64,000 nucleotides of DNA, from assembly GCA_002633005.1 (NCBI GenBank), contig NMRA01000486.1:266237-330236 (forward strand), read 5' to 3'. This stretch comes from Phoronis australis (lineage: Eukaryota; Animalia; Phoronida). A program made the translations under genes and the position numbers. This document shows positions 1 to 64,000 of the stretch, piece after piece (within the stretch, counting starts at the first letter, position 1; every line of letters starts with the position of its first letter). Below the pieces are notes generated by a model. The model was not told where the DNA came from. It saw only the letters and a list, made by a program, of their open reading frames with translations, and ran no database searches.

Positions 1-642
1 TAAAATGAAAAACTTCATAAGCTTTTCAAAAATATGTATACTTAATTTTCATTTTATTGCCTGAAGTTTTTTATGTAGTATGTAACGCCACGTTAAAGGC
101 CGGGGTTATTGTAATTGCATCTATCCTCGAAGCGAATTTTTTATTTAGGCCACGAAGCCTACATGTAGTTGATTCTCGTCTTTGCCTAGATTCATTTCGA
201 TCTGGGCTTACCGTCTAAAAACCGACAGACCCCCATCAATTTTAGTGGAAGTCTCGTTTTCTGTTTTTGTTTTTGTTTCATTGTTTTTTTTTTTGAAAAA
301 TCTGCTCAAAGGCACTTTAGCAAGGTTAGTAAGGTCTGAAACAGCATCGTTTGCCGGCGATGAATAAAAAATAACAATTGCCGGTCATTTTTTCTCGTCT
401 CTGTGGATTTTCGTTCTTGAAAAAGTAGGCGCCTAAAAATACCACACCACCTACCGGATTTTCGAAGAAAACCACAGACCAAACGGCTTTTTGCCTTACC
501 GCTCTAATATTGATCTCAACTTATTCCACTGTACTCAGACGAGAAGTGATTTCTAGGTTTGCAAAGAACAAGCCTCTTATAGGGCCTGGTCGCAAGAAAT
601 AACGAATTATCTGTTCTTTCGAACCTTGAAATCATCTCCACT

Positions 643-1090
643 TTTACCACCGTATTGCCGCGCCATTAGGCCAATGGGCGTCTGTGTACATCGAACTGCG
701 CATGCATGTGAGACAGGTGCATGCGCCAATTATGCGTACCACTTGTGTAAAAAAGGCCGCGAAAAAAGACATAATTTCGGATATAGGCCCATGGGCCAAA
801 AGGCGAGGCAATACGGTAATACAAAACTACCAATTGTCTTGAAAATACACCTAGAAACAAGATACAGAGGCAAAGGTAAAAAAATGCCATAAGGAAGCCC
901 AACGGTAGTCAAAACGGGTGCGCCTATATTCGAATTAATGTGTGGGCTTATGTAGGGGACATTGCCTAGGCTTATATGCAAAACTTAGGCGCATGCGCCA
1001 ATATGAGAACCAATTATGTAAAAACAGGCCACTAAAAAGGTGTTATTTCGGATATATGCCCATGGGCCTAAAGGCCCGGCAATAAGGTAA
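643..1090. mobile_element. MITE-like element with inverted and direct internal repeats
   Basis: ttaccaccgtattgccgcgccattaggccaatgggc (643) is the approximate reverse complement of gcccatgggccaaaaggcgaggcaatacggtaa (~790-820); a ~100-bp block at ~719-820 recurs at ~990-1090. Confidence 0.5.
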
Positions 1091-2109
1091 AATAATAAAT
1101 TGAGGCCAATTTCGTACTGTAAATGGTCTGAATCAAGTTATTTGTGATGGCAAGTGGGTTTATTGCCGCCTTAATATTTTGAATTATGAGTCACACCCAT
1201 ACATTCTTTCAATGTACTGCCTTTTCATACATCCAACAAACAACACCACAACTTTTTTTACAAAGCCCTGGAGATGTTTGATTCGCTTCAGTTTATTACT
1301 GGTACCATTCTCTCGTTTTACACACTTTTTAGAGGTTGAATTTGCAAAGTGCATAACTTAAGGAAATTAACCGTGAACTGTTTTCTTGAGACGGCAAACA
1401 GAGATGGACACCGTCTTTTGCAAAGTTGCTGGACCTTTTTGAGGCATAGTAATTAATGCCGCCGGCAGGTGCGCTACATTCGAGGAGCGAGATGAAAAAT
1501 TTTCCGTGCGATAATGAATCTCATCGTTGGTAGTGTAATCACTTTTAACGAGTTCAATCATAGGCCAAAACAGCAAATACACTCTGATCAGCGCAGAGTT
1601 GGTAACAGCAATAGTGAGCTCAACATGTATGAACTATACGTCGTGCGTTTATGGCGAACTAGCAAAGCACATTTTAATTTCTGCAATATGATGAAACTGA
1701 ACGGATGAAGGCTTACTAATTCGATGTTAATATTTTTAGATATTAGGAGGGTTTTCCAACAAGTTATTGCAATAATTTACGGTTTACAACACCCGTAGCT
1801 CACACTTTGCGATTTTATAAATGAGCCCCGTCACACCAAACCGTCCAAGCTGGAATGGACACAACCGTGGCAACGTCAGCGGAACTAGCAATTTATAGAA
1901 GCGTAACACTTGATTCGAATGCGACGCCGTCCACGGAGTTTTTTCTGCGATTGTATACGATGCTCGGTTGCTTGCCACTGGTTCGGTTTTCTCCCCTTTC
2001 CGACCGTCGGTACTGAATAATATGAACTGCCTCGGAGTGACAAGGCCAAAACCGACTAAAATGCCTGAGAACGAGGCACGCAGACGTGAATTTGCCTAAT
2101 TGTACTTAC

Positions 2110-2324
2110 GAAAAGATTGCCTCCGACACTGTCAATCTTTTTTGGGAGGTCTGGGCGCTTATTTAGCAAACCATCCCACGTTTCAATTACCCGCCCAGAG
2201 ATGGCGTCCACCACACATACTGGACGAGACGCTCTTCGGGCGCCTCCGTAGAAGTATTTCACGACAAATATTAGTTGACTTTTTCCTCTCCGTCTTTTTC
2301 TTAATTCATGTCTGTCTTCGACGC
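2110..2324 (-). CDS. M4 metalloprotease exon C (PepSY C-terminal part and start of mature domain)
   Basis: Acceptor gcattttcag|, reads (S)VEDRHELRKRRRGKSQLIFVVKYFYGGARRASRPVCVVDAISGRVIETWDGLLNKRPDLPKKIDSVGGNLF, donor |gtaagt. Resembles vibriolysin/LasB 'QLVYxVxFF...SRPxxxIDAxxGxVLxxWDG...GGN'. Confidence 0.85.
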
Positions 2325-2779
2325 CTGAAAATGCAGTATGCAGTGAAAAGCAACCTGAAGTAATTCATACGTTTGTTTTACGGAAAACAGATCCATTATT
2401 ATGTGAAGGGTTTGGAATCCAAGAGATCTTTCAGTAGATTCAAGTACTTAAATAGCAAGGACAACACAAAGCGTTGAGATAGGCCCATGACTAAACCGCA
2501 CACGCTAAGGTTGCATGCGAGCATCCAGACGGGGGGGGGGTCTCGGGGCTCGAACGTATACCCCATTTGGCGAAGTCGGCAAAAAGGTCCGCCTCGGAGA
2601 AAAAAAATTCAAAAAAGTAGAAAACGAGAGACAAAAGTACACTAAAAAGGCAGAAACTACCAAAATTCGGAGAATGCCCAATTCATAGCTCTGAACGTAC
2701 CCCATGAACCTTCAAAATAAAAGGTCCACATTCTCAAAAAATTCGAGCCCCCCATTTTTGGCTGGTTGTTCGCACAACT

Positions 2780-4100
2780 GTGGTGTAGACGGAATACGTC
2801 GAATCCGTCCGAAAATCATGATGTGAAGGCATCGTCCTATTCTTATCAGAAACCTATTTGCTTGAATTCATGAAAACTCGTCACAAATAATGAGACAAAA
2901 GTAAAAAAAATAGATTGCCACTGAGAGGCACAGAGGTAAATTGAATACTCCCAAAAAGCCACCTGTTGACGGCCCATGTACATAGAACTAAACTTCACAA
3001 AGTACAGAAATATCCTGCAAAATGTAAAAGATGGCCGCCTGGGGTTAATGCAAAACCCCACAAAATTGCCACTAGGGAGCGCTACAGCAGTTGGACCCGT
3101 TTGTAAGTCAACTATGTGACCTCAGCAGACCTGGAACACACGTGTAACTCGAACAGTTCGTCACATAGGTGGCACAGAATATGTCGAATCTGTCCAAAGA
3201 TGGAAATGAAGGCAAAGTCGTCACCTCAATAGAAACCTTTTTGCCAAATTTGATGGAGAACCATCAAGCAACTTCGAAGATATACAGGCTAACGTAAAAA
3301 TAAAATTGCCACGAGTGGGCACAACTCAGTGGCGGATTTGGGGGGGGGGGGCAAAGGGGCCATGGCCCCCCTAAAACTCTACCAGATACCATTTGGGAGT
3401 TTGCTTGTGAACTGCTGACTAGCACATGCGCGCAACCAGGGGGTGCCGAATAAACGATGCATGGGCCCTGAAGAAACCCGTTCACCGTTCTGCCGAAATT
3501 CTGGTTATTCCTGTGCCCTGCCCCCCCAACTCAAAATCCTGGATCCGCCCCTGCAGCTGTTATCTGATCGACCCAAAACACGATTGCCGTTCGTCATCAG
3601 CTTTGTAGGAACATATTCGCCAAGTTTCACAAAAAGATCCAGAATTTCAAAGGGCTAAAGAGATGCAGCTGCGGGAGCAACTTAAAAACCAAAATCGCCC
3701 AAAAATCAACGTCTGTCGTGGTCTCATCAGGAACACCAATTGTCATAACGATAATCCATTAAAGTTGATCGGTTTGGTGGGTAGAGATACAGACGCCAAA
3801 AACGGACCCGAAAATAAGAAAATAGCCATTGGGGGAGCAAATTCCGTCGAATACGTTCGAAATGGGGAAGTTGTCGTCATCTCAATAGAAATATGAATCT
3901 GCCAAATTTCGTGAAAGTCGGTCAAGGAACTGTGCCGGCAAACGTAGAATAAGTTAAAATTGCCAATTGGGGGTACACCAGCACTCGGATTTGTTAGAAA
4001 TTTGCCATCATCTGTCGCCAACTATAGGAACACGCCTGCAAAATTTCATGAAGATCCTGCAAGTCGGATTAGTAGACACATCAGTGCACGGACGCAAGAT
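2780..4100. repeat. Degenerate tandem array, probably the interior of a non-autonomous element
   Basis: A block like 'gtcgaatccgtccgaaa...gtcgtcatctcaatagaaa...gccaaatttcatgaa' recurs at about 2795, 3180 and 3845; a MITE interrupts it at 3327-3553. Confidence 0.45.
3327..3553. mobile_element. CAGTGGCGGAT/CAGGGGCGGAT MITE (hAT5-like)
   Basis: TIRs cagtggcggatt...ggatccgcccctg; flanks caact/cagct (5 bp, one mismatch); related to copies at 6921 and 34207. Confidence 0.75.
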
Positions 4101-4167
4101 GGCAAAACGCCGGATCAGAACAGATACTCTCTGGCAAAAAAGACAAAATTCACCATTGCTTAATTAC

Positions 4168-4308
4168 TTGTGTGTTGACGCTGGAATTGTCGAAACTGGA
4201 TAGTTAACGCCACGACCGAGTTTTCCACGCGTTTCAACATGACGTGACCGTTAGACTTCTTGCACTGGCGCAATGCCCATCGGCGCGTAATTCGTGGCCT
4301 TTCCCCTC
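4168..4308 (-). CDS. M4 metalloprotease propeptide exon B (PepSY N-terminal helix)
   Basis: Acceptor cttctttacag|, reads (G)GERPRITRRWALRQCKKSNGHVMLKRVENSVVALTIQFRQFQRQHT, donor A|gtaatt. 141 nt, phase 1 to 1, so it fits exactly between exons A and C. Not in the ORF track. Confidence 0.75.
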
Positions 4309-5188
4309 CTGTAAAGAAGGAGCACAACTTAATTGCACGCCCTTACAGGGAATGATTAAAAAAGCCTCATTGCTACCTAAAACGCAATGTAAAAACCAAA
4401 TCTCTTAACACCCGTATATGCCCCGAGTAATGCTGGTAACAATTTTTAACACCAAACGCAGGAATTCTGGACATTGACATTTAAAGTGGCTATCAAACAG
4501 GTTATTAACGTCAGTTTTTGGCCAGATGGCCATTAAAAACAAGACGCTGTGGTCCATATCGACGTTTTGTCATTACTCAATATCATCATCAGTCAGTTTA
4601 TAGACACAATAAATATATGCAAAGACGAGAAAAGTAATCCGTTCATTATTTAGCTCATCCCTTTGCAACTGTATCCATGATCATTCCAGCTGACGAAAAA
4701 TTCTGAGAACATGCAGGCCATATTTCTGTCTGAGCTCGTTTATAATGTTAACCAAACTTCACGAGCCCGTCGGGTCTGAAGCAACAAGAAATAGCGTTTT
4801 TCAAATCTATAAATCATCTTTTATCTTATCAAAGAACATGATGAAAGCGGTTTTACAAGAGTAAAGTGGTCTAAATCAAAAGTTGTTTTTCAGACGGTTG
4901 ATAGAAGAAGCGGGTTTATTGACCCTTTGAAAACGAGTGACAGAAAGTCACTAGTTTTAACAGTATTGGCCACTCTTTTCCAAAATTCAGTGATTCACAT
5001 CAAATGCACTTTCTTTTTATTTTAGAAACCAAATTCAATCACAAGAGAAAATTGCGACCAATGTCTCAACCATAAGAAAATGCCCCTAAAACTCCGTTGG
5101 GTTATCAATAGGCTTTCGATTAAACAGAAATGCCATCATATCCGAAATAGTTTCGCATAAGGCGTAATTTTTATGCAGGCTTTCATAC

Positions 5189-5318
5189 CACGAAGATCCC
5201 TCTCCACGTTCCTGATCAAGTGACCTCTCGCCCATCCCGTGTATTTATCATTTCGTTTTTCTGCGACCACCACCGTTCCATACAGCGGAATGCCCTTGTA
5301 GGTTTGTTGGTACTTAAC
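5189..5318 (-). CDS. M4 (thermolysin/vibriolysin-like) metalloprotease, FTP-propeptide exon (internal exon A)
   Basis: Minus strand: acceptor tcgtgcag|, reads VKYQQTYKGIPLYGTVVVAEKRNDKYTGWARGHLIRNVERDLR, donor G|gtatga (phase 0 to 1). Resembles the FTP motif 'RYQQxxxGxPV' of bacterial M4 propeptides. Partial model: join(5318-5189,4308-4168,2324-2110) = 162 codons with no stop. Confidence 0.85.
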
Positions 5319-6920
5319 CTGCACGATAAAGATTAAACAATTGCTAGCTAAACAAATATATATTATACATATTAAGTGATGTGTCTGTGTATGTAGGTGC
5401 GTGCGTGCGCGCGTGTGTGTGTGCCTGCGTGCGTGCATATGTGTATTGTATATAATATATTGTATATATATTATTTTGAAATTCATGCCCTTAAAAATCA
5501 GAAAAACTGTACTTTTTCAAAATTCCATTTCAGTGCTCAAGTTTTTCGCATTTCGGGGCATGTGCCTATGCGCTGACGCGACTGTCCCTTGTGTTTGCGC
5601 ATCATCTCATCTCTGATGTTTTCTGTTTCATGAGTTAAATTGGATGCATCTACAGTTTAATAACGACATAACAATGATTTTGTATTACTATAACTCAAAT
5701 CAGGATGTATAGGCACAGCTGCACGTGTAGGCAGGCGTAAGTATCCTGATATACGATTATATTCAACCATAAGTTACGCAGTCCTTGGTTTTCTCAGATA
5801 GCATGGTTTCGCCTGGCAATGCAGGCGCAACCATGTTCTTTCGATACAATCCGTCATTTTCCACACGACGTTATAATGTATCATAATTTATACAAGTTAC
5901 TGTACACGCTCATCCGATACAATTCGTTATTTTCCGTACATATGTGCAGTAATGTACATGAAAACGTCATTGGAAATGGACGAACTTAGACTCGAATGAG
6001 CTTCATTCATGTTACTGTATATAGTATGTACACGATAAAGTCACACGGAAATGGACGAACTTTGTACCGAACGATCACGGGCGCAACAGGATGCACTACA
6101 CAAACTCTGCCCTCCGTCGTCATTTCGCGCCGCTCCATGCAGAATACACCCAGTCTTCGGAAAAAAATATCACAAACAAATCTTTGACAGGGATGATCTT
6201 CGAAACAGATAACCGATGTCATCCTTCTCTGGTGCATTTCATACTCGGCAATTGTTTCAATACCCCGAGGCTCTTCGAGGTATGATCCTTCCATAGCCTC
6301 AGAATTTGTGTTCAGAGGTAGATTTGGAACCGGGCAAGAAGAGCCCAGGATTCATGGACAGCCAAATATTTTTCAACTTATTCTGAGCTACGCCCTAGAG
6401 CATCAACGTCGAAGCAACTGGTATTTCGTTCACACACCGTTCAATCAGAAGGTACTGAGACCTGACGTTTGTTCGGCGCCTGAAAAAAGTCGCACGTGAG
6501 ACGTTCGCTAGACGTCTGATTTGTGTATGTTATCTTCATGCTTCAAATCAAATGACAGCTCCACCTTCGTACCATGAGCAGCCTACATTTCGACGAAACA
6601 TTTTCTCCTTGTTCAGCCGTGGTGAGATGGCACGCGATTGGATTGAGTATTATTGCATACTGATGTTTTACTAATTGCTCGTAAGCGGAGAGTGATAAGA
6701 CGCCACTGGAACATTTTTGCAACCCGTTTTTAATCAATCTCCGGAAACGAAGCTTCGCTGACGCACGGTAGGGCATCACAGGACATATGCCCAAGACTAG
6801 AAACTTTTTTGAATCTTCTATGAAAATTTGCTCTCTCCCTCATAATCCCGTTTCGTCAACAACAAGTAAGGAGACTCGACAGCAATGGTCGTAAAGAGGT
6901 ATGTCGCCCTAGAGTCAGGA

Positions 6921-7070
6921 GCAAGGGTGGATCTAGGATTTTGAGTTGGGGGGCAGGACAGAGTATTAGCCTGGATTTTGCCCGTCAGACATTCGCGCCC
7001 CCCGAACTGCCAAATGAAATCTGGGAGTATTTTAGGGGGGGACCATGGCCCCCTCTAAATCCGCCATAGG
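6921..7070. mobile_element. Degenerate copy of the same MITE family
   Basis: caagggtggatctaggattttgagttggggg...ctaaatccgcca; interior similar to 34207-34363. Confidence 0.65.
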
Positions 7071-8249
7071 TGAACAGGTGTGTCGCTCTATAATCAGGAG
7101 TTGGCCGCGCCTTGAAATTTTAACCCCAGTTCCGCAACGATGGTCCTGGATCGACTCGCATTGAAGTTTGATTTTTTGGGTATGGAGTTAAGTCACCTGG
7201 CCGTATGAAGTATTTTCGGTGTGTGGAATTTAGGGGAACGGTTATGGATTTTGTATTGCGGATTTAGTATTCGTTGGTCCGATAGGTTTCCTAGGTTTGG
7301 GATATGACAGTCTACCTGGAATTTATAGCAACGACCATGCAATCGCTTTATCCCCTGATACGTCTTTCACTTATTATGCAGAGCATAGCGGGAAAATTCC
7401 ATTTTGAGGCCCGGAAAATGACTACGAAACTGGCCCGGATAGCATAAAAATTTGAAAGTTATCGGCTGCCAAAATATTCGATTTTTGCTTGACGTGATGC
7501 ACCTTGATGTTGACTAGTCGGTAAGCCGTCACACAGAGCACTATGGGTATTTTTGGAGTTCGCTGTCGGAATGGCGTATGTGGTAGACATTTATTATGTA
7601 TCCAAGCAAATTCTAGTTAGAGGTTGATTCGATAGTCCGAACGGCCGAGCCTGACTATGAAGTGAAATTCCCATAGCCGGCAAGAGTCTAAAGGTCTATA
7701 GTAAGAGATAGCATGAAAGACCGGCAGTCGGATTTAAGAGCCGATATTCCGAAAAGTGACGACCCTTCGGATGACACATTTATTTACCATTTTCACAACT
7801 TCGTGAGTTTCTTGATTGGCGACGCGTTGAACCTTGCTATATCCGACGTCAGAATGCTGAAAAGATATTTAACTCTAGTCTTGCAGAAAAGTCTGGAGTT
7901 CGGAAGCAGATACCTGAACTGTACCTGTCAACTTTGGTATGACAATTTCTGAGAAAGAAATTCTAAGCTTTTTAAAATAGCACCATTTCTCACGAAATTC
8001 ATTGACCGAAAAGTGCAAAGTTACTGGTTATGTGCGAATTTAGACCCATTATTGCGTATAGGCGCATATGCGACTAAGTTGCGAATATAGGCATAGCTTC
8101 AAATGTAGGCGCATGTGCCTATACGCGCACCAAATTTCTTGAGTAAAATCATGTTTGAAACTGATGCTCTGACGCACCCAATCATTTGAAAATACCCACT
8201 GCTATTTGGCGCGCGGGATGCAGTGAACGATGGGGTTCTTGCCAATAAT

Positions 8250-9192
8250 AGAGAGTTTCGGCTACGTTAAATGCGAACGCGACTTGGGAAGGATAATCAC
8301 ACTATTATAGCCAATACCAAAGTGACATTGAGGTGACAATCACTGGTCAGGAGTGCAGGTACACGGATTAGCAACAGTGTGATAGCTACCGTACAGACAA
8401 CTAACAAGAGTGGCAACTGGATATTAATATAAAGTTTTGTGGGTTGATCTCTTCGGTTTTCAAAACCAGTTATTTTCACGGAATAACGCCTGTTACACTA
8501 AAATCAAGTAATCATGAAGCTGACTGTTACCCGAGCAACTAGTTGGTGATGACCGCGTGCGTGAGACCGTGGTGGCAGCCGGGGGAGGGGGTAAAAGCTA
8601 CGACCGTGGTAACATCGTTATACTCTACCCCCGGTGAAAACAATTAGCACCGAAGTTACAAAAATTCTAAGCTTTCAACTTTTCTGATACCAATAGTGAT
8701 TTTGGGCAAAAATGCGCTGGCAGAGAAAAAAAATGTCTTTCAAAAACTCTCAGTTATTACTGTTTGCTTTGAGTATCAAATTAACATTCTCCTCATTTGA
8801 TGAAATATTGCCAACATTGAGATGTTTTGGCTCAAAATAAGATCGAGTTTACTATTAGTTTTCTGTGTCGTCACTTATTAGCCTACCACCTGATTACTGT
8901 GACTTTTCTTGGAAAATCAACACAGCGAGGAACGTACTAAGCTTCACTATCTCATGATAGCTGAACTTTCTAAAAACATTAAAAAGTTGCATATATCTAA
9001 CGATTTTCTACGATAAATCGGCAATTAAAACACACGTTTTGCATTTGCGTGAGATCAGAGGTCTTCGCGTTGTTTCTACCCGTGTGACAAGACTGGAGGC
9101 GAAACTGTAGTTCAACGTTGTGACGTAGTAAGCAAAGAATGCTGATCTCACATGTTCGCGTTCGCGTTTAGCGTCAGTGTTGCCGAACTCTC
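8250..9192. mobile_element. Non-autonomous DNA transposon relic with imperfect TIRs
   Basis: Left end agagagtttcggctacgttaaatgcgaacgcgac matches the reverse complement of the right end, ggagagttcggcaac...cgctaaacgcgaacgcgaac. Confidence 0.5.
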
Positions 9193-9351
9193 CTTAATCT
9201 CGTTCAGTACGCCTATTGTTGTTTATGGCAATTGCTTTTTGTCATGTTAACAAACGCGTTTTCACCTTTTGCACGCTGATGGCGTGCAGTTATGCATTAA
9301 AGAAGGAATGCCTACTTTCCATCAGCTGATCGGTGCGCTCTAGGCAATATT

Positions 9352-10284
9352 AATGACCATCGCCTCTGTTGCCCCGACCAGAGGCGATGCAGCTCCTATA
9401 GGCGCTCCATACGCCTGAAGCTTTTCGGCGAATTATACCTCGCAACAACTAAAACATCAAAGTCACGTTGTTATAAATACTTTTTGCGCATAGAGGAACA
9501 CCTTAGGAGGTTGTCAATGTGTTTAATTCCTTCGAACAAATACTCCCGTTATCAAACTTTTTCTTCGAGCAGTCCCTATTTCAGTTCCCAAAATCGTGAA
9601 CTCAACATTTTTGCACTGCGCACGCCAAGAGATATGACCTCATTCTTTTAACCAGGCCGAAGGTCAGAAGTTGCGGCCCTACCGGCGAACTTTGAAAGCT
9701 GAAGTCCCCGCCCTCTGCGTACGTGCTGCCGGGAACCAGCCGTGCATTTGCCGTGTAAACATTAAAATGTCAAATATGTGCACAAAGACTATTAAATGTC
9801 ATGTCAACAGCATTTATTTTTATCAAATACAAACAATAATTCATTGGAATACAATCAGTTTCAAGTAACGCCAATTAAAGACAAGTAGTGGTGGCATTTT
9901 GGAAACGAACATTTGACTGACAAGACCGCAATGGCTCACCTTTGGCCTATTTAAAGATTGAGGTCATGAAGTCACATCCCCTAGCGAGCACGGTAAAAAT
10001 TGGAGCGTCCGCAGTATAAAAATGGTGAGTTCACGATTTTGGGAACTAAACGAGTGACTGCTCGAACAAAAAGTTCGATAACGGAAGTATTTGTTCGAGT
10101 TGGAAGGAATTAAACACACCGACAACCTCCTAAGGTGTCCCTCTATGCGCAAAAGGTATTTATAACAACGTGACTTTGATGTTTTAGTCGGTGCGAGGCA
10201 TAATTCGCCGAAAAGATTCCGGCGTATGGAGCGCCTATAGGAGCTGCATCGCCTCTGGTCGGGCCAACAGAGGCGATGGTCATT
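9352..10284. mobile_element. Foldback/MITE with ~300-bp inverted arms
   Basis: 9352-~9665 is an imperfect reverse complement of ~9935-10284 (aatgaccatcgcctctgttg... / ...caacagaggcgatggtcatt). Confidence 0.85.
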
Positions 10285-13200
10285 GCCTAGGTGCCCTCGG
10301 GCGGACAGGTATCAAATTAAAGCGGATGTTGGTTCAAATTAAAATGGAAAACCAAAAAAATTAAAAGACAAAAAGATTGGCTCGCATTGCTTGGAGCTAG
10401 ATTTCAGATAAAGTGAGACAATGTCACTAAATAAGTTATGCCCATTTTTGAAACCGGATTTCCGGATTCAACGGCGGATTGCGTTTTGTCTACCACAGAT
10501 TAAAATCGTAATGCATTCACTTATCTTAATTAGTATTGAAATTTGATCGTTTTGTTATACTTTTTCGGTTCTAAGTCCCCAAGTGATAGTAAAAACCTAT
10601 AGGGATTTGTACTGGCATCCCTGTCCTCAGTTTTGGTCGGCGACGCGGCTGATCACCTCCCCCCCCCCCCCCCCNTGGTGTGGAGCCTCTTCCGAACACC
10701 ATAAATTTTCCCAGTGTCCTTTGTGCAACCCCCAACCTCCAGAAGTTGCCCAGCATCATGATAAGCCGGATATACTCACAATTTCCGTCCCGCCTGCTCG
10801 CCTGCGTGATGTAATAGGTCGCAACGCCTCCCATCGGTTCAAATCAAACCTCTTAACGAAGTCTGTCTCGCTGTACCCGAAATCATGACGTGTGAGCGTC
10901 CTATGCCATTTGATTCTCTCTTGTTTGCAATGGCCAACAATGCACCAGAACGCCAAAAGTACTTGAAATAAAAATTAACCATCCAATGCATATATGTAAC
11001 GGAATGTCCCCAATTTAGGACACATCATGGCCCACAAGTGAAAAATTATTTTACCATATGCAGTACCAAATTAAATGCTCTTCCGTGTTCAAGTTTTGTA
11101 CCTCAGATATCACCGGATAAAATTTTGAAAAAATATGAAGATTCAAGGTAACGTTAGAAGCTCTTGTTTTGTACGAAATTGGTCTAATTTTACCGTAATA
11201 ACATGGAATAAAGTATATATTACGTGTACGTTTACTGACACTTGTGAGTCGAATTACGACCATGGAAATATGCAGCACAGGCTCAACCAGGGAACATTTG
11301 ACGTACGTTAAAATAACATCATATTTGGTTTTTTGAGGACCCAGTTCGGAGCAAAGCCAAGCAAGCGCTCATGCGGCCAGTAATTTCCCAGAGTCAATTG
11401 GCTTTTTGTCTTTCAAGAAACAGACCATGTACAAGCACACGCAAACCCCCTATTTGACCAATGAATTCGATCTTACTGATAACGTCGTGGTTGAAATGCC
11501 ACGATAAACATTAGGTGGTTATATAGTATATATGAGACCTCGTCGACAATTGTGTATAGTTAGCCAAATGTCAACAAAACTATAGATTTTAACTATTAAG
11601 TAAAAACATATAGAAAGCATATAGAATTTGATGTTCGACTTTTTATTGGTGTGCCATTACCTGGGTAAAGTGACCATGTCTTTTTGGTAAAATGTAGCAA
11701 AAAAAACGTAAGGTATATGGCCAAATTTCAGTTGATATAAATGTTCCGCATGAAATCTCAAAAAACGCTATTACATAATTCTTAATTATCATTTCGTTTT
11801 CGTTGTATACGAATTTGAAGCTTTTTCATAAAGACCATAAAAGTCCTGTATTTGACAGACCGTTGTGAACATTTTAAAACCAATTGCTGACAACTCTGTT
11901 GAGAACAGTGCATAAAACATAGCATATGAAAGTTTTACACGAATTCGATCAGTTATTTCTGAGATATTATGTTCTGAAGTTAGCTAAAACTGGACATACT
12001 TGGGCCTTGCTGTACATAACATTAGGACTAATTTCTTACTTAGACTTATCATCAGTCGTGTTTCAACCACACTTGATCAAAAGCACTTAAACTATCTGGA
12101 TAGTTAGTGATGACGTATCTGCAACTAACTTGAATATGACGCGATTTGGACCCACAAAATAGAAATGCACAGTAAGTCACATTTTCAAAAATTTGGAATG
12201 TCTTGGTCTTTTCCAGATTCCGGAAACCACGGGACAATATAGCACTTGAAATTTTACAATAAAATTGTGTTTTGATTAATCGGTGCGCAGCGACCACGGT
12301 GTATGCTCCCGAGGAGTTCAGGAGGATTAGAATTGACCGGGTCAATGCCCAGTTATTAATTTTCGAAGTGCTTACTCAGTAAATCTGGTCTAGTTATTAT
12401 TAATGTTTTTAATTGTAGCATCTTAGTTTTATTTGAGTGGGTCCAAAGCGTCAAAATGGTGTCATGACACTACTATCACTTCTATCGGATTCGACACAAT
12501 TTTTTAATCTGGTATGTCACGTGTTTGTAATTGTTCTAGTGAAAAGCATAGACACCCATATCTCATTGTTTTTATATCTATGGCGACAAGTCCCAGTGTA
12601 TCATAAACTACTGCAGCAGATTATAATGACTACCAAATGCGCATATCAATTCATTTCTAGTAAAGAATATTAAAATTATTTAGGTCGCACAGATATCTGA
12701 CACATTACAGTGTCAGCTTGAATTTATCACCCTGGCGATAACTACCTCGGGCATACACTGGTTGCGAAACAGCAAAATTTTCTGAACCATATACACTGGA
12801 TTCTATAGATGCTTTTATTCACATTATAAAGAAAACATGCTAATGTTAAACCAACGTCTCCCTGATGTTATGTATGGTTTCTACGTTTATTTACGCCTAT
12901 CTACAAACCGTGCGTTTGCTAACTTGGCAATGTAAAATTTATCCTCAGGACAAACTGGGAGAACTTGACAAGTTCGAGCAACTTGAAGTTGCGCGATCTT
13001 GTGAAGTTGACAAACACACACTGTCGTTTTGCGAAATCGTAACACGTCCGCCGCTATCAGCTTCAAATAAATGTTTTCTAGCCTAGACTTAAACCTGCAT
13101 GGGACGCGAAAGCTCGTCAAAAATATCTTTTGAACAATTCCTGATGAAAGTACCAATTGGCAACGTCTAGTACAGAGTAATTCATTTTCTCCTGTGAGGA

Positions 13201-15620
13201 AATTTCCAGAAAAATCACAAATTCACAACCTTTGAATTTAGCGCGAAGGAAAAACTTTGTGGTTACCACAGAATTTCTAATCTCCCTCCCGTTTGTGATA
13301 AATGCGAGCATGCGCACACAGTAAGTTGCTTGAAGTCGCTTGAGGTCAAAGGTCACATTTCCATATAAGGCAATTGTCTATGTCTTGCCGTACCAAATAA
13401 GGAGAGGTGCTTTGCTTCGTGGGAGAAAAATAGACCAAGAGGCGATCAGTTGACAAATGTTTTTTTTGAAATTTGAAACTAAAAGAAAATTCTTTGATAT
13501 GAACAGAAATGAAAAATCTTTACCAACAAACTCTAGAAATACCTGGTGAACAGGTTGAATTCTGTTTCAGTGGCAGAGAACCACTTTCAATGTTGCAATT
13601 TAGTCTGTTTATCGCGTTCCAGGCTTCTTGTGTGATAAACATCTAACGGGAGGTTTTAACGATCATGAGAAATTTGTCATTGTGTATAGTTCCTGTCCTG
13701 ACACGCAAAGAATACTGTATTTCGCAACATGCATTCTACTCTTTTTATTAATTTCATATTGTGGACGTCACGTAACCTTCCCATTGTTATTTTGTGCAAT
13801 ATGGATTGGGTCCATCTAAATAAAACGATTTCAGGAAAGCGTAGTGGAAGAAAAGTAGGAAAAGATTGTTCTTATACTTTTGATTAAATATTTTCTTTTT
13901 AACCTTCATTTTCTTAAAGATACAAATCGCGTCACTGTAATTCAGTGAAACTCGCAAAGACTTACCGACGGTTCCGGTGAAAACTTTGCTTGCGTTCATG
14001 TCAACTGAAATACAGACATACTTATACTGGCAGGTGGCAACTTATGTTGAAAAAGACCTAGTCTGGGTTATTCTACTTCAGCATTCGCAAAGAAATAGGC
14101 CGGACGCGTTATCATGGGCGATCATTCGCTACAATTCGTCATTTTCCGTAAGACATTATAATGTACATAATATGTAGTAGTATACACGATAACGTCACAC
14201 TGAGATGGACGAACCAACTGTTATCGCGGGCTCCTCACTTCTTGCACATTTTGGTGGCGCTGCAAAAATGATTGTTGTGCATTGTTACTGACGGTTTAGG
14301 ATACAGTGCCTCGTTTTATATATTATAACAACGCAGACGTGAAATCGCACGTGTTACAAACATGTAAAACCATTGACACGACATCTCGTTTTCAAGCATA
14401 ATGACAAAGTCGTGCAAGTATAGTGACGTAAGACGTAATGCGACCTGTGTAATTTGACTCTAATACAACATGGCCGCGAATATTACTACGAGATAAAATA
14501 TTGATCGTGTACGAAAAGATTTGGCATGTCCTGTTTCATGGAAATTTTGTGTAGTATTTTTCGTAAAATTTCCTTACGGTAAATTACTTTGTCTTCATAA
14601 AAAGTACGCAGACCTAGGTGGAATTGAAAATCTTGTTTTCCTAATACATTTCATGAAAGAATTTGTTTCAAGTTTTCAGATCAATTTTCCACAGCTGATC
14701 ATTCACATATCAAGTTGTCTGCAGCCTGGATGGAATTTGAAAATTGCGAATAATGGATTCCATACTAACCAATTCTACAAAAGTTTTTGTCATAAATTAT
14801 CATTCTTTTGGAGGGAATTATATGGGTAAACACAGGACGGATGTTTGTAAGCGATGCCCATAATTACGTCGTGTACGCACTGTAAACGATGAGCTTGATT
14901 TTTTACTTCTGGCAAAATAATGATTAACTTTTTCAGCCATGAGTTTAAGGTAAAAAAAATGTGCGATGCACCGCTTTCTTTATCCTGTTTTATTCAATCA
15001 CAACTGGCGTTAACATCTTTAGCCTGGTAGTGTATGTTCATAAACATTTTACTAAAGTTTGTTAGTGTGAACACACAATTTTAGTGCCACCACAGTCGCA
15101 GATCTGCGAATTGATTTGTCTGCCTCATGCGAATAACAATTAAAGCTGGGAATTGAATGAAAAGGCGACAAATTCGTTCAACTGATGTCGTATTTTCACG
15201 CCGTCAGATATTGCTCAGTTGAGACAGACAGTTCGTTTCCATAGCCCTCCGTCTGCGGTGGCCCTTAGAACAATGTGGATGCATCACTGTTCTTAAATAA
15301 ATTGAAGAAAAATGTGACGCTCATCCAGAAGGTGTCCAAGTCGTCAGAACCGCCCGTATTCAACCATTTTTGTATTGCTGCAATAAAGACTGCCTTGATC
15401 ATGATCTTAGATCCGCCCTGAAAACTCAATGAGCATCTCAGAATACAGGGCGAAGCAGTGACGTAACAAAACACTGACCTAAAGTGCTTCTTTGGTTCAT
15501 TGATTATGGCTGTCGCATTCAAAAACGTTTCACTCTTGTTTTGCGATTTCACCCTGAAGTGGTTCTGTCAGCTTTTACAGTGAATGATTTGCTTGATAGG
15601 TGAGCCATAACCCTTTTCAT

Positions 15621-15930
15621 CAGTGGCGGATCTAGGATACCATAAGGGGGGGCCAATATGTTGCCTCGGGGTATTGGGCAAAGCACGAATGCATGTGTAC
15701 GTTGCGGGGGCTTGGGATGTGGACCGTGGACCTTCTGTTCAGAAAATCTATCGGTGGAAAACATAAAAACGGGACACGATTCCGTCGCAGTCTGAGGTCT
15801 GCTACCGGTTCTAGTTACTACACTCAATATTTCTTCACGCTTCACGCTGTTGCTGTTTCATTTTGCTCATGCGGCAGCTAGGGGTTGGGGGCGGGAGGGG
15901 GGCTGCCCCCTCCCCCTAAATCCGCCTATG
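15621..15930. mobile_element. hAT5-like MITE with 5-bp TSD TTCAT
   Basis: cagtggcggatctagg...ctaaatccgcctatg flanked by ttcat on both sides; inverted relative of 20853-21191. Confidence 0.8.
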
Positions 15931-17085
15931 TTCATAGATAGAAAACGCTTCAGTACCGGTACTCAGTGTGTCACAAACTAGACAGAACCTGTTGTTGGAG
16001 GTGGGACGTCGATTAAGCAGTCCAAAACATTAGTCACGCTTGGCGATGTAGAGATTTCAAACGTTTTTCTAAATTGTCGAGGTTGGCGACGGTATTTAAA
16101 TGATAAGTAATCAAGCACTAATTGATATCTGTTGATAGGCTAATAAAGTTCAGTATAAGCTTCTAGCTTGATGCCATATTTTTGTTCACATCGGTAATTC
16201 AGACCCCATCAACATTTGCCTTCGATGAAATAACTGAAATTATGAATCTTCCACTGTATTTCGAGATACAGAAAGATGTACTCACTGAACATCTGTCCCA
16301 GCGTGATTTGATTCTAAACACTTCTCAAGTACTTATCATTTGTGTTGACACACCCACGTGACGGTAATGTTTGTTTCATGAGATTTATGACTGACGTAAC
16401 GTCACCTATAGTTTGACGATTTTTCAGTGTCTTGAGCGAAATGTGGCCTGTTATTCCTCTCGGATGAACATCGGCTAATGAACATTTTAGCTTCTTTTAA
16501 TTCCAAATGTTTTATTGGAAATGGTAAACTCAAACTGTTCTGGGCTGTCACAGGCAGAAAGCAATCAACGAAATTCAAACTGCTCCAAGGAATATGAGTG
16601 AGACACAGGCCTACGTAGTTTGCTACGGGGTTCGGCCAAAATTGCCTATGAATATTTACTCTGAGGATAGGCCAGCTATAGTAATAAAGAGAACTATTGT
16701 GTCCTACGATGAAATTTAATACATCTGGGACCTGTTTCTTGAAGAGTTTGTAGCCGAATGTTGATATTTTTTCAGTTATCTTTTGACTTAGTTTTTGTCT
16801 GCTCCCAAGCCTCGAATGTAGTGTGAGGCTTTTGGGTTCGATTTCAGATTTTCTGGCTATACAGTCTCAGGGCGGATTTCGTGACTGTGATGGTCGGTGA
16901 ATTGTGCCGCACACCGGGTTGATGAATTTTAGATGTGGACAACTCTTGTCATTTCCACTAATTATTCTGCCCACTGTTGGACCTGATCGCAAGGCTGAAC
17001 GTATTTCATCGCGCCTATCGGTGGCTTGGTAAACTACAAGCAGCCACTTCCGTTAGTGAGACGAGTGTACGAGTTTCCCATCACA

Positions 17086-17158
17086 ATGCCTTTGCCAGCA
17101 GCTCTCTTAGCTCGACTTCAGAAACGCGGAATTATAACTGAAGTTGAAGATAAGAAAG
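17086..17158 (+). CDS. PQBP1: Polyglutamine-binding protein 1, exon 1
   Basis: MPLPAALLARLQKRGIITEVEDKK, donor G|gtatag; this is the typical PQBP1 N-terminus. Full model: join(17086-17158,18617-18896,21967-22067,22938-23051,24146-24203,25741-25885) = 256 aa. Confidence 0.93.
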
Positions 17159-17315
17159 GTATAGTATTTGGATTCCAACTCATTAAGTAAGTCTCTAAGT
17201 ATCTGGTGTTATCATTACCGCACTTCCCAGGCTGGCACCCCAACTTCCCACCCCAAGCCGTGTCCACTCCACTAATCACGACACTAGCCAGACGGACCGT
17301 CGGTACACGTATGAA

Positions 17316-17434
17316 GCACTAGTCGGATATAATGGACCCTGATTTAGAGAACCAGTTTCGTCCACTAAATAACGGGCCATTATTTAATGATGACGTGGTT
17401 CTCTAAGTCAGGGTCCATTATATCCGACTTGTGC
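17316..17434. repeat. Near-perfect ~120-bp palindrome (hairpin MITE) in PQBP1 intron 1
   Basis: gcactagtcggatataatggaccctgatttagagaacca pairs with tggttctctaagtcagggtccattatatccgacttgtgc. Confidence 0.8.
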
Positions 17435-18276
17435 CGGTGCATTAATAAACAGAAGGCTGGGTTGATGAACAAACTATGGTATGGGTATGGAACTGGCAGT
17501 GTCAGTCAATCACAGTGCAGGGAGAATTCAGTTAGATCCATTGAACAATTGACTAAACAGCATTAGCCCATTAACAAATCACGTGATGCAATACTCTTCC
17601 TTCAGATCTTAGCCCATTAGCTAATCACATGATGCTACACTCTTCCTTCATACCGTATCTTAACAGCACTCCTAGCATCCTCGACTTTTCCCTCAGTGAC
17701 TCTTGCTAGTACCATGGCTTACTTAGCGACCCTCTTCCTGTGTTCTGAATCCACCACCAGGCCAGCGCCCTCACCATCAGCCACTTGGAACCCTTACAAT
17801 TACACATGTCTCATGGTCTTGTGGGTCTCACCTTTTAGGTACCATTGTTGTTCAACTCCCCCTATAATTTTTCTTCGTTCAGCCCTGAAATGAACCAGTG
17901 TCCCCATGAGCCAGAGTCTAGCGCCCAAGTGATAGAGAGGCCTTAGTACGTATGACATGATTACAAGTCAAGTGATGTAACAGCATCCTAGTAGTCATTG
18001 TCACCACTTCACGATTATCTCCAGCTGTATGGTGATCGCTGAGAAGCTGACTGGGTTATTGCCTCTGTTTTGACTTACCGGGTATATGTATCTCGTTCAT
18101 TATATGGTGTTAAAAAATCAACATGCTAAAAGTATTAATTGGTCCTAGCTGGGAATTGAATACCTCAAGAACCAAAGCTTCTGAGAAGCTGACTGGGTTA
18201 TTGCCTGTGTTTAACTTATAGGTAAATCTCGTTCATTTTATGGTGTTATAAAATCACATGTTAAAAAAGTATTAAT

Positions 18277-18345
18277 TGGTCCTAGCTGGGAATTGAACCT
18301 ATGACTCTTACCTCAAGAACCAAGTGTTTTAACCAACCAGCTTAA
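18277..18345 (-). mobile_element. tRNA-derived SINE head (partially duplicated at ~18139-18175)
   Basis: Minus strand agctggttggttaaaacac...ggttcaattcccagctaggacca carries A-box-like and B-box-like motifs but no intact cloverleaf. Confidence 0.45.
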
Positions 18346-18616
18346 GATTAACTGCTCCACTGGTGTCTTCTGAATCTTAAGTCTTCTGATTGGTCCCATA
18401 GTATTACACATTAACACTATAGAGTTTTACCAGATCATCAGAAGACTAAGTAGCCTGCGAATTGAATTGCTTGAAGACCAAGTAAGGTTTAAGCATTGAT
18501 AAGTTCTATGTAAATGCTTATCTTATTTGTTAAGGTGACTTTGAACTGAATATTGGCTAGATTATTTTTACAGACAAGATTTTGAATTGATTATGAATTT
18601 TAAACTTACCTTGCAG

Positions 18617-18896
18617 ATGATGTTGAAGAGGTGTTTGCTGAAGACTATGATGTAGAAACCAGTAAAGAGCCTTCAGCACCAGAGACAGTGTCTCATCCAG
18701 AGCACAGTTATTTAGTGTTTGAAGCCATAGACTGTCCGACTAAGGAGGAAGCTGGCCATACATGTAGTGACCTCTGTAAGAAAAAATATGGACTGAAAGT
18801 GTTCAGTGCGGATCAAAGTATGGAGAGGAGGCGGACGCGGATGTTAAACAAGTACCCCCTGCCAGTGGGATGGCATGAAGTGGCTGATCCTGACAC
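18617..18896 (+). CDS. PQBP1: PQBP1 exon 2
   Basis: ttgcag|, DDVEEVFAEDYD...CPTKEEAGHTCSDLC...KYPLPVGWHEVADPDT (start of the WW domain), donor AC|gtaagt. Confidence 0.95.
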
Positions 18897-19820
18897 GTAA
18901 GTGATTGGGGGAGGGGTCGTGGTGTGCTTGTCAACACCACGTTTTGACATGTAGTCACACACGCTGCCATGTTCAACCTTCAGGTGCACCCCGAACCATA
19001 ATTATGTATTCAATTTCCCCAAAAAATGAGTTAAAAATTTCTAATTTTTTACTTATCTGCCCAAAATCAAGCATTTCAACTTAAAGGGGCCATCAACCTA
19101 TGCCTTCTGTTAAAAGCCCATTTCTTATTTAGGTTTCTTCTTGTTCTTTATTCGGACTAGAAGGGGATTAATAGACTTAAGGAGAACTGACAAATCATTT
19201 GCACTTTAGACTCGACCTAGTATTGAAAGTGTTACTTGTATCAGTCATTAAGTTTTCATTGCCCATGCAATATGGCCATCAGGGGAATTCAAAGACCAAA
19301 TACGCCTGTAAAGAATGATCATGATAATTTGAATGCCAGGATGTGGTTTATAACACTTGATAAAGGTTGTTACAGTAATCAGGAAAGTTGTCAACTTTTC
19401 CTTTTCTCAATTTTTCAAAGTCTGGCCAGTCTTCTACCAATAATGAAATTTTCATCGTGTGTAAAGGAGGTTAAGTGTACTGTGCATGCCAAAAGAATTA
19501 TAAAAAAAGCCAGAATTCCCCATCATGTCGACTGGGCAGAAGCCGAATTCATCATCAGAGAAGTTTTCAGTCTTGACCAAGTATGAAGGGGAATTAGAAC
19601 TGGAAAGTTAGTAAGATGGCTAAGCCATTGTGTAATTAGAATTTAGGCGTCTTAATAGTTATTATCATTAATTTTTGCTATTTACAGAATTATGATGCGA
19701 AAACAGTATTTTAGCTGATTACTTTTGTCTTCTAACTGTAGGTAAAACGTTTTTGTTTTGAGGATTTAAAGAAATGAAGTCCTATTTGTCTGTTATATTA
19801 TGTGTTGAATGTAGGTTTAG

Positions 19821-21890
19821 AATTGACCTATCGCCAGGATTATGACTGACGGCTTAATTGACCAATCAGAACGCAGCATTCTTGGCACACCTTTGTCTGC
19901 GTTTCCAAGCCGCCATTTTACCCGACAAACCCCACGTAGTCTAGTAAAACTTACTTTAGTCTATAGCTCAAGAAATTGTCTGCTAAGAATGGGTAAACGG
20001 TGTTGATATGGCATGTGTAGCACCAACAGCCATTATGCTGCTCCAGAATAATATCCCGTCATTTTTTGGCATGTCATAAGCCGAAAAATGATGTTGAAAA
20101 GCGTAAACTATGGATCAAACTGTACGGCCACAGGAGCAGCTGAAATTATGGCAATATGTTGCTTGATAACTCGAAGGCTATAATAAACACAAATATATTA
20201 GTTCCAAGATACGCACTTTTCAGCTTGGTGGCTATTGTGTAGGTCTATCTCAGATTTTGACTCCCGAGTTTCCTACGTCTGGCCGTCTTTGTCTCGGCAC
20301 CTGCTGGGGATCTCAGCACACTAGCGGTGTCCCCGGAAATTGTTGTTTTTGAGGACATTTTTATTTTATGTTTTTTTTATTTATTTCAACCTAATGGAAA
20401 TTATTTTGTTTCGTGTCAGAGGTACATTTTTGTTATTCATAAACCGTAGGCTGGCGTTCAAATGAACTTCTCTCCCGGTCAAAATTCAGAGATTCGATCG
20501 GCACAGGGAAGGGCACTGGATTACTGCCGCAACTCGAGCTGTTGTCACTAAAAGTAAACTGTTGAATTACTTTTTGACATGTACCTCTATTATACACTAT
20601 GTCTGTAGAGTTAGAGAGAGATCATTTTGAAGTTGTTCAAATATGATATTTAGATTTATGAAGCTTTAAAAAAGAATTTGAGTTATTTTTGTAAATACCC
20701 TATTTTTGCAACAACCACACCAGACTTGTAATCTCTTGTAACCATACCATGACTTAGTGATCATGCTACCTTCAAAATTAAATGAAAGCTACCTTTATGG
20801 AATGAAACTACAAAAAAGTGCCAAGTTCCTTAATGGTGCAAACGGACAATTCCATAGGCGGATTTAGGGGGGCAGGGGCCCCAGCCCCCCCCCCCCTTGG
20901 CTGCCGCAAGCAAAATGAAACAGCAAGAGCGTGAAGCGTGAGGAAATATTGAGTTCAGTAACTAGGACCGGTAGTGGAAGAGGGGGGCTCAGACTCCAGA
21001 TCACAGCGGAATCCTGTTCCTGTTTTTTTTAGTTCACCGATAGATATTTTCTGAACAGAAGGTCCAACGGTCTACATCCCTGGCCCCTGCAACTTTCGAG
21101 CCGCCTGTGCACATACAATCGCACTTTGCCCAATTCCACGAGGCAACATATGTTGGGCCCCCCTGTGCCGGGTATCCTAGATCCGCCACTGAATTCCAGA
21201 CATTGATTTGACTTAGACACAGCGCTAGACCTACCGGAGCTAACTGCTTGCCTAGGACGAGATGAGTATGTACCTGAGCTATGAACCTGAATTTTTTTAT
21301 CAAAATATTTCGTTACAAGATTAGAAAAGTGTAAACAGTGCTATAGAGTCAACCTAGTCAGAGACTAGTGCATGTGTTGTCTGTAATCTATGACCTACTT
21401 TACTCCAGGAGTCCCACCAGTTGTGACCTATTTTTCATTTGGCGAAATTTAGCAGACGACAGAATAAAAATATCGGTGAATCTTCTCTGGTTTTATTCCA
21501 AAGATCATGAAATCTGTGGAATCGTACAGATAATTCGACTTTAAGGTACATACCCAGCTTAACATGAACATATCGTATCACTGGCCTTGTCATTTATCAG
21601 GTGAAGGTGGCCCCGAGGCCGAGGGGTTCTTCAGTCGGATTTTCGCTGGCTCCTCGAGCACTTATTTTTTCATCGTCACCTTTAAAAGTTTCCATATCAT
21701 GAACGTAAGATTCTCTGCTGAAAAGCATCGCCTCTTGTCTCTGTCGAAGCGTTTTCAAATAGTGCAAAAACACTCATCGATTCCACCAGGAACGTCGTTT
21801 AGCGACAGTGTATTTGCCTCTTACATCTCGTTCGATTGTCAGGTATCACGTGACTTTTCGCATAGGGGCGGAGCTTGCGATAGGTCAATT
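19821..21890 (+). mobile_element. Non-autonomous DNA transposon with decayed THAP domain (ISL2EU/PIF-Harbinger-like)
   Basis: 14-bp perfect terminal inverted repeat AATTGACCTATCGC...GCGATAGGTCAATT. At ~19989-20210 a stop- and frameshift-broken THAP-like reading MGKRC*YGMCSTNS...KPKNDVEKRKLWIKL...HKYISSK. A MITE is nested at 20853-21191. Confidence 0.7.
20853..21191. mobile_element. hAT5-like MITE with 5-bp TSD AATTC
   Basis: cataggcggatttagg...cctagatccgccactg flanked by aattc on both sides. Confidence 0.8.
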
Positions 21891-21966
21891 AGTGTAAGAT
21901 ATTCTGCTGACAACATGGGTATGTTGAGTGTCAGTTATCTCTGAATACTGTTTGGCCATTTTACAG

Positions 21967-22067
21967 AGGGAGATTCTATTATTGGAATGAAGAAACAGAC
22001 AAAGTGTGTTGGCTGTCGCCCACGCACCCTAAAGCCAGGATCACTATGTCTGCCGAGAAAATGCTAG
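21967..22067 (+). CDS. PQBP1: PQBP1 exon 3 (WW domain C-terminal half)
   Basis: ttttacag|, GRFYYWNEETDKVCWLSPTHPKARITMSAEKML, donor G|gtatgt. Confidence 0.95.
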
Positions 22068-22937
22068 GTATGTGAACTACCTAACTTATTGCTGTGTCAG
22101 ATTGACTGGATTTAACAACACCCGCATTCAGGGGGCTGCCATCTTAAGACACCCGCAATGACATCTATTGACAAAACATTGAACATTAAAGTATGGAAAA
22201 CAGGATTCTAGTGGATTGTTGTGTTAAGATGCTATCACCCAGATTTAAAAGTTGTTTTGCAGCATGTTTTGGAGAGCATGAATGTTCACTGTCGATTGAT
22301 ACTATCCAGCTTTAGTTGTCCTTTATTCTCAACCACACCATAAAGTTTTGGCGGTCATGCCATAACTTATAATCGTTGTTCGTTGTTATGGAAAGACTTC
22401 CTTGATGTTAATGATAATGGATTTATTTAAACTATGTTAAGACAAGGGTATCAAAACATAATTAAAACATAATTAACACACACAGCAATGCACCGTGAGT
22501 GAGTGTATAAAGTACTCTTAGAACCAATTAAAGTGCAAATAGTGTGTCGGAGTTCTTACCCGAGCCACAAACATGGTGTTTAACACTTTGTGCTGGAGTC
22601 CTCATCCTACTCAGTAGCGTCTGTGCTGTCTGGATTCCAATGTAGTTGTGAAGGTCTCAAACTGATGATCACCTGAAGCAAATGAACTTTATTGCTACGT
22701 TATAGAAAGTAGTTGTTGTGAGACCAGGGTTGAGAAGCATTTGAACCAATAGTACATTTGAAATTCACTAGGTAGCGCCAATGAAGAATGGATGCTCTTT
22801 TTTGGTATTTGATTAGATTGAGGACAGAAAGCTGTTCACAGACATGGAGATGTTCATGTGCTAAAGGACTCTACCTAAATGTATTTATTTATACCGGTAG
22901 TACCAGTAGTACCCAATATCAATGTCTTATTTTGCAG

Positions 22938-23051
22938 CTCTGATGAAGGGTAAAGAAAACACAAGCGCAGTTAAACGCACAAAGTTCAGTGACGTGACGG
23001 AAGATGATGATGACCGTAAGGATAGGAAGAGGTCACGGAAAGATCGCAGAA
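22938..23051 (+). CDS. PQBP1: PQBP1 exon 4 (D/R/K-rich region)
   Basis: ttttgcag|, ALMKGKENTSAVKRTKFSDVTEDDDDRKDRKRSRKDRR, donor A|gtaaga; phases consistent with neighbours. Confidence 0.88.
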
Positions 23052-23310
23052 GTAAGACTTTCTCTACTTACACTGATGTATGTGTCCTATATATGGCCTT
23101 CATGTATTCAAGCGTGAAGTTTTATCTTAACTCCTAGTCATAACGCTACGTGTACATCTTGGGCGTGCTTTCTCTATGGTAATTTTGTTTTCTGATAATA
23201 AACACATAAATGTGTGTTTAAACTGAAAAACATCAGCTCAATTTAAATAACCTCTGAAGTGTGCCATGTCAGCATTTGCCCTATTAAATAAAATTTGAAT
23301 TAATGAATTA

Positions 23311-23523
23311 CAGGGTTCGAAATAAATGAGTAAATGCTCGAAAATTTGAGTGGAAATGGCAAAATAACAGTAGCAAATTGACCTCTCATATGGTCGCCGC
23401 ACCTATGTCCGGGGTTTTTTTGTTTGCGAATGCTTGTCAGAGCCCCAATCTGGGAATACAAGTGACAAATATGCCTTCATTCAAACTTTTTGGAGCAGGC
23501 ATTTGCACCAGTTTCGAGCTCTG
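23311..23523. mobile_element. hAT-like MITE relic
   Basis: Imperfect TIRs cagggttcgaaat...gtttcgagctctg. Confidence 0.5.
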
Positions 23524-24145
23524 ACTTTGTGGTAGAGGTCTGTTAAACCTTGCACATTACAGCTTTATTGGAGCTGTGAAACTGATACTGAGGCTGTGTC
23601 AAAAGCAGGAGGCTGTTATTGGTTTGCACTATTTTGGCGGAAACTTTTACTTCCACTAGGCCTGTTCTCAGTTATTTATGAGGATGAAATTCCTCCACCA
23701 GAAATTGGCTTTGTTACGCTTGGATAGCATTTAATGCATCTTGTTCTTCTCTGAACATTTTAAGACAGTTCATGAATGTTGTGTTTTGTATTTTGTAGTA
23801 ATTCAATGACATGTTTTCAAGTTTTGCTAACCTGAGCCTCGATTCGTACTATGGAACCTAAACCATTAATCCTCAGCTCATTTGGAACCTCTCCAGAACT
23901 TTTAAATTTCTTGTAATATTTGCCCTAAAACGTTCACTGACGTTCAATATGAAAACGTAATCTCTTGCCGTTGTGGCCACAGTGACGCATATTCTATGAT
24001 TTATGCGAACATGACTCGTGATCCTGTGGAAACGTCTTCTGTATCTTAGTGACAGTGGAGACCGCAATGTCCTAATTCTTCTTCTTTGTCGAAATTTACT
24101 TAATGGCTCATTGTTTTGTACTCATGTGTTATTTGTTTTTCTCAG

Positions 24146-24203
24146 GAGACAAAGATGATGCTCTGGACCCTATGGACCCTGCTGCTTACTCTGATGTGCC
24201 ACG
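24146..24203 (+). CDS. PQBP1: PQBP1 exon 5
   Basis: tttctcag|, RDKDDALDPMDPAAYSDVPR (conserved LDPMDPxxYSD), donor CG|gtaagt. Confidence 0.95.
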
Positions 24204-24230
24204 GTAAGTATGGATGGCTAGTAGTTAGGG

Positions 24231-24725
24231 AGGTACTGGCCAGGGGGTACTAGGCATAAGGGGTACTGGCTGGACAGGTACTAGGCAGGGGGTACTGGCT
24301 GGACAGGTACTAGGCAGGGGGGTACTGGCTGGACAGGTACTAGANNNNNNNNNNNNNNNNNNNNNNNNNNNNNNNNNNNNNNNNNNNNNNNNNNNNNNNN
24401 NNNNNNNNNNNNNNNNNNNNNNNNNNNNNNNNNNNNNNNNNNNNNNNNNNNNNNNNNNNNNNNNNNNNNNNNNNNNNNNNNNNNNNNNNNNNNNNNNNNN
24501 NNNNNNNNNNNNNNNNNNNNNNNNNNNNNNNNNNNNNNNNNNNNNNNNNNNNNNNNNNNNNNNNNNTGGACAGGTACTAGGCAGGGGGTACTGGCTGGAC
24601 AGGTACTTGGCAGGGGGGTACTGGCTGGACAGTTACTAGGCAGGGGGGTACTTGCCGAACGGTTACTAGCTGAATGGGTACTGGCTTGGCAGGTGTACTG
24701 GCCAGACAGGTACATGCCCAGCAGG
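24231..24725 (+). repeat. Minisatellite, ~28-30-bp unit ggggtactggctggacaggtactaggca (spans an N gap)
   Basis: Tandem units visible on both sides of the gap. Confidence 0.9.
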
Positions 24726-25740
24726 TATGTGGCGGACAATGACCCCTCTCACTTAGTAGTCGGAGCACTTCTCGCACTCTAGCGAAAACGTGTTTTATTT
24801 TCGCAAAATAATTTTTCATTTGGAAAGAGCCGACAGAAGCTTTCTTGAAGAAAGTGTCGATGTTCTTTGGAAAACCAGAAATGCCTGCATTCAGTCATGA
24901 ACTGTTCAGGTTGTAAGGAGAGAGTTTCCCTTGGCTTCAATAAGGAAAGTTTAGTGACGCCTAACCAGTCAAGCAATGTGAACAAAGACCACATACCAGG
25001 TGGCGGATCTCGACAGGACATTCATCTGTTTCAATAAAAAAACGTTACTCGGAAAATGGTGGGATTTGCAAGTATTATTGGAAGTGAGCAGAGACCTGAG
25101 AGGTGTATTTTTACTGAAAACAATTTCAAATAACTATTGGATACCATTCTTGACAATCACTCTCCTTTTATTGAATGTAATTACTACTAAACCTCTTCCA
25201 TCATATTTTTTTCTTCATTTTTGGGAGCTGGATGGGCACAAACCATGGCTTTTTATTTTAAAGCCCACAGATTGCAAAAATTTTGGTCTCTTCACCATTA
25301 TTCATATGTGGAATCTTTGATTTTTAAAACCTGGTTTCCGCATGAGCCCCCAGAAATATGTCACTGAAAAGTTGCTTTTCCAAATGGACCTTGTACGTGA
25401 TTTTAGAAACAATATAAAAATGTTTACAATTATGAATTTTGTGTGGGGTACGTTATTTGCATGTTGGTTTCTTGGGACACTAGATTTCTGTGATTGTTTC
25501 CTTTTTTATTTTTACTACCACAGTACAGTTATCGACTCTTTGTACAATGATACATAAGTCACTCAAAAGGTAGAAGTTTTGTCTTGAGTTCTACTCAGGA
25601 ATGTGTTGTTATTGTGACAGTGAGTCATTCCTTATACTTTGTACCGTATAGGATTTTTATGTTACGGATACACATAATGTTATGTCTGGGCATATTAGCT
25701 TGTCACTGTACTCTGATGGCTATATATTGGTATGTTGCAG

Positions 25741-25885
25741 TGGTGACTGGTCGTCGGGTCTAGACCGCCCTGGGGACGCCAAGACAGGGGTGGACACTAC
25801 AGCATCTGGACCGTTGTTCCAGCAGAGGCCTTACCCCAGCCCTGGGGCTGTACTCAGGGCCAACAGAGCCCAAGAGAAGGAGTAG
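25741..25885 (+). CDS. PQBP1: PQBP1 exon 6 (C-terminal U5-15kD-binding region)
   Basis: gttgcag|, GDWSSGL...[36 protein letters not shown]; contains the YxxPxxVL motif. Confidence 0.97.
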
Positions 25886-25971
25886 ATATCATCCTCCCGT
25901 ACCCCAAGGCCACACCCCTAGCCTGGAACTGTACAGAGTGTTTTCAAAGCTTGAAAGAAGGACTAGGTCAT

Positions 25972-26159
25972 GAGAATTCAAAAGTGAAAGACTTGGTGTT
26001 CACTAGGTGGCGCTAATGGAGAAACAAAAGTGAACAAAGTTGCTCACCACTATTGCACACGTTAGTACAATAGGGTTCCTATGCAACGAGCTGAATGACT
26101 GCATAGCCATGTATGGACTGTTAGTCTCAAGGCGCCATCTGGTGAATTTTGAATTCCTC
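25972..26159. mobile_element. MITE in the PQBP1 3' UTR
   Basis: gagaattcaaaa...ttcactaggtggcgc and gcgccatctggtgaattttgaattcctc form inverted ends; related fragments at ~22755 and ~61965. Confidence 0.6.
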
Positions 26160-26230
26160 CTGGAAGTAAATGACTATGTTTTGGACTATTGAATTGTCAG
26201 TGATGTGGAAATTTATTTGAATGTGCTGTA

Positions 26231-26236
26231 AATAAA
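26231..26236 (+). promoter_or_regulatory. Putative PQBP1 polyadenylation signal
   Basis: AATAAA ~345 nt after the stop codon, followed by T-rich sequence. Confidence 0.55.
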
Positions 26237-27035
26237 TTTTGTCAGTTTTTCCCCATTTTCATTTTGTTTGACACACATTTGGGGCTGTTATTTCTTTTCA
26301 TGCACTACTTTATAAGGCATATCCAAGAAATAGAACTGTCAAGCTTATCATTAACAAACAGGACCTCAAAAAAATTTACTTGCCAGATGGTAGTAACAGC
26401 CATCCCGTTTCGGGAGAGCCAGGCAAGCCCCAGATTTTCTGAAGCATTTTGACTTGTTTTAAAATACTCAGGGTGTCGTTTGTGGCAATAGAGATAATCA
26501 TATCATCGTAGATAATTTTGCGACTGATTTTGTTGGGGGAAAGGGTACAAATTTTAATTTTTGGACAGCTCAACAGATGGCATTGTAGTTTTCAAACAGC
26601 TTTATTTATTTTGACGATACAACGAGTCCCCTCTTGTTTCTTCTCTCGCTGGTACAAATTGTCTCCTAAATTTATATTCTGTTCTCTAGTTTCGTGAGGA
26701 ATCCGTCTAGAGTCCATTATTATGTTTTCTGTAGGGTTTCAGTAAAATACCCGGAGAGGTGAGAGCTCTTACTTGATTTTATTTGGTATAATGTTGCGCC
26801 AGCAACTCCTTGGATATTACTCTCTCAGTTATTGTCCCTGTAAGTATTTTGTCTTTGGGTTATCAGTGGTATCCTCGGGGTTGTATGGTCTGGTAGTATG
26901 GAAAATCGAAAAGAGCAGCAATTGAGCGGGGGTAGTCGGTGAAAGCGGTAGCCTCAGGCACAGGTTTTCCTTATTTTGTACTAGTCTTACCAATTTTACC
27001 TGTTGGCCAAGTATTGCGTTGGCACCCCTTCTCAA

Positions 27036-27195
27036 CAGGGACGGATCCAGGGGTTTTAAAAGGGGGGTCGGATCAAGGATTTTTTCAAAAAGGCGGGTCC
27101 AAGTCAACAATTTGAAAAATCTAGGTTCGTCATCACTAAAATCAAGAGAAATGGGGGGATCCGGACCCCTTTTACCCACCCCGGATCCGCCTATG
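27036..27195. mobile_element. hAT5-like MITE with 5-bp TSD CTCAA
   Basis: cagggacggatccagg...ccggatccgcctatg flanked by ctcaa on both sides; sibling copy at 35469. Confidence 0.8.
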
Positions 27196-29435
27196 CTCAA
27201 GTGGAAGAGACGCTCTCCTAGAGTAAAAACACAAAAACGCATTTTACAATTACCAAAAAATAGTGTTGGTGTTTTCATACTGGTCTCTAGTGTAATAGGA
27301 CTAGAGATTACTCAAAGACTTTCGAAGACCTAATTGAGTCTTATATTTGCTCGAAAACATCTGTCCGAATCAGGTCGACTTATTGAGTCTGGTTAGTTAC
27401 AACGAATTGTCAATTCTTCTCAAGCCATAAAACCACTTCTTTCGAGAATAAGGTACAAGTTACTCTTAAGAGGTAAGCACACTGCACACGACTATATTTT
27501 TATGAACGAGGGTGCAACTGAAAAGTTGCGCCCAATTCAGTAGAGAGTGGACTGGAAAAGGGAACCCCATTTATTAATAGCTTCTATGAACAATAAACGA
27601 TCCTTTTAAGGGTTTTGTTACACAAACACTACCCTTTTGTTGCGACTAATCCTAAATCTCTTTGAAGAGACTCTTAAGACAGCTGTTTTAACCCATGAAG
27701 TCTGAAACAGTGCTAAAGGAGGTGTCAGTAGTAGATGCCAAAGTTTCATGAAATTGAAAACACTACTTTTGATTTTTAGTTTGAAGAAAGAGCCTTTTGA
27801 CCTGAGGAGTTGAGGCCTTTTGTAGGATATTAATTAAATCTGCAAAGGGGGTCCTTTTGTAAGATACTATCGGAAAACGCGCCATGTGATGCGTCAAGCA
27901 ATGCCACCATCCGGCCATTCCTGCTTTTTCCAGGTTCCTTATATTTCTCTGCGTTGTCTGCTGTCAGGTATCTATTGACAGTACTCACGAAATGTCGGAT
28001 TTTGTGTACGGTCATTGAGCGACATGAAATGAGAAAACTACAAAATTCGCATCCATGTTTTAAAGCAGGCCTTCTATTTACTTTAGCAGAGTATTGTCAG
28101 ATGTTCTTTTGGTATAAATGATAAATTGGCATATCGGACGGTGAGAGAATCTTCCTGAAACAAGTCCAAATTATTGCCCGTCTTGACGAATAGTTGACAA
28201 CCTCAGCATCGCCGTTGCCGGCATACTCGAAAAGCCACCAAGCAATTTTATCTGAGAAGCCAAACGTATGAGTGACGTAACCATAGATTCATGAGAAATG
28301 TTAAGACAAACTAGTGTGACCCTATCCGTACTCGAGCAGTGAACTAGTTCAACTCCCAGAAGCGAGAACACTACCAATTAAACCGAGCTAATTCTTATTT
28401 TCTTTAATGTCTTATATATGTAGGAAGAGATGACCGTACAACACATGATTCGTGCACGACATTTTTCTCAGTCAACAGTAACTTTTCCAGGTCTACCAGC
28501 CTCCCGTTCAGTAGCAATAGGACCTCGCTAAAAAGCACATGCAAATTGACATCAACATTTTTTTAGTTAGATTGGTGATTATTCAAGCAAAATATAAGCA
28601 ACAATTAGAAACGACACTACCCTTTTATTGTTGGCGATAACAGTGGCACCTGGCAATAACTTCGATGGGACTGAAGTAGCGACTGCACCGTAGCGTCGAC
28701 GCTCCGGTGTTAAATCCACCTCTTTATTGCAAAGTTAACTACAGAAGTTAACCGTTCATACTGACCACAACTCCCCAAAACACCGACGCGTCGACGTTAG
28801 TGAGAAAGGCCCGTAAGAATGACCCGTTGACCACAGCCATAGCCAACTCGTCACCAGTTTTCGAAAAAATATTCTGCCGCCTCCAGAGTTCAACTTAACG
28901 CAATTGTTGAAGTTGCATATCGTCGTGAGAACGAATGTTTTCAACAGGAGACAAATGATAACACTGCGGGTATCCTCACGCTCAGCTGTAAGTCGCATGT
29001 AAAAGATTACAGTGTGAATTCCGTTTTTCGTGACAAATTGCCGAAGGATATAATTATATTCGCAAACAATACCGTGCTCGCCGATAGTTCAGAAACAATC
29101 CGTTTTTGAAGTTGGCGCACGTCTAAACAAATTTTTAAACCTCAACCTCCTCGTTTCCAAAAAGTAGGCCTAATCTGCATCCACAGCTGACTAGACGTTT
29201 CTCACAATATCGTTAAGACTGAACATAGGAACCCCTTTAAATCCTTTTAAAATAGCCACTCGCTGCTCATTATGGGAGGCCCGGTGAAAATATTGAACCG
29301 TGAATGAGATGATTTTAAAATCTTTGAGGACCATGATGTATTTGTACTTTGCTAAACATGTGTTGTGAATATTGCACTGTGTCCTTGTAAAAAAAATACA
29401 ACTAATAATGATAATGATGATAATAACGATAACGA

Positions 29436-29920
29436 GTAATAGTAGCGATAGTAATACTAATAGTAATAGTAGTGATAGTAGTACTAATAGTAATAGTAGC
29501 GATAGTAATACTAATAGTAATAGTAGCGATAGTAATACTAATAGTAATAGTAGCGATAGTAATACTAATAGTAATAGTAGCGATAGTAATACTAATAGTA
29601 ATAGTAGCGATAGTAATACTAATAGTAATAGTAGCGATAGTAATACTAATAGTAATAGTAGCGATAGTAATACTANGATTTTAAAATCTTTGAGGACCAT
29701 GATGTATTTGTACTTTGCTAAACATGTGTTGTGAATATTGCACTGTGTCCTTGTAAAAAAATACAACTAATAATGATAATGATGATAATAACGATAACGA
29801 GTAATAGTAGCGATAGTAATACTAATAGTAATAGTAGCGATAGTAATACTAATAGTAATAGTAGCGATAGTAATACTAATAGTAATAGTAGTAATAGTAG
29901 TTACAGTAGTAATAGTTATG
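29436..29920 (+). repeat. 27-bp minisatellite (aatagtagcgatagtaatactaatagt), duplicated across a contig join
   Basis: Tandem units. Sequence from ~29311 restarts exactly after the N at 29676, which indicates an assembly overlap. Confidence 0.9.
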
Positions 29921-31793
29921 TAATAGTAATAAAAGTGATAATGGGTAGCCAAAATCGTGCTGTGTCAATTTCTATAGAATAGGTATACGAAAAGTGCCGC
30001 CCAAAAGGGTGTTTTTTTCACGGAAAAAAGTACTCTCCAAAATGATGCCATTTTCGACAAAATACTATCTAAAGGGGTGCCTTTTCTGAATTTCTGGAAC
30101 AGAGCTGCGCGAAAATGTGAATTTTTACACAGAATTACTCTCAAAATGGGTCATTTTTGTTCAAATCCACTCTCTTAATGGGTAGGTATCCAAATTTTTC
30201 GGGCTGCACCCATCGTCCAAAAGTACTCGAGTATCCCTCGGCCAGCGTGTCAGATACCTCTTGTTCGTGATTTTGGTCATTTTCTTTGTAATATGACGTT
30301 GGTTTCGAAAAATGTAACAATGGTACATTTCTCACATGCGCATTCGACGTAAAATGTAACAATGACGTAAAATGTAACAGTGGTTACGTAACGAATAACG
30401 AAATTGTTACATTTAACGGCGTATCAAAGCACATTTCCCGGCACATTGTCATACAGCATGCGTACGGGAGTACTTATTACCGGGTCCTGTTCAAATATTT
30501 TGATTCATAAATGCGTTTATCACCAAACAAAACGCGTTGACGTCGTAATAAGTTACATAAAGTTCGATCCTTGTCTGGGAGTGGCTAGACCTATTATTCA
30601 ACTCCCTGGGCATGCGTTTGTTAAGAATGGGGAAGTGGGTCAAAGTGTGCACGACGTCCACCTGCCTGCCGTCTGTTAATGAGACGGCAGCCAATATTTT
30701 TCTGCCCCAAGATTGCACAGCCACTGAACTATAAATGGGCGGAGAGGGGCTGCAAAAGGAGTCCCACACCCGGTTTCTAGGGACACGACCAAAAAATAAA
30801 ACAATGAAATCATTTTTGTCAGTATTGCTTATGATGCCGTTTGCAGGGCTTACGTCGGTGGTCGGTAAAAATGTGTTTGCACCTCCCCACTCCCGCCCCC
30901 TTATGCCATGCTAGATCCGCCAGGGAAGTGGCTGGAACATGTAAAAGCAAAGATATGGAGAGTAATTGAGAGGCGTGTAACCCCGGAATGTCAGTGATCC
31001 TCCACGGTGTGAAGACGGTCTTCAGTTCAAATAGAGCGTAAAAAAGTGTACGAAGACGCGAGGCCAGGCTCTAAATCAGTCGACTCGGACCTGGAACTTA
31101 CTAATCACGATGGATGATTTGAGTACAAGTATCAAGTTCTTAATTTACTCGTAGCCGGCAACCGACGTGCCTTGCAAAGTCGGTGAATTTTCAGGGCAAG
31201 CTAGGACCTAGACTGGGCCAAGGTATCATACTCTGATAAATTTTGACGGTCAAAAATACTCCTGGGCAAGTACATGATGTTGCGATTAGAGCGTCAACTT
31301 GTTCGAGACAACCACCAAAATCAGTCGCCTTTCTCATGTCTGGGATGCCTTAGCGGCTTCTGTGCAGATCGACAAAGATGCAGTTTACATTTACTTATTT
31401 GTTTTACCTCAGTTAATAGAGCATGCAGTTGACGTGAATCACGCAGTACAAATCGGTTCATTCGTAGCTCATGGCCACTCTAAGAGGTGATCAACAAAAG
31501 CTTGACCGAGCAAACAATGAGGGCTTTTAGGTGGCTTGCTTTATTGTGTGCTAAAGCGTCGCCCGAATGAACTAACTTCACCGAGAGAGACCAGGATGCG
31601 ACGTAGGCTACATGTAATATTTGAGCAGTCGGGTTCACTACTATTGAACACTGGAGAAACTTCTGCTCAAACTTCGTAAAGGTTTTCACATCCAGCTAGG
31701 CCAACACCTTCTGAGGATCACTGTTTGATTAGCAAAGGCTTTCAGAAACTAAATGTCTTATTTCTGTCCGACAGACTCAGGACAGGCGGCGAC

Positions 31794-31851
31794 ATGGTGG
31801 TTACGGTGACAGCAGCGGTCGTCTTCGCTTTCACCATCGGATCTTGTCAAG
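31794..31851 (+). CDS. 2xCUB single-pass membrane protein, signal-peptide exon
   Basis: MVVTVTAAVVFAFTIGSCQ(G), donor G|gtaaat, phase 1 matching the next exon; an acceptor ...gtccgacag at 31774 suggests a non-coding upstream exon. Model: join(31794-31851,34643-34788,34947-35184,35810-36187,36658-36747,37262-37355,37970-38077,38742-39609) = 659 aa. Confidence 0.75.
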
Positions 31852-34206
31852 GTAAATCTTCAGAGGTTATAGGTAGCGGAGAATTTTAAACTGGTGCGAA
31901 CACGATTCGTACGAGTATGTGTAGTTTTGATGTGTTATACGCGGCTCAAGTAAAATTTCAACTAGCGTGTCACCTGAGACTAGATTTGTACAGATAGCCG
32001 GTTTTTATTCTCCGATGACTTTAGTGTAATTTGGGTTCATAGACCGAGTTTGCTTGAGTGTGAGATTCTCATTGCGGACTAAGGCAAACTTTTGATTGAG
32101 ACCTAAGGACCACATTCTCGACACAGCTTGTCAAGGTAAACCGGGACTGAAGGAATATTCAATGTGGATAGGGCTTCAAAAGTCCACGGGGCACCCAGTC
32201 ACTGTACAGTGTGCACCGCCCCTCCCCCTCCCGATGGTGCCACGACGACAACTTTTGAATGACGTTATAAACACGGATGATGATTCTGTTCCAACATCGG
32301 AGTGTCATAACCCTACTATATCTACATCATGGTTCTGTGGGTATATATATATATGTAGAATAGACTCCGTTCTTGTCTGCCACTGCCGTGGCCTATAATC
32401 GTATTGCGAAATTTAACGACTTGCGTTAATGTTGTGTGGGGTCTCATTGCGCGATCGCAACCCATTGGCAATATTAGCAGATAGGTGTCAACTAAAAAAG
32501 GCATTATTTTGAGAAAGGGTGGAGAGAAAGATCAGAAATTAGGCTATCAATGAAGTGTAACCTGTAGCCAATAGGAAATTGTATACACTGCTTAACGTTG
32601 ATATACCTGGCTGAGGTGAGTTTAGACATGAGGTCATCCCATGCGCGCTGCTGAACCGCGACATCTTATTATTCTGTAACCTAACAACCCATAACACGTA
32701 ATTAGTTGTTGGGCGTAGCATTGAAAATAGGACAGGGGCAAGTCTAAGATCTTGAGCAAGGCCATGATCATATTTCCCTTTTACTCATTAGCTTAAATGA
32801 AAGTTATAAACCAAGGAAAATGTGCTTCAAACCCTAAGCAAAATTTTGAGATTGTTTTGTGAAAGTTAATCGGGATTTTGCGATTTTCATGTGTAGGCGT
32901 AACTATTCAAAGGGATGTCACTTCAAACTCTTAAATGCAGTTTTCTGCAAAAGGAAAAGATTTTAGACTAATGCGCAACGAATAACATAAAAAAGTACCA
33001 GCAAAACAAGCTCTAGATTGATACTGGGTCTTGTGCGTCAGATCATATTATAATCAAGGACATATCAAATGCACGTGAGCAACTCGCGCTTCTTGAACTA
33101 GTACCCGGAAAATATCGATATTTTGCCTGGTCAAAAAACGTTGCCCAAGCATTTTGGAATTTGGCTACTGCAGTCAAATCAGCATGTGTATTGGCGAATA
33201 TATTAAATTAAAACATACTAGGAAGTAGTTACAAAAGGACGTTCTTGTCACTTCATTTTCATTAGAAGCCCAAGGCAGGGAATCGCACTGCGCTGCCACA
33301 TTTGGCAATCGAAAGCTGGGGCTTCGATAACAATTTTTTGTAGTAGGATATTGAAGTTCTAGCTGTATTCGACAAGATCTGTTAGAAGCGGTGGAGTTCA
33401 GTAACGCTAGGACCTAGCTAAAATCTAGCGATAATGACGTGTTCTCATTTAATACACACGGCAATATCTCTTGTAATTTCGCGAAGTCTTGCTTTTTAGC
33501 AAGGCTCCCTAGCGTTACTCTACTCTACCTAGACCTCATAGTAAATTTGGAAATTTTGAGGAGAAAAATCGCCTACGCAGACGAAATGTTTCTCCGTGTT
33601 TTATCGCCATCCTTTAAATGAAGAAACTTATTCAGTATTCTACATTGGCGAAAGATGTTTAAAAACCACACATCCCAAGTTCAGGAGATGTCATCTGTTT
33701 TGGGAATCATGACACCAGAAAAAGGGATGCAGATGCCAATGATAGTGGCGTCTCTGTCCGGAAGTAGCAGCAACTGCACTACATACGTCACGAGGTCACG
33801 GTGGTATTACAAGTGCGGCTATAGGGTTACTTCCGTAACGGGCGACAAAGGCTATCTAGGAACTTATCGGCAAATCTATAAATTTAGCAAAATGTCTACA
33901 GAACTATAAATTTTAACTTAATAAAAGTACGCGTTTTCCGAAAGTAGAAAGCCTGTGGAATTTCATGTTTGATTTTTCCAATATGCCGTTAATTGAGTCA
34001 CGCGAACATTTCTTTTCAGTAAAATTTAGGAAAAAAGGAAGGTACGTTGGCAGTAACCCAATGGTATCAACAACATTATCAAATTACGTTTAATTCAAAT
34101 TTTACAATTTGTTTTTCCGTTTTCGTGTAACAAACTTTTGTTTTTTTCATGGAAATCATCAAAGTCTGACTTTTGTGATACCCCGCCATACAAAAATGGA
34201 ACATTA

Positions 34207-34363
34207 CAGGGGCGGATCCAGGATTTTGAGTTAGGTGGGGGCCAGGGCAGAGTATTAGCCATAGTTTTGCCCGTCAGACATTTGCACCCCCTGTCAAATG
34301 GAATCTGGGAGAATTTTAGGGGGGCCATGGGCCCCTGGCCCTCCCCTCCTAAGTCCGTCACTG
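34207..34363. mobile_element. hAT5-like MITE with 5-bp TSD CATTA
   Basis: caggggcggatccagg...aagtccgtcactg flanked by catta on both sides. Confidence 0.8.
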
Positions 34364-34642
34364 CATTAGACAAATCCTAAAAGTGTTTTGGAGAACAGTG
34401 AATGACTGGAAGCGTGAGGTCTGAGAGTTTCACTCACGGCATTTCTGAAATGTGATAATCCAAAGTTAGCCAAATTTGGACGTTTTTCTATGCTTCATTA
34501 CAGCTGTTGAATAGTTGCATCTGGTTTCACACCTGCATTGGTGGAAGCCCGACGGAAGAGGTAGCGTCTGCAGCGGTGGTAATGTGACATCACAAGGGTG
34601 TCTGCGTCCATATAATGTTCGTTTAAATCTTTTGTCTCTCAG

Positions 34643-34788
34643 GCAACGTACTATATGAGATGTGTCCAACCAAAGTCATTCCAGTAACATCAGGTGGCGT
34701 GCTAACAACTCCGAGCTTTCCGTCAAACTATCCGATTGACGTGGACTGTGTCGCAACAATAAAGGCGCCTCCTGGCTACAAGATCTGG
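34643..34788 (+). CDS. CUB domain 1, N-terminal exon
   Basis: tctctcag|, NVLYEMCPTKVIPVTSGGVLTTPSFPSNYPIDVDCVATIKAPPGYKIW, |gtaagc; CUB motif 'GxxxSPxFPxxYPxxxxCxxxI'. Confidence 0.92.
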
Positions 34789-34946
34789 GTAAGCGATGTT
34801 ACTCAACTGCAGGGCATAAGGTGCACGACCAGATACTGGTCAATAAAACGTAACTTGAACAAAATTTAATACTAGAATGTTTAAGTTTATATTGAATACA
34901 GATGATTCATTGGTTCATACACACTATGTCGTTTCTTTGGTTCCAG

Positions 34947-35184
34947 TTTCATCCCCTGCAAGACCAGTTCACCTTTGAGCTGGAGGCGAAGGATGAGGTA
35001 CAGTGCAAAGGTTGTTGTGACTGGATGCAAGTTGTGGATTCCCAGAGACAAGACCAGCCTCTCACGCAGAAACTTTGTGGTTCTCAGACTACCTTCGACT
35101 TGAAGAGTTTGTCAAATGAAGTTCGTGTGTCATTTTATAGCGACAATTCCCTTCCAAAACAAGGATTCAGTCTCCCGTTTGAAG
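34947..35184 (+). CDS. CUB domain 1, C-terminal exon
   Basis: gttccag|, FHPLQDQFTFELE...CCDWMQVVD...KLCGS...SLSNEVRVSFYSDNSLPKQGFSLPFE, G|gtaatt. Confidence 0.92.
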
Positions 35185-35468
35185 GTAATTCGTTGGATAA
35201 GAACTTTTTGATACAGACTATAGACTGCATTACAATGTTACACAATAGATACCAAAATTATTAATTCACCTACAAGTCAAAACATAGGAGACCATGTAAA
35301 TATTTTGCTTACAAGTAGGTTCACAATCATAACTTTAATATTTTGTCGTACTAATTACTGTTTTAACATTTAATATAAAACATGAAACATGATTATTAGT
35401 ATCATTATGGTTTTGGACTATTACTACTGCTATTACTGTTGTTGTTTTTGTTGTTACTATTGTTATTG

Positions 35469-35625
35469 CATGGGCGGATCCAGGGTTTTTTAAAAGGGGG
35501 ATCTGATCAAGGATTCTTTAAAAAGGGGGATTCAAGTCAACAATTTGAAAATTCTAGATTTGATATCACTAAATCATATAAAGGGGGGGGGGCAGAAACC
35601 CTTGACCCTCATGGATCCGCCTATG
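35469..35625. mobile_element. MITE, same subfamily as 27036-27195
   Basis: catgggcggatccaggg...atggatccgcctatg. Confidence 0.7.
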
Positions 35626-35809
35626 TACCATCATGATTATTATTATTGTGGTGTGAGGTTATTGCTTAGGTATTTCCCTATTTTTTTCAATAATCTAACT
35701 AAAACACTTGTCGAATTATTCTTCAAAATTTAATTCGCTGTTTTACACTGAGTAATTTCCTCAACGGTTTGAAGACTTTTGACCAAACGATAAGGGCGTG
35801 TCGTTTCAG

Positions 35810-36187
35810 TTGTCCTGGAGCCGTTGTACACTATATGTCAAGACTCTACCACCGCAGCATTGCGCGGTACCATTGTGTCTCCTGGATGGCCCTCTTCATC
35901 ATATCCCACGAACAAGGATTGTAAGATATCAGTAACAGTTCCCGAGGGGCACAATATTCAACTTACTAGTCAACTCCTGGAGATAGAGACAGACTCCGAC
36001 TGTAGTACGACGACTTGCTGTAGCACTGATTGGTTGGAATTTCGTGACATCAACAGGAATGTCCTGGTGAAAAAATTTTGTAGCGGAGACCCCAGTGCTG
36101 AGTTGCTGTCGAACACCGCTGTCATTGAGTTTCATTCCGACGGTTATAACAAGGGAAACTTCAGGGGATTCCAGTTTGTATACGAAG
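35810..36187 (+). CDS. CUB domain 2 exon
   Basis: gtttcag|, ...CQD...GTIVSPGWPSSSYPTNKDCKISVTVPEG...DWLEFRD...KFCSG...VIEFHSDGYNKGNFRGFQFVYE, G|gtgatt. Confidence 0.93.
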
Positions 36188-36657
36188 GTGATTTTAAAGC
36201 GTTCCACGCTCTCGAACATTTCGATTGGTAACACTCTATCTGTGAATGAAAACAAACAGAATGAAATTAAGTTTTGGAAATGTACATTGAAACTACGCAA
36301 AAAAGTCACTCACGACTAATTATCGTCGTCGTAGTGACAATATCCTTTTCGTTGAGAAATTAATTTAACGTTTTCAGTGACCAAAAGAAATGGACATACC
36401 GGTACTATTTTTAAAGTGAGATTATTCGAGCATATCCATTCCCAACTAGTGTGACTACTATGCTGGGATGAGTAGGCTCTGGCCAGTCTTACTGTTTATT
36501 TTACTTTTCTTCAAGAAATAATCCAATTCTGAAACAAGTTTTAAAACTACTAATTTCCAGCCTTTGCACTCGTTCGGTTGAGCGAGGAGGGTGTCTTCGA
36601 AAGCGCGCACAGTCTCTCTTTTAAATCATGCTTGACTTGCACCTTTTCTGTTTTCAG

Positions 36658-36747
36658 CGGTTTATGTTCAAACAACGACCATAAGAAAACCAACCAAGAA
36701 CGGGACGGAGGTGTCACCAGTACCCACCGGGCAGCCAAGTGTGAATT
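36658..36747 (+). CDS. CUB protein T/P-rich stalk exon
   Basis: ctgttttcag|, AVYVQTTTIRKPTKNGTEVSPVPTGQPSVN, T|gtaaga; phase 1 to 1. Confidence 0.75.
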
Positions 36748-37261
36748 GTAAGACAAGATACCCCCAACAATGCACAGCCTGTTTATACCGCAAGGATTTT
36801 TGAAGTTAGATTTAGTGACGCTGCCATCAATGAAAAATAGTTGTTGTACTGAAGTTTTGCAAATGTTACATGTCAACATCCACAAGAAATCACTGTCCCC
36901 CGCTATAGTACAGATTCTACAGATACGTTGTAAATGAAGTCAACAGCGAAGTCGGAGGTTACTATGCCACTCTAGAATTTTCTATTTATTTCAGCACACT
37001 AACTATTAGGCCCTACATTAGAAATTTCAGTACACTAAAACTAACATTTCAGAAAGTGGGATACTTCGCAACAACGTGCATAGTGTTCAAAACTCTGTGT
37101 GCACGCTACCGCATTCGTGATAAGTGCCAATAATATTAGTCGCTTTCAGAATTTTAACCCCCTTTCTGTGACAAAGCCAAATGTTTCCCAAATGTAGGGC
37201 CTATTCAAAACTTTGAAAAATCTTTTCCGATGACGAATCAATGGGAACTATTTTTTTACAG

Positions 37262-37355
37262 TTGCTGCCATCATCGCCGCGGCAATAGTTGGCGGAGCAG
37301 TACTTATAGTACTTTTACTCATTATAGTGCTGGTTGTGAGACGGAAGACAGGCTA
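37262..37355 (+). CDS. CUB protein transmembrane exon
   Basis: ttttttacag|, FAAIIAAAIVGGAVLIVLLLIIVLVVRRKTG, TA|gtaagt; hydrophobic helix followed by a basic stop-transfer RRK. Confidence 0.9.
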
Positions 37356-37969
37356 GTAAGTGTGAACGTGCCTTACCTCCAACGCCTTTTTATTTTTCAA
37401 AGTTACAATGCCTGTATGGGTTAGTTCGGTATAATGGGTAATAATTGCAATAATAGCCGCCATTGCTAAGGGCCATCAGGGGATTAATTTGCAGCTTTGA
37501 CTGTTTCGTCATTAATGTCGTCATTTTTAGCAGTGGCGAGTGGGGAACACCGTTTAACGAAAACCGAGAGCTCGAGATGTTATATTTTATTTCTTTTTTC
37601 TTTTAAATGTATCATATCAAACGCTACAATGGCTGTTTGTTGAAGGTCGGCGATCAATACACTGCTTATTGACTCGAACGTATCGGTTATGAGTTAAAAA
37701 TCCCCGAATCTCGATAACACGTGTGCTAAATGTCTGACACATCCTTACTTGAAAGGCTGTACAGGCCAGACTACTCTCGGAATGTGCACTGGTACTTGTG
37801 AAGTCTTGTTTGACATGTAAATTATTTTGAAACTTGAGAGGAAAAAGTTAGCCTAATGTGACTTCGGCTGGTGAACTAATCCAGCGTCAACAGTTTTATC
37901 CGTGTTTACTTTAAGTTCGCTGATCGATCACTGCGGTCACGTGACCCATGCAATGTTTGTTCATTTCAG

Positions 37970-38077
37970 TTGCCAAACAAAAATTTTGGGAAACTTCTTG
38001 TGTTGTTCTGTGGCGCCGGTACTGGACTCACCACGCCCACCAAAGGATGCCGTGTCCTGGGAAAACGTTATACGAAG
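37970..38077 (+). CDS. CUB protein juxtamembrane cytoplasmic exon
   Basis: catttcag|, (Y)CQTKILGNFLCCSVAPVLDSPRPPKDAVSWENVIRR, AG|gtttgt; phase 2 to 2. Confidence 0.8.
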
Positions 38078-38261
38078 GTTTGTAATGTATAAATATGTCA
38101 ATAATTATTTACATAATAAAAAATAATTGCAGGCGGTCTGGTAAACGTTGTACCAGACGTGCACAGGCCGCGCATATGGGCCCATTGCACTGATCAGCTG
38201 GAACCATTTTTATGCTTTATTGAGAATAATATATAGTTAAAACCGAGCTGAGGAAACTAGA

Positions 38262-38400
38262 AACCTGACTCAAGGGTCCAGCAGTGTGGCCCAGTGGGAC
38301 TCGAACTAGAGACCTGACTCAAGGGTCCAGCAGTGTGGCCCAGTGGGACTCGAACCCACGAGCACATGAAGCCGACACTTATTCCACTTGGCCACACTGA
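38262..38400 (-). mobile_element. tRNA-derived SINE head with internal tandem duplication (second copy at 45526-45650)
   Basis: Minus strand gtggccaagtgg (A box)...ggttcgagtcccactgggccacac (B box). Confidence 0.55.
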
Positions 38401-38741
38401 CTATAGATCACGTGATGTAACCAACATATGGCGTGTATGAAGACTAATAATTACTTATACGATGTTCAACGCGCTTGTTTATAACAACACAATTATATAG
38501 AATTTTTTATTGTTTTGTTCTCCCTAACTCCAATGTTTAAACGTTATGGCGAAATTCCGGCAAAATGTGGTTTAGGTGGCACATGTTTTTGAATTTCCCC
38601 AACGACGTCTTCTTAGGCGGCTGTGTCGTCACCATTGAAACCATTGTCGTAGCCGTGGACGTCATAATTATTTTAATCACTTACGTTCTAACTGACGAAA
38701 TGAATTAAGAAATAAAAGGTCCCCTGTTTATTTCCTTCCAG

Positions 38742-39609
38742 GGAGGATAATCGCGATGGCTTTGAAGATCGCTACTTGGCCTCGTCCTATAGATCACGTA
38801 CCCCCAGTCCGGATGCTGAACGAGGGCGAGAAGAGTTGAAGGAGAGTCGACGCTCGAACTACTACGAAGACCGATACTCAGCATCCTCCTACAGGTCGCG
38901 CACACCTAGTCCGGACGTAGAGCAGGGGCACGAGTTGCCAGGGGACCACAGACCTTCGGACTACTATGAGGAAATCGGGCCGAAATATAACGGTCTGGCT
39001 GCCATTCCGGAAGTTGTAGTTACTCCTCCTGAAGAATTTGAGAGTACCTCCGGTCCTATAGAGCCATGTACTGACAAAGAAGAATCGTGTGATCCGGAAG
39101 TTGTTCTTTCGCCTCCTGACCAAAATTCATCTGATCGTGCGGGAAGTTTTAATGACGAAACCAAAGAAAAAGAGCTTCGGGTCGGTCATGGAAAACCCAG
39201 AGAGGAAGAAGATATTAAGAATGCAGATATGTTGAATGATGATGCAGCTCTTCAAGGTAGCGATAGCCTGGATGACCATACTTCACAAAAATCTAAACCG
39301 TCCAAAAAATACGATAAAAATAAAAAGACAAGGAGTCCAAAACCGAAACGGAGGGAAAATCAGTCCCCTCTCAGTGTCAAGGGAATCAGCGGAACTGAAG
39401 AACCAGCGACCGGAGACGAGGAAAGATCGAATTCACCTGAACCACAGCCATTAGAGAATGAGAATGATAGCGAGAAAAACGTTAATGTTGTTGGAAATTT
39501 AAATCACCATAAAGAAGAAAATAATTTGTCTAGTGGGAACGGGGTATTAGTTGGAGAGACCTATGGGGACGGCATAGATGCTGCAAATATCGAGTCTTCT
39601 ACGTGTTAA
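38742..39609 (+). CDS. CUB protein terminal exon (long acidic, disordered cytoplasmic tail)
   Basis: ttccttccag|, phase 2, in frame with ORF 38776-39609, ending ...AANIESSTC*. Confidence 0.85.
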
Positions 39610-39934
39610 GCCTGTGACTCCACCACTAGGATTATTTATGGCATTTTATTTTAGTTAAATTAAAAAGATACACTATACTCTTTGTTTTAATTTCTTTCTG
39701 GTTATCAAACTCATCACTCGAGTTTCTTCAATAGAAATATAACAGTGCATTTGATAGATCCAACTCCACGCCTATTTGCGTTACATTAAATTGTTGGTTT
39801 CTATTTTCGAAAGTCACTGAATGCGATGTTCAGTTGTGTCATGTTGGTAAATTAGGATGTACCACACAACATTTAACTGTCAAATTAAATTTAAAATGTT
39901 TATGAAATTCCGTTGAGTTTGAAAAAAGAAAATT

Positions 39935-41191
39935 GATTTTTTTAAAATTTTTATTTTGCTCTAGCATGGTAATTACATATCACATAAAACAATACAGTAT
40001 ACATCATTTACAAAGAATAACATTAAATCACTAGGCAACAAGTACAGGATGTAACTCTTAAAAAAGTTTACAAACATTTTTTAACAAACTTTTGGCTAAA
40101 TATGTAATTTTGCTAGTATGATCAACAAGATGACATTCCCAAAACAGATGGAGCGTAAATCACTTGTTTTCATTTAAATTTTATACAAATAATTAATGGT
40201 TGGCAATATTCTGGGAATTAAGCGGTATTGAAACCAACGCAATATTGTATCTTTTGTACAACTGAAGGGGAGTTTAATAATATTTACTTTTCTTCACCAG
40301 GTATCAGGGTCACTGAGCTTTACATTGTTTATAACAACGTTTATTACTATCTCAGACGACCACTTGTTTTTATATTTACAAGCTGTCTGAAGTGTCTGTG
40401 CTACGGTGTCATAAATAGTCTATTTACCGCTTGTGATTTATTATGCAAAATTTCATAAATATAACTTGGAAAATTTGGTAAAAAATATTGTCTTGGTCTA
40501 TTTTTAAGACCCCTGTACGCTGCAAAGGTTGCACTTCTTAATCCATAGAATTCTAGTATTGGAGGTTGAAAGTTATAACTGTTACACAGTTCTTCGTATG
40601 ACAGAAAAGAGCCTTCAGCATTAAACAAATCAAACACACGATAGACTCCTCTCTCATACCACGTCTTGTAGAAAATAGATTTTCTACCGGCTTAATCTTT
40701 GAATTATAGCATAGGGGAGAGTAAATAATATTTTCACTTTTGTCACACATTTAAAACGGGATTCGCTTAAAACTTCCTTCCAGAACAGATTGTCGGTTCC
40801 TTCAGCTAATTTTTTAAGAAAAGCGTCCCCCATTTTAAAAAGTTATCAACTTTACAACCTAAAACTGCCTCCGCAAGGTCACGTTTGGTATTTAAGGTGA
40901 ATAGTTTACGATCAAGTCACAATATTTTCAAAGACTTGATAAAAAAATAATTAACATGAACCATTTTTAAACCACCAATATCCTGATTTTGTACAATTTC
41001 ATTTCGGCTAACTCTGTCATTCTTCCCATTCCAAATGAAGGCAAAAAACTCTCTAATTGTTCAATCATGTCAATGGAAGGGCTAGGGAGGGATTGAAGCA
41101 AATGAACAATCTTGGGCAATAAAAGTGTCTTAACCATGGTTATTTTACCTAAAACAGTAAGAACTCTTCTTGAACAAGAGCCCACCATTTT
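39935..41191 (-). mobile_element. L1/Tx1-clade non-LTR retrotransposon relic, 3' part (copy interrupted by a Gypsy LTR)
   Basis: Broken ORF2 C-terminal fragments (SRRVLTVLGKITMVKTLLLPKIVHLLQSLPSP; FDLFNAEGSFLSYEEL); continues at 46888. Confidence 0.85.
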
Positions 41192-41838
41192 TGTCAGACG
41201 ATTGTCTGTGTGGGTTTGTTTAAAAGGTAGCTATGCTTTGAAGTTGTGCGTAGATGGAGAGTGAATAATCAAATCCAGTAATTAATTTATTATATGAAAA
41301 CCCCTAATTAGACAAATGAAACCTATTGTTAATTAAGTAATCAACTACAAAGAGAAACTACGCTAGCGCCCTCATTAAAGATTACTTTAATCAAACAACC
41401 AAACGATCAAATGTCTTATCTGCTATCCAAGCTAGGACTCTCCACTTGTTGGATGTCTGTCCTGTTGGTGAATCTTCGAACTACACACAGTGTATAGCGA
41501 CAGTGTACTTGCTGGTCACCGTCTCTGGTGATGCAACACTTGCAGGCAATTTCTTCTTCCCGCGAATCTTCTTGCTGGTCACAGTCTCTGGCTGATGACG
41601 CAACACTTCAGGTAGTATCTTACTACCCACAATGCAAGTGACAAGCTCTTAGTTAACTTCCGGTTCGTTAAGCTAACCCTTGCCCTTGCCAAGATCCTTT
41701 CTAGAATCTTCCACGAGATGGCTCTGTCGTACAACTGCTTCTGTACACTGTAGCAAGTCTAATGCTTCAACTACTTTAGCGCATCTGATTATCTTGCTGA
41801 TTTCAGCCCATAATATAACATTCTACTTATTTAGTGAT
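41192..41838. mobile_element. LTR end of a Gypsy element inserted into the L1 relic
   Basis: Starts TGTCAG after ATTTT. The matching end CTGACA at 46887 is followed by ATTTT (5-bp TSD). The empty site is seen at 43963-43967. Confidence 0.75.
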
Positions 41839-41839
41839 N

Positions 41840-42378
41840 CTGACAAAGAAGAATCGTGTGATCCGGAAGTTGTTCTTTCGCCTCCTGACCAAAATTCATC
41901 TGATCGTGCGGGAAGCTTTAATGACGAAACCAAGGAAAAAGAGCTTCGGGTCGGTCATGGAAAACCCAGAGAGGAAGAAGATACTAAGAATGCAGATATG
42001 TTGAATGATGATGCAGCTCTTCAAGGTAGCGATAGCCTGGATGACCATACTTCACAAAAATCTAAACAGTCCAAAAAATACGATAAAAATAAAAAGACAA
42101 GGAGTCCAAAACCGAAACGGAAGGAAAATCAGTCCCCTCTCAGTGTCAAGGGAATCAGCGGAACTGAAGAACCAGCGACCGGAGACGAGGAAAGATCGAA
42201 TTCACCTGAACCACAACGTTTAGAGAATGATAATGATAGCGAGAAAAACGTTAATGTCGTTGGAAATTTAAATCACCATGAAGAAGAAATTAATTTGTCT
42301 AGTGGGAACGGGGTATTAATTGGAGAGACCTATGGGGACGGCATAGATGCTGCAAATATCGAGTCTTCTACGTGTTAA
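41840..42378 (+). CDS. Duplicate of the CUB-protein terminal exon, 3' part (open frame)
   Basis: Near-identical to 39071-39609 with scattered substitutions and no stops; starts at the contig-join N at 41839. Confidence 0.6.
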
Positions 42379-42704
42379 GCCTGTGACTCCACCACTAGGA
42401 TTATTTATGGCATTTTATTTTAGTTAAATTAAAAAGATACACTATGCTCTTTGTTTTAATTTCTTTTTGGTTATCAAACTCATCACTCGAGTTTCTTCAA
42501 TCGAAATATAACAGTGCATTTGATAGATCCAACTCTCTGCCTATTTGCGTTACATTAAATTGTTGGTTTCTATTTTCGAAAGTCACTGAATGCGATGTTC
42601 AGTTGTGTCATGTTGGTAAATTAGGATTTACCACACAACATTTAACTGTCAAATTAAATTTAAAATGTTTATGAAATTCCGTTGAGTTTGAAAAAAGAAA
42701 TTTG

Positions 42705-45320
42705 ATTTTTTTAATATTTTTATTTTGCTCTAGCATGGTAATTACATATCACATAAAACAATACGGTATACATCATTTACAAAGAATAACATTAAATCAC
42801 TAGGCAACAAGTACAGGATGTAACTCTTAATAAAGTTTACAAACATTTGGAAATTGAGATTTTTTAACAAACTTTTGGCTAAATGTGTAATTTTGCTAAT
42901 ATGATCAACAAGATGACATTCCCAAAACAGATGGAGCGTAAATCACTTGTTTTCATTTTAATTTTATGCAACTAATTAATGGTTGGCAATAATCTGGGAA
43001 TTAAGCGGTATTGAAACCAACGCAACATTGTATCTTTTGTGCAACCGAAGGGGAGTTTATTTACTTTTCTCCACCAGGTATCAGGGTCACTAAACTTTAC
43101 ATTGTTTATAACAACGTTTATTACTATCTCAGACGACCACTTGTTTTTATATTTACAAGCTGTCTGAAGTGTGTGCTAAGGTGTCATAAATAGTCTATTT
43201 ACCGCTTGTGATTTATTATGCAAAATTTTATAAATATAACTTGGAAAATTTGGTAAAAAATATTGTCTTGGTCTATTTTTAATACCCCTGTACGCTGCAA
43301 AGGTTGCACTTCTTAATCCATAGAATTCTAGTATTGGAGGTTGAAAGTTATAACTGTTACAAAGTTCTTCGTATGACAGAAAAGAACCTCCAGCATTAAA
43401 CAAATCAAACACACGATAGACTCCTCTCTCATGCCACGTCTTATAGAAAATAGATTTTCTACCGACTTAATCTTTGAATTATAGCATAGGGGAGAGTAAA
43501 TAATATTTTCACTTTTGTCACACATTTAAAACAGGATTCGCTTAAAACTTCCTTCCAGAACAGATTGCCGGTTCCTTCAGCTAATTTTTTAAGAAAAGCG
43601 TCCCCATTTTAAAAAGTTATCAACTTTACAACCTAAACCTGCCTCCGCAAGGTCACATATGGTATTTGAGGTGAATAGTTTACGATCAAGTCACAATATT
43701 TTCAAAGACTTGATAAAAAAATAATTAACATGAACCATTTTTAAACCACCATTATCCTGATTTTGTACAATTTCATTTCGGCTAACTCTGTCATTCTTCC
43801 CATTCCAAATGAAGGCAAAAAACTCGCTCTAATTCTTGAATCATGTCAATGGAGGGGCTAGGGAGGGATTGAAGCAAATGAATAATCTTGGGCAATAAAA
43901 GTGTCTTAACCATGGTTACTTTACCTAAAACAGTAAGAACTCTTCTTGACCAAGAGCCCACCATTTTATTAATTTCCAAAAGCCTGCCACTATAGTTAAT
44001 ATCTGGCATTGTATTATAAACAGTTGAGAAGTTATTTCCCAAAAACATGAAAGGTTTGTTAGTCCAACAGGTTTTCATTGACACAAAGGTTTTCGTCAGA
44101 GTCTTTTTTGAACCAATCCAAACACATCTTGTTTTCTCGATAGTTGGCTTCAATCCAGAAAATTTCACAAATTGGCCAATTAAATTCAAAGATTATCGAA
44201 GACATAATTCAGAACCGTCCAAAATTAAACAAGTGTCTTCGGCGTACTAGATCAGATTAAACTAAGAAACACCTATCCTTACCCCGGTGATGCCACCATC
44301 CCGTCGAATTAAATTACCTAATATATCTAGTAAGGAGAAATGGGGTCTCCTTGACGACAGCGTCTCCCCAATTAAAAAACTCAGAGAAAAATCCATGTTG
44401 GAGGAGAACACAAAGACGAGATTTGTTGTAGAGAGTTTTGACCGTGTCAATGAATCTTGGGCCAAAGTTAAAGTATGATGATGCCTTGGGCATGAAATAC
44501 CAGGAAACCGAGTCGAAAACTTTTTTTCAAAATCCGCCAATAAGAGGAGTCTGGTAAAGGGTTTACAGTCTAAAAATTGAATTACATCATATGAAATTCT
44601 CTTGTTTTCCCCAATACAACTGCCTTTCATGAAACCTTGCTGGTTCTCATGAATAAGGGGTTCGAGGACGCTTTTTAGGCGTCTTGCAATACAACCAGAC
44701 AAATTATTGTAAGTAATATTTAATAGTGAAATTGGCCGCCAGTTTTTAATGAATTCTCTTGGTTTATTTTCTTTTGGTATTATTGAGATAATACACTGTT
44801 TTTGCGTTGTAGATAATTCTCCTTTATTGATACCTTCTTTAAAAGACCGGAACAAACAATATTTAAGTTTTGACCAAAAAAAATTAAAATTCTACTGTAA
44901 AACCACCTGGGCCATGACTTATGTTGTTTTTTAAATCTTTCAGAGTTGCATGAATTTCCTCCAAATTGATATAAGTTTTCAAGTTCGACTTGGTTAGACT
45001 GGTTCAATTTAGGAGTTGGGCACGATGCCAAAGGTTCATTTAAATTAACATCAACAAGGTCGTCGTCTTTGCAGGAGTATAATTTTTATAAAAAGAAGTG
45101 ATCTCCGAGAGGATAGCGGATTGTTCCTTGATAGCAGCATTATTGGGACTGAGTAGCTTAGTTACATTCTTATTCACAAAATTCCGTTTTTTAATGTACA
45201 AAAATATTTTGTTGGTTTTTCGCCATTTTCAACCCAGTTAGCTCTCGATCTGACCATTACTCCATGCATGTATTCTTTGCAATTATCATCATATTCTGAC
45301 CTCTTATTTTCCAATTGAAT
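42705..45320 (-). mobile_element. L1/Tx1-clade LINE relic (5'-truncated, frameshifted ORF2 reverse transcriptase)
   Basis: IISIIPKENKPREFIKNWRPISLLNITY...LIHENQQGFMKG...IGEN and KFSGLKPTIEKT are non-LTR RT motifs, split across frames. Confidence 0.9.
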
Positions 45321-45990
45321 TTGGGAATGCGTTTTGTCTAATGTTTTGTGATACGATTCGTACTATGCGATTTTGATGATTATGAATATGTATCGGTATA
45401 ACAATTTCATCTTTTTTGTCGTAAATTATCTGTGACAGCGGGTAAGTTAAAAATTTCACTAATTTTCCATTTAATTCTTTAATTTTTGGTAGTGGCGGAT
45501 CTAGGATGTTGTAAGGGGCCAACCACTCCAGTGTCCAGCAGTGTGGCCCAGTGGAACTCGAACTAGAGACCTGACTCCAGTGTCCAGCAGTGTGGCCCAG
45601 TGGGACACAAGCACATGAAGCCGACACTTATTCCACTTGGCCACACTGACTATAGATCACGTGATGTAACCAACATATGGCGTGTATGAAGACTAATAAT
45701 TACTTATAAGATGTTCAACGCTCTTGTTTATAACAACACAATTATATAGAATTTTTTATTGTTTTGTTCTCCCTAACTCCAATGTTTAAACGTTATGGTG
45801 AAATTCCGGCAAAATGTGGTTTCGGTGGCACACGTTTTTGAATTTCCCCAACGACGTCTTCTTAGGCGGCTGTGTCGTCACCATTGAGACCATTGTCGTA
45901 GCCGAGGACGTCATAATTATTTTAATCACTTACTTTCTAAATGACGAAATGAATTAAGAAATAAAAGGTCCCCTGTTTATTTCCTTCCAG

Positions 45991-46304
45991 GGAGGATAAT
46001 CGCGATGACTTTGAAGATCGCTACTTGGCCTCGTCCTATAGATCACGTACCCCCAGTCCGGATGCTGAACGAGGGCGAGAAGAGTTGAAGGAGAGTCGAC
46101 GCTCGAACTATTACGAAGACCGATACTCAGCATCCTCTTACAGGTCGCGCACACCTAGTCCGGACGTAGAGCAAGGGTACGAGTTGCCAGGGGACCGCAG
46201 ACCTTCGCACTACTATGAGGAAATCGGACCGAAATATAACGGTCTGGCTGCCATTCCGGAAGTTGTAGTTACTCCTCCTGAAGAATTTGAGAGTACCTCC
46301 GGTC
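45991..46304 (+). CDS. Duplicate of the CUB-protein terminal exon, 5' part with intact acceptor
   Basis: Copy of 38742-39055 including ttccttccag| and ~460 bp of upstream intron; ends at the N at 46305. Confidence 0.6.
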
Positions 46305-46305
46305 N

Positions 46306-46811
46306 AGTCGCCTCGACCTCCGCCAGTTGTGTCCATCGGTCAAAGAACCTCTTCAGTCTTGCCCCGAATTGGAACACGTTTTCACCCTTTTCAGGCTTGG
46401 ACTCTCTGAACTTTCGTCGGAACCCATCTTCGGTTAATTCATACCTGTGCAGCAGCGCCACCTTCAGTTGGTCATAGTTGTTAATTTGGTCAGACGGCAT
46501 GTTGTTGAATACCTGTAGGCCTTTACCTGTCAACAATGGACTCAAGTCCACAGCCCACTCAGATTTATCCCATTTCTGGCTTGTAGCGAATGTCTCAAAC
46601 CTGGCTAGGAAAGAATCCATGTCGTCGACGCGCCCATCAAACCTTGGCAGTTTGGGACGACTGGTACGTACACCACTGCTTGAAGCCCCACCACTAGGTG
46701 TCGCTTTGAGCTCAATTTGGAGTTGCAGTGTCTTCTGCTTCTCAATCTCAATAGCTTGGGCCCGCTCTGCTTGTTCTAGTTCCCTTTGATGGGCACGCTC
46801 TTCACGCTCCA
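46306..46811 (-). mobile_element. Gypsy LTR-retrotransposon gag fragment (Gmr1/SCAN-like capsid)
   Basis: Coiled coil, then PKLPRFDGRVDDMDSFLARFETFATSQKWDKSEWAVDLSPLLTGKGLQVF...YDQLKVALLHRYELTEDGFRRKFR; open frame bounded by N on both sides. Confidence 0.88.
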
Positions 46812-46887
46812 NTACATATGCACAAATTTTGGGCAACTTAAAATGGATCTATTCTTACTAATTACTTAATCAATATTTATTCTGACA

Positions 46888-48460
46888 ATTTTCTTAATTT
46901 CCAAAAGCCTGCCACTATAGTTAATATCTGGCACTGTATTATAAACAGTTGAGAAGTTATTTCCCAAAAACATGAAAGGTTTGTTAGTCCAACAGGTTTT
47001 CATTGACACAAAGGTTTTCGTCAGAGTCTTTTTTGAACCAATCCAAACACGTCTTGTTTTCTCGATATTTGGCTTCAAACCAGAAAATTTCACAAATTGG
47101 CCAATTAAATTCAAAGATTATCGAAGACATAATTCAGAACCGTCCAAAATTAAACAAGTGTCTTCGGCGTACTGGATCAGATTAAACTAAGAAACACCTA
47201 TCCTGACCCCAGTGATGCCACCATCCCGTCGAATTAAATTACTTAATATATCTAGTATATCTACACATAATATAAAAAGGAAAGGAGAAATGGGGTCTCC
47301 TTGACGACAGCCTCTCCCCAATTCAAAAAACTCAGAGAAAAATTCATGTTGGAGGAGAACACTCTCGAGTTATAAAGGTCATCTGCAAATTTGGCGGCCA
47401 TTTTGTCCGCCATCTTGAAAAACCAACTTCCGCCACTCCGATTCCGGTAGACTTTTTTTCTCACACTAAGGGGTGTGAGAGGATACGATTTATGCAATAA
47501 AACCTTCTGTTGCAATTTTTTCCGGGTCATCCGTAGAATGACTGGACTAAAAGACGAGATTTGTTGTAGAGAGTTTTGACCGTGTCAATGAACCTTGGGC
47601 CAAAGTTAAAGTATGATGATGCCTTGTGCATGAAAGATCAAGAAACCGGGTCGAAAATTTTTTTTCAAAATCCACCATTAAGAGGAGTCCGGTAAAGGGT
47701 TTACAGTCTAAAAAATGAATTACATCATATGAAATTATCATGTTTTCCCCAATATATCTGCCTTTCATGAAACCTTGCTGGTTCTCATGAATAAGGGGTC
47801 CGAGGACGCTTTTTAGGCGTCTTGCAATACAACCAGACAAATTATTGTAAGTAATATTCAATAGTGAAATTGGCCGCCAGTTTTTAATGAATTCTCTTGA
47901 TTTATTTTCTTTTGGTATTATTGAGACAATACCCTGTTTTTGCGTTGTAGATAATTCTCCTTTATTGATACTTTCTTCAAAAGATCGGAACAAATAATAT
48001 TTAAGTTTTGGACAAAAAAAAAATTAAATTCTACTGTAAAGCCACCTGGGCCAGGAAATTTGTTGTTTTTTAAATCTTTCAGAGTTGCATGAATTTCCTT
48101 CAAATTGATATAAGTTTTCAAGTTCGACTCGGTTAGACTGGTTCAATTTAGGAATTGGGCACGATGTCAAAGGTTCATTTAAATTAACATCAACAAGGTC
48201 GTCGTCTTTGCAAGAGTATAATTTTCTATAAAAAGAAGTGATCTCCGAGAGGATAGCCGATTGTTCCTTGATAGCAGTATTATTGGGGCTAAGTAGCTTA
48301 GTTACATTCTTATTAACAAAATTCCGTTTTTAATGTACAAAAATATTTTGTTGGTTTTTCGCCATTTTCAATCCAGTTAGCTCTCGATCTGACCATTACT
48401 CCATGCATGCATGTATTCTTTGCAATTATCATCATATTCTGGCCTCTTGTTTTCCAATTG
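46888..48460 (-). mobile_element. L1/Tx1 relic, second copy, 5' part
   Basis: Near-identical to ~43963-45320; contains KQGIVSIIPKENK...NWRPISLLNITY...GFMKGRYIGEN. Confidence 0.88.
47362..47569. mobile_element. ~200-bp insertion in L1 copy 2 (possibly Helentron/HINE-like)
   Basis: Absent from copy 1 (gagaacacaaagacgag at ~44404); has a subterminal hairpin ccgggtcat...atgactgg and ends in an A-run; no clear TSD. Confidence 0.55.
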
Positions 48461-49839
48461 AATTTGGGAATGCGTTTTGTCTAATGTTTTGTGATACAAT
48501 TCGTACTATGCGATTTTGATGATTATGAATATTTATCGGTAAAACAATTTCATCTTTTTTGTCGTAAATTATCTGTGACAGCGGGTAAGTTAAAAATTTT
48601 ACTAATTTTCCATTTAATTCTTTAATTTTTGGTAGTGGCGGATCTAGGATGTCGTAAGGGGCCAACCATATTTTTTCGAAAAAAATAACTTGTGTAAGCT
48701 CCAAAAAACGGCACGACGAAAGTTTTTTTGATTTGGTCGTGGTCATAGGAGGGGGGGGTGACATTTACGGGTCGTGGTCATAGGGGGTCACGTGACATTT
48801 ACGGTCCCTTTAAAGTGCAATGGATTTTTCAATTCAGGAGATTTTAGGCCGTGCATAATAATAGTAATGTTATAACACAAAATATAACTAAACAAGCCCT
48901 TGACTTGGGAAATAATTTTGAATTTTGAAGGAAAATTAATTATTTTTTGGTTTCTCGTCACATGATGTCATCAGTTTAAGACGTTGATCAGTTGACGGCA
49001 TAATTATATGCATTGGCGGATAGAAGTGATTTTGTAAGTTACGAAAACTCAGAGAGCGAGCTTTACAGGTATTATGAAGACAGGTATGGAGATGGGAGTG
49101 AAGACGACACTCAGGCCATAGGTCCGAAACAGGTAATGAGTTAGACCTCGCCATCGGCAGACTGCGAATTTGAGGCCGTACAAACTCTACCCTTCCACAC
49201 AGGCGTCTTCGGCGATCGTAAAGCCTAGTTGGGACCTACTCAATCTGCAGACAGTTCTGAGAGGCAGTTAAAGCCGTTTATTGAATCACGATTTAATTTT
49301 CTAACTACTTTAGTGTCGAGTATTATATATCTTTACCGTGACTGTCAGAGCCCAGCCGCCAATAGCGGACACTGATTTCATTTCTTCTAATGGCGAGTAC
49401 GTTTGTCATATCTAATTATAGTGATGCTAACTGGATAACATTTCTGGTAAATGATTCTCGTTTCTGTCTTGTCTGTTCCAAAGTTAGGAAAGCTTTGTAC
49501 CGTTCTGATTCGTGTATTATTTCGGGGCCAGTGTCCAACTCCAGCGTCTCTAGGCTGCGGTCGTGACCACAAATTATATGCGCGGCATCAGCATCCCATT
49601 TTCTACTATTGGTCATTTACGTATTATGTGAATAATATGCATTCCCACAAAAAACTTGAACATGAATGGACTGATGGAAACTTACTGCAACCACATTCAT
49701 TTTCTGACATTATTTTGATGCTAAGGCTCGTACACAATATGTGGCTGACAACACGTTCCCAGAAATACACAATACACTTTTTTCCATCACATTTTGGAAA
49801 AACCGTCATCAAATCTCCGCTTCTGCGAAGAATCCGGAA

Positions 49840-50020
49840 GCATGTACGGTTCTTCATAATGTGCTGAGCACAGCTAGCCCCTGAATTGAACGTTTGCTTC
49901 ACCGTGTAGTGGCATACCCATGTCCTACCCACGAATCTCTGCCATTTCTGGGGTCTTTCAGAATCGCAAAAACTGAAATATTGTCGGTCCGATTGCTATT
50001 ACTGCTTCCTTTACATAATA
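49840..50020 (-). pseudogene. Decayed THAP zinc-finger remnant of a DNA transposon
   Basis: Minus strand CKGSSNSNRTDNISVFAILKDPRNGRDSW and, in another frame, LCSAHYEE. Confidence 0.5.
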
Positions 50021-50919
50021 CTCATAATACTCTGTCGAACTCAGTTTTCGAGACCTACGATTCGCGGCTGGTGTAGAACAACACAACGGCGGAGACCGTA
50101 TCCACCGATGACGTCACACAAAATTATTTTTGCGTTTATTTCTTCATTAAAAGTACACAAATTGGAGAAGAAATATTTAAAATATCATACCAAAATTGTT
50201 GGTAACCGAATTCAATTATTTATGACCTTGTTGTGAAGGGTTTAAATTTAGATGCGGTGGCATAAAATCTCTGTCCTAGCTGCATGAAACTGAAATTTTT
50301 GTAAACTTAGGAAGAATGTTGATAAAAAGCCAAATATTCCCATTTAGTGAAATAATCTTTTAATATAAGTCTTCTGTGATTTTGCTTTAATATAGATTTT
50401 AAGATTTACAAGAGATTGAAAACATGGGATAATTTACTAATTCAAATTCAACTACACGTCATTTTCCACAAACTACATGTTAATTTTTGTACGAGAAAGG
50501 GTGATGGTGAATTATTTTGATTTCAAAATCTGAAGGGCATGTACCATCAACGCCTTTGTTATCTGATATACACTGAATGTGAATCATTAGGCCTTCCGAT
50601 ACTCCGGGGGTGGGGTACTCGATCCCATAGAAGAGGTATACGGGACGTGACACTAAAGCACATGAAACAAAGTTTGGAATCACTCCTGGAAAAAATATTA
50701 TGCTCTATTAAAACACACATTTCTTAATGTAAGCCTGTGAGTTCACTGGATGGCTTAAGTTCAGTCCAGGATTGTAGTTTAGGGAATCAAAAGTGGAATT
50801 TAGAAGCACAGACTTGGGTCCAGGTTCTAAATCTTTTTACTTGAAATCGAACTCGAAATTATTTTTAACAAGCTTCGTTCTTTTCCATAACATTTTCCGT
50901 TCTCTTCTATGAACACTAT

Positions 50920-51092
50920 AAGTCTGTGGTACATCATCCTATAGGATGTCTACGGTCTAACACTATAATTCTGTGCTGCATCATCGTACATGATGTCTAC
51001 GGTCTAACACTGTAACACTGTGCATCCTACATGTCTACGATCTAACACTGTAACACTGTGCTATAGAATCCTACATGATGTCTACGATCTAA
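50920..51092 (+). repeat. Degenerate minisatellite (gatgtctacggtctaacactgtaa core)
   Basis: About four tandem units. Confidence 0.7.
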
Positions 51093-52119
51093 CCCTAGGT
51101 TACACTTGATGACCCCGGCATTAAGTATATAGCGGGTTCCTATCAGAACTCCAAATTTCGAAGTCTTACTCAAAATTTCGAGTTTGTGCTCAAGTCTTTC
51201 CTGGAGTTGTACCTTGAATCTAAGGGCCATCAAGAAGTGCAGATCCTTATTATTTAGGACTACACAAATACTCAAATAAAGGATTTGTTGTTGCTATTTT
51301 ATTTTTTTCTACAAATATGTTCACTACCTTCATTTTTGACACGTTCAATTTAATAACCAGTGGGTCTGGCCATGTACATTACACAAGTAACGACATCTTC
51401 TATACACTACTGGTTGTACTAAAACATTTGCTGAGGATTCAGTTCGAAATGCTTTATCCGCTAATACCATCTTTAATAACCTTCCTGTAAGTGTTTCTCA
51501 AAAAAAAAATTACCCATTCGTTATCTTCCGCTATGAATTGTTATAACGATTGTTTTGAAAGTTATGAGCTTGAGTACACTATTCCTAACTGCTTTGTCTG
51601 ACACTATTTTCAACAAGATTTCCTGTCACTGCATTACATCTAATTTTGTCATGTTCTGATTATCTGTATCACATGATTGTATTTTTTCTTTGGTAGCTCC
51701 ATAGTCTCCATAAGCTTTAATTCGTATTAATTGTATATTTTGTCTTGAATAAAGTGTATTACTAACTACCACTACCACTAACACTACCACCATTCAAGTG
51801 ACTACCACTACTAGTACTACTCATCATAGTATAAGATGTCTGTGCTACTCATACTCGCCGCGCACAGGAAAATAGATTTGAATACAAACATAATTTCGAA
51901 TTCGATTTCGAGTTTGGAGAATATATTCACTCCATGCCATCTCCAACCCCTGACCCTAAGTAGCTACTATGACCATAGACCACGTCTTTAGTACGACCAA
52001 GTATTTTTGTGGGAATACGGAAATGAAAATACTGGTGATTGGGATAACTTTACATGTGAATGAACGCCATCTTGGAATTCCCATAAAGGAAGGGAGATTT
52101 TTGTTGAAAAATCACAAGC

Positions 52120-52158
52120 ATGACATCGACAGCAGGTTTAACGCGAAGAATAATGAAG
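52120..52158 (+). CDS. UBE2N: Ubiquitin-conjugating enzyme E2 N (Ubc13), exon 1
   Basis: MTSTAGLTRRIMK (compare MAGLPRRIIK), donor AAG|gcaagt (GC donor), in frame with ETQRL. A YY1-like cgccatctt motif lies upstream at ~52065. Confidence 0.85.
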
Positions 52159-53116
52159 GCAAGTAAATTGCCGGCTGTTAGATCATTCATTTTAGTATTG
52201 AATATTATCAAAATGAAAGTGTATCGAGTGGCACTGTCCCCAATTTTCTGTACTATACCGGCAACGCCAACGGACAGTCGAGTCAGAGTTTAGACAGCAA
52301 GTCACTTAATAGTTTTTTAAAAAAGATATGCAGATATCTCAATTGCCGAATTCATGGAAGTGTAGCAAGAAGATTTATCTGTTATTTTTATCATCAGTCA
52401 GGGAAAGATGTACTTTAACGTTTATGAGTTTTCGGTAATCAGAGTAAACTAACATTGTGTAAGAACGTCCACCAGTGACTTGTGAAGCTTGAAGAGCAAA
52501 TGGGACTGTCCCAGCTTGGAAAACTTTCACTTCACTGCTTGCCTCTTTATAGTGAGAATGTTCGTTATTTAGTATAAGCTACTGATCCTCATTACTTGAT
52601 TCTTCTCAAAATGTTTCTTTTTAGAATTTTTGATGATTTCTGTTTTCTGTATAATTCTATGTCGTCTCTCTGCAGATTGAACTGGTGAAAGTTTTATTGG
52701 TGGGTTCTGGTTCAAAATGGCTGCTGGGAACTAGTTTTCAGTGAATAATAGCCATTGCAATAATTCAGTGAAACTTGAGGCCCGTTCCAAGAAAACTGAC
52801 TTAGCTAATACAGATTTTCAGATAAAACTTAAATTTGTCCCAAGTCCGTTTCAAGAAAGAGGTCTTATGTTTGATTTAGCTTTTGTCTTAATGTTGACTA
52901 CCATACCGGATGTGGAAGTTTCGAAGTTGAGACAAATCTTAGACTGAAGTAAAAAATGAACGTAAGCCATTTTCAGGAAGGACTTATTTACTTGTCTTTT
53001 ACCTATCAGCAATACTCAGTGGTTGAATATAGCAGTCCCTGACTTAGAGAACTAGTTTCATCCCTTGAGTAACTCGGTAACGTGAATTGGGGGCCGCCGT
53101 ATTCGACCAGTGCCGG

Positions 53117-53368
53117 TAGATCCAGTTCCCTGGCTATCATGCTGAGGCAGATCCACTGTCCTGGCTATCATGCTGAGACAGATCCACTGTCCTGGCTATC
53201 GTGCTGAGGTGGATCCACTGTCCTGGCTATCGTGCTGAGGCAGATCCACTGTCCTGGCTATCATGCTGAGGCAGATCCACTGTCCTGGCTATCGTGCTGA
53301 GGCAGATCCACTGTCCTGGCTATCGTGCTGAGACAGATCCACTGTCCTGGCCATCGTGCTGAGGCAGA
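53117..53368 (+). repeat. 31-bp minisatellite (gatccactgtcctggctatcrtgctgaggca), ~8 units
   Basis: Direct tandem units. Confidence 0.92.
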
Positions 53369-53729
53369 GACCCATAGCTAACAGCCTTAATAAATAGACC
53401 GCAAGCTTTTCTACAAATTAACCTGTGCTATCAAAATCATGAAGGACACCCTTCTGTCTCGAATGAACACTCCAACAACTATAATTTTGTTTTAATAAAA
53501 TTGTTAGAGAATAATTTCATTAGTGCAGGATTGTACCTGTTAATAGAAATTACAATTGATGTAGTATTTTAGTTCAAGTTGGAAAGATTTAAATTTACTG
53601 GCAATCTCCAAAGGAGTCTCCCTGTGTACAATAGATACTTAAAAAGTGATGAGACTTTGATGGTATAGTCAGGGTGAGGTATAATTTGCTGACGGTCTTT
53701 CAGATTATGAGACTATAGGATTAATCTGG

Positions 53730-54226
53730 GGGTCTCTACCTGGGGCAGTGTATCTGGTAAAGGAGAGGTCTCTACCTGGGGCGGTGAATCTAGTATAGGA
53801 GGGGCCTCTACCTGGGGNNNNNNNNNNNNNNNNNNNNNNNNNNNNNNNNNNNNNNNNNNNNNNNNNNNNNNNNNNNNNNNNNNNNNNNNNNNNNNNNNNN
53901 NNNNNNNNNNNNNNNNNNNNNNNNNNNNNNNNNNNNNNNNNNNNNCTCTAGCTGGGGTGGTGATTCTGCTATAATAGGGGCCTCTACATGGGTGGTGAAT
54001 CTGCTATAGGAGGGGCCTCTACCTGAGGTGGTGAATCTTCTATAGGAGGGGCCTTTTCCTGGTTCAGTGAATCTGTTATAGGAGGGGCCTTTACCTGGGG
54101 TGGTGAATTAGCTGTAGGAGGGGCCTCTAGCTGGGACGGTAAATTTTCTATAGGAAGGGCCTTTACCTGGAGTGGTGAATCTGCTATAGGAGGGGCCTTT
54201 ACCTGAGGTGGTAAATCTGCTATGGG
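53730..54226 (+). repeat. 36-bp minisatellite (ctacctggggtggtgaatctgctataggaggggcct) spanning an N gap
   Basis: Direct tandem units; produces a spurious PPQVKAPPIADS ORF on the minus strand. Confidence 0.9.
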
Positions 54227-54698
54227 AAAGACACAATCGAACACCGGCCAACAGTTCATCATTTGTCGATGATAGTGGATGCTTACTATTTAAAGTAGTC
54301 CTGGAGCAGCAGTTGGAGTACTAAGCAGTGTTGAAAATGGCAAATAAATCACAATGCACAATCAAGCCAAAGCTCCTTAATTTGCAGGCTTGCGCTTTGG
54401 CAATTGAGCTTAATGCCAATTTGGTTATCACTTAAGTGTTTTCTTTCTGATGTCACTTGTCTCTCTGAGTCTCCACAGTAATCCTGCGCTTTACCCATCA
54501 AACTCGTGCTGTTTCAAGCTCTTTGTCTGCAGATAGACATGTTATTTGAGTCATTCTCACCAACAGTAAGTTTTTTTTTCATCATTTCTATCACTTAAAG
54601 AGAAAGATCAGTATTGAATCATGTTGACCCACTGCAAGAAATTCATTATTGAATGGATATAAGTTGTTCTATCCTCTGCACCACAATACTCCTCTTAA

Positions 54699-56273
54699 AG
54701 GAGAATGCCACCTGATTTAATTAGTCTTTTTTGCTGTCTTAATCGGTCTATATCAACATTGCCTCGCATACGGTCGACCTTACCTTGCCAAGAGGTGTCG
54801 CGTTAACCTGTGAGGAAGGTGAGAAACGACGCTAGCGACGTCAGTGGTTCATTTGTATAGTGAATGCCGCTATGTTGCGGTGCATCGTTCCCGCTTGTCC
54901 GAACTATGCAGCTGCGAGGACAGCGGGTATATCGTTTTTTCGACTTCCTCGAGAGTTCGAAAGGCTTAGGAAGTGGCTTGCAGTAGTGAAGAATGAAAAG
55001 TGGGCTGTAAATAGCAAGTATGAGGCCGTGAAACATCTCCGTGTCTGTGGCCTGAAGTGGTCGACAGTGCCTGACGAATGCTGACTTACGCCAAATAACT
55101 ATCCATACGTTCAGTTGTCTAAGCTTGTTCACGGCGCCTCTCTAGTATTTCTTCATCACTGTATTCCGTTTCGAAATGATAGCCTGTGAAACTTAACGAT
55201 ACACCTGCGAAGTCTTCGATGAGCTCTCATCTAAGTCGGTATTGCGAGTTGCCATGTTGCCGTTTGTTACTGAGTGTTCTGTTTCAAAATGAATTATTCT
55301 CACCCTCAACCAATACTTATATAAAACTGAAACATAGTCTGTCTCATTAGATGCAATTTGCAATGCCTTTGGATAGTTCGTGAGTGCAAATGATTTGAGA
55401 AGCCAGCAATGAATAAGTCACTGCGTTACCTGCTTTAGGTGCAATAAAACTAATTGTCGGGACACCGAGGCCATATGACCTCATGCTAATTTAGTGTTTG
55501 CTGACAGAAACTGTTGTGAAACAACTCGATTTCCATCCCACGGCCAGGTGTTAGGGGAATCTTTATTTACATTTACATTACTCAAATAATGATTGTCAAT
55601 GTAAAACTTCTGCCCTGACGGTCCTGTGGCCAAAGTGGATTAACCTGAATTCGCGGCCCCCGACGAGTAAGTAGATATAGTGCAGTTTCGTGGCTAATTC
55701 ACCACCATAATCACGTGCACATTACTTTGGCTCACTAGTATATTTTCTTGACTGGAAATATAGTTTCCAACTTTGGCTGGTTTATGTTCGTGATGTCTGA
55801 TCAGTTTCCGAGCCCTCTGGCCGGGATAACCATCAATCCGGCTGCGACGGGCCTGATTGGGCTCCGAGCCACTGGCCAGGATAACTAGCGTTTTGTGTTA
55901 GAACTAAAAAAATCACAAGTCCAAACAACACAGATCTAGGTTCTCCTGGTGTGTCCAAATACCAATAAATCTGTAACAGCGAAATAAAGCAACACGTTGT
56001 TATAAGAACTCAGTGTATTTTTAAGGGTTTTACATTGAAGTTTGATGATTTATTGGTGTTAAACGATGAATGCAAACGATAAGCTGACACTGGTAACCTG
56101 TGTTGTGAACTGTTGAACAGACCACGTGTGAAACCAATTACGTCATTGGATAATTTCATCACCTCTGTCTGCCGTCAGGTGTCAGGTAACGCAACCGTAC
56201 GTGCCATTATGGAGTAGAACTACTCGATCTAAATTGATACAAATTAGGTTGTTTTTTGGGGTGGCATGCTCCT
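54699..56273 (+). mobile_element. Kolobok-like non-autonomous DNA transposon carrying a THAP-domain remnant
   Basis: TTAA|AGGAGAATGCCACC...GGTGGCATGCTCCT|TTAA (TIRs plus TTAA TSD). Internal MLRCIVPACPN...GISFFRLP...LRKWL...LRVCGLKW is THAP-like but lacks the final His. Confidence 0.8.
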
Positions 56274-56841
56274 TTAAATAAGTGGTTTGGCTGCCAAACT
56301 GCAACAGCATCAATTTTGGGGTAATTCAAAATGCAAGTGAAAACAACCTTTGCAAATTACAACCTTGTACATAATTGGCGATTATCCTGTGTCTTGATTG
56401 CCCTGTTAGCTTTTGAAAATTATCGAAGACTTGTGCTAACTTATATGTCTGCTCAGTGAAAATTGAGATTTCTCGGAAACTAATTACTAGTTGTTGTCAA
56501 GTGAAGTGTTGAAGAGGTCAGGTGTCCTTTAACAGTTGAATGTATCTTTATTGCTTCCTCATCCCTGTCACATTGTAGATAGTGAAACTGGCGCTTTCAT
56601 TTTGTTTGCCTCAATGTTGGTGTCCAGGAGAACTTGAGCTTCTAAGAATAACTACTCGCATTAGTGTTGAAATGGATCTGACTCCACTGTTTTCCAGGAC
56701 AGAAAATTGGACAGGGATTAGTGCTAAATTCACGGACCTCAACCCGTTTGAAAGCTTGCACCTGTAGTGGGTGTTTTGTTTCTGAAGTCTGGGTACCAAA
56801 TGCATATAATAATAGAAATTACCACAGCACTCTCACAAACC

Positions 56842-57139
56842 CAGGGTGTTCCATCAAAACAGATATCCCAGAGTCGAAAACATACCCGCACGTTCAAAAC
56901 AACTAATTAGCCCGAATAACGGGAACCCCAACCTTAAGACAGGAATCCCTGGTATCGAACAGGAAACACGGACAATTTTTTTCGGTCCCCTGGTTTCCTG
57001 TCTGATTCCTGGGAACCTGTTTTAAAGGCCGTGGTTCCTGTTTTTCGAGCTTGTTAGCTGTTTTGAAGGTGCAGGAGTCCATTTTCGACTCCGGGATAAC
57101 TGATCTACACCAGGGTTCCTGTTTCGATGGAGCACCCTG
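56842..57139. mobile_element. CAGGG...CCCTG MITE with 5-bp TSD AAACC
   Basis: cagggtgttccatcaaaacag and ctgtttcgatggagcaccctg, flanked by aaacc on both sides. Confidence 0.8.
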
Positions 57140-57684
57140 AAACCTGCATGTTAGTATCAAGTGAGGTTGTGAACATTAGAAAAGTTAGCAAAATTTGTTT
57201 AGTCACATGACAAAGACTAATAAATTCTTAGATGTGATAAATAATCCCAGGTTCTTTTACCCAGAAATGAATTACTGAATACTGTTGCCACCCTAAATAA
57301 AAATTGTATGTTTGGACTTTGAGTACTGTCTGGACCGTCTGGACGCTGTTTAAACTAGGACAACTTACCCCACTTGTGTCAACTTACTCCACCTTATGGA
57401 GATGGGGTAACTTGTACTAGGATAACTTGCGCCACTTGTAATTCCTGTGTGGCCGCAAATGTGGGGCAAGGTGAAAGTGGTTATCAGCTGTGGTTACGCA
57501 CAGACGAGTTTTCTTTTACGCGCCACCGTATTCGCATTATATGTTCATGGTCAGGCACAGAGCGACAACTTCCGCCTTACCCTAGTTACCGTATATGTGT
57601 GTGTGTGTGTGTGTAGATGCCCCACTTGATAGTTGGGTAAGTTGCACTTGTGCATGTTGTTATAGGGTAGGCTGTACGCGGACG

Positions 57685-57991
57685 GTACTTTGGTTTCACC
57701 CTCTACCTGACTTGTGATAACATGAGTACCTTTGTTCTCACCCTGTGCATTTGTTATTGTGTTGGAGTCTGTACCTTTGGTCTCACCCTTTGGTCTCACC
57801 CTGTGCCTGTTTTGTGTTAGAGTCAGTACCTTTGGTCTCACCCTGTGCATTTCTTATTGTGTTGGAGTCTGTACCTTTGGTCTCACCCTTTGGTCTCACC
57901 CTGTGCCTGTCTTGTGTTAGAGTCAGTACCTTTGGTCTCACCCTGTGCCTGTCTTGTGTTAGAGTCAGTACCTTTGGTCTCACCCTGTGCC
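57685..57991 (+). repeat. ~42-bp minisatellite abutting the UBE2N exon 2 acceptor
   Basis: Units gtacctttggtctcaccctgtgcctgtcttgtgttagagtca. Confidence 0.9.
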
Positions 57992-58001
57992 TTGTTTTCA
58001 G

Positions 58002-58103
58002 GAGACCCAGCGGCTCACTTCAGAACCAGTACCAGGTATAAAAGCTACAGTAGACGATGAAAATGCCAGATATTTCAAAATATCTGTTGACGGTCCAAAG
58101 GAT
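58002..58103 (+). CDS. UBE2N: UBE2N exon 2
   Basis: ttgttttcag|, ETQRLTSEPVPGIKATVDDENARYFKISVDGPKD, |gtaagt. Confidence 0.95.
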
Positions 58104-59185
58104 GTAAGTGTTCCTCTTCCAGTCCACATGTTACTTTCATCTGCTGTTATTAACCTACACTGGTATTCATCATGCATGTCTCTGTATAATGAAGACAAAG
58201 TCTCAATTATTACTTCACGTTATGTGGACAAGTGTGGGTATTCTGCCAAAGCACAGAAAAAACTCAAGTATATATTTTGGAAAGTAGAAAAGATGTAAAA
58301 TTTGTTTCGCTTTATACCAATCTGTCATTGATTGAGTCACGTGACAGTGTCTTCTTAGTAAAATTAGCAGAAAAGAAGGGTGCAATCATAGCAAAACACC
58401 GGTATCAGTAACTTGCCCAAATCTTGCATGATGTAAACATTCCAAATGAAATTTCAAAAATGTATTCTGTTTTCTAAGTTACGATTCGTTTTTGTTTTAT
58501 GCATTTTTAAAGCTTTTTGCGTGAAAATTATGAAAGTTGGGTTTTGATACCCTTTTGTAAAAGTTTGGAGGCTAGTGCGTGAAGACAGTGTAGTTTGAAA
58601 GATTCATGTGAATCTGATTAGCCATTTCTGAGATATGATGTTCTGAAGTTGGCCAAATTTAAAAAAATTAGGATCTTTCATGGTTTAAATCCTTTGAGAA
58701 AAGGCTGAAATTGCCTTATCTTGTATTGAACCATTTCAGCATTCAGTTGCCATGAAGAAATGAATTGTGGTTAAATTGAAGAACATACTCAAATCTGGAA
58801 GGCACTGATTAGCCTTGTGGTTTTATGAAGGTGTGTTTTGACTTAAATATGCTTTGGATGTTGCTATTGACAATAAATTAACATATTATCATGGCAAGCA
58901 AAGTTTTGACGGTGGTGGTTTTGGTGTAAGTGGGCTGTTTTTTATTTTTTTATGTTGATAATTGGTGTCAAACTGTCCAATTTTGAAGGGATTGTCCAAC
59001 CGTGTTGACATTGATGGTGTTTTGACATTCTTTACTTGCTAGTAAATGTCGGAACGATCTGATCTGCACAGGATTGGTACTAAGCGAAATAAATTTCGCC
59101 AAGTATGTTGCTCTGCCATCAAGTTTTTTTTTGTTCACACTTTACATGTCGCAATTTTCGTCCGATCCGCACGAAATTTGCACTC

Positions 59186-59948
59186 TGTCACGTTTTTCCC
59201 CCCTGTGTGGGTGGGCGCAGGTTGTTACAGACCGGTGCTAATAGCTTTCGGTGCGACGATTGACTGAAGACTGGTTCGAGTTAATCCTTTATTAATCCCG
59301 ACCGTATGTTCACAAGCCTTTCTCAAACAAAACGTCCGACGTAATGTCTGTTTATGCTCCAGCCAGTGCTGCGAAGCCTTGACTTGTGATGAACTTCTGA
59401 GACACGTTCAGCAACTGTTACACTCGATTCAATAACTGCTGTCTCTATAGCTGGCTCTCTATTGACTGTCGCTGTAACTGCTGATTCTCTTCACTGCAAC
59501 TCAACTGCACATGTAGTTCTCCTGATTAACTTTCTTGAACTTACTTGATCTGACTTGATCTCCCAACTTGATCTGACTAACACAAACCCGTGCTTGTGTA
59601 TTTATAGCCTAATGCACTGTTCTGGAACTTTACATCAATTCAAGCACATTCTAGAACTTTCCTGAATCTACCCAATCATTCTACAAACATATACTATGTC
59701 TCTAGAATGTTCCAGACTGCATTAATTACTGTCATGCTAGAGTCTTCTAGAAAGTTCCACACTATACTGTAGTAAACAAATTAGATCATCACTGTTCTGA
59801 CCTCAGTCTTCTAGAAAGTTCCACACTATTTTGTAGTAAATAAATTATATCATCACTGTATTTAACTCAGGGGTCATGCCAATCAAACAGAATAACAAAA
59901 CAAAACAAAACAATAAAACTAAAAATACTGTCAGACCATATTCTGACA
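59186..59948. mobile_element. Solo LTR (763 bp) with 5-bp TSD CACTC
   Basis: CACTC|TGTCA...TGACA|CACTC; inserted into an older repeat (aaatttgcactc...aaaatggcgg); termini resemble the Gypsy LTR ends at 41192 and 46887. Confidence 0.85.
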
Positions 59949-61462
59949 CACTCGACGTGTTTTTGGTCATGATCGGATTCAAAATGGCGGACATGGCGGC
60001 CATTTTATTTCCGATTTCACATTCAAATGGTCATAGAGGCTGCATTTTTTGACGTACAGAGCTGAAACTTGGTACGATTATTATAGAACACGTGCTACAA
60101 CTGTGCCGAAAAACGTTGACTTCCGGTTAAAGATGGCGGAAATATTGACAATGGCGCATGCACACCTCGATATCTGGCCAAAAATGTTTTCTCCTGTTGA
60201 GGGCGCATTGGCAAACCAATCACTTTCAAACTGGTCACGTGTTTGTTGCTATTTATCAGCTTTTATAAAATTTTGTTTAACCGGAAATCACTTTCAACAT
60301 GGCAGCTCTTGCGCCGTTTAACCCATTTTCAATCATTCTGGTGTCGCATTTTATCGGAAAGAGCAAATGACGTGAATTTTTGCATGTGGATTCCTTGAAG
60401 TATGCTCTTTCAAAAGTTCTGCGATGTTTTTCTCAGACTTACCATTTTCAAGTTATTTGACTTTGAATTTCAAAAAAAACCCGCAAAATTTCAATTTTTT
60501 CGCGCTGTTCCTTTGTTGAGCGCTCTTACTGCATTGATGTTGGTTTAGTTTATTTGAACAAGTCTGTAGCTTATTTCTTACTAATTTGTGACATCTAAGT
60601 TCGTCGTATGAATGTTATGATGTTGTTCATCATCGCCACCTTCATCATCACAATCATCGTCGTTAATTTTGCCTATTGTCGCTCAAGACTGTAGGTAGCA
60701 CTGAACAGTCAGGCCACGGCCACGGAGCATTTTCTTGTCCCTAGAATTTATGTTGAGGGCGTGTGTCAGGTTTGGCGGGTGGGTTTGAGGAAATTGTTGA
60801 CAACAATTGCTAAGAAACTTATTTACTTGTGTTTTTGAATTAGAAAAGCCAAGTTTTACCTACTTTTGATGCAAACTGGTGGCTGTCATTTGCTATGAAC
60901 CCCTGTCGTCTGCTGTCCAAGAAAGCGGGTGCGAGTTCAGGTTGGTGTCAGACAGATCAAATTTGCCAAAAAAGTAGCTGGTAAGAGGCTTACTATGACC
61001 ACATAGTTAGAATCTAGTGAGGACGAGCATTCTGAATCTGTAGACAGACTTTTTCTAGCACTTGCAGGGAAATGGTTATTTCGGGGAGAAAACTGTCAAA
61101 TTTGGGATTTTTTGCAATTAGCTTTGTGTGCCGGGATTTTCTTGCCATGTATATTAACCGATCAGAAATCTGTACAGTTCGATAGAGTTTTAAACGGGCT
61201 TTCATAAGATATTTTTCATTTCTCGCTAGTCGTCATGATCGTCGTCGTCGCCCTCCCCATCGTCCTGTTTTCGCGTAATTTCGCCAAGTGTCGCTTCTCC
61301 GAGCGCTCTCATTATAGTGTTCTGTCATGCAGTGGAGGGATTATATTTGTCTTCTCTGTATAGCTCAATAATCTGGTCAGTATCGACCAAGTCATATTGT
61401 TATTATGATGGAAACGTGTTCTCAGCTGAACACACTCAAATCCTTCCTTCTGTGTGTTACAG

Positions 61463-61607
61463 TCTCCCTATGAAGGTGGCAAGTTTAAACTGGAATTATT
61501 TTTACCGGAAGACTATCCGATGGCGGCGCCTAAAGTCCGGTTTATGACGAAAATATATCATCCAAATGTAGATAAACTAGGCAGAATATGCTTAGACATT
61601 TTAAAAG
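61463..61607 (+). CDS. UBE2N: UBE2N exon 3 (catalytic HPN...C); gene continues beyond the window
   Basis: gtgttacag|, [49 protein letters not shown]|gtaagt. Confidence 0.97.
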
Positions 61608-62437
61608 GTAAGTCCAAGTCTTTGCAATGTTGTGAAAGTTCCTTAATGTTGCACACCAAAACCTGAACGTTGTTTTTATTGATTCTGATACACAAGTGAG
61701 AGCATTTGCTCGTTAAGAAATATAATTTAATGGTCTCTTAAACAATATGAAATTTTCAAGAGGAAGACTATACTAATTACTAATTTTTGCACAGTTCTCA
61801 TGTAGTAACTTCAACAGATCGTTTTAAGATACTGTTAAGGAATTTCACCATGATTAGTAATTTGGAATTAAAATTGTTGGTCCTATTTCTTTTGGATGCC
61901 ATGGTGATTCCAACTTCTTAAAGTTGCTATGTCTCATTAAAATCATGAATATTCAAATTTGTATCAAGCGCCACCTAGTGACATCCTGGAGAACTGTGTG
62001 TGTACAAGTACAATCTGGAAAAGAAACAAATTGTAAATACATTGCAGTTTAAATTTCTATTTTCTCTCGCACTGTGACAGCTAAAATAGTTACTGTTCCT
62101 AGCATGTATATACCCAAAATGCATGAACATTTCTTTCTACAACCGTTAATACCTCATCGATTTATTACCAAATAAGCAAAGAGGTCGCCAAACAAAAACA
62201 CATTATGACATACAAACTACAGCTTTGCTATTGGCTGGAATTTCAGTACAGAACTGTAGTATACACTGTGATGTAAAGTAACTGATTGTTTGTCTTGCTT
62301 TTGTACATATTCGCTTTTGCACATATTTGTTGCGTCTGATTACTGACTATAATCCTGATGATGATGTTGAGCAATATCGAAACTTCGAGATGAAACACAG
62401 TCTCTTCTTTTTTGAAATTCAACTTTTTGTAACCAAA

Positions 62438-62843
62438 GTGTTGTACATTGTATTGAGTGTACATGTTAAAGACCGGCCGGTCTTGTTGTACATTGTATTG
62501 AGTGTAGTGCTAAAATACTGGCCAGTCTTGTTGTACATTGCATTGAGTGTAGTGTTAAAATACTGGCCAGTCTTGTTGTACATTGCATTGAATGTACATG
62601 TTAAAGGCTGGCCAGTCTTGTTGTACATTGTATTGAGTGTAGTGCTAAAATACTGGCCAGTCTTGTTGTACATTGCATTGAGTGTACATGTTAAAGGCTG
62701 GCCGGTCTTGTTGTACATTGTATTGAGTGTAGTGCTAAAATACTGGCCAGTCTTGTTGTACATTGCATTGAGTGTACATGTTAAAGGCTGGCCAGTCTTG
62801 TTGTACATTGTATTGAGTGTACAAGTTAAAGACTGGCCAGTCT
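62438..62843 (+). repeat. 45-bp minisatellite with two interspersed variants
   Basis: gtcttgttgtacattgyattgagtgta followed by either gtgctaaaatactggcca or catgttaaaggctggcca; about nine units. Confidence 0.92.
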
Positions 62844-63842
62844 TCATTTTCACTAATGAGAAGTGACTTTTGGGCTCAAAATGTCAGTTCGTTAATGCTT
62901 TAGAGCCACCGTGGGTGGTCCTTAGAGACTCTTTTCCATTTTCAAAAACAGAAGAAACGCCTTAGCAAACAAAAAATTTGTTTGTTTATTTTATTTTATT
63001 TTGTAAATTAGCTTGTTCAGTTTTTCTATTTCAACGTGATAAAATTGATCTTGGAATTGCTTCATTTTTTCTGCTAAATCATGCTGCAGCTCCGTTTTAT
63101 CGACAACTTGATGTTTCTCAAACACGGAAAAAGAACAGCGCCACCTTCAGAAGGAATGAACAACTACTTGAATATGTCTGCCACAAAACATTCATCAATT
63201 GATTTGTGGCCAGAGTTGAAGAATGTGTTATGTTCTTTATTTTTAACAGTTAACAACCAAAAATACTAGAATTATTATTTTTACACTTACTTGTCTGGAG
63301 GCTATCCCTTTTTTGATCGACATCAAACACCACTTGTATTGGCCAGTATGCAGACTGTCCATGTATACCTACAGCCCAGCTTAACCCAGACTGGATGCTG
63401 GACTCGACTTTCTAGCCCATATATATAACCAGTGTGCCAAATGGCAGTCTACCATTAAACTCCTAATGCTTGCCACATGTTTTATTATAAACGAGCATGG
63501 GATGTTGCCAGGGTTATATTGGGTATTGGGGAGTATGGCTTTTCTGAAGTTTTTATTATTTATTCTTTTTGCATTATGAGGCAAGTTGTGTAGCCCGTGT
63601 TAACCTGAGCTACAAGACTACTCTGACTGAGACGGCCATTTTCACTGTCAAGCAAATAACAGAGCTGATGAGGTCACTGCCTTGATTTCACTTGACTTTG
63701 ACTGGAACACAACAAATTTTGCTGTTCAACATCTCTGATCAAATCCAATAACACTGGAATAGAGGCAATAGTCTGATATAACGTGCCCGTATTTTGATGC
63801 CCGTCATTCTGTTGACAAAACTGGTTGTCAGATTTCGGGCGC

Positions 63843-64000
63843 GTTATATCAGACCATTACTGGAATAGAGATATCTGCCACAGTGCTACTATGGCGTTAT
63901 ATTAGACCATTACTGGAATAGAGATATCTGCCACAGTGCTACTATGGCGTTATATTAGACCATTACTGGAATAGAGATATCTGCCACAGTGCTACTATGG
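63843..64000 (+). repeat. 53-bp minisatellite running off the window end
   Basis: gaccattactggaatagagatatctgccacagtgctactatggcgttatatta starts at 63852, 63905 and 63958. Confidence 0.9.

Follow-up and report, generated by a model that had tools for sequence, protein, structure and literature searches.

Within the 64,000 nucleotides of Phoronis australis DNA analysed here (the window), the minus strand carries the spliced exons of a gene whose visible part, judged by its sequence, is a propeptide of the M4 metalloprotease family, of the type found in vibriolysin and the pseudomonal elastase LasB. Its features, in the order of transcription, are as follows.

11236..11263, minus strand: candidate first coding exon, uncertain, in which the signal peptide would begin (ATG at 11263, 9 codons plus 1 base, donor GTAAAC)
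10780..10961, minus strand: additional upstream exon, 182 nt, phase 1-0, encoding the end of a hydrophobic, signal-like stretch and about 50 residues of the propeptide N-terminus
5319..10779, minus strand: intron, 5461 nt, phase 0, GT...AG, with host repeats
5189..5318, minus strand: exon, 130 nt, phase 0-1, FTP motif of the propeptide
4309..5188, minus strand: intron, 880 nt, phase 1, spliced out in RNA (junction reads)
4168..4308, minus strand: exon, 141 nt, phase 1-1, AG/GT ends, open frame, middle of the propeptide
2325..4167, minus strand: intron, 1843 nt, phase 1, GT...AG, with high-copy host repeats
2110..2324, minus strand: exon, 215 nt, phase 1-0, PepSY-like last part of the propeptide, then the linker and GGN, with which the mature vibriolysin-type domain begins
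2301-2290, minus strand: RKRR, within exon 2110..2324
2124-2116, minus strand: GGN, within exon 2110..2324
1..2109, minus strand: start of the next intron (>2.1 kb), donor GTAAGT

Gene structure and transcription

Exons 5318-5189, 4308-4168 and 2324-2110 splice into 486 nt, or 162 codons with no stop; each is preceded by a pyrimidine tract and AG and followed, respectively, by the donors GTATGA, GTAATT and GTAAGT. A first-pass annotation had drawn these three minus-strand exons with exactly these coordinates, phases (0-1, 1-1, 1-0) and codon count. Exon 10961-10780, absent from that annotation, has AG/GT ends and an open frame in phase with exon 5318, and the four exons together give 222 codons with no stop or frameshift and with canonical splice sites throughout. 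The hydrophobic stretch at its start (11-residue mean hydropathy up to 2.8) likely encodes a signal peptide, begun in a candidate start exon. An unspliced in-frame ATG upstream of 10961 is ruled out by stop codons. Within 9 kb upstream, 13 open segments run from an ATG to a phase-1 donor scoring at least 6 of 9; the nearest, 11236..11263, yields a hydrophobic N-terminus and is our guess for the first coding exon.

RNA was available from three samples carrying the same species label, with low-level stranded expression mainly in one of them (X1). In X1 all four exons are covered on one strand only at a depth of 3-8, the implied depth being 5.3 on exon 5318-5189, 3.3-3.7 on exon 4308-4168 and about 7.6 on exon 10961-10780 (in its bin, 2.59 on one strand and 0 on the other). 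Three reads cross intron 4309-5188, joining 4306 to 5191 with exactly four letters between, as the splice model demands. Two of these four letters do not match the genome; both changes fall on third codon positions and are synonymous, and are explained by a variant allele or by reading errors within a run of G/C. Mapping of RNA across the junctions, suggested by the first-pass annotation, thereby gave transcription on one strand and splicing at this intron; among the read joints listed, this is one of the four modelled junctions, on 3 reads. The junctions of introns 5319-10779 and 2325-4167 are not among the X1 joints listed, nor is any junction read of the candidate first exon, whose bin (11215-11748) shows a one-strand excess in X1 of 1.8 vs 1.03 that is confounded by a repeat. 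The gene is a real, spliced and transcribed host gene.

Its neighbours in the window include CUB exons, a LINE reverse transcriptase and a retrotransposon gag. Host MITEs had been proposed for the introns, which is only partly right: in intron 2325-4167 partial RNA reads pile up on high-copy repeats at about 2560-2760 and 3340-3560 and an element of ~200 nt (3335-3532) has imperfect 23-nt inverted ends, and in intron 4309-5188 a search for inverted repeats found none. Intron 5319-10779 harbors a fold-back element (9352-10284) with inverted arms of 186 and 94 nt that are 88-94% complementary.

Propeptide domains and family placement

The Pfam FTP profile (PF07504) matches exon 5318-5189 with 26.8 bits against a cut-off of 21 (E 4.5e-6). 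This exon also matches thermolysin and Mcp02, and 8 of its 13 matches in a plasmid collection are annotated as M4 metallopeptidases, the other five being unannotated. The PepSY profile (PF03413), which had been expected to match as well, gave no Pfam hit; this profile detects just 6 of 13 equivalent pieces of bacterial M4 proteins, missing seven, and scores a true Vibrio M4 under its cut-off. Exon 2324-2110, which encodes the PepSY-like region, matches the pro-elastase LasB (E 0.003), MCP-02, a profile built from bacteria only (E 1.4e-9) and the ENA protein P0015 (41% identity, E 4e-10). Its predicted model is strand-rich, and the top Foldseek rows are MCP-02 (3nqz/3nqy) at E 0.11, below significance; a wider structure search with the 65-residue model was uninformative, returning only unrelated beta-sheets at Z of at most 3.6.

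As a whole, the three-exon peptide is colinear with residues 72-197 of a Salinivibrio M4 protease, with a Smith-Waterman score of 127, whereas 500 shuffles averaged 31.9 and reached 51 at most (z 19.8). When 2792 segments of the window were scanned in six frames with the bacteria-only propeptide profile, only two fell below E 5, and these hold exons 5318-5189 (E 1e-10) and 2324-2110 (E 8e-6). Exon 4308-4168 is weakly conserved on its own (E 0.019) and its inclusion adds 6.6 bits to the profile score; exon 10961-10780 adds 6.2 bits and, taken alone, has no significant match to the ENA protein P0017 (E 0.31). The spliced peptide scores 71 bits with the vibriolysin/LasB-type bacteria-only profile and 33 bits with a thermolysin-type profile, the two being of unequal depth (28 vs 8 training rows). 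The propeptide has the SRP...DA..G....W.GL end and the mature domain opens with GGN, and the FTP hit, LasB match, profile scores and tree placement bear out the earlier reading of FTP, PepSY-like region and GGN as the vibriolysin/LasB arrangement.

In a phylogenetic tree the spliced peptide falls inside a 31-row clade of GGN-type proteins (support 98/95) and nests among proteobacterial vibriolysin-type rows; the tree covers the propeptide only, and none of its rows is a named eukaryote. It leaves out the GGN-bearing loci L019 and L020, whose motif could not be placed, and its outgroup comprised only 8 of the non-GGN rows. The branch of the window peptide is long (1.81) and compositionally odd, its placement within the clade not being settled. 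Long branches are also seen for P0015 and P0017.

Homologue searches returned 15 matches, among which no animal or other eukaryotic homologue was named (nine named bacterial, two named only "vibriolysin" and four unnamed). Single-exon queries, whose length of 43-71 residues makes a blank result weak, gave none of 92 candidates at E<=1 in one search, 0 of 1 candidate at E<=10 in a second, and nothing at E<=0.001 with phmmer against 1.84 billion representatives. Nothing was found for exon 2324-2110 in 286 stretches of genome contigs, for P0015 in seven viral contigs, or for any of the four exons in NCBIfam.

LasB (PDB 8cr3/8cr7), MCP-02 (3nqy/3nqz) and the Vibrio and Salinivibrio M4 proteases share with the window peptide the order of signal peptide (a likely one in the window gene), FTP, PepSY-like SRP...DA..G....W.GL region, short linker and GGN, in a colinear alignment over ~190 residues at only 20-28% identity. 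Unlike them, the window gene has at least four spliceosomal introns, and its peptide carries a basic insertion of ~18 residues with a furin-type RKRR in the PepSY-like region, a linker longer than those of bacterial M4 proteases and SVGGN in place of GPGGN. The net charge of its last 170 residues is +23, the highest of the 31 GGN-type rows (others -25 to +15). The bacterial self-cleavage site of the vibriolysin/LasB group is His-Ala. The histidine is absent from the linker of the window gene; it is seen in several of the aligned bacterial rows, but several others also lack it, so that this residue is not strictly defining for the subgroup.

Of 57 M4 proteins tested, P0015 and P0017 are the closest (30.5% identity, E 6e-17), sharing RASRP, an insertion at the position of the window peptide's own, an extended linker and (S/A)VGGNL. 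They differ from the window gene in that each, on contigs of 1.4 and 2.0 Mb, reads as one ORF without interruption (342 and 379 aa) that extends into the catalytic domain and ends prematurely near HExxH, and in their strongly acidic propeptides (-25 and -23, against +23). A clade of these two with the window peptide is not rejected (p-AU 0.54); in the free tree they are not sister to the window peptide. Thermolysin/bacillolysin-type and Bacteroidota M4 proteases have FTP in common with the window peptide but lack the GGN-type linker, lie on a separate side of the tree, and have a profile that matches only the FTP part of the window peptide (33 bits). Fungalysin (M36) is the other FTP-bearing family; no M36 match occurred in the exon homologue searches, in which the matches of the C-terminal exon are all M4.

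The first-pass annotation had seen no HExxH exons, and no exon with HExxH or the third zinc ligand ExxxD was found in the window, where a catalytic-domain profile gave nothing significant (best E 0.26). A next exon inside 1-2109 is ruled out, as 59 candidate acceptors gained at most 2.9 bits, far under positive controls in which pieces of 12 residues gained 14 bits or more. Exon 2324-2110 runs beyond GGN and ends in a strong donor, as expected if a mature domain follows, and all of the full-length proteins nearest to the propeptide carry Peptidase_M4. The gene likely extends beyond the window to a zinc-protease domain, the catalytic exons of which would lie past the left end, and likely encodes a bacterial-type protease. 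From these comparisons we class it as a putative new member, in a eukaryote, of the vibriolysin group of M4.

Origin and rival explanations

We regard it as reasonably probable that the locus is a transcribed, spliced animal nuclear gene encoding a likely signal peptide, a vibriolysin/LasB-type M4 propeptide and likely a zinc-protease domain, likely acquired by an old transfer from a marine proteobacterium. The presence of at least four introns, together with an identity of ~30% or less to every relative found, points to long residence in a eukaryotic genome. There is precedent for the capture of a secreted hydrolase from a proteobacterium in the bilaterian alpha-amylase described in PMC7003070, a different enzyme that is likewise bacterial in type and has introns in a eukaryote. 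The same low identity would also suit a secreted M4 protease whose entry into eukaryotes was far older, or whose donor was another eukaryote, and which survived patchily after many losses; for animal enzymes, telling transfer from patchy retention is a recognised difficulty, as PMC7003070 and PMC4729200 illustrate. We consider this history unlikely, though deserving of weight, given that the peptide nests among proteobacterial vibriolysin-type rows and not outside all bacterial M4 proteins. That the family is mostly bacterial might suggest contamination or a chance match, which is refuted, its probability being negligible, by the spliceosomal introns and the host repeats within them, the reads across a junction, the eukaryotic neighbours and the z of 19.8; the earlier judgement that the locus is not contamination stands.

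The remaining alternatives concern the product. With no catalytic exon within 2.1 kb, the linker histidine missing and a net charge at the top of the GGN-type rows, the gene could specify a propeptide-only or catalytically dead protein, which would be secreted to inhibit the M4 proteases of bacteria or would act in defence through its positive charge. We hold this to be very unlikely, as the exon continues through the cleavage linker to GGN and is closed by an open donor, and the other introns, at 0.9-5.5 kb, make a gap above 2.1 kb unremarkable. No more probable is a decaying, transcribed pseudogene: the long branch, odd composition and low expression would fit decay, and the nearest relatives P0015 and P0017 look disrupted, but the four exons run without stop or frameshift between canonical splice sites, and both differences in the junction reads are synonymous.

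Proposed maturation and significance

M4 proteases are activated by propeptide-guided autoprocessing, as for MCP-02. By analogy with the family, the phoronid precursor would enter the ER, where the propeptide would chaperone folding and block the active site. Its removal would then take place in the linker, immediately ahead of GGN, where the enzyme would cleave itself in front of a hydrophobic residue; a host convertase may aid and/or replace this step at RKRR, in a loop absent from bacterial relatives. The mature HExxH enzyme would be secreted and may digest extracellular protein in food, mucus or matrix. A bolder proposal, which we rate as a long shot, is that Vibrio-type M4 proteases from a marine gammaproteobacterium, rewired for eukaryotic secretion, form a clade in animals that has yet to be described, in which the inserted convertase site controls activation and the strongly cationic propeptide, once released, also serves in defence by blocking M4 proteases made by Vibrio-like pathogens.

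Bacteria are the known source of M4 proteases, some of them virulence factors, and automated M4-like gene models exist in marine invertebrates. In the abstracts and main-text passages searched, no study of animal M4 proteases came up, and the terms sought do not occur in the main text of PMC13350694; supplementary gene-transfer tables may list M4 genes. Table 2 of a whelk egg-fluid study lists transcripts for a "virulence metalloprotease (vibriolysin)" and a "neutral protease" as bacterial (PMC10913743). We infer that these could be host genes; if so, RNA studies of invertebrates may be assigning such transcripts to the microbiome by mistake, which calls for caution in host-microbiome work. 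A spliced and expressed vibriolysin-type gene in an animal makes the timing and number of the enzyme's entries into eukaryotes testable, along with the way in which a bacterial zymogen that activates itself is adapted to passage through ER and Golgi, and with a possible use of the M4 enzyme by invertebrates in digestion, mucus or defence.

Exon structure and genomic surroundings

The three exons called in the first-pass annotation were recovered with their positions, splice sites and phases intact, and splice into 162 codons with 0 stops. Upstream lies a further exon (10961-10780) that adds +6.2 bits on a bacteria-only profile; tested by itself, its match was not significant.

Features of the M4 gene and its surroundings
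11263-11236, minus strand: candidate start exon with ATG, 28 nt; would complete the signal peptide; one of 13 candidates
10961-10780, minus strand: extra upstream exon, AG/GT ends, in phase with exon 5318-5189, hydrophobic start
5318-5189, minus strand: FTP-bearing exon, 130 nt; pyrimidine tract and AG, GT donor, phase 0-1
4308-4168, minus strand: middle exon, 141 nt; pyrimidine tract and AG, GT donor, phase 1-1
2324-2110, minus strand: exon with PepSY-like end, 215 nt; pyrimidine tract and AG, GT donor, phase 1-0
34896-35261 and 35794-36228, plus strand: two CUB-domain exons (E 8e-10 and 3e-14)
39071-41191 and 41840-43967: duplicate pair
44412-45525 and 47550-48668: duplicate pair
38268-39055 and 45525-46304: duplicate pair

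The absence of HExxH catalytic exons from the window, also claimed at first pass, held: tblastn and a catalytic-domain profile gave nothing significant, and in 1-2109 the 59 candidate acceptors for a next exon gained at most 2.9 bits versus at least 14 for controls. The intron after 2110 must therefore exceed 2.1 kb, in line with the gene's other introns (0.9, 1.8 and 5.5 kb).

GC content is 40% in the window and 49% in the exons, and, of three introns inspected, two carry high-copy repeats. The upstream intron holds a fold-back element (9352-10284; inverted arms of ~280 nt, 88-94%), high-copy by partial RNA reads. The CUB exons are part of another gene, on the opposite strand, for a secreted or membrane protein. 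The window also carries LINE reverse transcriptase and retrotransposon gag, fragments of which accompany nested, ~95%-identical duplications at 38268-48668 with single Ns at the joins, either recent element copies or uncollapsed haplotype. Taken together, the CUB exons, the transposon genes, the base composition and the intron repeats suit a probable invertebrate animal host. Tandem arrays with units of ~30-45 nt lie at 29311-29931, 53115-54227, 57688-57992 and 62439-62844.

Likeness to vibriolysin-type propeptides

The likeness of the three-exon peptide to M4 propeptides is far above chance: its Smith-Waterman score against a Salinivibrio M4 was 127 (500 shuffles: mean 31.9, maximum 51), and z was 14.6 for Vibrio aquimaris M4 and 6.9 for Bacillus M4. 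Of the two propeptide domains proposed earlier, Pfam matched FTP in the first of the three exons and left PepSY in the third without a match; since Pfam PepSY fails on 7 of 13 equivalent pieces from bacteria as well, this miss says little. Exon 2324-2110 matches LasB pro-elastase (E 0.003), and its AlphaFold model is a small beta-sheet (mean pLDDT 70; alignment of 14) whose best Foldseek rows were entries of the Pseudoalteromonas M4 MCP-02 (rmsd 1.6 over 42 columns, but only at E 0.11); a wide structural search with this model was uninformative.

Searched singly, the window exons matched no relatives. A profile of a Vibrio propeptide plus two window exons gave 15 matches, nine bacterial by name and two labelled vibriolysin only; these and genome searches yielded a comparison set of 57 distinct M4 sequences. 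Among these, the four-exon peptide is nearest to the ENA proteins P0017 and P0015 (30.5%, E 6e-17), followed by gammaproteobacterial rows at 20-28%. In the genome searches, 18 of the 400 genomes from the Vibrio class had a match to P0015, and 46 of 201 from the Crocinitomix phylum had one to Peptidase_M4_C. The vibriolysin/LasB-type assignment of the propeptide was upheld: the four-exon peptide scored 71 bits on a GGN-type profile (28 propeptides, excluding itself and P0015/P0017) versus 33 bits, spanning the FTP part only, on a thermolysin-type/Bacteroidota profile (8 rows), and it falls inside the GGN-type clade (support 98/95; 39 rows, 186 columns), where its branch is long and no sister is resolved.

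Like the window peptide, P0015 and P0017 carry RASRP, a loop insertion and (S/A)VGGNL. Their grouping with it is not rejected (p-AU 0.54), which is no proof of a clade; long-branch attraction applies. Both are vibriolysin-type ORFs with a very acidic propeptide and RxxR in the linker, lie on contigs of 1.4 and 2.0 Mb, and stop or shift frame near HExxH; they are possibly intron-poor eukaryotic copies or pseudogenes. In two proteobacterial MAGs, a stand-alone 204-aa ORF, FTP/PepSY-propeptide-like by eye, immediately precedes a large M4 gene (L005 1254-1868, L007 1242-1856). Two gammaproteobacterial genomes hold vibriolysin-type paralogues, four in G212 (L025, L034, L038, L039) and three in G324 (L017, L033, L037).

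Transcription and splicing

Four RNA runs of the same species label (raw-read samples X1-X3, contigs X4) were aligned to 1-16000, with ~18-19% of each raw run. In the bins of the four exons, X1 reads lie nearly all in one orientation, that expected from minus-strand RNA in most stranded libraries, at an implied depth of 3.0-7.6 on exon parts (from bin means). Three X1 reads bridge positions 4306 and 5191 with four intervening letters, the exact count that the splice model requires; two of the four differ from the genome, both at synonymous third positions, and may reflect allelic variation or sequencing errors within a G/C run. The intron between 4308 and 5189 is thereby confirmed by reads, whereas the other three modelled junctions were not among the read joints listed for 1-16000, where repeats obscured many rows. 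The orientation and the joined reads thus demonstrate transcription of four exons and splicing of one intron. X2 and X3 gave only traces over 1-16000, and the X4 contigs listed were only repeat-type pieces; expression is low and mainly in one of the three raw-read samples. Inside the upstream intron, 7477-8010 shows one-strand X1 depth of 0.49 (~2 reads), from pre-mRNA or an unmodelled exon.

Origin and putative working

Gene models resembling M4 proteases have been annotated for several marine invertebrates. Our literature search turned up no work on M4 proteases of animals, and the main texts of an amphioxus transfer paper (PMC13350694) and a hemichordate genome paper (PMC4729200) contain no protease terms. 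Vibriolysin-named transcripts of whelk egg fluid were counted as bacterial (PMC10913743), and bilaterian amylase from a proteobacterium offers a precedent for transfer (PMC7003070).

The gene's place among proteobacterial vibriolysin-type sequences, its multiple introns and its deep divergence fit, without proving, an old transfer, on a tree built from the fast-evolving propeptide only and with no named eukaryotes among its rows; more than one transfer, or an older gene of eukaryotes followed by losses, may also underlie the pattern.

This real, expressed gene adds a new eukaryotic member to the vibriolysin group of M4 and encodes a putative protease. In the established M4 scheme the precursor is secreted, its FTP-PepSY propeptide helps the zinc domain to fold and keeps it inhibited, and the protease frees itself by cutting just upstream of GGN. 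Over its last 170 residues the window propeptide has a net charge of +23, the highest among 31 rows, in contrast to -7 to +15 in bacterial-type rows and -25 and -23 in P0015 and P0017. An insertion holds a furin-type RKRR motif; R-x-K/R-R occurs in only one of 38 other rows. Many bacterial rows have His in the linker, whereas the window linker has none; Leu and Ile lie close to the corresponding site. The putative signal would send the protein to the ER, self-cleavage might proceed with help of a host convertase, and the role would probably be extracellular protein digestion.
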